Assembly: GCA_046483285.1 (NCBI GenBank)
Contig: JAWODN010000121.1
Span: 5,899 to 69,898 of the forward strand
DNA: 64,000 nt
Origin: Candidatus Aminicenantes bacterium
Lineage (GTDB): Bacteria > Acidobacteriota > Aminicenantia > Aminicenantales > Aminicenantaceae
Direction of reading: 5' to 3'
Shown: piece by piece, positions 1 to 64,000 of the stretch
How positions within the stretch are numbered: position 1 is the stretch's first letter
Layout: the number at the start of each line of letters is the position of its first letter
Made by a program: the position numbers and the translations under genes
The notes under the pieces: model-generated
What the model was told of the DNA's origin: nothing
Database searches by the model: none
What the model saw: the letters and a program-made list of their open reading frames with translations, nothing else

Positions 1-1519
1 CATCAATTATCCGCCGGTAAAGATGTTGGTTCATATGGATGTGGTTGTTCCGGGAGGGAGGCTGTTTGCGGGACCTTTGGACGTAAAAGACTCCTTTTTG
101 ATTATCCGAGGGCAGGAGGAGAGCGATATGTTCAATAGCCAAAGCGTTCGCGATCAAATCCAGCAATGAACGGGAAAGTCTATCCAAGTCTCTTTCCCGG
201 CTCAATTCCTCACTGATGGAAAGAAGGGTTTTCCGGTAATGGTAACTGCGGCGGTATATGGCGCGGTCCAGCAGGGACTGGATGAGATTTTTCAGGGGAG
301 TGAAAAGAGTGGCGCCCAGGATGATGGCCATGATACCGAGAAGCAGGACGCTGAGGTTGTCTTGAGTGGATATTTTCGTCTGAGAGGTGACAATGAAGTA
401 CACCGTCGCAATAACCATATAGGATATTATCAGCGTAACGGCTTTTTTCAGAAGAACCTCTAAATCCATGAGTTTATAGCGGGAAATGGAGTAGACGAAA
501 GCCAAGGGGATAAGGGCATGGAGAACAATAGTGGCTTCGGAAAGTTTAGAGGGGACGGAACCTGAAAAATAAGGGAAAGCATAAAAAACAGCAAATGGGA
601 TAAATCCGATTCCCAGGCCGTAGGCGACCCATTTCAATTGTTTTTTTATAATTAAATTCGTGACTTTGTAGGAATCGTAGATAATAACCGCCAGGGCGAT
701 GAATGTGAAGAGCGTCAAATGAAAAAGATTCAGTTTTTCCAGCGTCATGAAATAGTCATAAGTAAAAGACTCTCCCAGCTGAAAGATATCGGGAAGGTGA
801 AAGAAGATTTGACCTAATAACAGCAAGGTGGCCGGAAAATAGAAGAGATAGACAGGAAAAAATTGTTTTTTATTGATTTTTTTGCGTTTGGGAAAAATCG
901 CGAAAAAATGGAGGAGCAAAGGCGGGAAAAAAAGAAAAGGGATGATATCAAGCCAGTAGAAAAGGGAATCGAGCGTGTCCAAATGCCCGGTCGGCGAAAA
1001 AACCTGGAAGGAAAAAAAGGCCATTGTCACCAGGAAAAAAAATATATAGGGCGGGGAGAGAGACTTCCTGGCATTGATAAAAACGGTGAGACCGATCACA
1101 AAGGCCGTCATTCCAATCAATGCCAGATAAAAATACAGCAAATGGGTTCTTTTTTTCTCAACAAAAAAAGAAGGATACATTGGGAACCCTTCGCGGACGA
1201 TCTCATAACGGACCTTTTGGTTGGAACTTTCGGCAATCCAAAGCTGCTTGGCCACGTCAATGGGATTCTCCATGGGAGAGAGGTTGATGGAATAAAGAAT
1301 GTCTCCTTTGTTGATTCCGGCCAGATAAGCGGGGCTGCCTTTCTCCACCCGGATGGCGGTCAAGCCTTCTTTTCGTTTTTGCCACGTCACCCCGTCTGAA
1401 GGTTCTTCCCATTGGATCTTTTTATAAATATTCAGACAGCCCAGAATGAAGAGGATGAAAACGGGGATGATGATGAAAAGGGTTTTAATTCGATTGGAGG
1501 AGGTTCCTTGGAATGACAT
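1..1519 (-). CDS. PDZ domain-containing multi-pass membrane sensor protein, N-terminal part; gene runs off the window edge (3' end beyond position 1)
   Basis: My own translation of the minus strand from the complement of 'cat' at 1517-1519: MSFQGTSSNRIKTLFIIIPVFILFILGCL..., then a PDZ-like segment GLTAIRVEKGSPAYLAGINKGDILYSIN and several hydrophobic helices. No stop occurs before position 1, so the ORF track does not list it. The + strand ORFs 239..463 and 863..1399 are low-complexity antisense artefacts of this gene. Confidence 0.45.
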   Translation of the reverse strand, partial: MSFQGTSSNRIKTLFIIIPVFILFILGCLNIYKKIQWEEPSDGVTWQKRKEGLTAIRVEKGSPAYLAGINKGDILYSINLSPMENPIDVAKQLWIAESSNQKVRYEIVREGFPMYPSFFVEKKRTHLLYFYLALIGMTAFVIGLTVFINARKSLSPPYIFFFLVTMAFFSFQVFSPTGHLDTLDSLFYWLDIIPFLFFPPLLLHFFAIFPKRKKINKKQFFPVYLFYFPATLLLLGQIFFHLPDIFQLGESFTYDYFMTLEKLNLFHLTLFTFIALAVIIYDSYKVTNLIIKKQLKWVAYGLGIGFIPFAVFYAFPYFSGSVPSKLSEATIVLHALIPLAFVYSISRYKLMDLEVLLKKAVTLIISYMVIATVYFIVTSQTKISTQDNLSVLLLGIMAIILGATLFTPLKNLIQSLLDRAIYRRSYHYRKTLLSISEELSRERDLDRLSRSLLDLIANALAIEHIALLLPSDNQKGVFYVQRSRKQPPSRNNHIHMNQHLYRRIID

Positions 1520-1968
1520 GTTCACGCTGTGAATCCAAAAAATTGAATCATTTTGATAAAAAAAATTACCCTAGTGTAATATATGCACCCGGGCTGAACG
1601 GACAGCCCATTTGGTCGCCGGTTCAGCCAAATACCTCCGGAGAACCGGGTTTTCTTTTAACCATAAGGGGTTGGTGTCCCGGGACAGAAGGTTGTTCATG
1701 TAGTCGTTTTCGGATGGCTTGGACGGCGGCGTTTCCACCTGAAATGATTCCGCTGGACCAGGCCCCCTGACTGCAGAAAAAATGGACAGCGAAGCGGCCA
1801 GCAAAGCTGCCAATACTGACGTCCACACCTTAATCTTCACAAAAATAAGATAAGGTTTCCGCGGAAATTTGTCAACATGGGCCAGGCGTTTTGGGTTCAT
1901 TGACAAAATCAAGGAGATAACCTAATATGACCATACCAAAATATGTGTATGTATGGGAATAATTAAGA

Positions 1969-3177
1969 ATGCCTTATTTTCACTGCCGGTTGGCGTCTGA
2001 AGACGGACGGGTTTTTTCTGAATCCCATTTTGCCCCTTCATATGATTCTTGCCGCAAGTATTTTGAATCCGGAGGCTTCTGTATTCTTTCCATCAAAAGG
2101 GACTGGAAAAAAGTTGACGTGTCTTTTTCTTTGGGCCGCAGGAGGATTAAGCCCAAAGATTTTGTGATGTTCAACCAGGAACTGGTGGCTCTTATAAACG
2201 CCGGCTATCCCATTTTGAAAAGTCTCCAGATCATCATAAACCGGTCTAAGGATCCGCACTGGAAAGAAATTTTAATGGAAGTGGAAAATGAAGTGAGAAG
2301 CGGAAAATCCCTTTCCGAAGCCTTTTCGGAAAGCCGCATAAAATTTCCCACGGTTTATATCGCGTCGCTTATAGCCGGAGAGAGGGGAGGCAATCTTCCC
2401 GAGACCATCAAACGTTATATCGTTTATGAAAAAGTGATCAGGCGAACCCGGGAGCGGGTTAAAACCGCTTTGACCTATCCTGTTTTGCTTTTGCTGCTCT
2501 CCGGAGTTCTTTTGGGTGTTCTGGTTGGATTCATCATTCCCCGGTTTTCGGATTTTTATTCGGATTTCGGTACAGAGCTTCCTTTTATCACCCGCAGCCT
2601 GGTTTCTTTTTCAGTATTTATCCGGGATAATTTTCCATTTTTGCTGGGGTTTCTTTTGGTTATGGCGATCGGATATTTTCAAATGAAGAGAAAAGAAGCC
2701 GCCACGGTTTTTTTGGACCGCTGGAAATTGAAAATCCCCATCATGCGGCCGGTATGGATAGAATCCTCCGTGGCCCTTTTCAGCCGGACGTTAAGCCTGC
2801 TGTTGGGAGGCGGAATATCCTTGCTGCAATCGGTGGGAATTGCCCGGAAGGCGGTTCCCAATGAATATCTGGTTCATAACATGAAAGATCTCCCCGAATA
2901 CATAAAAAACGGGGAAAATCTGTCAGAAGCGGTGGATAAAGCCGGGTTTTTCACGCCGCTTGCTCTGGACATGATCCGGATTGGGGAGCGGTCCGCCAAT
3001 TTGGAAGGAATGCTTGCGGATATCGCCCAGGTTCATGATGAAAGTGTTCAAGAGAGAGTCGACCGGCTGGTGGCCCTTATCGAACCGGCCATCATTATTT
3101 TCATGGGATTTATTGTGGCCGTAATGCTTCTTTCGGTATACCTTCCCATATTCAATATAATCAGTGTGGCGAGATGA
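1969..3177 (+). CDS. pilC: type IV pilus / T2SS inner-membrane platform protein (GspF/PilC family)
   Basis: 402 aa. N-terminus FHCRLASEDGRVFSESHFAPSYDSCRKYFESGGFCILSIK matches the conserved GspF/PilC N-terminal pattern. Two T2SSF-type repeats with interspersed TM helices. The stop overlaps the pilB start (ATGA). Confidence 0.85.
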   Translation: MPYFHCRLASEDGRVFSESHFAPSYDSCRKYFESGGFCILSIKRDWKKVDVSFSLGRRRIKPKDFVMFNQELVALINAGYPILKSLQIIINRSKDPHWKEILMEVENEVRSGKSLSEAFSESRIKFPTVYIASLIAGERGGNLPETIKRYIVYEKVIRRTRERVKTALTYPVLLLLLSGVLLGVLVGFIIPRFSDFYSDFGTELPFITRSLVSFSVFIRDNFPFLLGFLLVMAIGYFQMKRKEAATVFLDRWKLKIPIMRPVWIESSVALFSRTLSLLLGGGISLLQSVGIARKAVPNEYLVHNMKDLPEYIKNGENLSEAVDKAGFFTPLALDMIRIGERSANLEGMLADIAQVHDESVQERVDRLVALIEPAIIIFMGFIVAVMLLSVYLPIFNIISVAR

Positions 3178-4793
3178 CCATGAATAAACCAAACCATAAT
3201 AAAGAGGAAGTTTTAAGAGAAGAAGAAAAAGTAAAAAAACTGGCCCAGAGGTACAAGGTTCCGTATGTGGATCTCTCTGATTTGGCTCTGGACCGGGACC
3301 TGGTTCAATCTTTTCCGGTAGATTTCCTGCACCGGTCCAATTTTATTCCTTTAAAGGAAGAAAACGGCATTGTGAAGGTCGCGGTGGCCGACCCTTCCGA
3401 TATATCCATTATTGATTCCATTGAATCTTTTCTTGGGAAAAAAGTGAAAGTGTACGCGGCGTCCAAGCCGGCCATCCATGAAGCCCTGCGGAGAAGCGAA
3501 ACCGCACTGCAGGTCCTCAAGACCGCCACAGAAGGATATTCGGTTCAGGTCCTGGACCGGGAAGAGCCGGATAAGGATGAGAGCATCTCGGTGGAAAGGC
3601 TGGCCGACCAGGACGGTTCCATCATCAAGCTGGTCAATTCCATCATTTTCACAGCTGTTCAGAAGTGGGCGTCGGATATTCATATCGAATCCCGGGAAGA
3701 TTCGCTTATGGTTAAATACAGGACCGATGGAGTCTTGAACCGGGCCATGGAGCCTATCGATCAGAAATTTCAATCCCCCATTATTTCCCGTATCAAAGTG
3801 ATGTCCGATTTGGACATTGCGGAACGGCGGGTCCCTCAAGATGGGAAATTCCGTTTGAGAATCAAAGATAAAACCATTGATTTCCGGGTTTCCATCATGC
3901 CGAGTATTTATGGTGAAGATGCGGTGATTCGGATTCTGGACAAAGAAATGATCACGGAGGCTATTTCCGAGCTGAAATTGGAAATGCTCGGTTTTTCTGA
4001 TGAAGTTCTGGAAAAAACACAGCGATATATTCATGTCCCTTATGGAATGCTGTTGGTGACCGGGCCGACCGGAAGCGGGAAAACCACTACTCTTTATGCG
4101 GCTTTGACTGAAATCAATTCACCTGAGGATAAAATTGTCACCATTGAGGATCCCGTGGAATATCAAATCCAGGGAATCACCCAGATTCCGGTCAATGAAA
4201 AAAAGGGATTGACTTTCGCGCGGGGGCTGCGTTCTATTTTAAGGCATGACCCGGATAAAATCATGGTGGGGGAAATTCGTGACCCGGAGACGGCCCAGAT
4301 CGCCATTCAATCGGCGCTGACCGGTCATTTGGTCTTCACCACCGTGCATGCCAATAACGTGTTCGACGTGATCAGCCGCTTTCTGCACATGGGCGTTGAT
4401 CCATACAGCTTTATTTCCGCGCTGAATGGAATCCTGGCCCAGAGGCTGGTGCGGGTGCTGTGCCGCCACTGCCGGGAAAAAACCAGCTACGATGATCATA
4501 TTCTGCGTGATGCGGGATTGGATCCGGATCAATACCGGAATCACGTTTTTTATGAGGCTCAGGGATGTGAAGAATGTCATTTTAAAGGATATCAAGGCCG
4601 GACGGCCATTGCTGAGTTCCTGGAGCTTTCGGACAAAATCCGGGAGATGATTCTGGATAAAAAACCTTTATCCGAAGTGAGGAAGCAGGCCCGGGCCGAG
4701 GGGATGAATTCTTTGCGGCATTTCGGATTGAGCAAAGTGGTTGACGGAATAACCAGCTTGAAAGAGTTAAACAAGGTCACTTTTGTGGAATGA
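3174..4793 (+). CDS. pilB: type IV pilus assembly ATPase (GspE/PilB family)
   Basis: 539 aa. T2SSE_N-like N-terminal domain, Walker A LLVTGPTGSGKTTTLYA, Asp box, His box, and a tetracysteine cluster CRHCREK...CEEC. Confidence 0.9.
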   Translation: MTMNKPNHNKEEVLREEEKVKKLAQRYKVPYVDLSDLALDRDLVQSFPVDFLHRSNFIPLKEENGIVKVAVADPSDISIIDSIESFLGKKVKVYAASKPAIHEALRRSETALQVLKTATEGYSVQVLDREEPDKDESISVERLADQDGSIIKLVNSIIFTAVQKWASDIHIESREDSLMVKYRTDGVLNRAMEPIDQKFQSPIISRIKVMSDLDIAERRVPQDGKFRLRIKDKTIDFRVSIMPSIYGEDAVIRILDKEMITEAISELKLEMLGFSDEVLEKTQRYIHVPYGMLLVTGPTGSGKTTTLYAALTEINSPEDKIVTIEDPVEYQIQGITQIPVNEKKGLTFARGLRSILRHDPDKIMVGEIRDPETAQIAIQSALTGHLVFTTVHANNVFDVISRFLHMGVDPYSFISALNGILAQRLVRVLCRHCREKTSYDDHILRDAGLDPDQYRNHVFYEAQGCEECHFKGYQGRTAIAEFLELSDKIREMILDKKPLSEVRKQARAEGMNSLRHFGLSKVVDGITSLKELNKVTFVE

Positions 4794-5755
4794 AGCGGAA
4801 AAACGAAAATAAAATCAAATCCCGGCGGGAAAAAGCTTTTGAATTTTTTACCAAGAGGCCGGTTCTGCCACTGGCGTTTCAAATCACGGAAAGATATGTC
4901 AGCGGCGCGGCTTTCTCCCCCAAGGAAAAAAAGGTCAAGTCCCATTTTATTTCACCTCTCCCCCCAGGGACATTAAGAGCCTCCTTTTTTAAAAAAAATA
5001 TCCGGACGCTTCGTCCGCTTTTGTCGGCGATCAAGCAAGGACAAGAAAAACTGGCGGCCCCGTCCGGCAAAACGGCTTTGCTGCTTCCGGAGATCACTCA
5101 AAAAACATTCAGTTTCTCTTTTGAGACCCTGCCTTTTTCTCAGGGAGAAAGGGAACAGCTGATCCGCTTCCGCATAAAAAAACAGCTGCCCCTGATTCCG
5201 GATGATGCCAGAATATCTTATGATACTTTCCTTAATTCGGCTTCCGGGGGCACCAGGGTGGTGGCGTCAGCGGCTTGTTGTGACGTCATAAGGGAATATG
5301 AAGCCCTTTTCGAAGAGGCCGGATTCAAGGTGAAGTTGATATCAACACCGGTTATGAGCTTGATAAATTTGCTGCGTTCGGAAGCCCCGTCGGATTTTTT
5401 ATTGCTGAATGTGGAGGAAGAAGCTTTTTCGCTGGCAGCTGTGGTCCAGGGAGAGTTCGCATTGTACCGGCAAAAATCTTTCGGGATGGAAAGCCCCGGC
5501 GAAGATGAAACAAGAGGGAAAATCAACACGGTTGTGCAGGAGATTGAAAACACTCTGAATTTCATTGAAGACCGGGAAAAAAGAAAAATGGATGCTTTTT
5601 GGGTGAGAAACGGCGGTGATGACAGGGAAGAATTTTTAAAAACATTGGCTCCACTGGTCCGGATTCCAACCAAAAACATAACGGAATGCCGCCGGTTGGA
5701 TCCCGGACTTTCCAGCCGGGAACACTTGGCGCCCCTGATAGGCCAGTTGGTATGA
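4790..5755 (+). CDS. pilM: PilM-like cytoplasmic actin-fold pilus assembly protein (real start may lie downstream of the listed one)
   Basis: Position between pilB and a PilN-like gene. No TM segment. Start overlaps the pilB stop (ATGA), stop overlaps the pilN start (ATGA). The first ~80 aa are low-complexity, so the true start is uncertain. Confidence 0.5.
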   Translation: MKRKNENKIKSRREKAFEFFTKRPVLPLAFQITERYVSGAAFSPKEKKVKSHFISPLPPGTLRASFFKKNIRTLRPLLSAIKQGQEKLAAPSGKTALLLPEITQKTFSFSFETLPFSQGEREQLIRFRIKKQLPLIPDDARISYDTFLNSASGGTRVVASAACCDVIREYEALFEEAGFKVKLISTPVMSLINLLRSEAPSDFLLLNVEEEAFSLAAVVQGEFALYRQKSFGMESPGEDETRGKINTVVQEIENTLNFIEDREKRKMDAFWVRNGGDDREEFLKTLAPLVRIPTKNITECRRLDPGLSSREHLAPLIGQLV

Positions 5756-6315
5756 TAAAACAACCGGTTAATATCAATCTGGCCACTCATCCGGTCCGCA
5801 ACCGCCGCTTGTTTTTTTCCCTGCTGGGGATCGGCGTGTTCCTTTTTTTAATCACGGCCGGGGCGGCCGCCCATGTTTTTTTGGTTTATCACAGTAAAAA
5901 TGAGGGAGCCCAAAGAGCTTCGGAACGCCTGGAAGACCGCATGAGGCAGGTCCAAAGGGAGGAAATAAGGATCACCGCCCGGATTGAGCAAATCAAGGCC
6001 GATGAAGGATTAAGGCTGGACGTTTACAATGATTTAATTTTTCAAAAAAGTTTTTCCTGGATTGAATTATTAAACGCGATGGAAGAAGCCCTTCCCGGCT
6101 CTTGTTACATGTCGTCTCTTTCTCCCTTGCAGAAAAAAGAAAATCAGCTTGAAATCAGATGTCATGTCGCTTATCCATCTTTGGACAGCTTGTTGGATTT
6201 TATATCCAATCTCCATAAAATCGGGTTTAAAAACATTCAGGTCAAAAATGAAACCGAGGGCGGCGGCGGGTATAAGATCTCGGAAATGTCGTTAAGATAT
6301 GAAAGAATTCATTAG
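5752..6315 (+). CDS. pilN: PilN-like bitopic pilus alignment protein
   Basis: Start re-assigned to the ATG at 5752 (overlapping the pilM TGA) instead of the track start at 5686. N-terminus MIKQPVNINLATHPVRNRRLFF matches the PilN INLLP/R motif. A single TM (LLGIGVFLFLITAGAAAHVF) and coiled coil follow. Confidence 0.7.
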   Translation: MIKQPVNINLATHPVRNRRLFFSLLGIGVFLFLITAGAAAHVFLVYHSKNEGAQRASERLEDRMRQVQREEIRITARIEQIKADEGLRLDVYNDLIFQKSFSWIELLNAMEEALPGSCYMSSLSPLQKKENQLEIRCHVAYPSLDSLLDFISNLHKIGFKNIQVKNETEGGGGYKISEMSLRYERIH

Positions 6316-6859
6316 TCTTCTCACCCGAAGCGAGAGACGAATCATCCTCATTATAGCCGCGGTCTTGGCGGCGGCGGCGGTTTTTTATTTTTTCATCGCC
6401 CTGCCCCAGCGCAGCGCCTATTTTTCCCGTCAAATGGAAATACGCTTCCAGAAAAAGGAATATCAGAAATTGGAAACGCAGCAGGCCGATAAAAAGAAAG
6501 AACTGGCTGACTGGATTCAGGCTCAGGAGGAGATAAATGAACTCAGGTTGAGATATTTCTACCCCCGGCAGGACGGGTACCAGAATATCCGGCAGGACCT
6601 CGGCCGCATTTTTCAAAAAACAGGGGTGAGCGTGGACCGGATCCGGTATGATTATGTCGAAGCCAAGGATGCTGACATTCAGAAAGTGATCATAAATTTT
6701 GAGGTTTCCGGGAGATATGATCATCTCAGAGGCTTTTTACATGAAATTGAGACCTTTCCCAAATTTATCTGGGTGGAAAGAATCAATTTTGGGGATACGG
6801 AAGAGGCTTCCCGGAAGTTAAGTTTGAATTTAACCCTGGCGGCTTATAATGCGCTGTAA
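6299..6859 (+). CDS. pilO: PilO-like bitopic pilus alignment protein
   Basis: 186 aa. N-terminal TM (RRIILIIAAVLAAAAVFYFFIAL), coiled coil, C-terminal alpha/beta region. Overlaps pilN by 17 nt. Confidence 0.6.
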   Translation: MKEFISLLTRSERRIILIIAAVLAAAAVFYFFIALPQRSAYFSRQMEIRFQKKEYQKLETQQADKKKELADWIQAQEEINELRLRYFYPRQDGYQNIRQDLGRIFQKTGVSVDRIRYDYVEAKDADIQKVIINFEVSGRYDHLRGFLHEIETFPKFIWVERINFGDTEEASRKLSLNLTLAAYNAL

Positions 6860-7346
6860 GATAATGATTTTTATGGGAATTCTGGCCTTGGGAGGGGCGG
6901 TGTTTTCCTTGACGCAGGGACAGGATGACCACAGAAAAACAGAGAAATTACTGCGGACGGATCTGTTGAATTTTGAGTCCGCTCCTCTTAAGAAATCCCG
7001 CAGAAACATATTCATTCCTTCTCCGGGTGATGAATCAGTCCGGGGACAGAAGCATACCGCGGAGCGGCCGGAAATTTCCGTGCTGCCGGGTGATCTTGAA
7101 TCTCTGGAAGAGGAGAGGCCCGGAACCTCCCTTTTGCCGAGAATTGATTTAAGGTATATCGGGTATGTGGGAAATAAAGAAAGAAAAGTCGCTCTCATTT
7201 TACAGGGTGGAGAAGCCCTGGCTGTCCAGCAGGAAGACATTCTTCCGGATGGGGTTAAAATCATACGGATCGCTGAAGAAGAAATTGAAGTTGAGCTGCG
7301 GGGAGGCGAAAACGTCAAGTTTTTTCTCGAGGGAGAAAAAGAATGA
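6849..7346 (+). CDS. pilP: PilP-like periplasmic (lipo)protein
   Basis: 165 aa. Signal peptide MIFMGILALGGAVFSLTQG. RNIFIPS resembles the RDPF motif of PilP. C-terminal beta domain LRYIGYV...ALIL..G..V..GD.LPDGVKIIRI resembles the PilP/GspC HR domain. The stop overlaps the pilQ ATG. Confidence 0.55.
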   Translation: MRCKIMIFMGILALGGAVFSLTQGQDDHRKTEKLLRTDLLNFESAPLKKSRRNIFIPSPGDESVRGQKHTAERPEISVLPGDLESLEEERPGTSLLPRIDLRYIGYVGNKERKVALILQGGEALAVQQEDILPDGVKIIRIAEEEIEVELRGGENVKFFLEGEKE

Positions 7347-9526
7347 GAAAAACATGGACATTATTGTTGATTCTGATATTGATGTGGGGATGTTCCACAT
7401 TTAACCGCAGTTATAAATTGGGCACCGACGCCGCCATGAATAAGGATTGGGATGAAGCCGTCCGATTTTATGAGAAAGCGGTTCTTCAGGACCCTGACAA
7501 TTCGGTCTACCGGCTGGCATTGTTTCGGGCCGCCATGGCGGCCCGAAACCAGCATCTCAGCCGGGCCCGCCGGCTGGCCGCGCAGGACCGCACGGATGAA
7601 GCCATGCAAGCGTACCAAAAGGCCCTCGCTTACGACCCGGAAAACCCCCTTCTGCAAAAGGAAATCAAGGAACTTCAGCAGAAACCTGAAGAAGCGCCTG
7701 AGGCGAAAAAAGACATGTACGAACCCCCTCTCCAGCTTCAGGTCGGCCGGGAGGATATCGTGCTGAAATTCACCCGCGACGCCAGCCTGCGTTCCATTTT
7801 CTTGGCTCTTGGGAAATATGCGGGAATCAATGTCATTTTTGATGCCCAGTTCCGGGATCAACCGTTTTCGGTTGATTTTTCAGGCATGAGTTTTTTAAGG
7901 GCTTTGGAAACCCTGTGCGTGGCCACCCAAAATTTTCACCGGGTTTTGGATGAAAAAACCATTCTGATCGTTCCCGACAGCCCCCAAAACCGGAGCCGGC
8001 ATGAAATCACAGCCATGAAAACCTACTATCTGTCCTATATTGATGCCCAGGAACTGCAGGCCCGTTTAAACGCCATGCTGAGAACACCTTCCGCCATGCC
8101 TCAGCTCACCGTGGATAAGGTTCTGAATTCCGTTACGGTTAAGAGCACTCCTGAAGTTCTCAAGCAGGCCGACGGTTTGATTCGATCCTGGGATAAGCCC
8201 AGGGGAGAGATCCTGCTGGACCTGGAGATCATGGAAGTCTCCCGGAGGAAGATGAAGCAGCTCGGCCTGGACTTGGATTCCCATGTTTTGGGGTTCCAAT
8301 ACGGCGGTGAGGGCACAACAGGCGGATCGGATTCCGACAAGGGGTGGATTGATTTCGATCAGATCGACCTGTCCAAAACCGGAAATTATCAGTTAAGCCT
8401 TCCGGTCGGTTTGCTCCGTTTCCTGGAAACGGATGCCGACACCAAGATCATCGCGCAGCCGCGGCTGCGTGGGATCGAAGGGGAAAAGATGGAATACCTG
8501 GTGGGGGATGAAGTGCCCATTCCCCAAACGACGTTTTCGCCCATGGCCGCCGGGGGAGTCAGCACCCAGCCGATCACTTCATTCCAGTACAAACCGGTGG
8601 GGATCGAAATGTACATCACCCCCCGGATTCATTTCGATGGAGAAGTCACCCTGGAAATGGAATTGAAGATCAAGGCCCTGGGCGGTTCGGGGTATGGAGA
8701 CCTCCCCATCATCACCACCCGGGAGGTCAAAAACATCATGCGGCTGAAAGAGGGGGAAACCAATCTTCTGGCCGGCCTGCTTAAAGATGAAGAACGGAAA
8801 ACGCTGAAAGGAATCGCGGGAATCAAACATATTCCTCTCCTGGGCCGTCTTTTTTCCAACACAGACTCTGAAGTGTTGCAGACCGATGTGGTCATGACCA
8901 TTACGCCTTTCATCTTACAGGATAAGTCATTGCGGGAAGCGGATTTGCGGCCCATTTGGATGGGTATGGAAAGCGTATCCGCCGGAACGGGAGCCTCCGG
9001 CCGTGACCCGGACAGCCCGGAAATGATTTATCCGGGCAGCGAGATGGAACGTCTTCCCCGCCGGCTTCCAGACCAGGCCATGGAAAGAGAAGAGGAAACT
9101 GCGGAGGGAGCCAATGAGCTGATTTTAAGCCCCCCTTCCTATCAGGGGCCGGAGAACCGGAATCTGCGGATGACCGTCAATCTTCAGACTGCCGAAGACA
9201 TTCAGAATTTTTCCATGACGGTGTCTTTTGATCCGCAAATCCTGGAACTGCAGAGCGTGAAACAGGGAAATATTATTCAGCAATTGGGAGAAAGCCCCTC
9301 CGTACTCGAAAATATCGACAATACCGCCGGTGTGTTCAACTTCGGATTTTCAAGTTCTCAGGTGGATTCGGGCGTCAAAGGCTCCGGACTGCTGGTGACA
9401 TTTATATTCAAGCCGCTGCAGGGAGGGGAAACCACGGTTTCCATTGTCAATTCCAACGCCTCCAGTGACACGGGAACCCCGGTGTCCTTTTCTGCCAATG
9501 ACAGCCGCATCATCATCCGGGAGTGA
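7343..9526 (+). CDS. pilQ: secretin (PilQ/GspD family) with N-terminal lipoprotein-TPR module and C-terminal cohesin-like module
   Basis: 727 aa. Lipobox LILMWGC. About 100 aa of TPR-like repeats (YEKAVLQDPDN..., YQKALAYDPEN). N0/N1-like domains. Secretin C-domain GETNLLAGLLKDEERKTLKGIAGIKHIPLLGRLFSNTDSEVLQTDVVMTITPFIL. An extra ~145-aa C-terminal beta module: FSMTVSFDPQILELQSVKQGNII...GSGLLVTFIFKPLQGGETTVSI. Confidence 0.85.
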   Translation: MRKTWTLLLILILMWGCSTFNRSYKLGTDAAMNKDWDEAVRFYEKAVLQDPDNSVYRLALFRAAMAARNQHLSRARRLAAQDRTDEAMQAYQKALAYDPENPLLQKEIKELQQKPEEAPEAKKDMYEPPLQLQVGREDIVLKFTRDASLRSIFLALGKYAGINVIFDAQFRDQPFSVDFSGMSFLRALETLCVATQNFHRVLDEKTILIVPDSPQNRSRHEITAMKTYYLSYIDAQELQARLNAMLRTPSAMPQLTVDKVLNSVTVKSTPEVLKQADGLIRSWDKPRGEILLDLEIMEVSRRKMKQLGLDLDSHVLGFQYGGEGTTGGSDSDKGWIDFDQIDLSKTGNYQLSLPVGLLRFLETDADTKIIAQPRLRGIEGEKMEYLVGDEVPIPQTTFSPMAAGGVSTQPITSFQYKPVGIEMYITPRIHFDGEVTLEMELKIKALGGSGYGDLPIITTREVKNIMRLKEGETNLLAGLLKDEERKTLKGIAGIKHIPLLGRLFSNTDSEVLQTDVVMTITPFILQDKSLREADLRPIWMGMESVSAGTGASGRDPDSPEMIYPGSEMERLPRRLPDQAMEREEETAEGANELILSPPSYQGPENRNLRMTVNLQTAEDIQNFSMTVSFDPQILELQSVKQGNIIQQLGESPSVLENIDNTAGVFNFGFSSSQVDSGVKGSGLLVTFIFKPLQGGETTVSIVNSNASSDTGTPVSFSANDSRIIIRE

Positions 9527-9540
9527 GGCTCTGGTTTATC

Positions 9541-9900
9541 CGGTCTGACCTATACCTTAGCCTGAATTATTCATAAAAAAATTGCGATGTTTTTGCCAAT
9601 CTTTCCGTAACTGCGATATTCATCATTTTTATAAAAAGAACAAACATTACGTTTTTCCTTGCCGGCCTTTCATTATGATCGCAATTTTTTTACCCTTCGG
9701 GACGACATGCCGCTTTGTCATTGCGAGGCTTGCGCAAGCAAGCCGTGGCAATCCCTTTCTGCCTCGTGAAAGCGGAACCCGCCGCCCATACGAGGCAGTC
9801 AGGGATCCCTCGGTGCTTCGCACCGCGGGATGACATTGAATTAAAGAATTGTCGTCGTCTGCGGCAATCCCGGCCCGTGAATAAGCCAGACAAGTCTGAA
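9541..9900. repeat. copy of the mosaic intergenic repeat family: 9-bp-repeat remnant, module A (TTAGCCTGAnnTATTCATAAAAAAATnGCGATG), hairpin unit, module D
   Basis: 9561-9595 matches 13826-13858, 29369-29400 and 58276-58310. 9700-9835 matches the 155-bp tandem unit at 14058. 9836-9895 (ACATTGAATTAAAGAATTGTCGTCGTCTGCGGCAATCCCGGCCC) recurs at 29700-29750 and 58550-58600. Confidence 0.8.
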
Positions 9901-10128
9901 CTATACCTTAGAAAATCGAATCCTCGTGGCCATGGGAGCGGGAGATGGATCGCCGCCACGCGGATGTCCCCGGCGAGAACATCCGCTCCGATTCCGGCTT
10001 CGCTCTCCTCTCCTGCGGAGAGGAACCATGCCCGCTCAGCCTTCATACGGGCCGGCTTATCCATCATCCCGCCCCCATGGCAAAAGTTCAAAATCCGCGC
10101 CAATCGCGGCACGGCTGGCATATCAGGA

Positions 10129-11856
10129 TTATTTTTTCTGAAGCTCCTCCCTGGGTTTGAGGTCGTTGTATTCGATCAGCAGTTTCAGCCACCAATCCGG
10201 ATATTCCAGGGAATTCCGTTTCCGGTTTTCCGTGTCGTAAATCCAAAGGTGATTGTATTTGACCAGCAGCTGATCACCCAGTTCCCACCAGGCGTCCACC
10301 ACTCTGTGAGCGTTGCCGACGCTGTAATCAGTCAGGAAACGGATGGCTTGTTCCGGATCTTTTTGGTAAAGGCTGTGCGCGAATTCGTCCACTTGGGGGG
10401 TGCGGTCCACCGCAGATTTTTCCCATCTTTGCTGGGCTTCCCGGACGTCCTTTATGGCGTATGAATACACCACCTGGGTGTGGAAATCGACATAATCAAA
10501 GGCCCAGCGGGCGGAATCCCGGTTGAACTCCCAGTGGTCTCCGATTTCAAAGGAGCGGGGAATTTCGGTGATTCCCGAATAAAGCGGCATGAAGCAGGAG
10601 GTGTCCTGCGCGCCCAAAGCCAGCCAGACGATGCCTCCGATGGGATTGGGAAGCCAGTCCCGGGTTTGAGTGACGGTGACGTATTCGGCGCGGTTGACTC
10701 CGATGATCCGGGCGGTATCGTATCTTTGACCGTCCCGTTCGAATCCGTAAGGGAGGCGGTTGGGATTGGAAAAGGGCCCCCCTTGGACGCCGCGCGCCGG
10801 ATCAAAAGGTGTGCCTTCAAATTGGTCCCGGGTTATATTCATGACATCATGAACAGATAATTTTTGATCGGGCTTGACCGAAAAAGGAAATTCCATATTG
10901 GGGGTCTCCGGGCTGAATTCCCTGGAAGGGGCCGCCAGGTCGAAGAACCGCCACATCCGGGCGCGGGACCCTTGACTTTCGGCGGCGCTGGTCTCGGCGG
11001 GGGAATACGCTTTTTTCCAGTTGAAAGATTCTCCGCTGTCCGGGTCATAGAAACCCTGTTCTACTGCGTAGGAAATGACATTGGGAGAGGCCATGAATTC
11101 GTCAGGGTTGTCCAGATTGATTTTCCCGATGCGGGATTCATTGGGGCAGACGCTGACATGATCGTCGGGCACTCTTTGTGCGCACCAGACGGAGCCGGGC
11201 TTGCCGCTTTCCGGTGTCCAGAGCGGACCGACCGGCATGATTTCAAAGATCCAGACTTCGTTGGGATCGGAGACAGCCAGCATTTCTCCGCTATCGGTAT
11301 GGCCGTAGCCGTGGGCTTCCGTAAGCTCCCCCATAATTTTAATGGCTTCGCGGGCTGTGGACGCCCGTTCCATGGCGATAAGGGTCAGCATGGTGATGTC
11401 GAATTTGGCGGAAGGGGTGGGATTTTGCATTTTTTTCCGGCAGCCGATGGTGGACTCGCCCAGAGCGACCTGCTGGTCGTTCATGTATCCGAACATGCCG
11501 TGAATATAGGCATGAGTGCGGGGAACTTGAGGGATTTCCAATCCGGTGAAATCCTGTTTGTACAATTCCCATTTCAAGCCCTCACTGGGAGGCCAGGTGT
11601 GAAACTGATTGATGTGATAGATCTTGCGCATGGCTCCGGGTTCATGTTCGGCAGCCGGGACAAGGCGGAAAGTCCAGTCGCAGACACCGCAGTCGCAGGT
11701 GTGGGTGGTCATGACGGAACCGTCGGTTGAGGCCTTTTTTCCCACAATAACGACGGTGCATTTATCCGGGACGGGATAAACACTTTTTTCAGCCGCCGCG
11801 GTCCAAGCGGTTAACGCCAGGATCGCGCATAATACCCATGTGATTTTAGGTTTCAA
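10129..11856 (-). CDS. secreted peptidase, C69 family-like Ntn-hydrolase (dipeptidase)
   Basis: 575 aa. Signal peptide MKPKITWVLCAILALTAWTAAA, then CTVVIVGKKASTDGSVMTTHTCDC, which resembles the N-terminal Cys nucleophile region of C69/Ntn dipeptidases. TTG start at 11854-11856. Confidence 0.55.
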   Translation of the reverse strand: MKPKITWVLCAILALTAWTAAAEKSVYPVPDKCTVVIVGKKASTDGSVMTTHTCDCGVCDWTFRLVPAAEHEPGAMRKIYHINQFHTWPPSEGLKWELYKQDFTGLEIPQVPRTHAYIHGMFGYMNDQQVALGESTIGCRKKMQNPTPSAKFDITMLTLIAMERASTAREAIKIMGELTEAHGYGHTDSGEMLAVSDPNEVWIFEIMPVGPLWTPESGKPGSVWCAQRVPDDHVSVCPNESRIGKINLDNPDEFMASPNVISYAVEQGFYDPDSGESFNWKKAYSPAETSAAESQGSRARMWRFFDLAAPSREFSPETPNMEFPFSVKPDQKLSVHDVMNITRDQFEGTPFDPARGVQGGPFSNPNRLPYGFERDGQRYDTARIIGVNRAEYVTVTQTRDWLPNPIGGIVWLALGAQDTSCFMPLYSGITEIPRSFEIGDHWEFNRDSARWAFDYVDFHTQVVYSYAIKDVREAQQRWEKSAVDRTPQVDEFAHSLYQKDPEQAIRFLTDYSVGNAHRVVDAWWELGDQLLVKYNHLWIYDTENRKRNSLEYPDWWLKLLIEYNDLKPREELQKK

Positions 11857-11895
11857 TGATAACCTCCTTTTTGGCTTTTGCCAAAATTACTTATT

Positions 11896-12140
11896 CGTTC
11901 GAAAATAACAAAAATAGTCCATTTCGTCTGTCTGGTCTGTCTGGTTTATCTGGTCTATCTCGTTTATCTGGTTTATCTGGTCTGTCTGGTTTATCTGGTT
12001 TGAAAAGGGCGGGAAAGGCGAGAAAGGCGAGAAAAGCAGAAGGCCTCTGAAAAAATTAAACATGAACATTTTCATATCTTGCCTGTGGCGAAGCCCCCAT
12101 GGCAGCCGTTCGGAAGTGACACTCATGGCCGGCCCGCTCA
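11896..12140. repeat. mosaic repeat copy: 5' module (CGAAAATAACAAAAATAGTCCATTTCGTCT), eight 9-bp tandem units (GTYTRTCTG, 11926-11997), module E (GGCGAGAAAGGCGAGAAAAGCAGAAGGCCTCTGAAAAAATTAAACATGAACATTTTCAT)
   Basis: The same module order recurs at 38190-38340 (about 95% identity for module E). The 9-bp repeats match those at 13761-13823 and 18951-19004. Lies immediately upstream of the TTG start of the C69 peptidase gene. Confidence 0.8.
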
Positions 12141-12176
12141 TCATCCAAACTTATATACCTCGATGGCAGACTTGTG

Positions 12177-13541
12177 TCAATATTCTTCATTCGCTTCTAT
12201 TTTTATAATCCGGGAGGTGGTCTTTGTGACCCGGAAATCATGGGAAACCGGAAAGCCCGGAATCCAGACAATCCGGTCTTGAGAAAGGATCACCGGATAC
12301 CGGTCTCTCAATTCGGGGGCTATGTTCCGGCTCCGGAATATTTCTTTAAGCGGTTTTCGCCCGGGCGCTCTCAGAGGGCGGTAGCGGTCTCCCCGGCGGC
12401 GGTTGCGCACCCGCAGGGGGAATGCGATTTTGGCGGCATCCAGCCAGGCATGTTTCCGGTCGTCGAATTCCAGCTTGTCCGGCCCCGGATTCTTTCTTTT
12501 TTCCAAATCCAAACTCATGGCGGCTTCGGGAATCCGCAAAGGTGATGTTCCTTCCCATTTCATATCGAAGCTCAGGGAATACGGTTTCGGTCTCAGCGTG
12601 AGGAGGCCCCGGATGTTTTTTATGACCAGGCCTTTTTCCAGGGGGAACATCCGGTCTTTTCCCAGCTGAAGAAGAATGTCCGCGTCCTCGAATGTCAGTC
12701 CTCTGACACCCCCCCGCAAACGGCGGTAAAATTCCCGGATGACCCGGCGGCGGAGAGCCAAGGGTATGCCGTCCAATCCGGATGTTCTCAGGGCCGGCCG
12801 GCCTTGAAAGTCACTTTCCACTGATTGAAAGACATCCATAGCCTGTTTATGCATATAATCATCTTCGGCCTGGATGATTTCAGCCATCCGGCCCAGCCGG
12901 GCTTCAATCCGGGGGTAGACCTCCTTTTTTAGAAGGGGCATCACGCGGTGGCGGATCCGGCTTCGGAGAAAACGCGGATCGATGTTGGTCTCATCCACAC
13001 GGTACTCCATTCCCTTCCGGTCAAGATAAGCCAACACCTCTTCCCGGCTCACTCCAATCAGGGGACGCACGATGCGGCCCCGGCGCGGTTGAATCCCTCC
13101 CAGTCCCCTCATGCCGGCGCCCCGGAAAAGATGCATCAGGACCGTTTCGGCCTGGTCGTTCAGGGTGTGACCGACGGCGATTTTCGCCGCACCGGACTTT
13201 CGGGCGGTTTCTTCCAAAAAAGCATACCGGCGTTTCCGGCAGGCTTCTTCCAGATTCATTTTATGTTCACGGGCGTAAAGGCGGATGTCTTCCCGCCGGC
13301 ACTCACAGGCAAGCGAAAACCGCCGGGCGAGAGACTGGACGAATTTTTCATCTCCTCCGGCGGATTTCCGGAGTTGGTGGTTGAAGTGGGCCACTGTCAG
13401 CTCCAGCTTCCAGGATAAATCCATCAGGGCCAGCAGAAGAGCGACCGAATCCGGACCCCCGGAGCACGCCGCCGCCACCTTGTCCCCCGGACTCAACAAT
13501 TGATGACGGCGGATGGTTTTCTCAATCTTTGACAGAAACAT
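12177..13541 (-). CDS. tilS: tRNA(Ile)-lysidine synthetase
   Basis: 454 aa. N-terminal PP-loop SPGDKVAAACSGGPDSVALLLAL (SGGxDS). Length and C-terminal domain are typical of TilS. Confidence 0.8.
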   Translation of the reverse strand: MFLSKIEKTIRRHQLLSPGDKVAAACSGGPDSVALLLALMDLSWKLELTVAHFNHQLRKSAGGDEKFVQSLARRFSLACECRREDIRLYAREHKMNLEEACRKRRYAFLEETARKSGAAKIAVGHTLNDQAETVLMHLFRGAGMRGLGGIQPRRGRIVRPLIGVSREEVLAYLDRKGMEYRVDETNIDPRFLRSRIRHRVMPLLKKEVYPRIEARLGRMAEIIQAEDDYMHKQAMDVFQSVESDFQGRPALRTSGLDGIPLALRRRVIREFYRRLRGGVRGLTFEDADILLQLGKDRMFPLEKGLVIKNIRGLLTLRPKPYSLSFDMKWEGTSPLRIPEAAMSLDLEKRKNPGPDKLEFDDRKHAWLDAAKIAFPLRVRNRRRGDRYRPLRAPGRKPLKEIFRSRNIAPELRDRYPVILSQDRIVWIPGFPVSHDFRVTKTTSRIIKIEANEEY

Positions 13542-13629
13542 CTTATCCGGATTATATCAAAATCCTGAATGGAAGACACATGCGGGAAGATGATCCGTGC
13601 CCCTGCTCATTGTCCAGGCTGAGTGAGGA

Positions 13630-13658
13630 TTGACTTTGCTTCCCAATCTGACTATACT
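13630..13658 (+). promoter_or_regulatory. candidate sigma70 promoter for the tRNA (TTGACT-N17-TATACT)
   Basis: TTGACT at 13630-13635 and TATACT at 13653-13658, with a 17-nt spacer, about 25 nt upstream of the tRNA 5' end. Confidence 0.4.
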
Positions 13659-13682
13659 TGACCTCTGAAAAATTACCGTCAT

Positions 13683-13756
13683 GGCGGTGTAGCTCAGTCG
13701 GTTAGAGCATACGGCTCATATCCGTAGCGTCGGGGGTTCGAATCCCTCCACCGCCA
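13683..13756 (+). tRNA. tRNA with CAU anticodon (elongator tRNA-Met or lysidine-type tRNA-Ile2)
   Basis: Cloverleaf GGCGGTG/CACCGCC acceptor stem, D-arm TAGCTCAGTCGGTTAGAGCA, anticodon stem TACGG/CCGTA with loop CTCATAT, T-arm GGTTCGAATCC. The fully paired 1-72 pair argues against an initiator. CCA is not encoded. Confidence 0.85.
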
Positions 13757-13760
13757 TTCA

Positions 13761-13823
13761 GTTTATCTTGTTTGTCTAGTTTGTCTTGTTTGTCTTGTTT
13801 GTCTTGTTTATCTAGTTTGTTTA
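13761..13823. repeat. seven 9-bp tandem units (GTTTRTCTW) directly abutting the tRNA 3' end
   Basis: gtttatctt gtttgtcta gtttgtctt gtttgtctt gtttgtctt gtttatcta gtttgttta. Same 9-bp family as 11926-11997 and 18951-19004. Confidence 0.85.
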
Positions 13824-14057
13824 GCCTGACCTATTCATAAAAAAATGGCGATGACACCGTCCCCTTTGGGCGGGCCTGTCCCACCGCATCTGACTATCTC
13901 TTGTCATTCATGGTCACCCCGGGCGTTACTATGTCATCACGAGCGCCCCCTTGTCATCCCGGGAGAAGCGAAGGACCCCAGACTGCTTCGAATTGGCAAC
14001 CCATTGTTCATACGTCCTGGCGAAAGCACTCACAGATCCCTTTTCACTTCGCTCCCC
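13824..14057. repeat. mosaic repeat modules A and G (MITE-like palindromic unit GTCATCC...GGGACGAC)
   Basis: 13826-13858 is module A. 13936-14057 matches 29581-29700 and, reverse-complemented, 60700-60790. Its ends are an inverted repeat (GTCATCCTGAGCGGAGCGA / TCGCTCCGCTCCTCGGGACGAC in the 29581 copy). Confidence 0.75.
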
Positions 14058-14590
14058 GGGACGACATGCCCCTTGTCATTGCGAGGCTTGCGTCAGCAAG
14101 CCGTGGCAATCCCTTCCTGCCTGGTGAAAGCGGAACCCCCCGCCCATACCAGTCAGGGATCCCTCGGTGCTTCGCACCGCGGGATGACACACCCAAAGGC
14201 ACGGCGTGCCCCGGGACGACATGCCCCTTGTCATTGCGAGGCTTGCGTCAGCAAGCCGTGGCAATCCCTTCTTGCCTGGTGAAAGCGGAACCCCCCGCCC
14301 ATACCAGTCAGGGATCCCTCGGTGCTTCGCACCGCGGGATGACACACCCAAAGGCACGGCGTGCCCCGGGACGACAAGCCCCTTGTCATTGCGAGGCTTG
14401 CGTCAGCAAGCCGTGGCAATCCCTTCCTGCCTGGTGAAAGCGGAACCCCCCGCCCATACCAGGCAGGGATCCCTCGGTGCTTCGCACCGCGGGATGACAC
14501 ACCCAAAGGCACGGCGTGCCCTGGGACGACAAGCCCCTTGTCATTGCGAGGCTTGCGTCAGCAAGCCGTGGCAATCCCTTCCTGCCTCGT
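14058..14590. repeat. tandem array of a 155-bp hairpin-rich unit (3 full copies plus 1 truncated)
   Basis: GGGACGACATGCCCC recurs at 14058, 14213, 14368 and 14523, an exact 155-bp period with >95% identity. Each unit has an extended hairpin ATTGC-GA-GGCTTGC-GTCA-GCAAGCC-GTG-GCAAT and palindromes AGGGATCCCT, GGTGCTTCGCACC, GGCACGGCGTGCC. Single copies of the unit occur at 9700, 18700 (rc), 58415 and 60390-60660 (rc). Confidence 0.9.
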
Positions 14591-14685
14591 CTGAACCATC
14601 CGGATCCGGTACCGCTTTCTCTCTATAAAGCCGTCACGGATCCCTCATCACTACGTTTCTCAAGATGACATAGGGGCAACAAACG

Positions 14686-14724
14686 CAAGCAACGCAACAA
14701 ACGCAACAAACGCAAGCAACGCAA
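14686..14724. repeat. microsatellite (CAAACGCAAG/CAACGCAA units) at the 3' end of asnB
   Basis: gcaacaaacgcaagcaacgcaacaaacgcaacaaacgcaagcaacgcaa. Its reverse complement, a GCGTT-rich tract, is echoed at 18905-18945. Confidence 0.6.
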
Positions 14725-14732
14725 ATAAGGGG

Positions 14733-16643
14733 TCAGTCCAGGTAGTGATCTTTCCATATGGAAAAGACCAGCAGCGCCCAAATTTGATGACTGTTGTTCC
14801 GGGAGCCGTCAAGATGGCTGCGGATAAGGCGCTCCACCTCGCCGGTCCGGAAATAACCGTCTTGTTTAATCCGGGCTGAATCCAGCCTCTCCAGCATCAG
14901 TTCTTTCAGTTCCTCCCGGAGCCAATGCTTGATGGGGATGCTGAATCCTTCTTTTTTCCGGTAGATGTTCTCCCGGGGCAGGAGCCGCTCCATGGTTTTC
15001 TTGAGAAACCATTTGGTGGTCAGCCCCTTCAATTTATACCGCCCCGGCAGCCGGAACATGAATTCCACCACTTTGTGGTCGAGCAGCGGGACCCGCGTTT
15101 CCAGGGAAGCCGCCATGCTCATCCGGTCCACTTTGACCAGGATATCGTCGATCAAGTAGGTGTGCAGGTCCAGATAAAGTTCACCGTTCTGAGAGTCAAA
15201 GCTCTCCGCCTTTTGAAAAAAAGCCGGAAAAGGTGGGGTGTGATACAGGGGGCTGCCGCCGTTTAAGGATTCAAGGAATTCCGGGGTGTATAAGCGGTTC
15301 TTCGCCTGGGGAGAGAGAAATGTCATCCACCGGAAATGACGGAGCCGGGGATCCAATTCCAAACCCTGGCCGTAGCGTTGAAGCTTGTTCCAGACCCCTT
15401 TTTTTCTGGGAGAAGGCGGCATGCGGCGGGCGATATGGGGCAGGAGGGCATTCACCGGAGAAAGCCACGGCGACCGGGCCAGCTTTTGAGCCTGATAATG
15501 TTCGTAGCCGCCGCAGACTTCATCCCCCCCGTCTCCGGAAAGGATCACTTTAACGTGCTTTCGGGCCATCCGGGACACTAAATAGGTGGGGAAAATGGAG
15601 AAATCACCGAAAGGTTCATCCAGGTGGCGGATGAGTTTTTCGGTCAGTTCCAGGGCGTCGGGCCGGATGACGAATTCTTCGTGGTCGGTGGCGAATTTCC
15701 GGGCCACCCGGCGGGCGTGGCCCAATTCGTTGTATGAGCTGTCTTCGAACCCGATGGAAAAAGTTTTAAGAGGGGAGACACCCAGGTCCCGCATCAATCC
15801 CACTACGGCGGAGGAATCGATGCCGCCGCTGAGAAAAGCCCCCAGAGGGACATCACTGATCAATCTCATTTGAACCGATTCTTTCAGCAGGGCATAAAAT
15901 TCATCCTGCAGGGAATCAAGCGGGCGGAGGGGATCCGGATTATTTTGTTCAGGAGTGATGTCCCAGTAACGGCGGATATCCATTCGTCCCTGCCGGTACT
16001 GGAGGAGGCATCCGGCCGGCAGCTTGTGGATGTCAGTGAAGATGGAGCGGGGCGCCGGTATGTATTCCAACGTGAGAAAAAGATCCAGCGCCCGGGGATC
16101 GATATCCCGGGGCATTCCGGGGTAGGCCAGAACGGCTTTAAGCTCAGACCCGAACACCAGGGTCTTGTCCTGAAGCCGGGTATAATAAAGCGGTTTGATT
16201 CCCAGGCGGTCACGAAAAAGAAAAAGGCTTTTTGTCCGGTCATCCCATATAGCGGCTGCGAACATGCCCCGCAGTTTCTTGACCATATCCCGGCCCCATT
16301 CTTCATAGGCGTGCAAAATGGTTTCCGTATCCGTGCGGGTCTTGAAGCGGTGGCCCCGTCCGGCCAGTTCCTGTTTGAGTTCGGGAAAATTGTAAACTTC
16401 CCCGTTGTAAGCGATCCGGATGGTTTCATCTTCATTGGAAATGGGCTGGTGCCCGGTTTCCAGGTCGATGATGCTCAAGCGCCTGGCCCCCAGGGCGGCT
16501 CCCTGTCCGGCATACAAGCCTTGATCGTCCGGCCCGCGGTGGGTGATGGTCCGGCACATCGTCTCCAGGCGGTCCGCACTGGTTTTTGTCCTTGAATCCG
16601 GGAGCGCGAATCCGCAGATGCCGCACATGGTCACTCCGGCCAA
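14733..16643 (-). CDS. asnB: asparagine synthetase (glutamine-hydrolysing) family amidotransferase
   Basis: 636 aa. N-terminal Cys nucleophile MCGICGF. PP-loop SGGIDSS. Typical AsnB length. Confidence 0.85.
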   Translation of the reverse strand: MAGVTMCGICGFALPDSRTKTSADRLETMCRTITHRGPDDQGLYAGQGAALGARRLSIIDLETGHQPISNEDETIRIAYNGEVYNFPELKQELAGRGHRFKTRTDTETILHAYEEWGRDMVKKLRGMFAAAIWDDRTKSLFLFRDRLGIKPLYYTRLQDKTLVFGSELKAVLAYPGMPRDIDPRALDLFLTLEYIPAPRSIFTDIHKLPAGCLLQYRQGRMDIRRYWDITPEQNNPDPLRPLDSLQDEFYALLKESVQMRLISDVPLGAFLSGGIDSSAVVGLMRDLGVSPLKTFSIGFEDSSYNELGHARRVARKFATDHEEFVIRPDALELTEKLIRHLDEPFGDFSIFPTYLVSRMARKHVKVILSGDGGDEVCGGYEHYQAQKLARSPWLSPVNALLPHIARRMPPSPRKKGVWNKLQRYGQGLELDPRLRHFRWMTFLSPQAKNRLYTPEFLESLNGGSPLYHTPPFPAFFQKAESFDSQNGELYLDLHTYLIDDILVKVDRMSMAASLETRVPLLDHKVVEFMFRLPGRYKLKGLTTKWFLKKTMERLLPRENIYRKKEGFSIPIKHWLREELKELMLERLDSARIKQDGYFRTGEVERLIRSHLDGSRNNSHQIWALLVFSIWKDHYLD

Positions 16644-26749: not shown

Positions 26750-27573
26750 GGCGACACCTGGGTGGTGACTTTTCCGGTCCGGCGGTCATAGGCATACTCC
26801 CGCCCGTCCAAGTCCATGGGGAGGGAATCAATCCAGCCGTCCTGCACCAGGCGGCCGAGTTTGTCCGGATAATATCCGAAAGCCCTTTTGTATTCTTCCA
26901 GAAGGCCTTCCAGTTTTTGGATATCCATGGCCGCTTTGGTCCGGTAAAGATGATTGGAAGCGATATTTTTGACCCGCTCGCTTTCCGCATTCTGGTATAT
27001 ATCCATCCAGTTGTTCCAGGCTTCCTGATAATCCCCGGTTTTAAAGACGGCGTTGGCGAACAGCCGCCTGGCCATATCCGGAGCGTCTTCAACTTCCATG
27101 GCTTTCCGGTAGTATTTTCGGGCCAGGGAATAATCCTTTAAATTCATCTGGGCGTAATGGCCGGCCTGCCAGGGAAAGAGCCATTCCTTGGGGTTGTTTT
27201 TCAGCCCCAGGTCCAGAATAGAAAAAGCCGCTTCGTAGTCTCCGGCATCATAGACGGCGATCATGGCGCCGATTTGATAGGGATCCAGATAGCGGGGGTC
27301 CAGCTCGGCGATGATGGAATAGACATGCTCCAGGTGGTCAAAGCGGTCGTCCACGGCTTTGTCGCTGAAGTACTGAATGGACCAGATATAGATCAGGTCG
27401 GCAAGAAGGGTGTTGTATCCCAGGGCGGCGTACTGGAGGTATTGTCCGGAAGGTATATATATGATGGAAGATCCGGGTTGGGTGTTCCGGGGAACGGCGT
27501 CGGATTTAAGCTTGAGAAGAGAGAACAGCCCTATGCACAGAACCATGCCCCAAATGAAGACGCTTTTTTTCAT
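26737..27573 (-). CDS. exported helical-repeat (TPR-like) protein of unknown function; start reassigned
   Basis: Start moved to the ATG at 27571-27573 (MKKSVFIWGMVLCIGLFSLLKL signal peptide), 5 nt downstream of the permease stop. The track start at 27744 would overlap the upstream gene. Follows the ABC pair and precedes pilD. Confidence 0.4.
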   Translation of the reverse strand: MKKSVFIWGMVLCIGLFSLLKLKSDAVPRNTQPGSSIIYIPSGQYLQYAALGYNTLLADLIYIWSIQYFSDKAVDDRFDHLEHVYSIIAELDPRYLDPYQIGAMIAVYDAGDYEAAFSILDLGLKNNPKEWLFPWQAGHYAQMNLKDYSLARKYYRKAMEVEDAPDMARRLFANAVFKTGDYQEAWNNWMDIYQNAESERVKNIASNHLYRTKAAMDIQKLEGLLEEYKRAFGYYPDKLGRLVQDGWIDSLPMDLDGREYAYDRRTGKVTTQVSPWER

Positions 27574-27577
27574 GATT

Positions 27578-28342
27578 TCAAATAAAGTCCCTTTTCCGGA
27601 AAATCGCCATGGCCAGGAGCAGCAGAAAGGCGGTGTAAACCACTCCGTATCCCAGGGAGGGCAGGAGGATTCCAAAGGGGATGTCCAGTCCGTGCACCAC
27701 TTCCGTCCGGAAATTAAAATTTTCCAGGTCCGGCAGAAGGACATAAAGCACCTGAACGGCCGCCTTGCCCGGTCCCGGATCCATTTTTTCCAGAAAGGCT
27801 TTCATGCCCCAGGAGAGGTGCCCGATCAGATAAAACGCCAGCGCGTAGATGGAGCTCAAGATAGGAGTTGAAAAGCAGGAAAACATCATAGCGACGGCGG
27901 TGATCAATCCCAATTCGATAAAAATAAACAGCAGGGCCGTCAGCATGGGAAACCCGATGGAAGCTCCGTGGAGCCAGGCGATAATAAAAAAGATAAGGCT
28001 CATCAAAGCCACCATGACCAGCAGGGTCGCGGTCAGACCGAAAAATTTTCCCAGCAGGAATTGATAGCGGTGAATGGGCGTCGACAGCAGAGTGTACACA
28101 GTCCGTTTGTCGATTTCTTTGTACACCAATCCGGTTCCCATCAAAATCGCCATCAGAACACCCACGATGGAAATGGAACCCAGCCCCACATCCAGAATGA
28201 TGCGGACCCGGTCTCCCACCGTGATCAACGCCAGGAAGCGGGAAAACACCAGCCCGGCGACGGCAAAAAACAGAAGCAGATAGAGAATCCGGTCCCGGAT
28301 CGCTTCCCGGAAGGTGTTTAAGGCAATCGCTGTTATTTTCAT
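27578..28342 (-). CDS. ABC-2 family transporter permease
   Basis: 254 aa, 6 TM helices. Start overlaps the ATPase stop (ATGA). N-terminus MKITAIALNTFREAIRDRILYLLLFF is typical of ABC-2 permeases. Confidence 0.65.
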   Translation of the reverse strand: MKITAIALNTFREAIRDRILYLLLFFAVAGLVFSRFLALITVGDRVRIILDVGLGSISIVGVLMAILMGTGLVYKEIDKRTVYTLLSTPIHRYQFLLGKFFGLTATLLVMVALMSLIFFIIAWLHGASIGFPMLTALLFIFIELGLITAVAMMFSCFSTPILSSIYALAFYLIGHLSWGMKAFLEKMDPGPGKAAVQVLYVLLPDLENFNFRTEVVHGLDIPFGILLPSLGYGVVYTAFLLLLAMAIFRKRDFI

Positions 28343-29280
28343 TTCACCATCCCCACGAAAATGTCTTCCAGGCTTTGATAACGGGGAACCAAAGCGTGGA
28401 TTCGGCCTTGGCGTTCGCGCACGAATTTCAGCAGGCTGTCGATTTTTTCCTGGTCATAGATTTTAATAAGGATTTGGTCCCCCCGCTGGTGGAGTCTTTC
28501 TCCGAATGTTCCCAGGGTTTCCGGTGCCATTCCGGAGACAACGGCTTCTGTGAACAGAACCTTTTTCTTGATAAGGTTCTCCAGGTCACCCTGGCTGACA
28601 ATGGCGCCGTTGATGATGATGGCCACCCGGTCGCAGATCATTTCAATATCCTGAAGAATGTGGGAAGACAGAAAGACGGTTCGTCCTTCGTCCCGGATCC
28701 GGCCAATGATATCCCGCATCTCTTTTCTTCCCAAAGGATCCAGCCCCCCCAGGGGCTCATCCAGCAAAACCAGCTCGGGATGATTCAGCAGGGCTTGAGC
28801 CAGCCCGATGCGCTGGAGCATGCCTTTGGAGTACTTGCGCAGCTGCAGTCCGGCCCAGGCTTGAAGTCCGACCATCTTGAGCAATTCCTGGATCCGCCGG
28901 TTTTGCTCATTTCCGGGAATCCGGTGGAGCTGACTGTAAAACCGCAAAAACTCTTCGGCCGTCAAATAATCATAAAAATAGGGATTTTCCGGAAGAAACC
29001 CGATTCTCTCCTTGGCGTTCAAAGACAGATGGGGGTGACCCAGGATCTCGATTTCCCCTTTTTCCGGAAAAATCAAGCCCAATATGCATTTCAAAGTGGT
29101 GGTTTTCCCGGCTCCGTTGGGGCCCAGGTATCCGAATATTTCACCTTTGGGGACTTCCAGGGAGATCCCCTTTAAAACCGTCCGGCGTTTTCGGGTGAAT
29201 TCCGCTGGAAATGATTTGTGAAGGTCGCAGATCCGCAGGGCTGTGCTCATTTTGCTGTCTCCTTTCCCCGGCGCTTCCAT
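28339..29280 (-). CDS. ABC transporter ATP-binding protein
   Basis: 313 aa. Walker A GYLGPNGAGKTTTLKCILGL. Signature YSKGMLQRIGLAQAL. Walker B LLDEP. Confidence 0.85.
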   Translation of the reverse strand: MEAPGKGDSKMSTALRICDLHKSFPAEFTRKRRTVLKGISLEVPKGEIFGYLGPNGAGKTTTLKCILGLIFPEKGEIEILGHPHLSLNAKERIGFLPENPYFYDYLTAEEFLRFYSQLHRIPGNEQNRRIQELLKMVGLQAWAGLQLRKYSKGMLQRIGLAQALLNHPELVLLDEPLGGLDPLGRKEMRDIIGRIRDEGRTVFLSSHILQDIEMICDRVAIIINGAIVSQGDLENLIKKKVLFTEAVVSGMAPETLGTFGERLHQRGDQILIKIYDQEKIDSLLKFVRERQGRIHALVPRYQSLEDIFVGMVK

Positions 29281-29339
29281 CTTGATGATTTTAACGGATC
29301 ATAATTCAGATTCATTATACGAAAATTTAATTCTATTTC

Positions 29340-29765
29340 AAATCAACCTGCTAATCCTGACCCATTACTTAGCCTGACCTATTCATAAAAAAATGGCGAT
29401 GTTTTCATAATTTCTTTTTTTCCTAATATTTGCATGATTTTTTTGAGAATTCAATCTTGAACGTTTGTCATTATCCATATTTTCAATTTATTCGCCATTT
29501 TTTTACCCTTCGGGCGGGCCGGATCTCACCGCATCTGCCGGGTTGCGGCTCGTCGCAGTGAAGTGACGACCTTTCATTAATTTAATGTCATCCTGAGCGG
29601 AGCGAAGGATCCCGGACTGCTTCTAATTGGCAACCCATTGTCCATATGGCCTGGCGAAAGCACTCACAGATCCCTCGTCGCTCCGCTCCTCGGGACGACA
29701 TTGAATTAAAGAATTGTCGTCGTCTGCGGCAATCCCGGCCCATTCATCATCCAGGTTTGAAAATC
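29340..29765. repeat. mosaic repeat copy (module A, module F rc, module G, module D)
   Basis: 29369-29400 is module A. 29515-29580 (GGGCGGGCCGGATCTCACCGCATCTGCCGGGTTGCGGCTCGTCGCAGTGAAGTGACGACC) is the reverse complement of 38395-38510 and identical to the rc of 60795-60860. 29581-29700 is module G. 29700-29750 is module D. Confidence 0.8.
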
Positions 29766-29865
29766 CTGTGTTCGCAGCCCAAATATTTCTTGACCTGAAG
29801 AAGATTTTGATATAAAAAAAGAAAGAATGGCTTCGGGTTACGGGAAAACCCGCAAGGAGGGCAAA

Positions 29866-30096
29866 ATGGGTAAATTAAACACTTTGGACTGGATTTGTCT
29901 GATCCTGGTTATCATTGGAGGACTGAATTGGCTATTGGTCGGCGTGTTCAGTTTTAATCTGGTCTCGGCTATTTTCGGCGTCATGTCCGTCATTTCCAGA
30001 ATCGTTTACATTCTGGTCGGCGTTTCCGCGCTTTATGTCCTGATTTTTATGCTTCCTAAAATGGGGAAGAAAACGAAAACAGCCGTTACTCCATAA
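29866..30096 (+). CDS. DUF378-family small membrane protein
   Basis: Start moved to the ATG at 29866, with a perfect RBS AGGAGG at 29855-29860 and a 5-nt spacer. MGKLNTLDWICLILVIIGGLNWLLVGVFSFNLVSAIFG matches the DUF378 GGLNWGLVG motif. Two TM helices. Confidence 0.6.
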   Translation: MGKLNTLDWICLILVIIGGLNWLLVGVFSFNLVSAIFGVMSVISRIVYILVGVSALYVLIFMLPKMGKKTKTAVTP

Positions 30097-30225
30097 CCAA
30101 AAGTCCAGCTCGACACCGGTCCACTTCCTCTTTTTCCGGCCTCGCGGCGCCGGATAAGCCTGAATAATGAACTATGTTATGCGGACACCCCGTTTCTGAG
30201 CGGCCTGCTCATCAGCCGGGCTGGT

Positions 30226-31038
30226 TTATGCATAGCTGTGAAGACCGGACAAAAGGTAGTTGACCCCGAAATAGGTAAACATGGCGGCTAAAAAACCGAG
30301 GATCGCGATAACAGCTGAACGGCGGCCCTTCCAGCCCATAACGATCCGGGTATGGAGATAGAGGGCAAAAACAAACCAAGTGATCAAGGTCCAGACCTCT
30401 TTGGGGTCCCAGCTCCAGTAACTTCCCCAGGCCTTGGAAGCCCAAACCATTCCGAAAACCAGGCCGCCCAATGTAAAAAGAGGAAAACCGGCCGCAATGC
30501 ATCGGTAACTGACCAAATCAAGTTTTTTTGAAGACAGGCTGGTGGGAATGCCTTTTTTTTCTTTGGAATCAGTGATTAAATAAAGGATGCTGGTCACAAA
30601 AGCGATAGCGAAAAAAGCTTCCCCCACCAAGGTCACGGAAACGTGCAGCCATAACCAATAACTCTGCAGCGCCGGCACCAGCGGCTGAGCCTCCTGCGGC
30701 ATAAGCGGTGAAGACGCCAGGGCCATAAAGGCGATAACAATCAGCATCATATAGGGGCCGGCCTTCCGGATTTTAAATTTAGCCTCCATGATGAGATAAG
30801 CCAAAACAGCCGCCCAGCTTAAAAAGGACAAAGACTCATACATGTTGGAGAAAGGGGCATGGCCGCTTTCTACAGCCCGGATGATCAAGGCGGCGCTGTG
30901 GATAATCAGTCCGGCGGAGGCGATGACATAAGCCGCACCGGCGGCCCTTTCCCGCTTGGAAAACAAATAGGAAAAATAAAAAAACGCCGCAAGTATATAC
31001 AAAATGAAAGCGCCGGCAAAGACAGTTGTCTCGTTCAT
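30226..31038 (-). CDS. ccsA: cytochrome c-type biogenesis protein CcsA/ResC (system II)
   Basis: 270 aa. WWD-domain signature WGSYWSWDPKEVW. Polytopic. Start overlaps the resB stop (ATGA). Confidence 0.85.
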   Translation of the reverse strand: MNETTVFAGAFILYILAAFFYFSYLFSKRERAAGAAYVIASAGLIIHSAALIIRAVESGHAPFSNMYESLSFLSWAAVLAYLIMEAKFKIRKAGPYMMLIVIAFMALASSPLMPQEAQPLVPALQSYWLWLHVSVTLVGEAFFAIAFVTSILYLITDSKEKKGIPTSLSSKKLDLVSYRCIAAGFPLFTLGGLVFGMVWASKAWGSYWSWDPKEVWTLITWFVFALYLHTRIVMGWKGRRSAVIAILGFLAAMFTYFGVNYLLSGLHSYA

Positions 31039-32387
31039 GTGACTCTCCTTAATTCGGATAAGACAGACTGAAATTCACTGCGGAATTCCTCCCGGTTCTT
31101 CTTTGACTCGCCTCCTGCGGCAATTTCCGCATGAGACCCAAAATCGGCCAGATGAAAACGCAGCGTACGGCTCGGCCAGTAAAAGGCCGCGAATAACCCC
31201 AGCATCAGCACGGCGCATCCCGCCCAAATGAAATTGGTTCCCGGATCCCTGGCAACCTGGATGCCGGAATATTGAGGCGCTTGAAAATCTTCCAGCACAA
31301 AGGAGATTTCCCGTTCTCCATCCGGATGAGAGGGGGAAAAATCCGGAAATTCAGCAAAAACCCATCCCCTGAAGATCACTTCCCCGCTTCGGAAACTTTC
31401 CAGGTATACCGCCGGATTGTTAGGCTGAAGGGAACGGGTGGTCACTCTGTTGCCTTCCGTTATCACAAAATCAGGGACGAACGCGCGGGCGGCGATTTCC
31501 GTCACATCATCCCGCAGCGTGTATTTCTCACCTATGGAAATCCGGATTTTTTCCTCCGGACTTTCTCCCCCCGGTTTCCTGACCAGAATATCAAGACGGG
31601 GATTATTCCAGTCCCAGCCATAGCTGCTCTGATAAAAAACAAAACCCTGATAGGAAAGAGGGTGATTGACTTTTATGGTTTCGGTGGTCTTTTCCCGGTT
31701 GGAATCAATGACTGTCAAAGTGCTCTTCCAGGCACTGACAGCCCCGGAAGGATAATATTCGGTTTCGAACTTATCCAGACGAATTTGGAAATCAGCATGA
31801 GGAACGTCGGCCGTGCTCCCTTCGATGATATTCAAATTTCCCCGAAAACCCCCTATTCCACTGAGAATGCCTCCAAAAATAATAACCAGGATGCCGGCGT
31901 GAACGACATCCGGGCCGAAAATCCCCAGAGTTTTTTTTCGGGCCAGAATATAACATTGGTTTTCCTTGTTCTCTTCTTTAATGCGGTAACGTCTCTTCTT
32001 GAGAGCCTGCCGGAGCTTCTCTTTGACTGCCGGCGCATCTCCGGTTTTTTTCAGCTTTTCATGCTCTTTAAAAGCCGAAATCCGTTTCGGATGTATTGAT
32101 ACCGATGGTCTGACCACCCGCTTTAATTTGGACGGAAAACGGGTAAGCGTGCAGACCACCATGTTCAAAGCGAATAAAAAAAGAAAAGAAAGGTACCACC
32201 AGGATTGATAAAGCCGGGTAATTTCCATTCGAATAAGCAGGCTGGATAAATCGCCGTACTTGGCCTGATATTCTTCCGGAGAGCGGTGCTGCGGGATAAG
32301 TGTTCCGAGAACCGATGCCAGGGTGATAACAATCAACAGAAATATACCCAGTCTGACCGAACTGAAAACCTGCAAAAAAGATTTCAT
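31035..32387 (-). CDS. resB: cytochrome c biogenesis protein ResB/CcsB (system II)
   Basis: 450 aa. N-terminus MKSFLQVFSSVRLGIFLLIVITLASVLGTLIPQ is typical of ResB. Large periplasmic domain and C-terminal TM helices. Confidence 0.8.
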   Translation of the reverse strand: MKSFLQVFSSVRLGIFLLIVITLASVLGTLIPQHRSPEEYQAKYGDLSSLLIRMEITRLYQSWWYLSFLFLFALNMVVCTLTRFPSKLKRVVRPSVSIHPKRISAFKEHEKLKKTGDAPAVKEKLRQALKKRRYRIKEENKENQCYILARKKTLGIFGPDVVHAGILVIIFGGILSGIGGFRGNLNIIEGSTADVPHADFQIRLDKFETEYYPSGAVSAWKSTLTVIDSNREKTTETIKVNHPLSYQGFVFYQSSYGWDWNNPRLDILVRKPGGESPEEKIRISIGEKYTLRDDVTEIAARAFVPDFVITEGNRVTTRSLQPNNPAVYLESFRSGEVIFRGWVFAEFPDFSPSHPDGEREISFVLEDFQAPQYSGIQVARDPGTNFIWAGCAVLMLGLFAAFYWPSRTLRFHLADFGSHAEIAAGGESKKNREEFRSEFQSVLSELRRVT

Positions 32388-32515
32388 AACCTGAAGTCCT
32401 CTCTTCTTTTCTCTAAATTCACGCTTCTTCGAGTTAGTTTACCATAATCCGGCTGATAAAGTTGACAATTCCGCACGAATCCTATATAAATTGAGCACTG
32501 TCCAACATAGAGGAG

Positions 32516-32734
32516 GTGAACAGCTTGGCATTTGTTGTTATCGATGAAAAAGAATCCATCGAACAAGCTCTGAAACGCTTTAAGAGAAAAGTTCAACAAG
32601 AATCTATAATCAAAGAAATCAAAAAACATTCCGTATATTTCAAACCCGGTGAGCGCAGAAGAATGAAGGAAGCTCAAGCCCGGAAAAGAATGAGACGGCG
32701 CGTGAGAAGAGAAAGAGAATACGAATATTATTGA
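32516..32734 (+). CDS. rpsU: 30S ribosomal protein S21
   Basis: 72 aa. EQALKRFKRKV...YFKPGERRRMKEAQARKRMRRRVRRE matches the S21 pattern (ALRRFKR...FYEKP...R). Start may be slightly downstream. Confidence 0.7.
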   Translation: MNSLAFVVIDEKESIEQALKRFKRKVQQESIIKEIKKHSVYFKPGERRRMKEAQARKRMRRRVRREREYEYY

Positions 32735-32778
32735 TTTTTTCCTTCCCCGGTATTCTTCCCGCATTCTGAGAGAAAGAG

Positions 32779-33657
32779 GTGGCGTCCCTGCCTGCGAAAA
32801 AAAGAAAGCCCTCCTGGCTGAAAATCAATCTTCCCAGGGATAAAGATTATTTTTTTGTCTCCAGAACGGTTGAGAGCAACCATCTCCACACCATATGCAC
32901 AAGTGCGCGCTGCCCCAACATCTCGGAATGCTGGTCTCACCGAACCGCCACCTTTCTGATATTGGGAAATGTCTGCACCAGAAACTGCGCTTTTTGCGCC
33001 GTACCCAAAGGCACACCGGCGCCTCCCTCCCCGGACGAACCTGAAAATGTCGCTGATGCCGCTTCACGCCTGGGGCTGCGGTATGTCGTCATCACATCCG
33101 TCACCCGGGATGATCTTCCTGACGGAGGAGCCCAACATTTCGCTGACACCATTTCCGCTCTCAGAAAGAAAAACCAGGAAATAAAAATAGAGGTGCTGAT
33201 CCCGGATTTTTCGGGTGACAAAGAAGCCTTGGAAACGATTATCCGGCATGATCCTGAGGTCCTAAATCATAATCTGGAGGTGCCCCGCGCTTTGTATCCC
33301 TCCATACACAGAGACCCCCCTAATTACCGCCGTTCCCTCCAGGTGCTCCAAACCGCCGCGGAAGAAAAAATGATCACTAAATCCGGATTGATGATCGGAT
33401 TAGGGGAGACTGACAAAGACATAATGGAGACATTTCAGGATCTGCGTGATCACGGCTGCCTGATTTTGACTATCGGGCAGTATCTCCAATCCACACGAAA
33501 AAACGCACCGGTAAAAAAATACTACTCTCCGGATGAATTCAAAGACCTTAAAAAGTCCGCCTTGAAAATGGGATTCCGCCAAGTGGAATCAGGGCCGCTG
33601 GTGCGAAGCTCTTACCGGGCTCACCGTTTATACCGCTCCGCCGCCGGAAATGCTTGA
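32779..33657 (+). CDS. lipA: lipoyl synthase
   Basis: 292 aa. N-terminal auxiliary cluster CTSARCPNISECW and radical-SAM motif CTRNCAFC. Confidence 0.9.
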   Translation: MASLPAKKRKPSWLKINLPRDKDYFFVSRTVESNHLHTICTSARCPNISECWSHRTATFLILGNVCTRNCAFCAVPKGTPAPPSPDEPENVADAASRLGLRYVVITSVTRDDLPDGGAQHFADTISALRKKNQEIKIEVLIPDFSGDKEALETIIRHDPEVLNHNLEVPRALYPSIHRDPPNYRRSLQVLQTAAEEKMITKSGLMIGLGETDKDIMETFQDLRDHGCLILTIGQYLQSTRKNAPVKKYYSPDEFKDLKKSALKMGFRQVESGPLVRSSYRAHRLYRSAAGNA

Positions 33658-33660
33658 GTC

Positions 33661-34401
33661 ATGCGTTATCTTATTTTTTCTGACATTCATGGAAATCTTG
33701 AAGCCTTTCTGGAGATTTTATCCGCCGTCAAAAAAAATTCCATTGACCGGTATCTTTTTTTGGGCGACCTGGTGGGTTACGGAGCTTCGCCCAACGAAGT
33801 GATCCGGGAAATTCAAAAATTGAACCCCCTCCACATCATCCGGGGAAACCATGACAAAGCTGTTTCCGACCATGAACCCGTTCACACATTCAATCCGGTT
33901 GCAGCGGCCGCTATTCACTGGACACGCAAGAACCTGGCCGAAAAAAACAACAAATATCTCTCCCGGCTCCGGGCCGGACCGGTGGTGGTCGATGAAAGCA
34001 TCACCATCTGCCATGGATCTCCATTTGACGAAGACTTTTACATCTTCGGTGAATTCGACGCCGCCGAAGCCTTTATGTACACCAAAACTCAGGTGACTTT
34101 TTTCGGCCATACCCACCTCCCCTTTGTTTATACCGAAGAGGACCGGTTGGTTCTGGGGCGATTCATTTCCTCCCACACCGAAAAGGTCCGGCTTAAAGAA
34201 AAAATCCGCTATCTCATCAATCCAGGCTCCGTCGGGCAGCCGCGGGATAGAAATCCTGATGCCGCATATGCCGTTTTTGATTCCGAAGAAAGAACCGTCA
34301 CATTCCACCGGGTCCCTTATGACATCAAGTCAGCACAGAAAAAAATAACCGGAGAGGAGCTGCCCCGGTCCCTGGCGGACCGGCTGGAAATGGGAATATG
34401 A
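33661..34401 (+). CDS. metallophosphoesterase (calcineurin-like phosphoesterase family)
   Basis: 246 aa. MRYLIFSDIHGN, GDLVGYG and GNHD metal-binding motifs. Confidence 0.7.
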   Translation: MRYLIFSDIHGNLEAFLEILSAVKKNSIDRYLFLGDLVGYGASPNEVIREIQKLNPLHIIRGNHDKAVSDHEPVHTFNPVAAAAIHWTRKNLAEKNNKYLSRLRAGPVVVDESITICHGSPFDEDFYIFGEFDAAEAFMYTKTQVTFFGHTHLPFVYTEEDRLVLGRFISSHTEKVRLKEKIRYLINPGSVGQPRDRNPDAAYAVFDSEERTVTFHRVPYDIKSAQKKITGEELPRSLADRLEMGI

Positions 34402-34922
34402 CTCAATCACAAATGTCCGGAGTCTATATGATCCACCCTTTTCCGTACGGAAACCTCCTCTTGATGAGAAGATCTCAAGGCTTGACAAAAGTGAAATATT
34501 ATCCCCGTCCGCTCTCGCATGACGATATAATGCCGGCTTCCAGAAGGGATATTTTACGGATCGAACACAGCCCCGGCGCCTTTGAAACGGAAATGGATTT
34601 ATTGCAACGGTATTTCCGGGGAGAAGAAACAAATTTCAACCGGATTGAACTGGATTTCTCATCAGCATCCCCTTTCCAGAAAAAGGTATGGTCCTTAACC
34701 CGGGAGCTTCCTTACGGCCGCACCTCAAGTTATAAATTTTTGGCGGAGGAAATGGGTCACCGGGGATACCGCAGTATAGGCCGGGCTCTCCATGCCAACC
34801 CCTGGATAATCATCGTTCCCTGCCACCGGGTTATCCGCAGCGACGGCGGGCTGGGGGAGTTCGCAGCCGGCCTGAAAATCAAACAATACCTCCTCAGTTT
34901 GGAAAAAAGTCAAAAAAATTAA
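34398..34922 (+). CDS. ogt: methylated-DNA--protein-cysteine methyltransferase
   Basis: 174 aa. Active-site motif VPCHRVI and the helix-turn-helix region YGRTSSYKFLAEEMG. Confidence 0.75.
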   Translation: MTQSQMSGVYMIHPFPYGNLLLMRRSQGLTKVKYYPRPLSHDDIMPASRRDILRIEHSPGAFETEMDLLQRYFRGEETNFNRIELDFSSASPFQKKVWSLTRELPYGRTSSYKFLAEEMGHRGYRSIGRALHANPWIIIVPCHRVIRSDGGLGEFAAGLKIKQYLLSLEKSQKN

Positions 34923-34939
34923 AATAAGTCAGGCTGAAT

Positions 34940-35746
34940 ATGTCGGTGCTAGAAGCGAAAAACCTAAAAAAATCCTTCGATCAGCGGATGGTGGTCAAAG
35001 GCGTGGACATTGAAGTCCAATCCGGCCGCATCACCAGCCTTTTGGGCCGCAACGGTGCCGGAAAAACCACAACCTTCAGAATGATCACCGGCTTGACCCG
35101 GCCGGATGCAGGCGCGGTTTTATTGAACGGAGATGATATTTCAGGGCTCTCCACTCCCCAGCGGGCTGACCGTGGGATCATATATCTTCCCCAGGAAAAT
35201 TCTGTTTTTCTTAAGGCATCCGTCGAAGAAAACTTGAAGCTGATCCTGGAAATAAAAAAACCGGATATGGCTGACAAAATCGATTTCATCCATAAGCTCT
35301 TGGAAGAAATGGGCCTGGCGGAACTCAAAGGCCAAAAGGCCTATAGTCTATCAGGAGGAGAACGGAGACGGCTGGAAATAAGCCGTTCCCTTATCCTGGA
35401 CCCTCATTTTCTGCTTCTGGATGAGCCTTTTACCGGCATCGACCCCTTGACGATCGCTGAACTGCAGAAAATTTTATTGCGCCTTAAAAAACGGGGAATC
35501 GGCATCCTGGTTTCCGACCATAACGTGAGAGACACACTGGACATCACCGGCCGGGGATATATCATCGATGAAGGGTCTATTTTAGTCGAGGGCACTCCGG
35601 AGGAAATCGCTTCCGATCACAAGGCGAGAAAAAAATTCCTGGGAATGGATTTTTCCCTTGGAAAAAAGAAAAGCGTTCACTCCTCTTTCGGGAATATAAA
35701 ATCCCCCAAGGTCTCCCTAAGAAAAACCAAAAACAAGCTGAAGTAA
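34940..35746 (+). CDS. lptB: ABC ATP-binding protein, LptB-like
   Basis: 268 aa. Walker A LLGRNGAGKTT. IYLPQENSVFLKASVEENL is typical of LptB. LSGGERRRLEISRSL signature. LLLDEPF Walker B. Confidence 0.65.
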   Translation: MSVLEAKNLKKSFDQRMVVKGVDIEVQSGRITSLLGRNGAGKTTTFRMITGLTRPDAGAVLLNGDDISGLSTPQRADRGIIYLPQENSVFLKASVEENLKLILEIKKPDMADKIDFIHKLLEEMGLAELKGQKAYSLSGGERRRLEISRSLILDPHFLLLDEPFTGIDPLTIAELQKILLRLKKRGIGILVSDHNVRDTLDITGRGYIIDEGSILVEGTPEEIASDHKARKKFLGMDFSLGKKKSVHSSFGNIKSPKVSLRKTKNKLK

Positions 35747-36849
35747 ATCACTGTCAAAATCACAAAAAATCCGGCCGCCGGCAGGAGGGCCTTAGCTATC
35801 AGGCTGAACACCGGATTTCCGGTTAAATACGCCGCTATTCCGAGGGAAACCAGCCACAGTCCCGCAATCAACACAACATCGAAAAGGCGGGATTTCAACC
35901 ACCGGGAAGGCTTGAGAAAAGACAGCATTCCGAATCCTTTGCTCCGGGACTCTTCCTGTTCCGTCCCGAAAAGCATCCCCTGGTCATGACCGGTTAAAGC
36001 GGGGGTGTCATCAATGTCAATTTCGGATGTTTCTCTATCGAATTCCTCGAAAGCCCCGGTATCTTCCTCTTCTTCTTCCTCAGGAATTTCCCGCTCTTCT
36101 TCGGGTTCCAGCCGGACGGCCTCTTCGGTTGTTTTTACTTTGGTTTCTTGTTCCTGATCATCCGGCTCCTTATCTGCGTCTCTCATCTTTTCCGCCCAAG
36201 GAGGCAGGTCTTCTTCTGCGGCTTTTGTATCCTTTTTAATTTTTCGCCGCTCTTTTTTTAATGAGTCCAAAAACTGCTCGATCTCTTCTTTTTCCTTATC
36301 CGCAGGGTCCACCATGTCTTCCAAATCCCGGGTTTTCAGGTCTTCTTCCTCCCCTTCCATATCTTCCTCCGGGAATAGCCAATCCACGCTCCCTGAAGAA
36401 GGCGGAGCGGCCCGGGAATCCCCCTCGTCTTTATCGTCTTCTTCAGAAGGAGGGGGGGATTCAAAGGAAGTTGTTTCGAATGGTGTGTCAGAAGAAGGCG
36501 GGGTGGATGACACGTCGCCGCCAGGCTCAGGTTCCTCCTCCTCCGGTTCCGCCGGTTCGGGTTCCTCCGGCAAATCCTCTTTCAATGCCGCAGCGGATTC
36601 TTCTGATTCCGGGGACTCTTCCTCTTTCAGGTCCGGATCATCCATGTCCTCAGGTGGAGCCGCCTGCTGGTCATGCCGGGAGGATTTATGGACTTCTTCT
36701 TCCTCCTCTTCAACAACTCTTTCTCCCGGAATTTCTTCTTCAATATCCTCATCTTCAGGGAAAATAAGCTTGGTCCCGCAATTTGAACAGAATTCAGAGT
36801 CTTCTTCAATAAAAGCTTTGCAATAAGGACACTTTTTTATGGCCACCAC
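35677..36849 (-). CDS. zinc-ribbon protein with long acidic disordered region and C-terminal TM helices (hypothetical)
   Basis: 390 aa. N-terminus CPYCKAFIEEDSEFCSNCGTKL. About 250 aa of E/D/P-rich low complexity. C-terminal helices VVLIAGLWLVSLGIAAYL and FFVILTVIYFSLFLVFL. The 3' end overlaps the lptB end by about 70 nt, so the true stop or start is uncertain. Confidence 0.35.
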   Translation of the reverse strand: MVAIKKCPYCKAFIEEDSEFCSNCGTKLIFPEDEDIEEEIPGERVVEEEEEEVHKSSRHDQQAAPPEDMDDPDLKEEESPESEESAAALKEDLPEEPEPAEPEEEEPEPGGDVSSTPPSSDTPFETTSFESPPPSEEDDKDEGDSRAAPPSSGSVDWLFPEEDMEGEEEDLKTRDLEDMVDPADKEKEEIEQFLDSLKKERRKIKKDTKAAEEDLPPWAEKMRDADKEPDDQEQETKVKTTEEAVRLEPEEEREIPEEEEEEDTGAFEEFDRETSEIDIDDTPALTGHDQGMLFGTEQEESRSKGFGMLSFLKPSRWLKSRLFDVVLIAGLWLVSLGIAAYLTGNPVFSLIAKALLPAAGFFVILTVIYFSLFLVFLRETLGDFIFPKEE

Positions 36850-36891
36850 CTTATATATAATGAGAAAAATTCATAATGTCAATCACAGGGG

Positions 36892-37488
36892 TTATTTTCC
36901 TTTCCGGAAAAGCGGGATTCCCCTATGATGAATAAGGCTTTTTTTCCTCGGCTTATGAGGAAAGATCCCCTCAGAAACATATCGAACATCCTCCAGGGTA
37001 AAAAACGCCTTGGGATTGTGTTTTTTGATAAGGGTCTCCACTTTCTCATAATCACAGCGCCGAATGGTCATGTATATAATACTCACGGGGCCTTCACTCC
37101 CCTCGGCCGGCTGGGCGGTCACACCGAAACCTTCTTTTCTGAGTGCGGCAATTAAATCCGCCGCATCCTTGCGGGTGATGACCCGGATAACCACCCGGCC
37201 CACCGCCATTTTCTGTTCCAAAAGAATTCCCGCATAATTCCCCAGAGCAAACCCCGCACTGTAGGCTATATAACCCAGGGCGTTATCCAAATTATCGAAA
37301 ATGATTTTTATGGCCAGAATCCATATAAGCACTTCAAAAAAGCCCACGATGGGAGCCAGTTTTCGAAATCCCCTGGCAACATAGACAATCCGGATGGTCT
37401 GCAGGGAAACATCCAAAATGCGGGCGATAAAGATCAGCAGGGGAAGAATCACCCACATGAATAAAGAGTTTTCCATTAATGCGTCCAT
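36892..37488 (-). CDS. UPF0316/DUF2179-family membrane protein
   Basis: 198 aa. Three N-terminal TM helices and a C-terminal DUF2179-like domain (VIRVITRKDAADLIAALRKEGFGVT...TIRRCDYEKVETLIKKHNPKAFFTLEDV). Confidence 0.45.
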   Translation of the reverse strand: MDALMENSLFMWVILPLLIFIARILDVSLQTIRIVYVARGFRKLAPIVGFFEVLIWILAIKIIFDNLDNALGYIAYSAGFALGNYAGILLEQKMAVGRVVIRVITRKDAADLIAALRKEGFGVTAQPAEGSEGPVSIIYMTIRRCDYEKVETLIKKHNPKAFFTLEDVRYVSEGIFPHKPRKKSLIHHRGIPLFRKGK

Positions 37489-37643
37489 TTGATTTAAAAG
37501 ATGATTTTACCAAGTCCGGGTTTTAAAATGCAACAGTTTGATGACATGCTGGTTCATAGGCATCAACCCCGGCCCGGGAATAAATCAGGTGAGTCAGAAC
37601 TGTGATTCGGAAAACTCCGGAGGAACTTCAGTTCTGCGGTGAA

Positions 37644-37672
37644 TTGACAACGGAAACGGTTATACATATACT
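37644..37672 (+). promoter_or_regulatory. candidate sigma70 promoter for tRNA-Val (TTGACA-N17-TATACT)
   Basis: TTGACA at 37644-37649, a 17-nt spacer, TATACT at 37667-37672, plus TATAAT at 37673-37678. About 10-15 nt upstream of the tRNA 5' end. Confidence 0.5.
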
Positions 37673-37684
37673 TATAATTCCCGT

Positions 37685-37759
37685 GGGCGATTAACTCAGC
37701 GGAAGAGTGCTACCTTCACGCGGTAGAGGTCAGAGGTTCGAATCCTCTATCGCCCACCA
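37685..37759 (+). tRNA. tRNA-Val (CAC anticodon)
   Basis: GGGCGAT/ATCGCCC acceptor stem, D-arm AACTCAGCGGAAGAGT, anticodon stem CTACC/GGTAG with loop TTCACGC, T-arm GGTTCGAATCC, encoded CCA. Confidence 0.85.
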
Positions 37760-37792
37760 TTCCTTTTCTTTTCAGAATAAATGTCCCCTTTT

Positions 37793-38176
37793 TTATTCCG
37801 GCGGCAGCGTCCTGAGGCTTAAAACATGCCAGGTCACTCCGGCGGCGATCCCTATCAGCACGATTTTAAGCCATAGCTGTTCCGCCGCCGCAACAACACT
37901 GATTCCGATGGTTATCCATAAAAGGATCAAAGTTGTTGCTTTGACTCCCCGGGTCACCACTCTTCTCTCCCGGTAATTTTTTATATAAGGACCGAACAGG
38001 CGGTGTGTCATCATCCAGTTATAAAGCCTTTCCGAGCTGCGGACAAAGCAAGCCGCGGCCAGCAGTAAAAAAGGAGTGGTGGGAAGCAAGGGGACCACCA
38101 CCCCCACCGCCCCTATAAAAACAAACAGAACGCCGGCGGACATTAGAAACCATTTGCGGAATGTCAATTTTTTCAT
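37793..38176 (-). CDS. DUF454 (YbaN-like) inner membrane protein
   Basis: Start moved to the ATG at 38174-38176 (MKKLTFRKWFLMSAGVLFVFIGAVGVVVPLLPTTPFLLLAAACFVRSSERLYNWM, the DUF454 pattern). The track start at 38335 reads into a mosaic repeat copy. Confidence 0.55.
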   Translation of the reverse strand: MKKLTFRKWFLMSAGVLFVFIGAVGVVVPLLPTTPFLLLAAACFVRSSERLYNWMMTHRLFGPYIKNYRERRVVTRGVKATTLILLWITIGISVVAAAEQLWLKIVLIGIAAGVTWHVLSLRTLPPE

Positions 38177-38560
38177 TTCACAACAGGGATACCCTGATTT
38201 AGTTCGAAAATAACAAAAATAGTCCATTTCGTCTATCTTGTCTACCTGGTCTGAAGGGGGCGCGAAAAGCGAGAAAGGCGAGACGTGCGAGAAAAGCAGA
38301 AGGCCTCTGAAAAAATCAAAAATGAACATTTTCATTTATCGCGTGTGGCAAAACCGCCATGAATAATTATTACTTAGCCTGGATTATTCACAGGCCGGGA
38401 TTGCCGCAGATTTCGGATTGCGGCGAGGAAGTCGTGGTACTTCACTACGACGAGCTGCAAGCCGGAAGATGCGGTGAGATTCGGCCTGCCCTAAGGCTAA
38501 AAAAATGGTTCGGGCGGGCCGAATTCCACCGGTCCCCGCGTGCCGGGAATATGATAAAAC
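38177..38560. repeat. mosaic repeat copy (5' module, short 9-bp units, module E, A-like module, module F)
   Basis: 38195-38225 (TTCGAAAATAACAAAAATAGTCCATTTCGTCT) matches 11896-11925. 38255-38335 matches module E at 12003-12075. 38395-38510 is module F (GGGATTGCCGCAGATTTCGGATTGCGGCGAGGAAGTCGTGGTACTTCACTACGACGAGCTGCAAGCCGG...). Confidence 0.75.
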
Positions 38561-38643
38561 CGGCTGCGTCTCTTTACGGAAAGACGAGATTGCTATATGA
38601 TAAAAAAAACAAGGGATGAGAAAAGAAAATTATATTCATTAAA

Positions 38644-39525
38644 ATGAAAAAAAAACATTTGAAAAATATTTTATTGAACCTGGTGGGGTTTTCATTCCTT
38701 TTAGCGGCAGCGGGATGGCAGACCGGCTGCCAATCTTCCTCCGGGCTGGTTAAAAAAGGAATTGAACTGGAAAGGGCCGGCGATGCGGACGGCGCACTGG
38801 CTTATTACAACCAGGCGATTGAAAGCGATTCCACCAACGCCCGGGCTTATTTTAAACGGGGCTCTGTGCGGGAAAAACAGGGCCATCTGCGGGGAGCGAT
38901 CAAGGATTATTCCCAGGCAATTGACATTCAGCCGGATTTTTTGGAGGCGCTTTTCAGACGCGGAGAGGCCCTTGCGCGGACCGGTGATTATAACGGGGCC
39001 GTGAACGACTTCAGCCGGGTGATTGAAAAAAATCCCAATAATTCCACGGTGTATCTTCACCGGGGCCATATATGGATCCAGACCGGCGAGCATGAAAAAG
39101 CGGCTGCTGATTTTAGCAAGTCCATTCAAAACAATCCTTTTTCCCCGGAAGCTCACCACAGCCGCGGCATCGCACGGTTTTATATTCAGAATTTTCCCGG
39201 CGCCATGTCGGATTTCAACCGGGCCATTGAACTGAAACCGGACTATGCCGAGGCTTACCACAACCGCGGAAACCTCTGGCTTCAAAGAGAAAAATATGAC
39301 TTGGCGGTCAGGGACTTCACAAACGCCGTCAGTATCGATCCGGAATACGCCCATGCCTATTTGAACCGGGGAGCCGCCCTGTTCAGCCGGCACGATTATG
39401 CCCAGGCTTTGCAGGATTTCTTGAAAGCCGGGGAACTCGATCCGGCCTGCCGGGAAAAAGCCGCGCCCTGGATTTCGGAATGCCGGGCCAAGCTGAAAAA
39501 CAAAATAAAAGACTCCCATCCTTAG
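38644..39525 (+). CDS. TPR-repeat lipoprotein
   Basis: 293 aa. Signal with lipobox-like TGC. Six or more TPR units (AYFKRGSVREKQGHLRGAIKDYSQAIDIQPDF and others). Confidence 0.6.
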   Translation: MKKKHLKNILLNLVGFSFLLAAAGWQTGCQSSSGLVKKGIELERAGDADGALAYYNQAIESDSTNARAYFKRGSVREKQGHLRGAIKDYSQAIDIQPDFLEALFRRGEALARTGDYNGAVNDFSRVIEKNPNNSTVYLHRGHIWIQTGEHEKAAADFSKSIQNNPFSPEAHHSRGIARFYIQNFPGAMSDFNRAIELKPDYAEAYHNRGNLWLQREKYDLAVRDFTNAVSIDPEYAHAYLNRGAALFSRHDYAQALQDFLKAGELDPACREKAAPWISECRAKLKNKIKDSHP

Positions 39526-39631
39526 CCTGACTTATACCTTTGAAAATGGCCGGACATGTCTCCCTGAAAAACACAGCAACAAAGGACCTCAGAACGCCTC
39601 GCCCGGCAAAATTTGAAACAAGGACACGAGC

Positions 39632-40669
39632 ATGATGAAACGCGATGACAAAGGGTATTTGACCTACTGGAATGATGCCGGCAAAAAACGGGTTTTTTCC
39701 GGAATTCAGCCGACCGGAGAACTTCATATCGGTAATTATCTGGGAGCCATTTCCAACTGGGTGGCTTTTCTGGATGATTACGAGTGCTTTTTCTGCATTG
39801 TCGACCACCACGCCGCCACCATCGAATATGACCCCGCGGACATGCCCCGCCGTGTTTTTAACGCGGCTGTGGCCAATATGGCGGCCGGCCTGGATCCGCA
39901 GCGCTGCACTCTGTTCGTCCAGAGTGAAGTCCCGGAACATACCGAACTCGCCTGGATTTTCAACACGGTGACGCCTTACGGCGAACTGTCCCGCATGACC
40001 CAATTCAAGCAGAAATCTCAGCAGTATCAGCAGAACGTGAATGTGGGGCTGTTCACTTACCCGGTGCTGCAGGCAGCGGATATCCTGCTCTACAAAGCCA
40101 GTGCGGTCCCGGTGGGAGAAGACCAGGTTCAGCATATCGAACTGGCACGCGAAATCGCCCGCGGCTTCAACAACCGCTTCAGTGACGTGTTCCCGGAATG
40201 CCAGGCTTATCTGACCGAAGCCAAGCGGATCATGGGTTTGGACGGAGAAAAAAAGATGTCCAAAAGCCTGGGCAACACCATCGGCATCCTGGAGCCGGCG
40301 GAAAGCATCTGGAAAAAACTGGGGCCCGCCAAAACCGACGAGCGGCGGCAACGCAGATCCGACCCCGGCGTCCCTGAGGATTGCAATATATACATGAGTT
40401 ACCACCGCTATTTTTCACCTGAAAAAGACCTGATATGGGTCCGGGAAGGATGCACCGGTGCCTCCATCGGCTGTTTGGAATGCAAAAAAAAGCTGCTGGA
40501 AAACATGGACCGGGCCCTGGCTCCCATCCGCCGGAAAGCCGCCGCATATCACGCCGACCCCGGATTTGTGCACGGCGTGCTCACGGAGGGCGCGAAGAAA
40601 GCCAAAAAGATCGCGGAACAGGTCATCGCCGAGGTCAAACAGGCAATGGGACTGGTGCGCCTAAAGTAA
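39632..40669 (+). CDS. trpS: tryptophan--tRNA ligase
   Basis: 345 aa. HIGH-type motif GELHIGNYLGA and KMSKS motif (KKMSKSLGN). Confidence 0.9.
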   Translation: MMKRDDKGYLTYWNDAGKKRVFSGIQPTGELHIGNYLGAISNWVAFLDDYECFFCIVDHHAATIEYDPADMPRRVFNAAVANMAAGLDPQRCTLFVQSEVPEHTELAWIFNTVTPYGELSRMTQFKQKSQQYQQNVNVGLFTYPVLQAADILLYKASAVPVGEDQVQHIELAREIARGFNNRFSDVFPECQAYLTEAKRIMGLDGEKKMSKSLGNTIGILEPAESIWKKLGPAKTDERRQRRSDPGVPEDCNIYMSYHRYFSPEKDLIWVREGCTGASIGCLECKKKLLENMDRALAPIRRKAAAYHADPGFVHGVLTEGAKKAKKIAEQVIAEVKQAMGLVRLK

Positions 40670-40677
40670 ACAGAAGA

Positions 40678-41520
40678 CTAATCCCGGCCGGAGGGCATCT
40701 GGCGTTTTTTGACTATGCGGTAGGTCAACGGACTCGGCATAAATCTCAAAGCGAATCGAACGATTTTATTGTTGAATCCCGGAACGCACACCGCCTTTTT
40801 TTTCCGGGCGCACTTCATTGATATTTTCACCACCTCTTCGGCATCCATGGCTTTCATGATCCCCTTGCTTTTATATATCCTCTCCTCATCCAAACCCATG
40901 CGCTGATGGAATTCAGTGCGGGTTATTCCGGGACAGAGCGCTTGGACATAGACTCCCGTGTCTTGAAGCTCCAGAAAAAGCGATTCAGAAAAAAGTTTCA
41001 CCATGGTTTTCGAAGCCGCGTAAACCGCATTCAGCGGATAGGGGGTGAAAGCAGCGGTTGATGAAACATTGATGATCATTCCATCGCCGGCGGTGATCAT
41101 CTGCGGAAGCGCAGCTTGAGTTAAACGCATAACCGCCAATTCGTGCACATAAAGCATATCTTCATATGCGGAAAAATCTCCCCGGTCGAAATAACATTGC
41201 GTCCCGAATCCGGCGTTGTTGACCAGTATTTTCAAATCCTTCTTTTTTTGAAGTTTTCCGGCCAGCTCTTCGATCTCTTCTCTCTTAGAAAGATCTCTTG
41301 TTTCCGTTTCGGCATTAATCTCATAATCCCGGCTCAACCGGCGGGCCATAGATTCAAGCTTGGTCCTGTTGCGTCCTGTCAGAATCAAATGATATCCCTG
41401 TTCAGCGAACTCCCGTCCGAAAGCTTCGCCGATTCCGCTGGTGGCTCCTGTGATGCAGGCCCATTGGCCAGCATTGGACTCCATGTCGATTTCTCCTTTC
41501 ATAAAGGAAATGAACCGCAC
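40678..41520 (-). CDS. classical short-chain dehydrogenase/reductase
   Basis: 280 aa. Cofactor motif ITGATSGIGEAF. NNAG. Catalytic YAASK. Confidence 0.8.
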   Translation of the reverse strand: MRFISFMKGEIDMESNAGQWACITGATSGIGEAFGREFAEQGYHLILTGRNRTKLESMARRLSRDYEINAETETRDLSKREEIEELAGKLQKKKDLKILVNNAGFGTQCYFDRGDFSAYEDMLYVHELAVMRLTQAALPQMITAGDGMIINVSSTAAFTPYPLNAVYAASKTMVKLFSESLFLELQDTGVYVQALCPGITRTEFHQRMGLDEERIYKSKGIMKAMDAEEVVKISMKCARKKKAVCVPGFNNKIVRFALRFMPSPLTYRIVKKRQMPSGRD

Positions 41521-41651
41521 CCGGAAGGCTGAACTTTCCAGGCCGCTTCAGTCATAACTGAATTTCATACAGCCTTACCGTGACCCTTCTTCCGGTGGTC
41601 ATGGTTCGTGGTGTACGGCACCCCGGTCAAAGCCGATTGATCCAAAACCGG

Positions 41652-42554
41652 TTATTTTTTATACAGATAAATGGAATGCTCTTCTCCATCCCAGGATTCA
41701 ACGCTTTTGTATGCGATCTCCCGGTCTTCCCACCCGACGATATTATAGTTGTGGGAAACCACCCGCGCCCCGTCCTTAAGCTGCTTTTCCAGGATAGGCC
41801 GCATCAGCTCGTTGGATTCCGGAAGCAGATACATGGTCACCACCGTGGCTTCGGAATAATCGGATTTAGTGGCGTCCTCCTTGCGGAACTCAACCAGGGC
41901 TTCCACTCCGGCCTCCCGGGCACTCCGGCGGGCTCCCTGCAGCTTAACCGGATCCAATTCAATCCCCACTCCCCGGGCTCCGAACCTTCTCGCCGCCATG
42001 ATCACGATCCGGCCGTCCCCGCAGCCGATATCATAAACCACATCATTCTCATCCACTTCCGCCATCAGCAGCATGGATTCCGCCACTCCCAGCGGCGTAG
42101 GGACATATGGAGCCAGATCCACCGCATCTTCCCGGCCGTGGGAGCCGTCATACAGCTCGAGCTGATCCTCTTCATCATAGCGAAAGGAAAAAGGGAAACC
42201 GGGGCCCAGTTTATAACGCACCCAAACATCCCCCTTGAGGAATGATATGTACAATTCTTCATCAGTAGAATAGCGGTGAACTTCATCCGCCTGGATGGTT
42301 TTTTCCTCGGGCTCTTCATCCCCGGAACGGGGCTTGATTTTATAAGTTATGCTTTTGTCTGTGACATTGCGGACGGTGACCTCAGGAAGATTGACAGGTA
42401 TTCGATCAAAATCATCCCGGTTCTCCTCGACGGGCTTTTCCGGAATCTCATTTTGCCCGCTTCCGCCGCAGCCCGAGGTTAAGACAAAAATGCAGGAAAG
42501 AAAAAGCCAAAAAACATACAATAACCGGACGGAAGCTTTCCTCTGATGTCTCAT
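41652..42554 (-). CDS. lipoprotein with class I SAM-dependent methyltransferase domain
   Basis: 300 aa. Signal plus lipobox LTSGC. About 130-aa N-terminal domain. Motif I VYDIGCGDGRIVIMAA and an acidic post-I residue (IELD). Confidence 0.55.
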   Translation of the reverse strand: MRHQRKASVRLLYVFWLFLSCIFVLTSGCGGSGQNEIPEKPVEENRDDFDRIPVNLPEVTVRNVTDKSITYKIKPRSGDEEPEEKTIQADEVHRYSTDEELYISFLKGDVWVRYKLGPGFPFSFRYDEEDQLELYDGSHGREDAVDLAPYVPTPLGVAESMLLMAEVDENDVVYDIGCGDGRIVIMAARRFGARGVGIELDPVKLQGARRSAREAGVEALVEFRKEDATKSDYSEATVVTMYLLPESNELMRPILEKQLKDGARVVSHNYNIVGWEDREIAYKSVESWDGEEHSIYLYKK

Positions 42555-42641
42555 TTTTTTATTTTAGATGGATTTCTGAAATTATTCAACCGGGGCCGGT
42601 CAAAAGGCACAGCGGATTGATCCTCAAAACGGCTTGCCGAA

Positions 42642-43934
42642 TTATTCCGGACGCCAATCCTTCATGCTTTCAAAAACGTCTTGAAGAATGGCCACACAAC
42701 GGTCCATGTGTTCCTTGGTGTGGGCGGCGGAAACGGAAAGTCTCAGGCGGGTTTTATTTTTGGAAACCGCAGGATAGGTCACAACGCCGCTATACAATCC
42801 CTTTTGTTGGATCCGGCGGCTGATTTCGCGCAACCGAAGATCGCTTCCCGCCATGACCGGGATCACCTGGGATTTTGTGCTGCCGATATCCAACCCGGCT
42901 TCCTTCAAACGGGTATGCATATAGCGGGTATTGTCCCACAGCCTTTCCCGGTTGGAGGGGTCTTTTTGGAAAAGGTCCAGGGCTTTCAATATGCCGACCG
43001 CTGTATGCGGCGCCATGGCGCAGGAAAAAACATAGGAACGGGCGAACATTCTCAAAAAAGTCATCAGTTTCTTTTCCCCGGCTGCGTACCCCCCGATGGC
43101 ACCGAAGGACTTGCTGAAAGTTCCGATGGCGATATCCACCTGATCTTCCAATCCGTAATGTTCGGCCACGCCTCCCCCTTTTTTTCCAAAGACCAGAGAC
43201 GCATGAGCTTCATCCACTAATATTTTAGCGTTATATTTTTGACAAACAGGAACGATCTCAGGCAGATTGGCCAGATCGCCGTCCATGCTGTAAACTCCTT
43301 CCACACAGACGATAACTCTCTTGGCCTGGAGGCTTTTCAGGACTTTATCAAGATGGCGGGGATTGTTATGAGAAAACACCTTAATCTCCGCGCCCGAGAG
43401 CCTCACTCCGTCATAGATGGAAGCATGGGAGAGAATATCCAAAACGGCGATATCACCCGGCTTGAGCAGGCTGGAAAGAATACCGACATTGGCCCCGTAG
43501 CCGGTGGAGAAAACAATCGCCGCATCTTTGTTTTTAATATCCGCTATCCCGGCCTCCAACTCCAGAAGGGGCTGGGAATATCCGCTCAACAAAGGGGCGG
43601 ATACAGCGCCCGTTCCGAATTTTTTCACAGCGTCCTGAACAGCCCGAATGACTTCCGGATGAAATGAATACCCGAGGTAGTTGTAAGAACAAAAATTGAG
43701 AAACCGGCGGGTGCGGCCGGCATTGTTGTCATAAACTTCAAATTCCGGTTTGGGTCCTGATATCATGGGCTGGGCATAAATCATGTACTGCTTCCGCCTG
43801 GCATCCGCGACATATTCCCAAAAATAATCAGCGACCTCAAATAAATCTTCCCCCCGGAATTCAGCAAAATCGACCATGGTGTGATGATCGCAGTTTACTT
43901 TTTTCTCCTTAAGATCCTTGGGCTGCAGTGTCAT
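42642..43934 (-). CDS. alpha-oxoamine synthase family PLP enzyme (serine palmitoyltransferase / 2-amino-3-ketobutyrate CoA ligase-like)
   Basis: 430 aa. Substrate-binding motif FCSYNYLGY. GVYSMDGDLANLPEIV. DEAHASLVFGKKGGG. PLP lysine in GTFSKSFGAIGG. Confidence 0.8.
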   Translation of the reverse strand: MTLQPKDLKEKKVNCDHHTMVDFAEFRGEDLFEVADYFWEYVADARRKQYMIYAQPMISGPKPEFEVYDNNAGRTRRFLNFCSYNYLGYSFHPEVIRAVQDAVKKFGTGAVSAPLLSGYSQPLLELEAGIADIKNKDAAIVFSTGYGANVGILSSLLKPGDIAVLDILSHASIYDGVRLSGAEIKVFSHNNPRHLDKVLKSLQAKRVIVCVEGVYSMDGDLANLPEIVPVCQKYNAKILVDEAHASLVFGKKGGGVAEHYGLEDQVDIAIGTFSKSFGAIGGYAAGEKKLMTFLRMFARSYVFSCAMAPHTAVGILKALDLFQKDPSNRERLWDNTRYMHTRLKEAGLDIGSTKSQVIPVMAGSDLRLREISRRIQQKGLYSGVVTYPAVSKNKTRLRLSVSAAHTKEHMDRCVAILQDVFESMKDWRPE

Positions 43935-44007
43935 TAATTCCTCGCGGTGTCAGGTTGATTTTCCCGTTTGCTTATACCACAGGAAATAAGCCGGGGTCAA
44001 ATCCAGG

Positions 44008-47000
44008 CTATATTTGAAGAGGGTCTTCCGCCAGGATACGGTCGAAAGTCTGGAGAAGCACGTCCGCGTTTTCTTCATTGAAAACCAGAGGCGGCTTGAT
44101 TTTGATCACGTTGCGGTCCGGTCCGTCCGTGCTGACAAGAATTCCTTCCTCCCTCATTCTCTCAGCCGCGTAGACAGCCTGGGCGGATGCGGGCTTGAAC
44201 GTCTCCCGTTCCTGAACCAGTTCCACTCCGATAAAAAGTCCCCTTCCCCGGACGTCTCCGATCAACGGATATTTTTTCTTCAAGCGTTCCAGCCCGGCCA
44301 TTATCCTGCTTCCGGTCAGCTGTGCATTTTCCTGAAGATTCTCCTGTTCAATGACGTCCAGAACCGCCATGCCGGCGGCGCAGGCCACGGGACTTCCGCC
44401 ATATGTGTTAAAGTATTCCATGCCCCCGGCGAACTTTTCCGCGATGCGGGGAGTGGTCACAACAGCTGCCAGGGGAAAACCATTGCCCATGGGCTTGCCC
44501 AGAGTGACGATATCCGGAATCACATTCTGCGTTTCAAAACCCCAAAAACAGCTCCCCGGCCTTCCGAACCCAACCTGGACTTCATCCGCAATGCAAACCC
44601 CGCCGGCCTTCCTGATGATCCGGTAGGCTTCCTCCAGATAACCGGGCGGAAACACAATCTGGCCTCCGCAGCCCGGAAGCGATTCCGAAATAAAAGCAGC
44701 CAGCCCCCTACCCCGCTCCTGAATCCTTTCGACGGCGTCCCGGACATGAACGGCGTATTTTTTCCCGGCCTCACTGTCGCCGTACCGGTAAGGCCCGCGG
44801 AAAAGATCGGGCATAACCACGGTTTGAGTATGAGGGGGTTTTCCCCGCCCCCCCGGGCCGTTGAATTTATAAGAGCTGATATCGATCAAAGAACCCAAGT
44901 TCCCATGGTAAGCTCCCTCCTCCGCAACGACATCCTGTCCCCCGCTGAAGCAGCGTGCCATTCGAAGGGCCAGGTCGTTGGCCTCACTTCCTGAATTGAC
45001 AATGGTGCACACCTGAAGGCCGCCGGGAAGCCGTTCCGCCAGCCGGCGGGCGTAGCGGACCACATCATCGTGCAGGTAACGGGTGTTCGTATTCAGCACG
45101 CTCAATTGCTTATTTACGGCATCAACCACACGCGGGTGCTCATGCCCGACATGGGGAACATTATTGACGGCGTCCAGGAATGCCCGGCCAGTGTGATCGT
45201 AAAGAAAACATCCGCTGCCCCGGACGATTTTGAGCGGCTTCCTGTAGGAAACACTTAAAGCCCCGAGAAGGTATTTTTTCCGGAGACGCAATATTTCCGG
45301 AACCGTAAGGGAATCATCCTTGATCTCTTCCTCAGGGAGGCCGGCGATGAGATTCGGATCCGGGCACAGACTCAACCACACATCTCTCTCGTCCGCCCGG
45401 GCCACACCCGGGAAATCTCCCGTGCGGCCAAGCATATCCATGATCAATTGAAAATGAAGATGAGGGGCCCACCCCCTGTTCTCGGATGAATCCCCCATCC
45501 ATCCAAAAATCTCCCCTTTTTTTATCACCTTCCCCGGATACACGCCTTCCAGAGAAGAAGCGCTGAGATGTCCGTAAAGAGTATAAAACTCAATGTCTTC
45601 GCCGCCGGCCCGGTGTTTGAGGATTATGGTGGGCCCATAATCCAGCTCACCGCGGTTATTCCGGAAGCTATGCACCTCACCGTCTAACGGCGCTTTCACC
45701 GGGCTTCCCGGCGGCATAAACACGTCTAAACCCAAATGAACGGTGCGGTCCTGAAAAAGATCACTGGTATACACCAGCCGGGCTTCGTCATAACGGCCGA
45801 TCCCGATGGTTTCCCCGGCTTTTTCCCGCCACGCCTTCATTTTCCGGTGCATGAGTTCCGCCGGTGTTAAACCTTTTTCATTTCCCAGCCAGCGGCTTCC
45901 TATGCTGAGATCAAACACAGTCCGTCCGGCTTGGTTCAAGGGAGGAACGGTGATCGGGCCGATTTCCGAACTCCGCAACTTCAGCCATTCCTCAATTCGG
46001 CTTGTGCGGGGGCAGGGGGGATAGCCGCAGGCGGCGCGGAAGGAATACCATGCGAAATCCGGAGATATCCGCTGCATTCGCTCCAGGAGCTTCCATACCG
46101 GATTCTCAGAAACAGACAGATAGGTGTTTCCGGGGTGAAGGGTTTTTTGGTAAGCGGAAATACAGACGCTCATCAAAAGCCTCAGCTGGATCAGGTTATA
46201 AAGGACCTTCAATTCTTTTTCCTGAAACGGCCGGCGGGAATGATATCCCGCCGCCGCCCGGCAAGCCGCCGGCAATGGATTCCGTTTGTCCAGCATCACA
46301 TAAGCGCAGACCACCGCCGCCTCCGCCAGTTTATACGTATAAATCATATCCCCGAAATCAATGATCCCCGCGACCCGCATATCTCCGAAGGATCCGGGCT
46401 CCCGGGAAGGAGGAGAAATGATAATATTGTGATCGTTACCGTCATTATGAATGAGCCCCATGGCCAGCCCGGCCTTTTCCAACCCGCCCTCCGACCGGAT
46501 CCGGCGGCTGAATTGTTCCACCAGGCCGGCTTTTTTCTTGTCCGTGATATGCCTTTTGAATTCATCGATCACAGAAAAGGCGTTTTTTAAATCCCATATC
46601 AATTCTCTGCGTCCGGCCGGATGAGAAAAATCCGCCAGAGACCTTTCCATGTCCCCGAAAAACTCCCCCACCCGAAAAAGCAGGTCCGAAGAGTGGGGGT
46701 TGACCTCCGCCAAAACTTTCCCGGGGAGATAACTCACCAGCCTGACAAAATGAACCCGGCCTTCTTGATTTTCCAACGTTTCCATATCCCGGCCGGATAC
46801 AGCCGGAATAAGCCGCGGACAGGAGCCGGCGGTCATTTTTTTATTCAAATGTTCCATCGCCTTGTTCTGAAGATCCAGGATGTCTTGTTTTTCTTCCGGA
46901 TTGGCGATCTTCAGCACAAATTCGCCTTTGTTTTCTTCCTTCAGATAAAAATTCTGATCCCGCTCTGACGGAAGCGGCTCCGCCTCCGCTTCTAATCCGT

Positions 47001-47115
47001 ATAAACACCGGGCGGCGGCCCCGGCCTCTTCCCGGCTGAATGAAGGCGCGCTTCCGGCTGTGGATTTAAAAACTCCGTTCTTCATGTGATTTCTCCTTAT
47101 CTTTATATTTTTCAC
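44008..47115 (-). CDS. three-domain fusion: APH-type (hydroxylysine/homoserine kinase II-like) phosphotransferase + M23 peptidase domain + class-III aminotransferase-fold PLP domain
   Basis: 1035 aa. N-terminal [12 protein letters not shown]...VLKIAN, catalytic loop [14 protein letters not shown] and IIDFGDM (APH fold). Middle domain has [23 protein letters not shown] (HxxxD) and YGHLS...[10 protein letters not shown] (HxH), i.e. intact M23 motifs. C-terminal domain has [11 protein letters not shown] and [11 protein letters not shown] (class-III aminotransferase fold, the family of ethanolamine-phosphate phospho-lyase). Confidence 0.75.
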
Positions 47116-47224
47116 AAATAATGATTGGATGTAAATCGGGAATTGCGGCTCGTGATCCGCGAATGGGGAAGTAAAGACTTTGATTGACGGTTTTTTTTGA
47201 CCATATCCCCGTAATATGATAATT

Positions 47225-47300
47225 TATATAATAATTTAGCCTGGATAATGAACGGGCCGGGATGGCCGCAGATGCGGGACGCAGGGCCTAAAGAGGAAGA
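47225..47300. repeat. short copy of mosaic repeat modules A and F
   Basis: TTTAGCCTGGATAATGAACGGGCCGGGATGGCCGCAGATGCGGGACGCAGGGCC is similar to 38370-38420 and 60125-60170. Confidence 0.55.
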
Positions 47301-47429
47301 AAAATCCGACAAAAAAAATTAAATAAAATTATTTCCACTATTCCGGGAACCTCCAGGGAAGAGCCTTGGAATTCCTTAAATATCGACCTCAGCGCGGTTC
47401 AATCCAATTTTCAATATCTCCGTTCGCGC

Positions 47430-48965
47430 ATGCCCGGCGAAGCAGTGTTTTATTCAGTGCTGAAAGCGGATGCTTACGGCCACGGGCTCCGCGAGATCGC
47501 CCTGGCATTAACCCAGGCCGGCTGCCGCCGCTTTGCTGTGGAGTCCCCGCAGGAAGGAATCCGGCTGCGAAACGAAGGGATCTCCTCCGAAATCCTGCTC
47601 ATGAATCCTATTCCTGATTGGATGGCGGAAATATGCGTTCAGAATGACTTAAGCGTCTCGGTCATTCACCGCTCCATTCTCACCCCCTTGGAAGAAGCCG
47701 CCCGGTCCATGGATAAAACCTGCCGGATTCATCTCAACGTCAATGTCGGACTTCACCGCATGGGTATCGCGCGGTCCAGGCTGCTGCAGGTGGCCCGGAA
47801 AGCCGAAAGAATGCCTCACTTGATTCTGCAGGGGATATTCGGGCAGCCCCGGACTCCGGATACCGCTCCACAGGCCTACCGGATGCTCAAAGACAGCTAT
47901 CATCAGTTAATCCAGAAGAACATCCGGCCCCTCAGCCTTCATTTCGCCAACAGCGCCGCTTTCTTGACATGTCCCGAAACCGCCGCGGAAGGAGCCCGGC
48001 TGGGCATTCTTCTATACGGGGTGCTTCCCATGGAAATCTACAAAAAGAAATCATCGCCGCCTCCTTTGAAACCGGCCATGAGCCTGGATACGGAATTGGT
48101 GCAGATCCGCGATCTCCCCCGCGGCAGCCGGTTTGGTTACCATTCTCACAAAAAAACAGATAGGGATATGCGGATCGGGGTGATCCCGCTGGGCTATTAT
48201 CACGGTCTCGACCGGAAAATGGCCCAAGGAGGATACGCACTGCTGCATGGGCGTAAAGCCTTTTTCCAAGGAAGCATTTCCATGAACGCCTCCACTCTCG
48301 ACATAACCGGAATCCCCGGCGGGAAAATCGGAGACCGGGTCACCGTCATCGGAAAGCAGGGGAATCAAACCATAGACATCAATCAACTGGCAGTCCAGGC
48401 CGGGACTATAGCCGCTGAACTCATGATGCGGCTGGGAGGAAATTTAGTCAAAACATACAGGCTGTCGGAAGGGGCTCCCTCCTATGGAATGCATATTGAC
48501 AAAGACCGCTTCGACGTCGATATCCTGTATTTACGCAGCGCCAAATCCCTTCCGGATTGGCTCAGCCTCTATGACATCGTTGGTTTTATCCAGCAGCAGA
48601 TGGGAGAATTCAGCGAACCGAGAGATGCTGTGGATTACGCCATCGGCTATGCGCTGTCCGCAGTGCGGCCGGGAAAAGGATTCATTTTTCTCTGCGTATC
48701 CGGGAAACGTATCATAGGCGCTTCCGTGTGCGTTCAAACCGAAACCCACGGTTTTATCCCGAAAAACATTCTTTTGTATCTATGTGTTCACCCCGAATTC
48801 CGGGGGAAAGGATTGGGAAAAGGACTGCTGCGGGATACCCTGACCGCCGGGGGCGGCGACTGTAAAGTCCACATTCAACCCGGCAACCCCGCCGCCGGTT
48901 TTTTTGAAAAAATGGGATTTGAAAAAAAATATCTTGAATACCGTTTTTCAAAAGGAGACACTTGA
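47430..48965 (+). CDS. alr: alanine racemase fused to a C-terminal GNAT acetyltransferase domain; the conserved N-terminus extends upstream of the first canonical start
   Basis: 511 aa. PLP-lysine motif VLKADAYGHG. C-terminal GNAT motif A HPEFRGKGLGKGLL. The in-frame upstream sequence back to the stop at 47289-47291 encodes LNIDLSAVQSNFQYLRSR, which aligns to the Alr N-terminus, but contains no ATG, GTG or TTG. Confidence 0.75.
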   Translation: MPGEAVFYSVLKADAYGHGLREIALALTQAGCRRFAVESPQEGIRLRNEGISSEILLMNPIPDWMAEICVQNDLSVSVIHRSILTPLEEAARSMDKTCRIHLNVNVGLHRMGIARSRLLQVARKAERMPHLILQGIFGQPRTPDTAPQAYRMLKDSYHQLIQKNIRPLSLHFANSAAFLTCPETAAEGARLGILLYGVLPMEIYKKKSSPPPLKPAMSLDTELVQIRDLPRGSRFGYHSHKKTDRDMRIGVIPLGYYHGLDRKMAQGGYALLHGRKAFFQGSISMNASTLDITGIPGGKIGDRVTVIGKQGNQTIDINQLAVQAGTIAAELMMRLGGNLVKTYRLSEGAPSYGMHIDKDRFDVDILYLRSAKSLPDWLSLYDIVGFIQQQMGEFSEPRDAVDYAIGYALSAVRPGKGFIFLCVSGKRIIGASVCVQTETHGFIPKNILLYLCVHPEFRGKGLGKGLLRDTLTAGGGDCKVHIQPGNPAAGFFEKMGFEKKYLEYRFSKGDT

Positions 48966-48968
48966 ATC

Positions 48969-50036
48969 ATGAATAAACTCGAAAAGCAATATCAAAAAGA
49001 TAACTTAACCTGGGACCAATGTGCTGAAATTTACGAACGGCAAATCGTCGGAGGACACCCCGACATCGCCGCTTTTGAAAATTTTGAAGAAGATTTTTTA
49101 GATAAAATGCTGCGGTTTCTCGGGAAAAGCCAGAAGCGCCCCCTTAAATTAATGGATCTCGGGTGCGGATCCGGACGGCTCCATCTGCGATACGCCGCCA
49201 AGACTATGAAACCTTCCCGCAGCGAAAAAAACGAGGCTCTGCAAAAATTCCGGTATAACCGCCCATTTCTCGCCTATGACGACATCCTGGCTGAATCATT
49301 ATCCGAAGTCTGGGGAATTGATTTCTCCAAAAAAATGATCGAATTGGCCCGGAAAAAAATGAATGCGGCCGGTCTGGACAGAGGACTTTCCATAAAAACT
49401 CTTTTCAAGCAGGGATCCGCTTTCCAGCTGGAACCCCAGCCTAAACAATTTTTGCCGATTGCGGTCTGCCTGGTCAATTCCATCAGCGTGATGCAGGGTC
49501 CGGAAGGGGCGCAAAGTTTATTTAAAGCGATGCGGCGCGCCGTGGAACCGGCCGGCGGAATCGCCTTAATCGCCAATTATCAAAGTGAATTCGTTGAATC
49601 GCATGCTTTGGGTCAGTATGAATCGACTATGGACGTATCCGGCCAGCCTTGGTGGATGAAACCGGACACCTATGCCTCCGGCTATAAACTCATCCCCAAA
49701 AAATACAAACGTTCTTACTGCCGCAATCCCCGCCTGGCTGTGGATGTCTATGATGAAAAACAGCATCTGGTGGAAAAGGATTTTATCCTGGAAAGAGATC
49801 CGGAAAGAACCCGGCAGACCGTGGAAACCGGCCATATCCGCACACACACCAACTATCAATCCCATTGGTACAGTTATGCCCAGATGGAAGAATGGGCCCG
49901 TGAACATTGGGGAAAAAATATTTACCACTTTCCCACCGCAGATTTGGATATGATCAGGGCGGACGCGGCTCAGTTCACCATTCTGGATTCCGGAGATTGG
50001 CTTAAATCGCTTTTCCAGCGCTGGAAATTGACTTAA
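48969..50036 (+). CDS. class I SAM-dependent methyltransferase
   Basis: 355 aa. Motif I LMDLGCGSGRL. Confidence 0.5.
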   Translation: MNKLEKQYQKDNLTWDQCAEIYERQIVGGHPDIAAFENFEEDFLDKMLRFLGKSQKRPLKLMDLGCGSGRLHLRYAAKTMKPSRSEKNEALQKFRYNRPFLAYDDILAESLSEVWGIDFSKKMIELARKKMNAAGLDRGLSIKTLFKQGSAFQLEPQPKQFLPIAVCLVNSISVMQGPEGAQSLFKAMRRAVEPAGGIALIANYQSEFVESHALGQYESTMDVSGQPWWMKPDTYASGYKLIPKKYKRSYCRNPRLAVDVYDEKQHLVEKDFILERDPERTRQTVETGHIRTHTNYQSHWYSYAQMEEWAREHWGKNIYHFPTADLDMIRADAAQFTILDSGDWLKSLFQRWKLT

Positions 50037-51454
50037 TGCCCCATTCCTGGCTTCAATATCTTATCATCCTTCTGTATTTCATTTTCATCGTCGCTAAAGG
50101 TCTGCGCCGCTCCCGTGAGATAAAGGATACGGACGATTTTCTGGTCGCCGGGAGGCGGACCGGATGGTTTATATTGATGTGCACCATGGGAGCCACCGTC
50201 CTGGGGGGCGGCGCGTCGATCGGTGCTATCGGCCGGACTTATGAGTGGGGAATCCTCATGCTGGTTATTTCGACGGGATGGTATCTCCACTTTATTATTT
50301 CCGGACTTTTTGTGGCTCCGTATTTCCGCAAAGCCAGGCTGTATACCGTGGCCGGTTATTTCGGCCATCGATATGGAGAAAAAAGCCGGTTTTTGGCTTT
50401 TCTTCTTTCTCTCTTTTTTTCCGTCGGTATCCTGGGCGCTCAAATGGTGGCCTTTGGAAAAATCATCACCACCATGATACCGGAAATGTCCTATCTGGCC
50501 GCGGTCCTGGTTGGCGGAGGCATCGTGATTCTTTACAGCACCGCCGGGGGATTGCTGGCTGTGATTCACACGGATGTTTATCAGTTCATTATTCTTGTCG
50601 CCGGATTTTTTTTCACCGTCCTGCTTTGCGCTCCTGATCTTATCCGGGCCGGGGAAGCTGTCTCCCAAGCCGTGCCGGATTCGTTTTTCCAAATCGACGG
50701 CGGGATGGGGTGGCTTTTTCTGATTACCACTTTTTTGGCTTTTTTTCTGGGAGAAACGTTTGCCCCGGGATACGCCACCCGCTACTGCATCGGTAAAAAT
50801 GTCAAGGAAACCAAAAAAGGAATCGTCGGCGCCGGGGTCTTCCTCGCCTTCACTTTCCCGGTCATCCTCTTTTTTATCGCTCTCTACAGCCGGCTTCACT
50901 TTCCTGCAATAGATCCGGAAATGGCCCTTCCCAAAACGATTATCCAATTGAATAATCCAGTCATCGGAGGGATTATTATTGCGGCCCTGATGTGCGCAGT
51001 GATGTCATCTGCGGATTCCATCCTCAATTCCGCCACCGCCATATTTGTCAAGGACCTCTATGAAAAATACCTTTCCAATTCCCGGATGATGCAGAAAAGG
51101 GGATTGATTATCGCCCGCTTCAGCTCGGTGGGGCTGGGATTGCTGGGCATTTCCATGGCTCTGGCGCTTCCGAATGTCATCGACCTTCTTTTATTGACCT
51201 ATAACCTCTGGGCACCCGGAATCATCCTCCCTGTGCTGATTGGTGTTTTCTCCAGACGCCGTTCACAGCAGCATAACCTCTTGATCTTCAGCACGATGCT
51301 GCTGTCAACAACCGGGACGATTTTCTATATGGGCACAGCCTACGCTGAGGCGGTCCAGCCGAGTGTGTTCGGGGTGGTGATCTCTTGTGTCATCTATTTT
51401 GCCGGCCGGGTGCTTATGAAAATCATCCGGGCGGACCAGTCTTCCCCTGAATGA
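50036..51454 (+). CDS. sodium:solute symporter family transporter
   Basis: 472 aa, about 13 TM helices. N-terminal region FLVAGRRTGWFILMCTMGATVLGGGASIGAIG is typical of SSF. Confidence 0.75.
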   Translation: MPHSWLQYLIILLYFIFIVAKGLRRSREIKDTDDFLVAGRRTGWFILMCTMGATVLGGGASIGAIGRTYEWGILMLVISTGWYLHFIISGLFVAPYFRKARLYTVAGYFGHRYGEKSRFLAFLLSLFFSVGILGAQMVAFGKIITTMIPEMSYLAAVLVGGGIVILYSTAGGLLAVIHTDVYQFIILVAGFFFTVLLCAPDLIRAGEAVSQAVPDSFFQIDGGMGWLFLITTFLAFFLGETFAPGYATRYCIGKNVKETKKGIVGAGVFLAFTFPVILFFIALYSRLHFPAIDPEMALPKTIIQLNNPVIGGIIIAALMCAVMSSADSILNSATAIFVKDLYEKYLSNSRMMQKRGLIIARFSSVGLGLLGISMALALPNVIDLLLLTYNLWAPGIILPVLIGVFSRRRSQQHNLLIFSTMLLSTTGTIFYMGTAYAEAVQPSVFGVVISCVIYFAGRVLMKIIRADQSSPE

Positions 51455-52832
51455 ATTCTTTCCGGCGCTTGGCATTCAACCGGCAGATAATTCCATCCAG
51501 TTTCCGGCGCATCCGTGCGGCTGTTTTTTGATGCCGGGCCAGTAAATTGACGGCTTCTCCGGGATCTTCATCAAGGTCATATAACTCTTCAATGCCTTTA
51601 TGAACTTTTTCGCAGCATTGGCACCATCCTGTATTATCGGGTGCGAATATATATTTAAAGCGGGACTCGCGGAGACTGATTTTCCTCTGGAAATAGGATT
51701 CTTCTGAAAAAACAAAATCCCGGATTCTTTTTTTCTCCCCCCGCATCAGCGGCAGCAGGCTGGATCCGTCAAATCCGAGATGTTCCGGGGGGATTTTCAG
51801 CCAATCGCAGAGAGTCGGGACCAAATCAATATGCTGGATAAATCCTTTTATCCTTCGGCCCGGCTTGAATCGGTCCGGAAAATGAAAAATCAGAGGGCAG
51901 TGGGTGGTGACATCATAAAGTCCATGGTGGTCGAAAAATATGTCATGTTCGATCAAGCTTTCACCGTGATTCGAGGTGATGATCAGCCAAGTGTTATTGA
52001 GCAGGTCTTCTTGTTCAAGAAAACTCATCAAACGGCCGATATGGAAATCCACATACGTTACCGCCCCCTTATAGGCATCCTGCAAATGATCTTCTAAATC
52101 AGTAGCCTTGTTTTCTCTCCGGGGACGAAAGGCGCGAGGGGCATGATAAGGAGTATGGGTGTCCCAGTAATGAAGGAAAAGAAAAAAAGGGGCTCCATTT
52201 CTTTTCCCGGCCAAATCCATGCCGAGGTCCGTTACAAATCCGGCGTCTTGAACACGGGCCTGTTTAAAGGCAAACCGAAAAGTTTTGGAAGTCCCGGACA
52301 GCCCTTTCCACACCGAACGCAAAGAAAAATTTCTTTTTTTTGAATAAAGCCGCAAAAGGCTGAAATTGGAGATCAAGTGTTTGATGTGGATAGAGGGAAG
52401 CTTGAATATATTATGAAAAACTTCAGCCGGAAGGGACTTTTCTTTTTCATACCCGTAGTCATCAAACCCCCGGGTGAACCAGCGGCCCATCCCATCCACC
52501 CCCATGGTCTGATAACCATTCTCTTTCAGTATTTGAGGGAGTGTTCTGACCCCCATGCCGTCGAATGTTTCCTGGTCCCGGGGTTCGGCCTTATCACCAT
52601 GATGAATGATTCCATGGGTGCGGGGGTATCTTCCGGTTAGGATTGACGTCTGGCTTTGATCGGTGGTATTCCAAGTTGAAAAAACATCTTCGAATAAAAT
52701 TCCGTTCCCGGCCGCCTTGTCGATATTGGGGCTTGCTCCTGCTTCACATCCGTAACAGCCTAAATTTCTGGCCCTAAGGGCATCAACGACAATTAAAACA
52801 ATATTGGGATGATTCGCTGCTTCAGATGTCAT
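51423..52832 (-). CDS. sulfatase-like hydrolase/transferase (alkaline phosphatase superfamily)
   Basis: 469 aa. N-terminus [34 protein letters not shown] resembles the sulfatase signature but has Ser/Thr in place of the Cys/Pro. Confidence 0.6.
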
Positions 52833-54447
52833 CGATAAAAGATTTTAAAATCCGTCCCCGGGCGGGTCCCCGGAGCTTTCTCAGCGCTTTGGCTTCGATC
52901 TGCCGAATCCGCTCCCGCGTGACTTTAAACTGCTGGCCCACTTCTTCCAGAGTGTGTTCGTTTCCATCCCCCAGTCCAAAACGCAGCCTCAATACCTTGG
53001 CTTCTCTCTCCGTAACGGATTTCAAAGCTTCCTCGATTTTTTCCTGTAAAGTCCGGTTGACCACAGCATCAGGAGGAGAAGGCAGGATTGTATCTTCAAT
53101 GAAATCCGCCAGCTGGCTGTCCTCATCCTCCCCGATAGGGGTCTCCAGGGATATGGGCGCTTGGGAGAGTTTTAATATTTTCCGCACTTTCCCCACCGGC
53201 AAATTCATATGCCTGGCCAGCTCTTCACTGCTGGGTTCCCTGCCGTATTCCTGCACGAATTTTTGCGATTGTTTGGTCAATTTATTGATGGTTTCGATCA
53301 TATGGACAGGAATCCGGATGGTCCTCGCCTGGTCGCAGACAGCCCGGGTGATGGCCTGACGTATCCACCAGGTCGCATAAGTGGAAAACTTATATCCCCG
53401 CTGGTATTCGAACTTATTTACTGCTTTAATAAGGCCCGTGTTTCCCTCTTGGATCAAATCCAGAAAATGCAGCCCCCGGTTGACATATTTTTTGGCGATG
53501 GATACCACCAGCCTTAAATTGGCGGCCACCAATTCATCACGGGCCTGATCACCTATGGCTTTTTCCAGTTTGATCCGGTGCATGAGACGGCGCAGACGCT
53601 TGGATGAAAAACCGGTTTCTTTTTGAATACATCTCAAATCCCGTTCAATATCCGATATCATGTTCTTGAGCAGTGAGCGCGGCCGCTTCCTTACGGTTTT
53701 CGCCATCTTCTTTTTTAGTTGACGGCCTTCATTCTCCAGCAAATCCATTTCTTGACACCGCTGGTATAATTTTTCAAGAACCCGGCTGATATATTCCTCT
53801 TTTGGCTGCAGCTCCCGTAGGTGCTGATTTATTCGAACCAGCGGCCTGAATACATAACCCGCGGGCTTTTTCTTTTTCCGCCGCTGCTTGCGGCGCATCT
53901 CAAAAACCTGGAATTGGTCTTGAATTTCGAGAATTTTATTTCTTATTAAGGCGCATTTTTCTATGAAATCCGAATCCAGATTGCCGTTGTCATAATCAAA
54001 AATCCGCACTATGACCCTTGGATCTGTCTCGCTTTCTTTAAGCAGGCTGTCCAGCTCCGCCATGAAAAAATTAGTCAGCGACAGAAGCTTGAGGATGTTG
54101 TTATCACTTCTTTCGATTTGCCGGGCCAGAGCCATTTCCCCTTTACGGGTTAAAAGAGAAATGCTCCCCATTTCCTTAAGGTAAAGTTTGACCGGATCCG
54201 TCGTCCGTCCGATATTTTCAAGGAAAGGCTTTTTTAAATGACTGGGTTTGCGGGGTATTTCCCGGAAACGGTCGATTATACGTATATTATTGCCATTCAG
54301 GATTTGAAGGAAATGATTGAATTCTTGTCCTGAATCCGGTTCGTCTCCGAATAGATCATAAACTTCATCTCCGATTATGTATCCTTCAATCAATCCTTTG
54401 GAGATGATTTCTCCCCTTTTTTTTTCTTTTTGGGTGTTATCGGCCAT
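52822..54447 (-). CDS. rpoD: RNA polymerase sigma factor RpoD (sigma-70)
   Basis: 541 aa. Region 2 [40 protein letters not shown]. Region 4 [27 protein letters not shown]. Acidic region 1. Confidence 0.9.
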
Positions 54448-54540
54448 TTTCTCCTAATCTGACCCATTCATTAAAAAATGACCCGGACAGGCGGATCTTG
54501 CCGCATCAGCGGCGATCCCGGCACGTGGATTAGCCAGGCA
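54441..54540. repeat. degenerate mosaic repeat copy in the rpoD/otsA divergent promoter region
   Basis: TAATCTGACCCATTCATTAAAAAATGACC resembles module A. The following GCCGCATCAGCGGCGATCCCGGC resembles module F. Confidence 0.4.
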
Positions 54541-54755
54541 AAGAATAATGTCTGAATGATTTTTAATGCAGCACCTGTTGGCTTGGAATTATTTTATCCA
54601 TAAAAAAACAAGGACGGCGATATCAACCGAAACCGCTGTAAAACATCGAAATCCATTATTGCACATTCCGGAGATTTTCGCAAATCAGACAGCTGAAAAT
54701 TGATGTGTAAACTTCTTTACAGACGGAGGAAAAACAAGGTAAAATTATATACAGG

Positions 54756-56966
54756 GTGAATAAACAAAAAAAGAAAGCAGGGCGGATCATTGTCGTCTCC
54801 AACCGCCTGCCGGTGACAGTGGCGAAAAGAGGCGGCCGTCTGATTTTCCAGCAAAGCCAGGGGGGATTGGCCACCGGGCTCCGCTCTCTCCAAACTGAAA
54901 AAAAGGCTTTTTTTATCGGATGGCCGGGGTATGATCCTGTCAACAAGGAAGAACGCGAACACATGACCCGGCGTTTACGGGATGAATTCAATTGCCATCC
55001 TGTGTATCTGACTCAGCATGAAATCAACAAATATTATTACGGATTTTCCAACCGGACTCTATGGCCTCTTTTCCATTATTTTTCCTCCTACAGCACTTTC
55101 GATGAACCGGAATGGAAGGTTTACAAAAAAGTCAATCAGAAATTTTCGCAGGAAGTTTTGAGGGTCGCGGATGAGAATGATATCTTCTGGGTTCATGATT
55201 ATCACTTGATGCTTCTTCCCCAGTTGATCCGGATTATGCTTCCCGAATCGTCTATCGGATTTTTTCTCCATATCCCTTTTCCCTCATCAGAAATCTTCCG
55301 CATCCTGCCCTGGCGCACGGATATCTTGGAAGGCTTAATGGGAGCGGATCTGCTGGGTTTTCATACCTATGAATACGCCCGCCACTTTTTGAGCAGCGTT
55401 CTGCGGCTGCTGGGGTATGAGCATGAATTCGGTTCCGTATCCGTAAACGGCCGGATTGTCCGGGTGGACAATTTCCCCATGGGAATCGACATCAAACACA
55501 ACACAAAATTGCTTTCTGACCCGGAAGTCAAAAAAGAAATCTCTCAATGCCGCCATAGATTGGGAACGAAAAACAATAAAATTATTTTATCCGTAGACCG
55601 CCTGGATTACACCAAAGGCATTCCCCAGCGCCTGGCGGGTTTTGAAGCGTTCCTCGCCAAAAACAAGGCCTGGCATAATAAAATCACTTACCTGATGCTA
55701 TGCGTTCCTTCCCGCACTAAAGTGGATCAATACGCTCTCCTGAAGGAAGAGGTGGACCGGATGGTAGGAAGAATCAACGGGCGTTTCGGAAGCGCCAGCT
55801 GGCAGCCGGTCCATTATCTGTACCGGTCGCTTCCTTTTAAAAAACTTCTCCCCCTCTATGCCGTCGGCGACATCGCCCTGGTCACTCCGGTACGGGACGG
55901 CATGAACCTGGTGGCCAAGGAATATGTGGCCGCTAAAACCGACAACAAGGGAGTTTTGATTCTGAGCGGAACCGCCGGCGCCTCGGATGAATTGGGAGAG
56001 GCCCTGACTGTGAACGTGCACAGCGAAAATGAAATCGCCTCCGCCATCACTCGAGCTTTGACAATGCCGGAAAAAGAAAAGGCCCAGCGGATAAAAAACA
56101 TGCGTAACCGGATCATGGAATACGACATTCACCGCTGGACCGAGTCATTTGTATCCAGTATTGAAAAAAGCCGCGATATACGAAAGCGGCTGGAATTCAG
56201 AAAGCTGAGCCGGAAATGGCAGGATGAACTTTTAAAAGATTACAGCGGATCTAAACAGCGCCTGTTGCTTCTTGATTATGACGGCACCCTGATTTCTTTC
56301 ACCGGCCGGCCGGAAGAAGCCAGGCCGGACACCGAACTGAAGCGTCTTCTTCTGGCCCTCGCCAAGGACAAAAAAAACCACCTGGTTATAGTCAGCGGAC
56401 GAGACCGGGATTCCCTGGAGCAATGGCTCGGTAAGATTCCCGGATCTCTGGTCGCCGAACACGGCGCCTGGGTGAAATCCAAGGGCCGCGAAAAATGGAA
56501 AAGTTATGATTCTGAATCGGAGGACTGGAAAAACCGTATCCGGCCTATTTTAAAAAACTATGAATTCCGGGTCCCCGGATCGTTTGTGGAAGAAAAAGAG
56601 ACGGCTCTGGCTTGGCATTACCGTAAAGCCAATCCGGATCTGGGGGAAATCCGGTCCTGCGAATTGTTCGATAACTTGAATGAATTTCTAGCCAACACCA
56701 GCTTGCAGCTTTTCCATGGAAACAAAGTGATCGAAGTCAGGGTAGGCGGCGTCAATAAGAGTATTGCGGCGGCCGCTTTTCTTGAAAAAAACGACTGGGA
56801 TTTCATCCTGGCCGTTGGAGACGACTGGACCGACGAAGACATTTTTAAGATTCTTCCTAAATCCGCGTATTCGATTAAAATCGGTTACGGCCCCACCCAA
56901 GCCAAATTTTACTTGGAGTCCCCTCACTCCACCCGGAAGCTTCTCCGGGAATTGAGCAAAGCCTGA
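54756..56966 (+). CDS. otsA: bifunctional trehalose-6-phosphate synthase (GT20) / trehalose-6-phosphate phosphatase fusion
   Basis: 736 aa. N-terminal GT20 region IIVVSNRLPVTV...GGLATGL. C-terminal HAD phosphatase motif LLLLDYDGTLISF and downstream HAD motifs. Confidence 0.85.
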   Translation: MNKQKKKAGRIIVVSNRLPVTVAKRGGRLIFQQSQGGLATGLRSLQTEKKAFFIGWPGYDPVNKEEREHMTRRLRDEFNCHPVYLTQHEINKYYYGFSNRTLWPLFHYFSSYSTFDEPEWKVYKKVNQKFSQEVLRVADENDIFWVHDYHLMLLPQLIRIMLPESSIGFFLHIPFPSSEIFRILPWRTDILEGLMGADLLGFHTYEYARHFLSSVLRLLGYEHEFGSVSVNGRIVRVDNFPMGIDIKHNTKLLSDPEVKKEISQCRHRLGTKNNKIILSVDRLDYTKGIPQRLAGFEAFLAKNKAWHNKITYLMLCVPSRTKVDQYALLKEEVDRMVGRINGRFGSASWQPVHYLYRSLPFKKLLPLYAVGDIALVTPVRDGMNLVAKEYVAAKTDNKGVLILSGTAGASDELGEALTVNVHSENEIASAITRALTMPEKEKAQRIKNMRNRIMEYDIHRWTESFVSSIEKSRDIRKRLEFRKLSRKWQDELLKDYSGSKQRLLLLDYDGTLISFTGRPEEARPDTELKRLLLALAKDKKNHLVIVSGRDRDSLEQWLGKIPGSLVAEHGAWVKSKGREKWKSYDSESEDWKNRIRPILKNYEFRVPGSFVEEKETALAWHYRKANPDLGEIRSCELFDNLNEFLANTSLQLFHGNKVIEVRVGGVNKSIAAAAFLEKNDWDFILAVGDDWTDEDIFKILPKSAYSIKIGYGPTQAKFYLESPHSTRKLLRELSKA

Positions 56967-56982
56967 ACCACGACCCTCCTTA

Positions 56983-58224
56983 TCAGGAGAGGGAATGGAC
57001 AAGCAGCCCGCTCCGCAGCTTAGGTTCAAACCAAGTGGATTTGGGAGGCATGACCTTGCCGGCGTCGGCTATCCGCATTAGCTCCTGGATGGAGGGAGGA
57101 TAAACGGCAAAAGCCACCTGGTATTTTCCGCCGTCCACCACCCGCTTCAATTCTTCCAGGCCCCGGATTCCTCCCACAAAATCAATATTTTCACTGGTCC
57201 GGGGGTTTTCGATTCCGAAAAACGGAGAAAGCAGATTCTCCTGAAGATAGGAAATATCCAGGCTTTTCACAGGATCGTCTTTCATCCTTTTTTCCGGTTT
57301 TGCGGTCAGCTTGTACCACTCCCCGTCCAGATACATGCTGAATTCCCCTTTCTTCGCCGGCTTATAAGGAATTTTTCCGGCCTTTTCCACGGTGAAATTT
57401 TCTTCCAGCGCCGCGACCAATTCCTCCCGGGAATGTCCGTTGAGGTTTTTAAGAACCCGGTTATAATCCAGGATCCGGAGCTGGGCATCAGGAAACAGCA
57501 CAGCCAGAAAATAATTGTATTCTTCCTCCCCGGTATGATTGGGATCGGCCTTGCGCCGCATATTCGCCACCTTGGCGGCCGAGGCGGAGCGATGGTGGCC
57601 GTCGGCCACGTAAAGAGCATCCATTCCACCAAACTCCGCAATAATCTTTTCCGCGATGTCATCTTCGACAATCCATACCGTATGCTGAATGCCGTCTGAA
57701 GCGGTGAAATCATAGAGGGGATCATTTTTCACATTCTGTTCGACCAACCGGTTGACGCTGTCCAACTGGCGGTATGTCAGAAAAATGGGACCGGCGTTGA
57801 CATTGGTGACATCCACATGTTTAATCCGGTCCGCTTCTTTTTTCGGCCGGGTGTGCTCATGTTTTTTGATCACGTCGTTGTCGTAGTCATCCACTGAAAC
57901 ACATCCCACAATCCCGTACTGTTCCCGGCCGTCCATAACCTGCCGGTAGATGTAGAGGCAGGGACGCTCTTCCTGAATCAGTATCCCGCGGTTGATAAAT
58001 CCGTCCAGGTTTTCCCGGGCTTTGTCATAGACTTCTTGGGAATACAGGTCCGTGCCCGCCGGCAAGTCCACTTCCGGCTTGACCACATGCAGAAAGGAAT
58101 ACTCATTGCCCTTAACCAGTTCACGGGCTTCATCACTGTCCAAGACATCATAGGGATAAGACGCCACTTTATCTTCCAGGCCTTTTTTCGGTCGGATCGC
58201 TTTAAATTTTCTTAATACCGCCAT
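56983..58224 (-). CDS. DUF1015 family protein
   Basis: 413 aa. N-terminus MAVLRKFKAIRPKKGLEDKVASYPYDVLDSDEARELVKGNEYSFLHVVKPE matches the conserved DUF1015 start pattern. Confidence 0.5.
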   Translation of the reverse strand: MAVLRKFKAIRPKKGLEDKVASYPYDVLDSDEARELVKGNEYSFLHVVKPEVDLPAGTDLYSQEVYDKARENLDGFINRGILIQEERPCLYIYRQVMDGREQYGIVGCVSVDDYDNDVIKKHEHTRPKKEADRIKHVDVTNVNAGPIFLTYRQLDSVNRLVEQNVKNDPLYDFTASDGIQHTVWIVEDDIAEKIIAEFGGMDALYVADGHHRSASAAKVANMRRKADPNHTGEEEYNYFLAVLFPDAQLRILDYNRVLKNLNGHSREELVAALEENFTVEKAGKIPYKPAKKGEFSMYLDGEWYKLTAKPEKRMKDDPVKSLDISYLQENLLSPFFGIENPRTSENIDFVGGIRGLEELKRVVDGGKYQVAFAVYPPSIQELMRIADAGKVMPPKSTWFEPKLRSGLLVHSLS

Positions 58225-58254
58225 AACTATCTCCTTTCATATATCTGGCCTCTC

Positions 58255-58625
58255 CCTCAGCCTGGCCTATTACTTAGCCTGATCTATTCATAAAAAAATT
58301 GCGATGTTTTTGCAATCTCTTTCTTGTCAGCGATAAGCATGGTTTTTAATGAAAGATCAAATGGAACGTTTTTCATTTTTTTAATTGTTATTTTAATCGC
58401 AATTTTTTTACCCTTCGGGACGACATGCCGCTTTGTCATTGCGAGGCTTGCGCCAGCAAGCCGTAGCAATCCCTTTCTGCCTCGTGAAAGCGGAACCCAC
58501 CGCCCATACGAGGCAGTCAGAGATCCCTCGTCGCTCCGCTCCTCGGGACGACATTGAATTAAAAAATTGTCGTCGTCTGCGGCAATCTCGGCCCGTGAAT
58601 ACTTCAGGTTAGTGTAGAGAATGGG
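58255..58625. repeat. mosaic repeat copy (module A, hairpin unit, module D), forward orientation
   Basis: 58276-58310 is module A. 58415-58545 is one hairpin unit (GTCATTGCGAGGCTTGCGCCAGCAAGCCGTAGCAATCCC...). 58550-58600 is module D. Confidence 0.8.
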
Positions 58626-58672
58626 TTTTTTTTTGTCAAATCACAGCAGCCGCTGCCCGGCTGCGCCTCAGG

Positions 58673-59059
58673 CTAACTCTTTTTCCGGGTAAAAAACCGT
58701 TTCAGTTTTTCAGATAGTCCTTTTTTTTGATCTCCGTCTTCGATAATGAGTTTTCCTGTGGTGGTTCGAAAATAAGAATCTTCTTCCCGGCGAGGCGGCA
58801 TATGAAGCACGGTTTGATCATATTTTTTTCGTTTCTGGGGAACTCCGAGCACGCTGTAGGCTTGCTCTATTTTTTCAAGAACATCTTCCCGCTCAGCGTC
58901 TTTGATGAGACTGTAGAGGGCCATGGAACTGCGGCTGTATGCCTGCTTGCAGATCTGGTAAGCCCGGTGGATTTCCTCCTGGGATGCGCTTCTGGAAACG
59001 TCCATAATTTCATAATAGTTCATGTCTTCAATTTTTTTAAATTTCATTTGTTTTTTCAT
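58673..59059 (-). CDS. small hypothetical protein with J-domain-like helices but no HPD motif
   Basis: 128 aa. NYYEIMDVSRSASQEEIHRAYQI...KIEQAYSVLGVPQKRKKYD resembles J-domain helices II and III without HPD. Sits 33 nt downstream of the MinD-like gene. Confidence 0.35.
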   Translation of the reverse strand: MKKQMKFKKIEDMNYYEIMDVSRSASQEEIHRAYQICKQAYSRSSMALYSLIKDAEREDVLEKIEQAYSVLGVPQKRKKYDQTVLHMPPRREEDSYFRTTTGKLIIEDGDQKKGLSEKLKRFFTRKKS

Positions 59060-59092
59060 ACCTCAGGCCTGACATCGAAGCCCGCTTTTCAT

Positions 59093-60046
59093 TCAGGGGG
59101 GATACCCTGGATTTTCTTTATCTGTTTTGACCATTTTTTCCGCGATATTTTTAAAAGAAATCCCTGCCGGGGTATTTTGAAATTGATGGATAAAAGGGAT
59201 CATCTTTTTTACGCTGAGATGAATTTTCTCATCGAAGGGGATGGCTCCTATATAATTAATATTGATAACCAGGTGTTTTTGCACCACCTTGGTGATCGAT
59301 TCTCCCAGATAATAATCTCTTTCATCCCGGGCCTTATTGATGACCAGGCGCGGCTGAAAACGGGTCAAAGCCCGGTATAAAAGATCGGCATAATGTTGAT
59401 CATGAGAGATGATTTCCTCCAAAAAGCTGTAAATGGATTTGGAATTGTTTTTGACTTGAGAAGATGCTTTTTTAAAAAGATCCTGGATATTGTAATGTCT
59501 GCTGTACAGATTGAGAATACGCATTATGCAGGATTTAAGAAAATAATAGGAGTTTTCTATTGAAGTGGGTTCCGGATTGATCACCAATATGCCGGGGTTG
59601 GACAAAAGGAAAAAATCAACACAATTATATGAAGAACCGGTCCCAATATCCATGACCACACGCTTGGTATTAAAAGTTTTGATATGCCGCATCAATTTAA
59701 GCTTTTTATAGTAGTTTAAGTTGGATGTGAACAGAAGATCATCTGTTCCTTTTATCAAACGGAGGTTATCAAAAGGAGTGGGGACGAGAGTTTCTTTGAG
59801 AGCCGGGACTTCGTTGGAAATAAAATGACCGAGATCAGTCCGGGCTTTTTTTAAACCGAAAAAAGTATGAAGATTGGGGCCGCCGAGGTCGGCGTCGATC
59901 AAGACCACGTCTTCCCCCATTTGAGCCAGCAATAAACCAAGATTGGCGGTGAAAAAACTTTTTCCTGTTCCTCCTTTCCCTCCGCCGACAGCCCAAATGG
60001 TTTTCTGAGAGCCGGAATGGAAGGATAAAACCGGAATTTTTCCCAT
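59093..60046 (-). CDS. MinD/FlhG/ParA-type P-loop ATPase
   Basis: 317 aa. Deviant Walker A VGGGKGGTGKSFFTANLGLLLAQMGEDVVLIDADLGGPNL. Confidence 0.7.
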   Translation of the reverse strand: MGKIPVLSFHSGSQKTIWAVGGGKGGTGKSFFTANLGLLLAQMGEDVVLIDADLGGPNLHTFFGLKKARTDLGHFISNEVPALKETLVPTPFDNLRLIKGTDDLLFTSNLNYYKKLKLMRHIKTFNTKRVVMDIGTGSSYNCVDFFLLSNPGILVINPEPTSIENSYYFLKSCIMRILNLYSRHYNIQDLFKKASSQVKNNSKSIYSFLEEIISHDQHYADLLYRALTRFQPRLVINKARDERDYYLGESITKVVQKHLVININYIGAIPFDEKIHLSVKKMIPFIHQFQNTPAGISFKNIAEKMVKTDKENPGYPP

Positions 60047-60099
60047 GGGTATGCGTTTCTATAATTATTTCCGCTTTCACGCGAAGTTAAAACATTTTA

Positions 60100-61010
60100 T
60101 CATGATTATCTTCATTAAACCAGCCGTTCGGATCAACTGGGCGGGGTTGCCGCAGATGCCAAGTCAGGCTGGAAATATGTTCTTTTTTAATCAATCCATT
60201 GTATTTATATCTGATTTTTGGTATTTTATTTATCCGGACTTCACGTGACACAAAATTGATTCATGTCTGCTTTCAAGATGACAAGTTTTGTCATTTTTTA
60301 TATGAATTCATCATGAGCATAACACACCACGAAGGATGAAAATGATTTCAATGTCATTTCCGGACCGGAGCCCTTTTGAGTCTGTCATTCCGGGGCACGC
60401 CGTGCCTTTGAGTGTGTCATCCCGCGGTGCGAAGCACCGAGGGATTCCTTACTGCTTCGTCTTGGCGGTGGATTCCGCTTTCACGAGGCAGGAAGGGATT
60501 GCCACGCGGCCTCCGGCCGCTCGCAATGACAAAGCGGCGGGAAGGGATGGCCACGGCTTGCTGACGCAAGCCTCGCAATGACAAGGGGGGCAGAAAGGGA
60601 TAACCGCACGGCCTCCGGCCGCTCGCCATGACATGCTGTGTGTCATTCCGGGGCACGCCGTGCCTTTGAGTGTGTCATCCCGCGGTGCGAAGCGATGAGG
60701 GATCTGTGAGTGCTTTCGCCAGGCCGTATGGAGAATGGGTTGCCAATTCGAAGCAGTCCGGGATCCTTCGCTCCGCTCAGGATGACATTAAATTAATGAA
60801 AGGTCGTCACTTCACTGCGACGAGCCGCAACCCGGCAGATGCAGTGAGATCCGGCCCGCCCGAAGGGTAAAAAAATGGCGATTATAATGAAATACCGGCA
60901 AGGAAAAACGCGATGTATGTGCTTCTTATAAAAATGATGAATATCGGTGTTAATGAAAGATTGGCAAAAACATCGCCATTTTTTTATGAATAGGCCAGGT
61001 AAGGAGAAAG
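60100..61010. repeat. mosaic repeat cluster: module F, two hairpin units (rc), module G (rc), module F (rc), module A (rc)
   Basis: 60125-60170 is module F. 60330-60660 holds two reverse-complement copies of the 155-bp unit family. 60700-60790 is the rc of module G. 60795-60860 is the rc of the 29515 segment. 60975-61008 (AAAACATCGCCATTTTTTTATGAATAGGCCAGG) is the rc of module A at 58276. Confidence 0.8.
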
Positions 61011-61016
61011 AATTCG

Positions 61017-61316
61017 TTGAGAGAATATAAAAATGAGGAAAGCAAATTCCGGTTTGTCACTTTAGCCTCCCTGCGGGCCAAACAGCTGCTTAGAGGGGCT
61101 AAACCCAAGGTGAAAATGCGAAGCAGGAACTTGATCAGATTGGCTCAGGAAGAGATAGAGCGGGGACTTATTGATTACCGGGTTTTGGAGCAGGAAAAAG
61201 AAGACCAGGAACCGAAAGGAGAGGCGGTGGAAGCGGCGGAGCCGTCATCTTCTGTGAATGAAACGGAAGCGGAAGGAAGTCCTGAAGAGCGGGAAGATGA
61301 ATCCAAGGAGAAATAG
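61017..61316 (+). CDS. rpoZ: DNA-directed RNA polymerase subunit omega
   Basis: 99 aa. RFVTLASLRAKQLLRGAKPKV and LAQEEIERGLIDYRVLE align to the RpoZ core (RF.LV..A..RARQ...G..P.V ... EI.EGLI). Acidic tail. Confidence 0.65.
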   Translation: MREYKNEESKFRFVTLASLRAKQLLRGAKPKVKMRSRNLIRLAQEEIERGLIDYRVLEQEKEDQEPKGEAVEAAEPSSSVNETEAEGSPEEREDESKEK

Positions 61317-61333
61317 TACTTTTTCTTCACCCG

Positions 61334-61843
61334 TCAGTCTTTTTGACGGCGGAAAAGGGTTATATAATCCTCTTTGATGAATTCTTTACGGGAAAATCCA
61401 AGCGAACGGGCAAACTGAACAATATCGCTCTGGGGGCCTTCCAGTTCGATGAAATGGCCTATGCGGGTTTCGTCCAGGCATATTTTGATCCGTTTTTTTT
61501 TATAAACCGTGCGATGCTTGCGGTATTCAAAAGCCGGTTTCATCCCCAGCGATTTTAAAATTTTCTTTATTTCTTTGCTGTTTTTTACCTCGGTTTCGAA
61601 TTCGTTCCTGATTTTGAACTGCCTGGATTTCTGCGGCGCTTCTTTGAAGGTCAGAAACGACTTTTTATTTATGCGGCGCAGTCTCAGGGCCTGGTTCTTA
61701 TGGAACAGCTCATTTTGTGAAAAATCATACAAAATATTTTCTTCATAACACCGGGGATGGATGCATTCCGCTCCCAATGATTTTAAACGGTTATGGTAAG
61801 GTTCTATCTGGTCAACTTTAATTTTGACTTCTGTTTCCAGCAC
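61334..61843 (-). CDS. CYTH domain protein (class IV adenylate cyclase / triphosphatase fold)
   Basis: 169 aa. N-terminal ETEVKIKV (the EIE.KF.V-type motif) and the alternating charged pattern typical of CYTH. Confidence 0.55.
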   Translation of the reverse strand: MLETEVKIKVDQIEPYHNRLKSLGAECIHPRCYEENILYDFSQNELFHKNQALRLRRINKKSFLTFKEAPQKSRQFKIRNEFETEVKNSKEIKKILKSLGMKPAFEYRKHRTVYKKKRIKICLDETRIGHFIELEGPQSDIVQFARSLGFSRKEFIKEDYITLFRRQKD

Positions 61844-61868
61844 GGATCGTTTTCTTTTCGTTTCCGGG

Positions 61869-62891
61869 TTATTTTTTCCGGCTGAGGATATAAGGGGGGA
61901 TGAGGGATAAGCTGTTCTGATAGTTGGATTCCGGAAATTCGGCGATGATTTCCTCTGCTTTTCGGGCGTAATGCCGGGCTTTGCTTAAAGTGTAATCCAA
62001 TGCTCCATTGGACTTGACCATGTTGATGATTTTGGCTTGGGATTCTTTTTCTAAATTTTCTTTTCTGAAAATTTTCAAAAGAAGATCCCGGTTTTCAGTC
62101 CCATCATGATTCATGGTGTATATAAGGGGTAAAGTGATGCGTCCTTCTTTCATGTCGGATAATACCGGTTTTCCCATTACCTTTTCGTCTCCGGTGTAAT
62201 CCAGCAAATCATCGATGATTTGAAAAGACAATCCCACGTTGGTGCCGAATTCAGATATAAGATCCAGGTTCTTGGGAGACGTCTTTCCCAAAAGACCGCC
62301 GATCCGGCAGGATGCGGAAAAGAGGGAAGCTGTTTTTTTATTAAGGATATCCAGGTACTCGCTTTCTTCTATTCTCAAATTCCCGCTTATATAATACTCC
62401 TGCATTTCTCCTTCGATCATCTGGGTGGTTATATCCAATATAGTTTGGGTGATATCATGATACCCGGTAGCCAGCGAATGTCCTATTGTTTTTATGTACA
62501 GGAAATCTCCAAGTAATACTGTTATATTGGGACCCCAGCGGGCATGAACTGTTTCCTTTCCCCGTCGCCGGTCGGAATTATCGATGATATCGTCATGAAT
62601 GAGACTGGCGGAATGAATCGTTTCAACCAAAGCTCCCATAAGGATATGATCCTCTCCCTGATAATTGAAAAGATTGGCGCAGAGAAGCAGAAGTGCGGGA
62701 CGCATGCGCTTTCCGGATTTTTTGAAAATATAGTTTCCGATTTCGGAAATCAATGGATTGGGATGCCGGCAGAAGCTCTTCAGTTCATGTTCAATTTTTT
62801 GTAAATCATTATTGACATCGGCATAAACATCTTGTAAAGCCGGATTTTTTTTAATTTCCTGTTTGATCCTTCTGCCCGGCTTATTTGTCAT
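61869..62891 (-). CDS. polyprenyl diphosphate synthase (trans-isoprenyl diphosphate synthase family)
   Basis: 340 aa. First aspartate-rich motif LIHDDIIDNSDRRRG. Second motif IIDDLLDY. Confidence 0.85.
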   Translation of the reverse strand: MTNKPGRRIKQEIKKNPALQDVYADVNNDLQKIEHELKSFCRHPNPLISEIGNYIFKKSGKRMRPALLLLCANLFNYQGEDHILMGALVETIHSASLIHDDIIDNSDRRRGKETVHARWGPNITVLLGDFLYIKTIGHSLATGYHDITQTILDITTQMIEGEMQEYYISGNLRIEESEYLDILNKKTASLFSASCRIGGLLGKTSPKNLDLISEFGTNVGLSFQIIDDLLDYTGDEKVMGKPVLSDMKEGRITLPLIYTMNHDGTENRDLLLKIFRKENLEKESQAKIINMVKSNGALDYTLSKARHYARKAEEIIAEFPESNYQNSLSLIPPYILSRKK

Positions 62892-62934
62892 GTTTTATCC
62901 TCTGGGGAAATTAAAATGTGGATGTATATTATCA

Positions 62935-63726
62935 TCATAATCCCGGAATTTCAAATCCAAAGCAGGCTTGAAAATTATTTGTGGTGTGTTCTGCAATACG
63001 GGAATAATCCTGCTTGCGCAGTCCGGCCAGGAATTGGGCTGTTTTTTTAATAAAAACAGGTTTATTCCTTTTAACCTTTCCCCGGTAGGGAACGGGGGCA
63101 AGATAGGGAGAATCCGTTTCCACCAGGATGCGGTCACCAGGAATAAATTTGGCCGTTTCCCGAATTCCGTCCGCTTTAGGAAAGGTCAGGATTCCCGAAA
63201 AAGAGATATAAAAGCCCCGGTCGAGCATTTTCCAGGCGAAACCGGTGCTCTCTGTAAAACAATGCAGAACACCCCCTCTTGTGAATTTAACGCTGTCAAT
63301 GGCTTCTAAAACCCGGGATGAAGCCTCCCGGCTGTGGATGATAACGGGAAGTTTGAGTGATTCCGCCAGTTCGAGCTGCGAGCGAAAAACCGAAACCTGC
63401 TTTTCCTCCGGAGAATAAGAGTAGAAAAAATCCAATCCTATTTCTCCCACCGCCTTTATTTTTCTGCGGGAGGCGAGGCGTCGTATTCTATTTTCACTTG
63501 AATCGGAGTAGCCTTCAGCTTTATGGGGATGGACTCCGGCGGCTGCGGCGATGCGGTCATGTTTTCGAAGCATCTTCAAAGTGATATTGATGTTGTCGGC
63601 ATCCGAGGCTTCAGCCGGGCAGAGGACAGTCGCGATATTCTGCCGGAAAGCTTCTTGGATAACCTCATCCCGGTCCTTATCAAATTCGCTCATATTGAGA
63701 TGGGCATGGGAATCCACCAAGATCAT
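62935..63726 (-). CDS. tatD: TatD family metal-dependent hydrolase
   Basis: Start moved to the ATG at 63724-63726 (MILVDSHAHL, the conserved TatD start). GEIGLDF, PVIIHSREA and HCFTES motifs. Confidence 0.8.
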   Translation of the reverse strand: MILVDSHAHLNMSEFDKDRDEVIQEAFRQNIATVLCPAEASDADNINITLKMLRKHDRIAAAAGVHPHKAEGYSDSSENRIRRLASRRKIKAVGEIGLDFFYSYSPEEKQVSVFRSQLELAESLKLPVIIHSREASSRVLEAIDSVKFTRGGVLHCFTESTGFAWKMLDRGFYISFSGILTFPKADGIRETAKFIPGDRILVETDSPYLAPVPYRGKVKRNKPVFIKKTAQFLAGLRKQDYSRIAEHTTNNFQACFGFEIPGL

Positions 63727-64000
63727 GGTTTGTCCCCTCACTGTTTGATTGCCTGGAAATGGAGACGGCATGTCTTCCCGCGGCCCCAGAAGATAAAAAA
63801 GAAAAGGCCCGCTGGAGATACGCGGGCCCTGGTGTTCTGTTTAAATAAGGAAAACTTATAATTTTTCACGCAGCAAGCGAAGAGGTATGGGGCCGTGACT
63901 CAATACGTCCATCAGGAATTCCTTGCGGTCAAAAGCCTCTCCTTTTTCTGCTTTGTAATCTTCTTCCATTGTCCGAAGTTCTTGAATTCCCACATAGGTG

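Follow-up and report, generated by a model that had tools for sequence, protein, structure and literature searches.

Among the closest described counterparts of the protein analyzed here are animal enzymes that are separate polypeptides without an M23 module, namely, ETNPPL (AGXT2L1), PHYKPL (AGXT2L2), and HYKK (AGPHD1), the last two of which embody a logic whereby a kinase step is followed by the PLP-dependent loss of phosphate and ammonia. The same kind of PLP domain, again with no M23 module, is found in A1RDF1 of Arthrobacter aurescens (PDB 5G4I/5G4J). Bacterial "bi- or tri-functional" fusions of such kind reportedly served as a clue to Veiga-da-Cunha and colleagues in 2012. M23 enzymes, for their part, are known as secreted cell-wall hydrolases, and the LytM domains of EnvC and SpoIIQ are non-catalytic. 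A further bacterial assemblage, the RMM/Aut cluster (Rhodococcus/Mycobacterium microcompartment), is reported to bring together a class-III aminotransferase homolog and an APH kinase with a dehydrogenase of amino-propanol (PMC6620236).

The window, that is, the 64,000-nucleotide stretch of Candidatus Aminicenantes DNA analyzed here, encodes a protein in which the two activities that are separate in animals are apparently fused and an M23 domain lies between them. It is probably a soluble, cytoplasmic, three-module enzyme of the PRK06148 family, where a kinase and then a phospho-lyase would act in succession, accompanied by a putative M23 hydrolase. The sequence-only reading of this DNA had described a fusion of an APH kinase, an M23 domain, and a class-III aminotransferase fold, and that fusion is real: all three Pfam domains are matched far beyond chance (Peptidase_M23 with an E-value of 2.8e-16, the other two as given below), and their catalytic residues are all present. 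The gene, for which no strand had been stated, lies on the minus strand, and its features, in window coordinates, are as follows.

44008..47085, minus strand: whole gene, 1025 codons plus a stop at 44008-44010; the mechanical ORF reaches the GTG at 47115
47093..47098, minus strand: AAGGAG, resembling a Shine-Dalgarno site and evident in the sequence itself, 7 nt before the ATG (47085)
46024..47085, minus strand: APH-fold small-molecule kinase, residues 1-354, Pfam APH (PF01636), E 1.1e-21
45331..45993, minus strand: M23 module, residues ~365-585, collinear with a complete family of free-standing proteins of ~225 aa
45445..45741, minus strand: M23 catalytic core, residues 449-547, with zinc ligands His450 and Asp454 (HLGLD) and His544, and catalytic His506 (YGHL) and His542 (PHLHF)
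44011..45297, minus strand: PLP domain of class III, phospho-lyase type, residues 597-1025, Pfam Aminotran_3 (PF00202), E 2.5e-76

In the ORF list and its translation, the gene is a single uninterrupted frame of 1035 codons, which on the minus strand opens with the GTG at 47115 and closes with the stop at 44008, and the plus-strand frame of 44008-47115 is full of stops. The size of 1035 aa given in the sequence-only reading is correct for this ORF, but the protein is probably 1025 aa long: the ATG at 47085 appears to be the more likely start than the GTG because of the ribosome-binding motif placed 7 nt before it and because the resulting length equals that of a 100% identical, 1025-aa protein in NCBI, which comes from a Candidatus Aminicenantes MAG. 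In the 1025-aa numbering, the kinase part carries SERDQNF at 40, HNDGNDHN at 213, and IDFGD at 242, the M23 part HLGLD at 450, YGHL at 504, and PHLHF at 541, and the PLP part DEVQVG at 834 and TLGKPMGNG at 861. The possibility, foreseen in the earlier reading, that three ORFs had been mis-assembled or frameshifted into one is ruled out by the single ORF, the identical database protein, hundreds of collinear homologs, and the end-to-end match to PRK06148; neither in that profile match nor in the collinear database relatives is there a sign of a frameshift or a seam. The translated sequence has no signal peptide or membrane segment at its N-terminus, and an AlphaFold2 model (pLDDT 88.6, pTM 0.89) suggests a compact single protein.

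The fusion protein is an ordinary member of a large, already catalogued family. The architecture proposed in the sequence-only reading is indeed present, but it is not new, being that of a family represented in hundreds of species. The protein scores 1213.5 bits against the NCBIfam model PRK06148 (NF004799, "hypothetical protein"), for which the cut-off is 1128, with residues 21-1030 of the 1035-aa ORF aligned to profile positions 6-1010 of 1015, and the same cut-off is passed by homologs encoded on pSymB and the chromosome of S. meliloti, both of them with an intact M23 domain, and in Paracoccus. All of the best 120 database relatives, at 1001-1079 aa, share its three Pfam domains, and the collinear relatives, of which there are at least 595, come from many phyla of bacteria as well as from Asgard archaea; the conservation counts given below refer to 227 full-length fused relatives. 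A sister family, PRK06149 (NF004800, "aminotransferase"), consists of proteins with a degenerate M23 domain, whereas that of the window protein is intact. In the 976-aa S. meliloti paralog, which scores 1609 bits to PRK06149, H450 is replaced by Ala and H506 by Val, the HxH motif is lost, and there are deletions, with the kinase and PLP residues left intact. A literature search recovered nothing relevant on the three-domain protein, its M23 domain, or any assay of such an enzyme. What is new here is the recognition that the M23 module corresponds to an entire free-standing family, the delineation of its conserved residues, the kinase-lyase forms devoid of M23, and the degenerate copy in PRK06149.

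The APH signatures noted earlier in the N-terminal domain are borne out both by the Pfam match and by the presence of the quoted motifs, and the domain has all the hallmarks of the fold, namely, the ATP-binding lysine (Lys59, in 223 of the 227 relatives), the HxDxxxxN loop with catalytic Asp215 (227/227) and Asn220 (226/227), and the DFG-like, Mg-binding Asp243 (226/227). Presumably, these motifs resemble those of HYKK. When compared with the PDB, the kinase-domain profile yields remote matches to amicoumacin kinase (6sui, E 4e-16), to 6ef6 (E 4e-15, over the full length), which we take to be the M. smegmatis 1-amino-2-propanol kinase, and to homoserine kinase (2ppq, E 2e-11); the NCBIfam homoserine kinase model gives 44 bits, far under its cut-off. 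The link to hydroxylysine that had been drawn from the signatures survives in a diluted form: hydroxylysine is among the possible substrates, but it is just one of several.

The C-terminal domain had been assigned to the class-III aminotransferase fold, as the family that includes the phospho-lyases, and this assignment stands, the sequence matches and a Foldseek structure match together supporting the grouping of the PLP domain with two validated phospho-lyases and not with true transaminases. Among the PDB sequence matches, which include no PHYKPL structure, so that the closeness to ETNPPL is measured against PDB entries other than PHYKPL, human ETNPPL (6tor) is matched with an E-value of 9e-137 and 461 bits, and Arthrobacter A1RDF1 (5g4i) with 1.5e-98, 334 bits, and 40% identity, whereas the next-best match, dialkylglycine decarboxylase, reaches ~200 bits, and transaminases and racemases fall lower. 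Foldseek aligns the domain to 6tor with 51% identity and a TM-score of 0.94; the two are ~51% identical over the full length and have the same PLP lysine and aspartate (here Lys864, conserved in 226 of the 227 relatives, and Asp834, in all of them). In the alignments, the motifs NNV(P/A)HVGH and NTN(T/S)R(Y/F)LH are common to the PLP domain and 6tor and largely also to 5g4i. Because the PLP domain scores far higher to ETNPPL and A1RDF1 than to other PDB entries, the reading of the protein as a kinase followed by a phospho-lyase is well supported. It is highly improbable, then, that this domain is a genuine aminotransferase (or a racemase or decarboxylase), with the kinase acting on some other molecule and no kinase-lyase pair at all. 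Such an assignment would accord with the fact that most of the characterized members of the class-III fold are transaminases (PMC8154272) and with the name given to the protein by NCBI, only "aminotransferase class III-fold PLP-dependent enzyme". However, the validated phospho-lyases score at least twice as high as any PDB entry for a transaminase, racemase, or decarboxylase, the identity to ETNPPL is 51% at a TM-score of 0.94, the domain reaches the cut-off of none of the named NCBIfam transaminase models, and the APH kinase is repeatedly linked to it, as a neighbor gene or by fusion. A true transaminase, in particular, is rejected on the bit scores and the structure comparison.

The kinase-lyase pairing is a recurrent unit, found as an operon of two genes and as a fusion of two domains. 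In Pantoea, an unfused phosphotransferase gene adjoins the class-III gene, the product of which has 5g4i (386 bits) and 6tor (345 bits) as its best PDB matches, and in Pannonibacter, the two are fused in an 805-aa protein; in both, the kinase and lyase are homologous to those of the window protein, but the M23 module is wholly absent. Judging by homology and the intact catalytic residues, the APH-fold kinase of the window protein would transfer a phosphate from ATP to the hydroxyl of a small vicinal amino alcohol, the candidates being ethanolamine, 1-aminopropan-2-ol, 5-hydroxylysine, and compounds related to these. The PLP domain, given its identity to human ETNPPL and its conserved PLP residues, would then catalyze the 1,2-elimination of the resulting O-phospho-amino alcohol, yielding phosphate, ammonia, and an aldehyde or ketone. 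Together, the two steps would form a self-contained route, independent of B12, by which amino alcohols could serve as a nitrogen, phosphorus-neutral, or carbon source. The putative M23 step is not needed for this chemistry.

The M23 motifs reported between the kinase and the lyase (HLGLD, PHLHF) are intact, with the zinc ligands and catalytic histidines all in place; what lies there is, nevertheless, more than a motif-bearing linker, since an entire free-standing protein family has been inserted. The module shows the full M23 fold, including the HxxxD and HxH ligands and two catalytic histidines, and comprises an N-terminal alpha/beta sub-domain, the M23 core, and a C-terminal CPDPNL tail. In the sub-domain, D392, E434, and R436 are invariant, G430 and Y432 nearly so, and Y439 and R447 are found in at least 95% of the relatives; in the core, 21% of the columns are at least 95% conserved. 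The zinc ligands are invariant in the 227 fused relatives, which come from many phyla, and the two catalytic histidines are present in 225 and 226 of these. Among the relatives, the M23 module, with a pairwise identity of 56%, lies between the kinase (42%) and the PLP domain (63%). The free-standing proteins, of which WP_342609936.1 of Vibrio tritonius is an example, are ~225 aa long and mostly leaderless, are collinear with the middle module, and have the same invariant residues: the 223-aa protein of Vibrio tritonius is 44% identical over residues 406-583 of the fusion, and a free-standing protein aligns to positions 358-574 of the PRK06148 profile. Judged by residue conservation, by the occurrence of kinase and lyase without M23, and by the degenerate PRK06149 copy, the module is under selection in the clade of intact fusions, yet dispensable for the core kinase-lyase chemistry.

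What the module does is the most speculative part of the scenario. We tentatively consider that the M23 module and its free-standing kin might be a hitherto unrecognized class of cytoplasmic M23 zinc hydrolases of small soluble metabolites rather than of the cell wall and that, in the fusion, the module might contribute a third step coupled to the kinase and lyase. A copy of the leaderless family would have been captured once between the two enzymes and might act as an active zinc hydrolase on some small compound of the pathway that is soluble and resembles an amide or peptide, our favored guess being that it unmasks a conjugated amino alcohol prior to phosphorylation. The module is taken to be active because its zinc and catalytic residues are conserved in the clade. 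If so, the fusion protein could be a three-step catabolic assembly line, for instance, one in which an N-acyl, peptidyl, or other conjugate is first cleaved to free the amino alcohol. Two observations point away from such a step: at 76 metagenome loci, the free-standing M23 genes never adjoin kinase or lyase genes, no neighbor cluster recurring in more than 9 of the loci and none of the clusters being a kinase or lyase, and PRK06149 has kept the domain although the residues equivalent to H450, H506, and HxH are gone. The latter makes a structural role possible. It is about equally conceivable, although again doubtful, that M23 is a structural or regulatory zinc-binding spacer that fixes the geometry of the protein, mediates oligomerization, or binds a phosphorylated intermediate or effector without hydrolytic turnover, leaving the kinase-lyase function unchanged. 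The S. meliloti PRK06149 paralog, with its catalytically depleted domain in the same place, fits a spacer, as does the pTM of the model, which suggests tightly packed domains, and so does the presence of EnvC and SpoIIQ among the closest folds of the module. However, the known non-catalytic LytM domains have lost zinc ligands, whereas here all three are invariant and the catalytic histidines nearly so; moreover, the module is better conserved than the kinase, the Pannonibacter fusion has the architecture without any spacer, and the module is also found as a protein in its own right, with its invariant residues retained, and so would have an independent function. Upstream of the Vibrionaceae free-standing M23 gene lies an MFS gene that we considered as an AmpG-type muropeptide permease, but NCBIfam gives only weak similarity to Tet/DHA-type efflux proteins, and that identification was rejected.

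The genomic context is that of a stand-alone gene. A blast of the window's neighbors against 80 genome loci and an all-against-all clustering of 861 flanking ORFs revealed no conserved partner of the fusion gene, a Pfam scan of the 123 immediate flanking genes at the 80 loci found no family in more than 3 of the 123, and the window's own neighbor genes are common only to relatives of 65-70% identity. The lack of conserved neighbors fits a self-contained amino-alcohol route. Within the window, the fusion gene is followed by three genes on the same strand, two of which could be relevant to amino alcohols.

42642-43934, same strand as the fusion, downstream: alpha-oxoamine synthase (BioF/Kbl/SPT-like)
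40678-41520, same strand as the fusion, downstream: SDR

These genes might belong with the fusion to a local aminoketone/amino-alcohol pathway, akin to an aminoacetone/1-aminopropan-2-ol or sphingoid-base-like route, in which the synthase would join an amino acid and an acyl-CoA into an alpha-aminoketone, the SDR would reduce it to an amino alcohol, and the fusion would phosphorylate it and eliminate phosphate and ammonia. The order of the genes, that is, fusion, synthase, methyltransferase, SDR, with short gaps and a 73-nt interval after the fusion that contains no terminator-like site, is suggestive and recurs in a relative of 69% identity; on pSymB of S. meliloti, an SDR gene lies 14 nt upstream of the homolog, inside an amino-acid ABC transporter operon; and a trio of dehydrogenase, APH kinase, and class-III homolog has a precedent in RMM/Aut (PMC6620236). 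Nevertheless, the synthase is nearby in none of the 80 genome loci of other lineages, an SDR similar to the window's is found at only 5 of the 80, which does not exceed what such a widespread family would show by chance, the order shared with the 69%-identical relative includes a housekeeping TrpRS gene and may be plain synteny, and the synthase is under the cut-off of every specific NCBIfam model. Because the link is absent outside close relatives, we regard such a pathway as unlikely, and the self-contained kinase and phospho-lyase remains the preferred reading.

Several implications follow if the preferred reading is right. The kinase and phospho-lyase would allow amino alcohols, ethanolamine among them, to be drawn on for nitrogen and carbon independently of B12, and given that soil, sediment, and marine bacteria, at least several hundred species of them, and Asgard archaea possess the three-domain form, this may be a common route. 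A catalytically complete M23 site in a cytoplasmic metabolic enzyme, along with a leaderless sister family, points to a new activity for the fold. The four natural comparison sets that we identified, with M23 intact, degenerate, absent, and free-standing, make the M23 question directly testable.

Seen against the known systems, the window protein resembles RMM/Aut in combining an APH-fold kinase with a class-III homolog, but there the proteins are separate and their genes lie in a microcompartment locus, whereas the window gene has neither shell genes nor a conserved dehydrogenase adjoining it, and the similarity to 6ef6 is remote. With the animal enzymes HYKK and PHYKPL, it appears to share the underlying logic, phosphorylation followed by PLP-dependent elimination. 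LytM, lysostaphin, MepM/ShyA, Csd, and other M23/LytM peptidases are secreted or periplasmic peptidoglycan hydrolases, and the extracytoplasmic location typical of the characterized members, which act on peptidoglycan or elastin, does not extend to this module, which has no signal peptide or other leader, is internal to its protein, and has free-standing kin that are mostly leaderless. Unlike the LytM-type enzymes, it is embedded in an apparently ATP- and PLP-dependent cytoplasmic enzyme and possesses a family-specific N-terminal sub-domain, marked by D392, E434, and R436, as well as the CPDPNL tail.

The kinase, M23 and PLP-dependent domains are parts of a single intact gene (44008-47085, minus strand). 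In the ORF list, the minus strand of 44008-47115 holds one open reading frame, whose translation runs for 1035 codons without interruption from a GTG, and stops occur throughout the plus-strand translation. An ATG at 47085, ten codons 3' of the GTG, is preceded by AAGGAG (47098-47093) and yields a product of 1025 residues; a Candidatus Aminicenantes MAG protein at NCBI (P0001) is 100% identical and of the same length. Residues are numbered here in the 1025-aa form, and Pfam bounds are given in residues of the 1035-codon ORF.

Pfam domains of the fusion protein (ORF residues; all far above threshold)
45-297: APH, E 1.1e-21
459-557: Peptidase_M23, E 2.8e-16
627-1028: Aminotran_3, E 2.5e-76

The motifs quoted in the sequence-only reading are all found in the translation. 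NCBIfam NF004799 (PRK06148, 'hypothetical protein') aligns to the protein end-to-end at 1213.5 bits, with a cut-off of 1128, and the best 120 matches among 5.8 billion clustered proteins are all 1001-1079 aa long with the same three Pfam domains. Scanning GTDB with one genome for each species confirmed at least 595 relatives, and the 80 loci retained represent Acidobacteriota, Gemmatimonadota, Desulfobacterota, Chloroflexota, Bacteroidota, Alpha- and Gammaproteobacteria, Aminicenantes, and Thor- and Promethearchaeota. The uninterrupted frame, the identical MAG protein and these relatives establish that the fusion proposed in that reading is genuine; mis-assembly or frameshift is excluded by the single ORF, the end-to-end family match and the collinearity of the relatives. 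An AlphaFold2 model built with 70 homologues (mean pLDDT 88.6, pTM 0.89) indicates a compact multi-domain protein with confidently predicted domain packing. The gene thus joins a known, widespread family, and the finding is largely ordinary because that family is already catalogued and the kinase-lyase logic has been published before.

Among solved structures, the PLP domain is closest in sequence to human ETNPPL (6tor; E 9e-137, 461 bits) and then to Arthrobacter aurescens A1RDF1 (5g4i; E 1.5e-98, 334 bits), both validated phospho-lyases, followed by dialkylglycine decarboxylase at about 200 bits, with transaminases and racemases lower. Foldseek searches with the model give the same ranking (6tor, 51% identity, TM 0.94; 5g4i, 40% identity), and pairwise alignments show that the domain has the NNV(P/A)HVGH and NTN(T/S)R(Y/F)LH regions in common with both lyases. 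The PLP lysine K864 is kept in 226 and the aspartate D834 in all of 227 full-length relatives. No named NCBIfam transaminase model reaches its cut-off on the fusion protein. The domain therefore does not group with GABA-AT or ornithine-AT, a placement that bit scores, fold comparison and family cut-offs all oppose; in a comparison of scores and fold across solved structures it sits with the phospho-lyases ETNPPL and A1RDF1, in line with the phospho-lyase reading proposed earlier.

The kinase domain has Lys59 for ATP binding, the HNDGNDHN loop (Asp215, Asn220) and Asp243 of IDFGD, all of them conserved. A structure search found no close solved relative of this domain. A profile built from 28 kinase domains of the family matches, over the full lengths of the structures, the amicoumacin kinase 6sui (E 4e-16), 6ef6 (E 4e-15), which we take to be the Mycobacterium smegmatis 1-amino-2-propanol kinase, and the homoserine kinase 2ppq (E 2e-11); these matches place the domain among small-molecule hydroxyl kinases and leave its substrate unfixed. 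In its motifs, the domain presumably resembles animal hydroxylysine kinase. Full-length three-domain homologues of 47-49% identity are encoded in Thorarchaeota and Promethearchaeota (Asgard) MAGs (loci L008, L015, L017 and L019). Together with the approximately 51% identity of the PLP domain to human ETNPPL, they may bear on the origin of animal HYKK, PHYKPL and ETNPPL; they may instead reflect transfer or binning.

Homology and the conserved catalytic residues lend good support to a sequence of steps in which the N-terminal domain would phosphorylate a vicinal amino alcohol at the expense of ATP, and the C-terminal domain would then eliminate phosphate and ammonia in a PLP-dependent reaction, yielding an aldehyde or ketone. 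The known substrate precedents are ethanolamine, 1-aminopropan-2-ol and 5-hydroxylysine.

The remaining point of interest is a strictly conserved M23 catalytic site inside a cytoplasmic metabolic enzyme, on which a full-text literature search found nothing for this fused protein. Across the 227 full-length relatives, which average about 40-60% identity to the query in each domain, H450, D454 and H544, the zinc ligands, never vary; of the catalytic histidines, H506 is retained in 225 and H542 in 226. Mean pairwise identity is 56% in the M23 core, 42% in the kinase and 63% in the PLP domain, and 21% of the M23 core columns reach 95% conservation or more. The motifs noticed earlier are indeed intact, and the site is complete and under selection.

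The module also has free-standing counterparts. Vibrio tritonius has a protein of 223 aa that shares 44% identity with fusion residues 406-583 and aligns to the PRK06148 profile at positions 358-574. Used as a database query, this protein returned thousands of others, the best 120 of which are all 203-248 aa long with M23 as the sole Pfam domain and come from Vibrio, Photobacterium, Veronia, Dongshaea, Legionella, Fulvivirga, Hymenobacter and many metagenomes. Scanning metagenomes recovered 80 loci, 76 with a complete ORF (214-331 aa, nearly all 214-244). The free-standing proteins share the invariant residues G-x-Y-x-E-x-R, HxxxD, DYGP, YGHL, N..W..HxH and CPDP; most lack a signal peptide, which is present in a few (Legionella P0367 and P0293). 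The module, then, is a whole protein inserted into the fusion. When 35 fused and 40 free-standing modules are placed in a neighbour-joining tree, one clade holds all 40 free-standing and another 32 of the 35 fused sequences, with between-group identity of about 40%, a topology consistent with a single old fusion event.

No conserved partner of the free-standing genes was found in the metagenome loci, where a kinase or lyase gene is never adjacent. In three genera, the stop of an MFS gene overlaps the M23 start, which suggests a two-gene operon; the MFS protein has only weak Tet/DHA-type efflux similarity.

MFS-M23 overlaps
L087:5673-7579: Vibrio tritonius
L090:4770-6666: Photobacterium damselae
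L093:4784-6681: Dongshaea marina

Two further loci have amino-acid genes tail-to-tail with a free-standing M23 gene: SSF, GNAT, M20 amidohydrolase, alanine racemase and Orr-like racemase genes, a set resembling the divergent operon of the window, at L094:6724-11993, and an Alr and M20 pair at L154:6583-8900. With that operon (47430-51454), these sets may tie the module to the metabolism of D-amino acids or N-acetyl-amino acids, or the proximity may be coincidence.

S. meliloti carries three paralogues, a ready genetic system.

Paralogues of the fusion protein in S. meliloti
pSymB, L084: 1008 aa, PRK06148, intact M23; LacI/ABC-transporter/SDR operon
L177 (chromosome record CP090106.1), 5998-13180: 1017 aa, PRK06148, intact M23; adjoins an Lrp regulator
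L177 (CP090106.1), 5998-13180: 976 aa, PRK06149, degenerate M23; adjoins hutC

The 976-aa protein scores 1609 bits with PRK06149, the sister family; at the place of M23, it has Ala for H450 and Val for H506, lacks the HxH motif and carries several deletions, with the kinase and PLP residues intact. Because this copy is degenerate and kinase and lyase also occur without the module, M23 is dispensable for the core chemistry. The main rival to a catalytic role is a structural or ligand-binding one, to which both the PRK06149 degeneration and the tight domain packing of the model (pTM 0.89) lend weight. We infer that the module would act as a zinc hydrolase with a small soluble substrate of its own, since its catalytic residues are invariant and an autonomous sister family exists; that such a hydrolase unmasks a conjugated amino alcohol is our favoured but weak guess. 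The four contrasts, M23 intact, degenerate, absent and free-standing, make the role of the module directly testable.

The genomic surroundings of the fusion gene are variable. Across 80 genome loci, none of the window neighbours recurs, save a similar SDR in 5; no family among 861 clustered flanking ORFs exceeds 7 loci, and a Pfam scan of 123 immediate neighbours found no family in more than 3. The surroundings are common only to relatives of 65-70% identity, and plain synteny is the simplest reading because the shared block takes in TrpRS.

Genes around the fusion gene in the window
35677-36849 (-): 390-aa ORF; zinc-ribbon-like N-terminus (CPYC...CSNC), very long Glu/Asp/Pro-rich low-complexity middle, hydrophobic C-terminal segments
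40678-43934 (-): downstream trio on the strand of the fusion gene, namely a BioF/Kbl/serine-palmitoyltransferase (SPT)-like alpha-oxoamine synthase (430 aa, N-terminal extension of about 75 aa), a methyltransferase (300 aa, lipoprotein-like leader, C-terminal domain like archaeal protein-lysine methyltransferase) and an SDR (280 aa)
47430-51454 (+): upstream, divergent head-to-head operon encoding a 511-aa alanine-racemase-GNAT fusion, a 355-aa methyltransferase and a 472-aa SSF sodium:solute symporter
52822-54447 (-): putative RpoD-like sigma factor, 541 aa, from its translation
54756-56966 (+): putative trehalose-6-phosphate synthase/phosphatase-like fusion, 736 aa, from its translation

The last two are ordinary housekeeping context. 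The synthase scores below every specific NCBIfam cut-off; the order of the trio, which could form an aminoketone/amino-alcohol or sphingoid-base-like pathway, is repeated in locus L083. The head-to-head operon is kept in two relatives of 65-69% identity (L081 and L082). In cultured alphaproteobacteria, homologues lie in catabolic islands that also encode regulators and ABC transporters of the amino-acid type, and on S. meliloti pSymB an SDR gene lies 14 nt upstream of the homologue.

A protein search of a plasmid collection for related architectures recovered three relevant kinds: an unfused operon in Pantoea sp. JZ2, in which a 353-aa phosphotransferase precedes a 438-aa class-III protein with 5g4i (386 bits) and 6tor (345 bits) as top solved matches; an 805-aa APH and Aminotran_3 protein of Pannonibacter phragmitetus with nothing between the domains; and three-domain PRK06148 proteins in S. 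meliloti, Paracoccus and Phyllobacterium. Given the operon, two-domain and three-domain forms, kinase and lyase are a recurrent functional unit. The abstract of Veiga-da-Cunha et al. 2012 reportedly mentions bacterial 'bi- or tri-functional proteins'. The pairing of kinase and lyase agrees with the published logic of hydroxylysine kinase and its phospho-lyase, for which PMC8154272 cites Veiga-da-Cunha et al. 2012, and with the amino-propanol microcompartment cluster, where a dehydrogenase, an APH kinase and a class-III homologue occur together (PMC6620236).

Follow-up and report, generated by a model that had tools for sequence, protein, structure and literature searches.

A conserved ATPase and a neighbouring HPD-less J-fold protein beside rpoZ in Aminicenantes, probably flanked by two independent MITE-like insertions

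A contig of Candidatus Aminicenantes bacterium (JAWODN010000121.1), of which a 64,000-nt stretch was analysed here (the window), carries a 2.7-kb segment with genes for an orphan MinD/FlhG-like ATPase and a small protein resembling a J domain, bracketed by inverted copies of a repeat called module A. The original prediction considered that this arrangement could be coincidental, could mark a repeat-mediated insertion or inversion cassette, or could represent a ParA-like positioning module with its small partner. The locus thus raises the questions of whether the two genes move with the repeats and of what they do. Its features are the following.

56983 to 58224, minus strand: DUF1015 gene, the left neighbour (Pfam DUF1015, 391.7 bits), outside the conserved synteny.
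58274 to 58277: TTAG, left target-site duplication of element c6 (from the flanking sequence; 4-bp duplication tested family-wide).
58278 to 58608, plus strand: MITE-like element c6 of 331 nt, sharing 86% identity with the copy at 9545-9883; the L terminus lies at 58278-58306 and the R terminus at 58592-58608, and between them are an inverted internal copy, AATCGCAATTTTTTT, near 58394-58408 and hairpin units at 58415-58555.
58609 to 58612: TTAG, right target-site duplication of c6 (from the sequence).
58646 to 58664, minus strand: G+C-rich hairpin just 3' of the stop codon of the J-like gene, a candidate operon terminator (consensus scan only).
58673 to 59059, minus strand: J-domain-like putative partner, 128 aa in its longest ORF (Pfam DnaJ PF00226, 35.8 bits against a cut-off of 27.8).
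59093 to 60046, minus strand: FlhG/MinD-family deviant Walker A ATPase, 317 aa (profiles, alignment and structure model).
60047 to 60301: native non-repeat spacer 5' of the ATPase gene (blastn), of which the piece 60198-60230 is conserved with loci L001 and L007.
60302 to 60999, minus strand: element c7, MITE-like and compound, spanning about 700 nt (fold z -6.21), which shares 85% identity with 29368-29700 and 83% with 18622-18860 and whose L terminus, at 60980-60999, abuts the rpoZ ribosome-binding site.
61017 to 61316, plus strand: rpoZ, encoding RNA polymerase omega, which is the conserved neighbour on the right and is read divergently from the ATPase gene (Pfam RNA_pol_Rpb6, 32.7 bits; synteny in about 36 loci).

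The bracketing itself was reproduced, with module A in forward orientation at 58278-58299 and as a reverse complement at 60978-60999, and with adjacent hairpin units that are inverted too (58427-58553 against 60538-60415, 80%). Inverted similarity between 58273-58419 and 61003-60859 amounted to 76% over 151 nt, and both flanking elements were predicted to fold far better than shuffled sequences (z -7.1 and -6.2), the termini of c6 pairing with each other in the predicted fold (z -7.06). The module A pattern CCTGANCTATTCATAAAAAAAT, with up to three mismatches, matched six times in the window against 0.00 expected, and the element is present, as a copy or a fragment and in both orientations, in at least eight of the window's intergenic regions. 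Because copies are abundant in both orientations, two adjacent copies will be inverted about half of the time. The repeats themselves are thus far beyond chance, whereas the inverted arrangement of these two copies is not and is incidental, in line with the coincidence that had been allowed for at the outset.

Module A is the left (L) terminus of a MITE-like element found across Aminicenantes, with matches in more than 120 metagenome stretches among the matches listed. The L terminus, CCTGAnCTATTCATAAAAAAATGGCGATG, and the R terminus, ...CGTGAATAATCCAGG, are inverted repeats with the common core CCTGRnnTATTCAY, and L-to-R lengths peak at 200-299 nt. Identical 4-nt flanks were found at 33 of 91 complete copies, against 6.8 expected (maximum of 14 in 500 permutations), the commonest duplicated flank being TTAA, followed by TTAG and CTAG. 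The interior is built from stackable hairpin units with tandem expansion, exemplified by a 155-nt unit present three times at 14045-14590. Rfam searches of the whole window returned two tRNAs only, and the repeats matched no known RNA family. Two further readings of the repeat sequence were dropped, namely that of TGGCA-N-GC in module A as a sigma-54 promoter, since the GG is missing in two copies, and that of CCCTTCGGG with its T/A run as an intrinsic terminator, since its T run comes before the hairpin on one strand and its A run after it on the other.

Judged as a MITE, the element has terminal inverted repeats on a short non-coding multicopy unit, target duplication and insertion polymorphism, but a search that covered about 190 fetched loci found no cognate transposase or autonomous element sharing its termini, and the distant L...R intervals examined (L106, L143 and L172) hold ordinary genes and no transposase. 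Since no such transposase was found, mobility of the element rests on target duplications and on presence/absence between genomes. MITEs derived from TTAA- or YTAR-targeting transposons (IS5-type or other) and REP/BIME mosaics share with it the terminal inverted repeats, a size of 50-400 nt, the non-coding multicopy nature, the 4-bp TTAA/TTAG/CTAG duplication, presence/absence differences and strong self-folding. Unlike these, the Aminicenantes element was found without a parent transposase, has termini unusually conserved across a phylum-level group, has a modular interior of tandem-expanding hairpins and often has its L terminus directly abutting start codons. Literature searches for MITEs in Aminicenantes gave nothing specific.

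The proximity of L termini to genes could alternatively mean that the repeats are native Aminicenantes regulatory modules (portable promoter, ribosome-binding site, RNA hairpins) selected at gene boundaries and not mobile. By a crude ORF call, 74 of 172 L termini lie within 80 nt of outward-reading ORF starts, and in the window they are found near the starts of rpoD (11 nt), rpoZ (18 nt), the DUF1015 gene (50 nt) and a gene for 313 aa that ends at 29280. Very divergent genomes also have the 30-nt L terminus in nearly identical form, and where two inverted termini lie side by side between co-directional genes (L025, L048) they form long hairpins. However, duplicated 4-nt flanks are found well in excess of expectation, orthologous spacers vary in the presence, site and orientation of the element, other copies follow stop codons, separate convergent genes or lie within the ATPase-J operon, and copies occur in tandem arrays sharing a TTAR tetranucleotide. 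We therefore regard immobile regulatory modules as an unlikely explanation; the two views are nevertheless compatible, as a mobile element may have had its end co-opted for expression. The interior of element c7 consists of expanded hairpin-unit arrays with a 66-nt internal repeat (60380-60445 and 60638-60703), no R terminus was recognised in the element, and its inner end resembles a second module A fragment. Element c7 would have landed right beside the rpoZ ribosome-binding site and displaced the native rpoZ upstream region by about 700 nt, so that transcription of rpoZ probably starts in, or passes through, the L terminus of the element, in which TTGGCA-N18-TATGAA was read by eye as a putative promoter that the consensus scan did not list.

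The MinD/FlhG-like protein announced by its Walker A motif proved to be a 317-aa ATPase, 100% identical to an NCBI Aminicenantes MAG protein and with thousands of homologues at 59-75% identity. Pfam ParA, CbiA and AAA_31 scored above their cut-offs. Across 14 aligned family members GGGKGGTGKS, IDADLGGPNL (Walker A') and D133-IGTG were invariant, and the signature lysine, Walker A', Walker B and PEPTSIEN switch region are intact. Its sequence places the ATPase in the FleN/FlhG branch of the ParA/MinD superfamily, FleN being the best PDB match by sequence (E 5.6e-23) and the best fold match of the structure model (E 7e-19, TM 0.85), followed by FlhG, MinD and Soj. With FleN/FlhG (PDB 5j1j, 4rz2/4rz3) it has in common the deviant Walker A with signature lysine, DADLGGPNL and the PEPTS motif, but it is only 19-25% identical to them, has extra helices at about residues 188-229 of the model and lacks a conserved membrane helix.

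These matches, the FlhG-like PEPTSIEN and DxGxG motifs and the many homologues named FlhG by JGI are what would be expected if the ATPase were an ordinary FlhG or MinD with partners encoded elsewhere, the J-like gene being an unrelated neighbour. Family models argue against this, since the ATPase scored 64.9 bits with NCBIfam TIGR01968 minD_bact (cut-off 212.9), 76.2 with minD_arch (201.75), 27.8 with PRK10818 (508) and 21.4 with the ParA model NF041546 (180). Only residues 17-171 align by sequence to FleN, FlhG or MinD, and residues 1-16 do not; the N-terminus reads MGKIPVLSFHSGSQK, and alignment to FleN/FlhG begins at residues 14-17. FlhG carries an N-terminal activator segment ahead of its ATPase core. 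The tail after SIAEKL varied in length and sequence among the 14 members, with no conserved C-terminal amphipathic or targeting helix. Flagellar, chemotaxis and partition genes were absent between 44 and 64 kb of the window, as had been predicted. Nor did flagellar genes appear in the flanks of L053 and L060, which like that part of the window were annotated by running Pfam, or among the genes called in L001-L006 and L187-L191, for which precomputed Pfam lists were used. No flhF, fliM, minC or minE was seen in the annotated neighbourhoods; Pfam detected no MinC or MinE on the flanks, about 45 loci had rpoZ and the J-like gene as the neighbours, and no ParB-like neighbour was seen in the window or related loci. 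Gene maps of the other loci revealed no conserved neighbours beyond the rpoZ block. While never beside flagellar genes in the neighbourhoods examined, the ATPase gene was followed by the J-like gene in nearly every locus, across several phyla. On sequence grounds the ATPase is closest to FleN/FlhG but falls outside canonical MinD, FlhG and ParA, and an ordinary FlhG or MinD with an accidental neighbour appears distinctly improbable.

The order TatD> polyprenyl> CYTH> <rpoZ | ATPase> J>, with the ATPase and J-like genes divergent from the block of rpoZ, CYTH, polyprenyl synthase and TatD, was kept in about 36 Aminicenantes loci, and most of the rpoZ-ATPase gaps of these relatives, of 136-485 nt against 970 nt in the window, contain no element ends. 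The spacer of L007, among the closest relatives, is empty (200 nt), in that of L001 the element occupies another site than in the window and is oppositely oriented, and in L025 the element lies between the ATPase and J-like genes. Preserved gene order with mostly repeat-free spacers is what the original prediction had named as evidence against a cassette, and the empty site that it proposed to look for, with DUF1015 next to rpoZ, was found in no locus. A DUF1015 gene beside the pair was likewise seen in none of about 50 related loci. As this neighbour is unique to the window's genome, a rearrangement must have happened at or near the left element. In a sister clade the pair, lying between rpoZ and the RmuC side, has been inverted in place, so that the inverted orientation for which relatives were to be compared does exist, but a search found no inverted repeats of note bracketing it there. 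The clade with the inverted pair is one monophyletic, basal lineage, and the inversion is a single ancient event, with no repeats at its flanks.

These data were weighed against a composite transposon, or an invertible or recombination-prone cassette, formed by the two inverted copies and carrying both genes. The outermost ends of the segment are indeed both L-type, inverted and 2722 nt apart, as in a composite transposon, the arms are 76% identical over 151 nt, a sister clade has the pair inverted, and synteny on the DUF1015 side is broken relative to the closest relatives. However, the pair occupies the same place and orientation in about 36 relatives, mostly without elements, and the one inverted lineage is basal and repeat-free at the flanks. 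Element c6 has its own TTAG/TTAG duplication and so was inserted alone, whereas the two outermost flanks of the 2.7-kb segment are not alike (TTAG and TAAG). Single ordinary genes are bracketed in the same manner in other contigs (L106, L143, L172), and short arms of 76% identity are a poor substrate for homologous recombination. A cassette of either kind is accordingly very unlikely. The segment is, with good though not complete confidence, an ancestral, vertically inherited operon beside rpoZ that received two independent MITE-like insertions, both spacers flanking the operon having presumably been colonised separately by element copies.

The J-like protein probably starts at the ATG at 59047, giving 124 aa beginning with MKFKK, and the NCBI version of the protein is also 124 aa long. 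Its conservation across Aminicenantes (37-69%) is below that of the ATPase (59-75%). As the earlier reading had noted, it lacks HPD, with SRS at that position despite the Pfam DnaJ match (35.8 bits). The HPD tripeptide, between helices II and III of J domains, is needed to stimulate the ATPase of Hsp70. The AF2 model superposed on the J domains of CbpA, Tid1 and DNJ-12 with rmsd of 1.7-2.9 Å, and the protein has a bona fide J fold without HPD. A Lys-rich N-terminus (MK-x-KK-x-E) and a FRxST-x-KL-x-IED motif are conserved, and the C-terminal helix is basic; the tail had a median hydrophobic moment of 0.67 and a median z of 1.16 against shuffles, which is only suggestive of an amphipathic helix. 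A working J-domain co-chaperone bringing DnaK/Hsp70 to the ATPase or to clients, to which the Pfam score above gathering and the superposition on true J domains could point, is highly improbable given the absence of HPD from all 58 partner proteins examined, NCBIfam DnaJ scores of at most 45 bits against cut-offs of at least 338, and the lack of G/F, zinc-finger or client-binding domains in Pfam and NCBIfam searches.

A word-based homologue search with the J-like protein gave seven matches only, and longer forms were found instead by exhaustive profile search. These combine DnaJ and HTH_25 domains, the latter at 66-71 bits, with weak matches to RodZ NCBIfam models, and adjoin the ATPase in L187 and in the rpoZ-syntenic L189/L190. 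The ATPase-partner pair also occurs in Thermodesulfobacteriota, in a 'Deltaproteobacteria' MAG and in Bdellovibrionota, the partner carrying the RodZ-type HTH_25 in Thermodesulfobacteriota, Bdellovibrionota and a deeper relative that keeps the rpoZ synteny. RodZ shares this domain with the long forms but has it at the N-terminus, where it binds MreB, whereas the HTH of the long partners is C-terminal and not accompanied by a transmembrane or periplasmic part; the protein of the window lacks HTH_25 altogether. Other HPD-less J-like domains, in cyanobacterial ZipN/Ftn2/ARC6 and in Vibrio SflA, likewise use the J fold as a scaffold and not as an Hsp70 activator, and SflA, with its DnaJ-like domain, is reportedly tied functionally to FlhF/FlhG mutants. 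The partner differs from these in architecture and has no detectable specific homology to them beyond the J fold. A weak NCBIfam match to 'ActJ' (26 bits against a cut-off of 150) was also recorded.

Adjacency and co-conservation suggest that the pair probably constitutes a previously undescribed ParA/MinD-type switch together with its cognate partner, and the ParA-like module envisaged in the original prediction is, at the level of sequence comparison, supported by a cross-phylum pair, a J fold without HPD and a non-canonical ATPase. Members of the ParA/MinD family form sandwich dimers, engage the N-terminal region of their partners and bind a matrix through the C-terminus (PMC11407121), and by analogy with FlhG the ATPase is probably an ATP-dependent dimer switched by partner proteins (PMC11407121). 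It would work as an ATP-dependent sandwich dimer, with the downstream J-like protein as its cognate partner or activator; having lost HPD, that partner would be unable to drive DnaK. MinD-MinE, ParA-ParB, McdA-McdB and PomZ-PomXY similarly combine a deviant Walker A ATPase with a small, fast-evolving partner with a basic N-terminus. In contrast to those systems, the partner here has a J fold, to which a RodZ-type HTH is added in the long forms, and the pair is found without MinC, parS, ParB or carboxysome genes. A 2024 family review makes no mention of a J-fold partner class for ParA/MinD ATPases (PMC11407121), searches of the literature for MinD/FlhG-like ATPases paired with a J-like or RodZ-like protein gave nothing specific, and PADLOC defence models returned nothing meaningful.

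Most likely the pair would act as a housekeeping switch, spatial or regulatory, with a link to the envelope or cytoskeleton, and not in flagellar placement or DNA partition. More specifically, and with somewhat less than even confidence, we propose an undescribed ParA/MinD positioning or regulatory branch whose ancestral partner was fused to a RodZ-type HTH_25 and which forms a housekeeping operon in Aminicenantes/Acidobacteriota, Thermodesulfobacteriota and Bdellovibrionota. The J fold would serve as the adaptor that engages the ATPase. The switch would be tied to MreB, the membrane or the nucleoid by the HTH, a task that in Aminicenantes would fall to the basic C-terminal helix.

A conserved ATPase-partner pair with an HPD-less J-fold partner thus spans several phyla. 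Because its hosts include organisms that can be cultured and manipulated genetically, among them Bdellovibrio, the pair can be tested experimentally, and finding the partners and cargos of orphan ParA/MinD ATPases has been described as an open need (PMC11407121). For this genome, the likely history of the locus would mean that inverted repeats around genes are independent insertions of an abundant small mobile element and not cassettes, a reading that extends to other bracketed genes in the window. With termini conserved phylum-wide and often immediately adjacent to start codons (in the window, those of rpoD and rpoZ), the MITE family probably fragments Aminicenantes assemblies and may act as a portable expression signal.

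The module A copies, the hairpin units, both ORFs and the Walker A motif named in the original prediction were all confirmed in the sequence and in the ORF list. The FlhG/MinD-like ATPase gene and the downstream gene for its J-domain-like partner are arranged as follows, with the neighbours assigned by Pfam:

56983..58224, minus strand, DUF1015 gene, left neighbour
58673..59059, minus strand, J-like partner ORF, 128 aa as longest ORF
59093..60046, minus strand, ATPase ORF, 317 aa, contains GGGKGGTGKS
61017..61316, plus strand, rpoZ, right neighbour

The noted lack of flagellar, chemotaxis and partition genes was borne out by Pfam at 44-64 kb of the window, where the gene content includes a fusion of phosphotransferase, M23 peptidase and class-III aminotransferase, an alanine racemase-GNAT acetyltransferase fusion, a methyltransferase, a sodium:solute symporter, a sulfatase, rpoD, a trehalose-6-phosphate synthase/phosphatase, DUF1015, rpoZ, a CYTH protein, a polyprenyl synthase and TatD. 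The ATPase and J-like ORFs share a reading frame, with one stop codon and 10 codons between them (59060-59092), which probably has no meaning. For the partner, the family alignment and the NCBI model favour the ATG at 59047 as the true start, and translation from there yields 124 aa.

The module A pattern CCTGANCTATTCATAAAAAAAT was matched six times in the window with up to three mismatches, against 0.00 expected, and the matches include 58278-58299(+) and 60978-60999(-). Inverted similarity between the two flanking blocks amounted to 76% across 151 nt (58273-58419 against 61003-60859) and to 80% in the hairpin parts (58427-58553 against 60538-60415), so that pattern scan and alignment both uphold the inverted module A copies and hairpin units described around the segment. 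Both blocks folded far better than shuffled controls (z of -7.1 and -6.2) and had no match in Rfam. They are members of a dispersed family whose copies and fragments occupy at least eight of the window's intergenic regions:

9561-9890, plus strand, element copy
13825 to about 14590, plus strand, element copy
18536 to about 18876, minus strand, element copy
29373-29755, plus strand, element copy
about 38378-38508, minus strand, element copy or fragment
47240-47256, minus strand, fragment of the right (R) end
54458-54538, upstream of rpoD, degenerate 81-nt element copy (left (L) end with 3 mismatches, R end with 4)
58278-58608, plus strand, element copy c6, left of the operon
60302-60999, minus strand, element copy c7, on the rpoZ side

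Alignment of the window copies gave the layout of the element, namely an L terminus CCTGAnCTATTCATAAAAAAATGGCGATG (module A), about 95 AT-rich nt, an internal inverted copy AATCGCCATTTTTTT, G+C-rich hairpin units whose number varies between copies, and an R terminus GCAATCyCGrCyCGTGAATAATCCAGG. The L and R termini are mutual inverted repeats with the core CCTGRnnTATTCAY. A 155-nt hairpin-unit block occurs three times in tandem, 96-97% identical, at 14045-14590 within the copy starting at 13825, showing tandem expansion of the internal hairpin modules. A 9-nt tandem unit similar to the opening 9 nt of the L terminus region (GCCTGACCT) forms runs at 13761-13832 and 11917-11997 (GTTTGTCTT / GTCTGTCTG, 6-7 copies each) and at 38199-38250. 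Shortly after the tRNA at 13683-13756, one of these runs passes straight into the L terminus of an element. Left of c6, positions 58225-58277 hold a second, partial L-terminus-like unit, CCTGGCCTATTAC, followed by TTAG; this doubled arrangement, also present at 29356-29372 and 9540-9560, may reflect nested insertions or subterminal repeats. At 9891-9912, on the far side of the 9561-9890 copy, the unit GTCTGAACTATACCTTAG recurs.

The same termini are present in other Aminicenantes genomes fetched for synteny and in at least 120 metagenome stretches. Many matches among the metagenome loci (L067-L186) sit within about 150 nt of contig ends, and the family is a probable cause of breaks in Aminicenantes genomes assembled from short reads. 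Distances from L to R peak at 200-299 nt (48/100), and minimal forms of less than 100 nt (n=17) contain little beyond the two termini. Identical 4-nt flanks were found in 33 of 91 complete copies, against a permutation mean of 6.8 and a maximum of 14 in 500 trials; the duplicated flanks are mostly TTAA, TTAG, CTAG or CTAA, and c6 lies between TTAG (58274-58277) and TTAG (58609-58612). For the IS5 group, 4-bp targets of the YTAR type are typical. The search between distant termini, which covered about 190 loci, turned up no transposase. The intervals in three loci (L106, L143 and L172) hold ordinary single genes, which shows that a high density of elements routinely leaves genes enclosed by inverted ends. 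We file the repeats as a MITE-like family, an ordinary kind of element that is unusual only in the conservation of its termini and their closeness to start codons.

L termini lie 11 nt from the start codon of rpoD and 18 nt from that of rpoZ (TTG). The end of the degenerate copy at 54458-54538 supplies the TTAGGAG ribosome-binding site of rpoD, and the arrangement at rpoZ is the same. The insertion of c7 directly next to the rpoZ ribosome-binding site has put about 700 nt between rpoZ and its native upstream region. Judging from these positions, an L terminus may supply or tolerate expression signals; a candidate in c7 is TTGGCA-N18-TATGAA, spotted by eye and absent from the consensus-scan listing. 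In one related locus (L025, 6856-7231), an element with L and R ends splits the operon between the ATPase and J-like genes, which are 376 nt apart compared with the usual 10-60 nt. In the same locus (4838-4907) and in another (L048, 6887-6950), the entire polyprenyl synthase-CYTH spacer is taken up by a hairpin of about 50 nt made of two neighbouring inverted termini, with the stop codon in its left flank and the ribosome-binding site in its right.

A protein of a Candidatus Aminicenantes MAG matches the ATPase at 100% identity, and close homologues of the ATPase number in the thousands. Gene contexts and a genome-collection scan yielded 60 further loci, onto which the window proteins were mapped by tblastn and in which all ORFs were clustered. 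The exact order of the window (TatD> polyprenyl synthase> CYTH> <rpoZ | ATPase> J-like>) recurs in about 36 Aminicenantes loci, with rpoZ-ATPase gaps of 136-485 nt, most of them without element ends, compared with 970 nt in the window. L007, among the closest relatives, has an element-free spacer of 200 nt; in L001 an element lies at another position and in the opposite orientation, and a short native piece of the spacer (60198-60230) is common to both loci and the window. The conserved order and the mostly element-free spacers of relatives argue that the pair is ancestral at the rpoZ site and that the elements are later, independent insertions. Of the two readings originally offered for the bracketing, coincidence among abundant repeats gains support from the element density and from the element-poor orthologous loci, and we regard the bracketing as incidental. 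A repeat-mediated cassette of 2.7 kb is not supported, given the same gene order mostly without repeats in relatives, a result that had been named beforehand as one that would refute it; the empty site that had been proposed as a check, DUF1015 adjoining rpoZ, was seen in no locus examined. The left side did undergo some rearrangement, with DUF1015 adjoining the pair in the window genome only and a K+ channel gene in that place in the closest relatives.

The inverted orientation envisaged for the segment does exist in relatives. In ten loci (L005/6, L017, L027, L029, L031, L033, L034, L037 and L051) the pair is reversed at its site, between rpoZ and the RmuC side (ATPase> J> rpoZ> <CYTH...). 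This was one ancient event, as these loci form a single clade, sister to all others, in a neighbour-joining tree of the ATPase; neither element ends nor other inverted repeats bracket the pair in this clade, and nothing links the inversion to the repeats. A composite transposon was rejected, c6 having its own duplication and the outer flanks of the whole segment differing (TTAG and TAAG).

By its sequence, the ATPase is an intact ParA/MinD-type enzyme of the FleN/FlhG branch. The deviant Walker A with its signature lysine, IDADLGGPNL, D133-IGTG and NPEPTSIEN are invariant in 14 family members, in which the C-terminal tail is not conserved. The best solved relatives by sequence were FleN (E 5.6e-23), FlhG and MinD, with the alignment limited to residues 17-171. 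The AF2 model (pLDDT 76.9) best matched FleN (E 7e-19, target TM 0.85), followed by FlhG, MinD and Soj, and shows additional helices at about 188-229. The protein falls far short of both the curated MinD and ParA models, and flagellar, min or par genes were never beside it in the neighbourhoods examined. It is predicted to work like FlhG or MinD, yet membership tests place it in neither family.

The partner passes Pfam DnaJ, and its predicted structure can be superposed on genuine J domains. None of the 58 partners gathered has HPD, in agreement with the J-like helices lacking HPD that had been noticed, which rules the protein out as an Hsp70 activator. Family members share a Lys-rich N-terminus (MK-x-KK-x-E) along with the J-like helices, KRK-x-YD, the motif FRxST-x-KL-x-IED and a basic helix at the C-terminus, for which amphipathicity is no more than suggested. 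The ATPase-then-partner pair also occurs in Thermodesulfobacteriota, a 'Deltaproteobacteria' MAG and Bdellovibrionota, with ATPase identities of 27-38% and partners of about 210 aa ending in a RodZ-type HTH_25 domain (66-71 bits). The profile search suggested for the 128-aa protein, run exhaustively, recovered more long forms that match the entire Aminicenantes partner and continue into HTH_25; in one locus (L187) such a form adjoins the ATPase. A deeper relative (L189/L190; k141_356844, Ga0316628_100014237) also has the long J-like and HTH_25 form; it keeps the DUF885-TatD-(YajQ)-polyprenyl-CYTH-rpoZ block, with an SDF transporter gene between rpoZ and the ATPase. On this distribution, the short Aminicenantes partner looks like a derivative that has lost the HTH. 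Elsewhere, the contexts of the pair are housekeeping or envelope-related, with glmS and glmU upstream and a SPOR-domain protein downstream in L053, and cdsA, rseP and tsaB upstream and rluD and pgeF downstream in L060. Defence models gave no match.

The only loose parallel found for an ATPase with a J-like partner is Vibrio SflA, a DnaJ-like-domain protein reportedly tied genetically to flhF/flhG (PMC7226244). Neither a 2024 review of the ATPase family (PMC11407121) nor the literature searches brought up a J-like or RodZ-HTH class of partner. ATP sandwich dimers, binding of the N-terminal region of a partner and C-terminal matrix binding are traits of this family (PMC11407121). By analogy, the ATPase would form an ATP sandwich dimer, and the partner would bind it, probably via the basic N-terminal region, and stimulate hydrolysis, while the C-terminal part of the partner, a basic helix in Aminicenantes and HTH_25 elsewhere, would link to the structure being organised. 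The RodZ-type HTH and the neighbouring genes in other phyla make the envelope or cytoskeleton our best guess for the cargo. The originally suggested ParA-like module with a small partner survives and is further supported by conservation across phyla: the gene downstream of the ATPase encodes a partner that is conserved along with it and whose J fold lacks HPD, and the pair is kept across phyla. That it represents an undescribed ParA/MinD-type system with a J-fold/RodZ-HTH partner is a possibility that we rate just short of probable.
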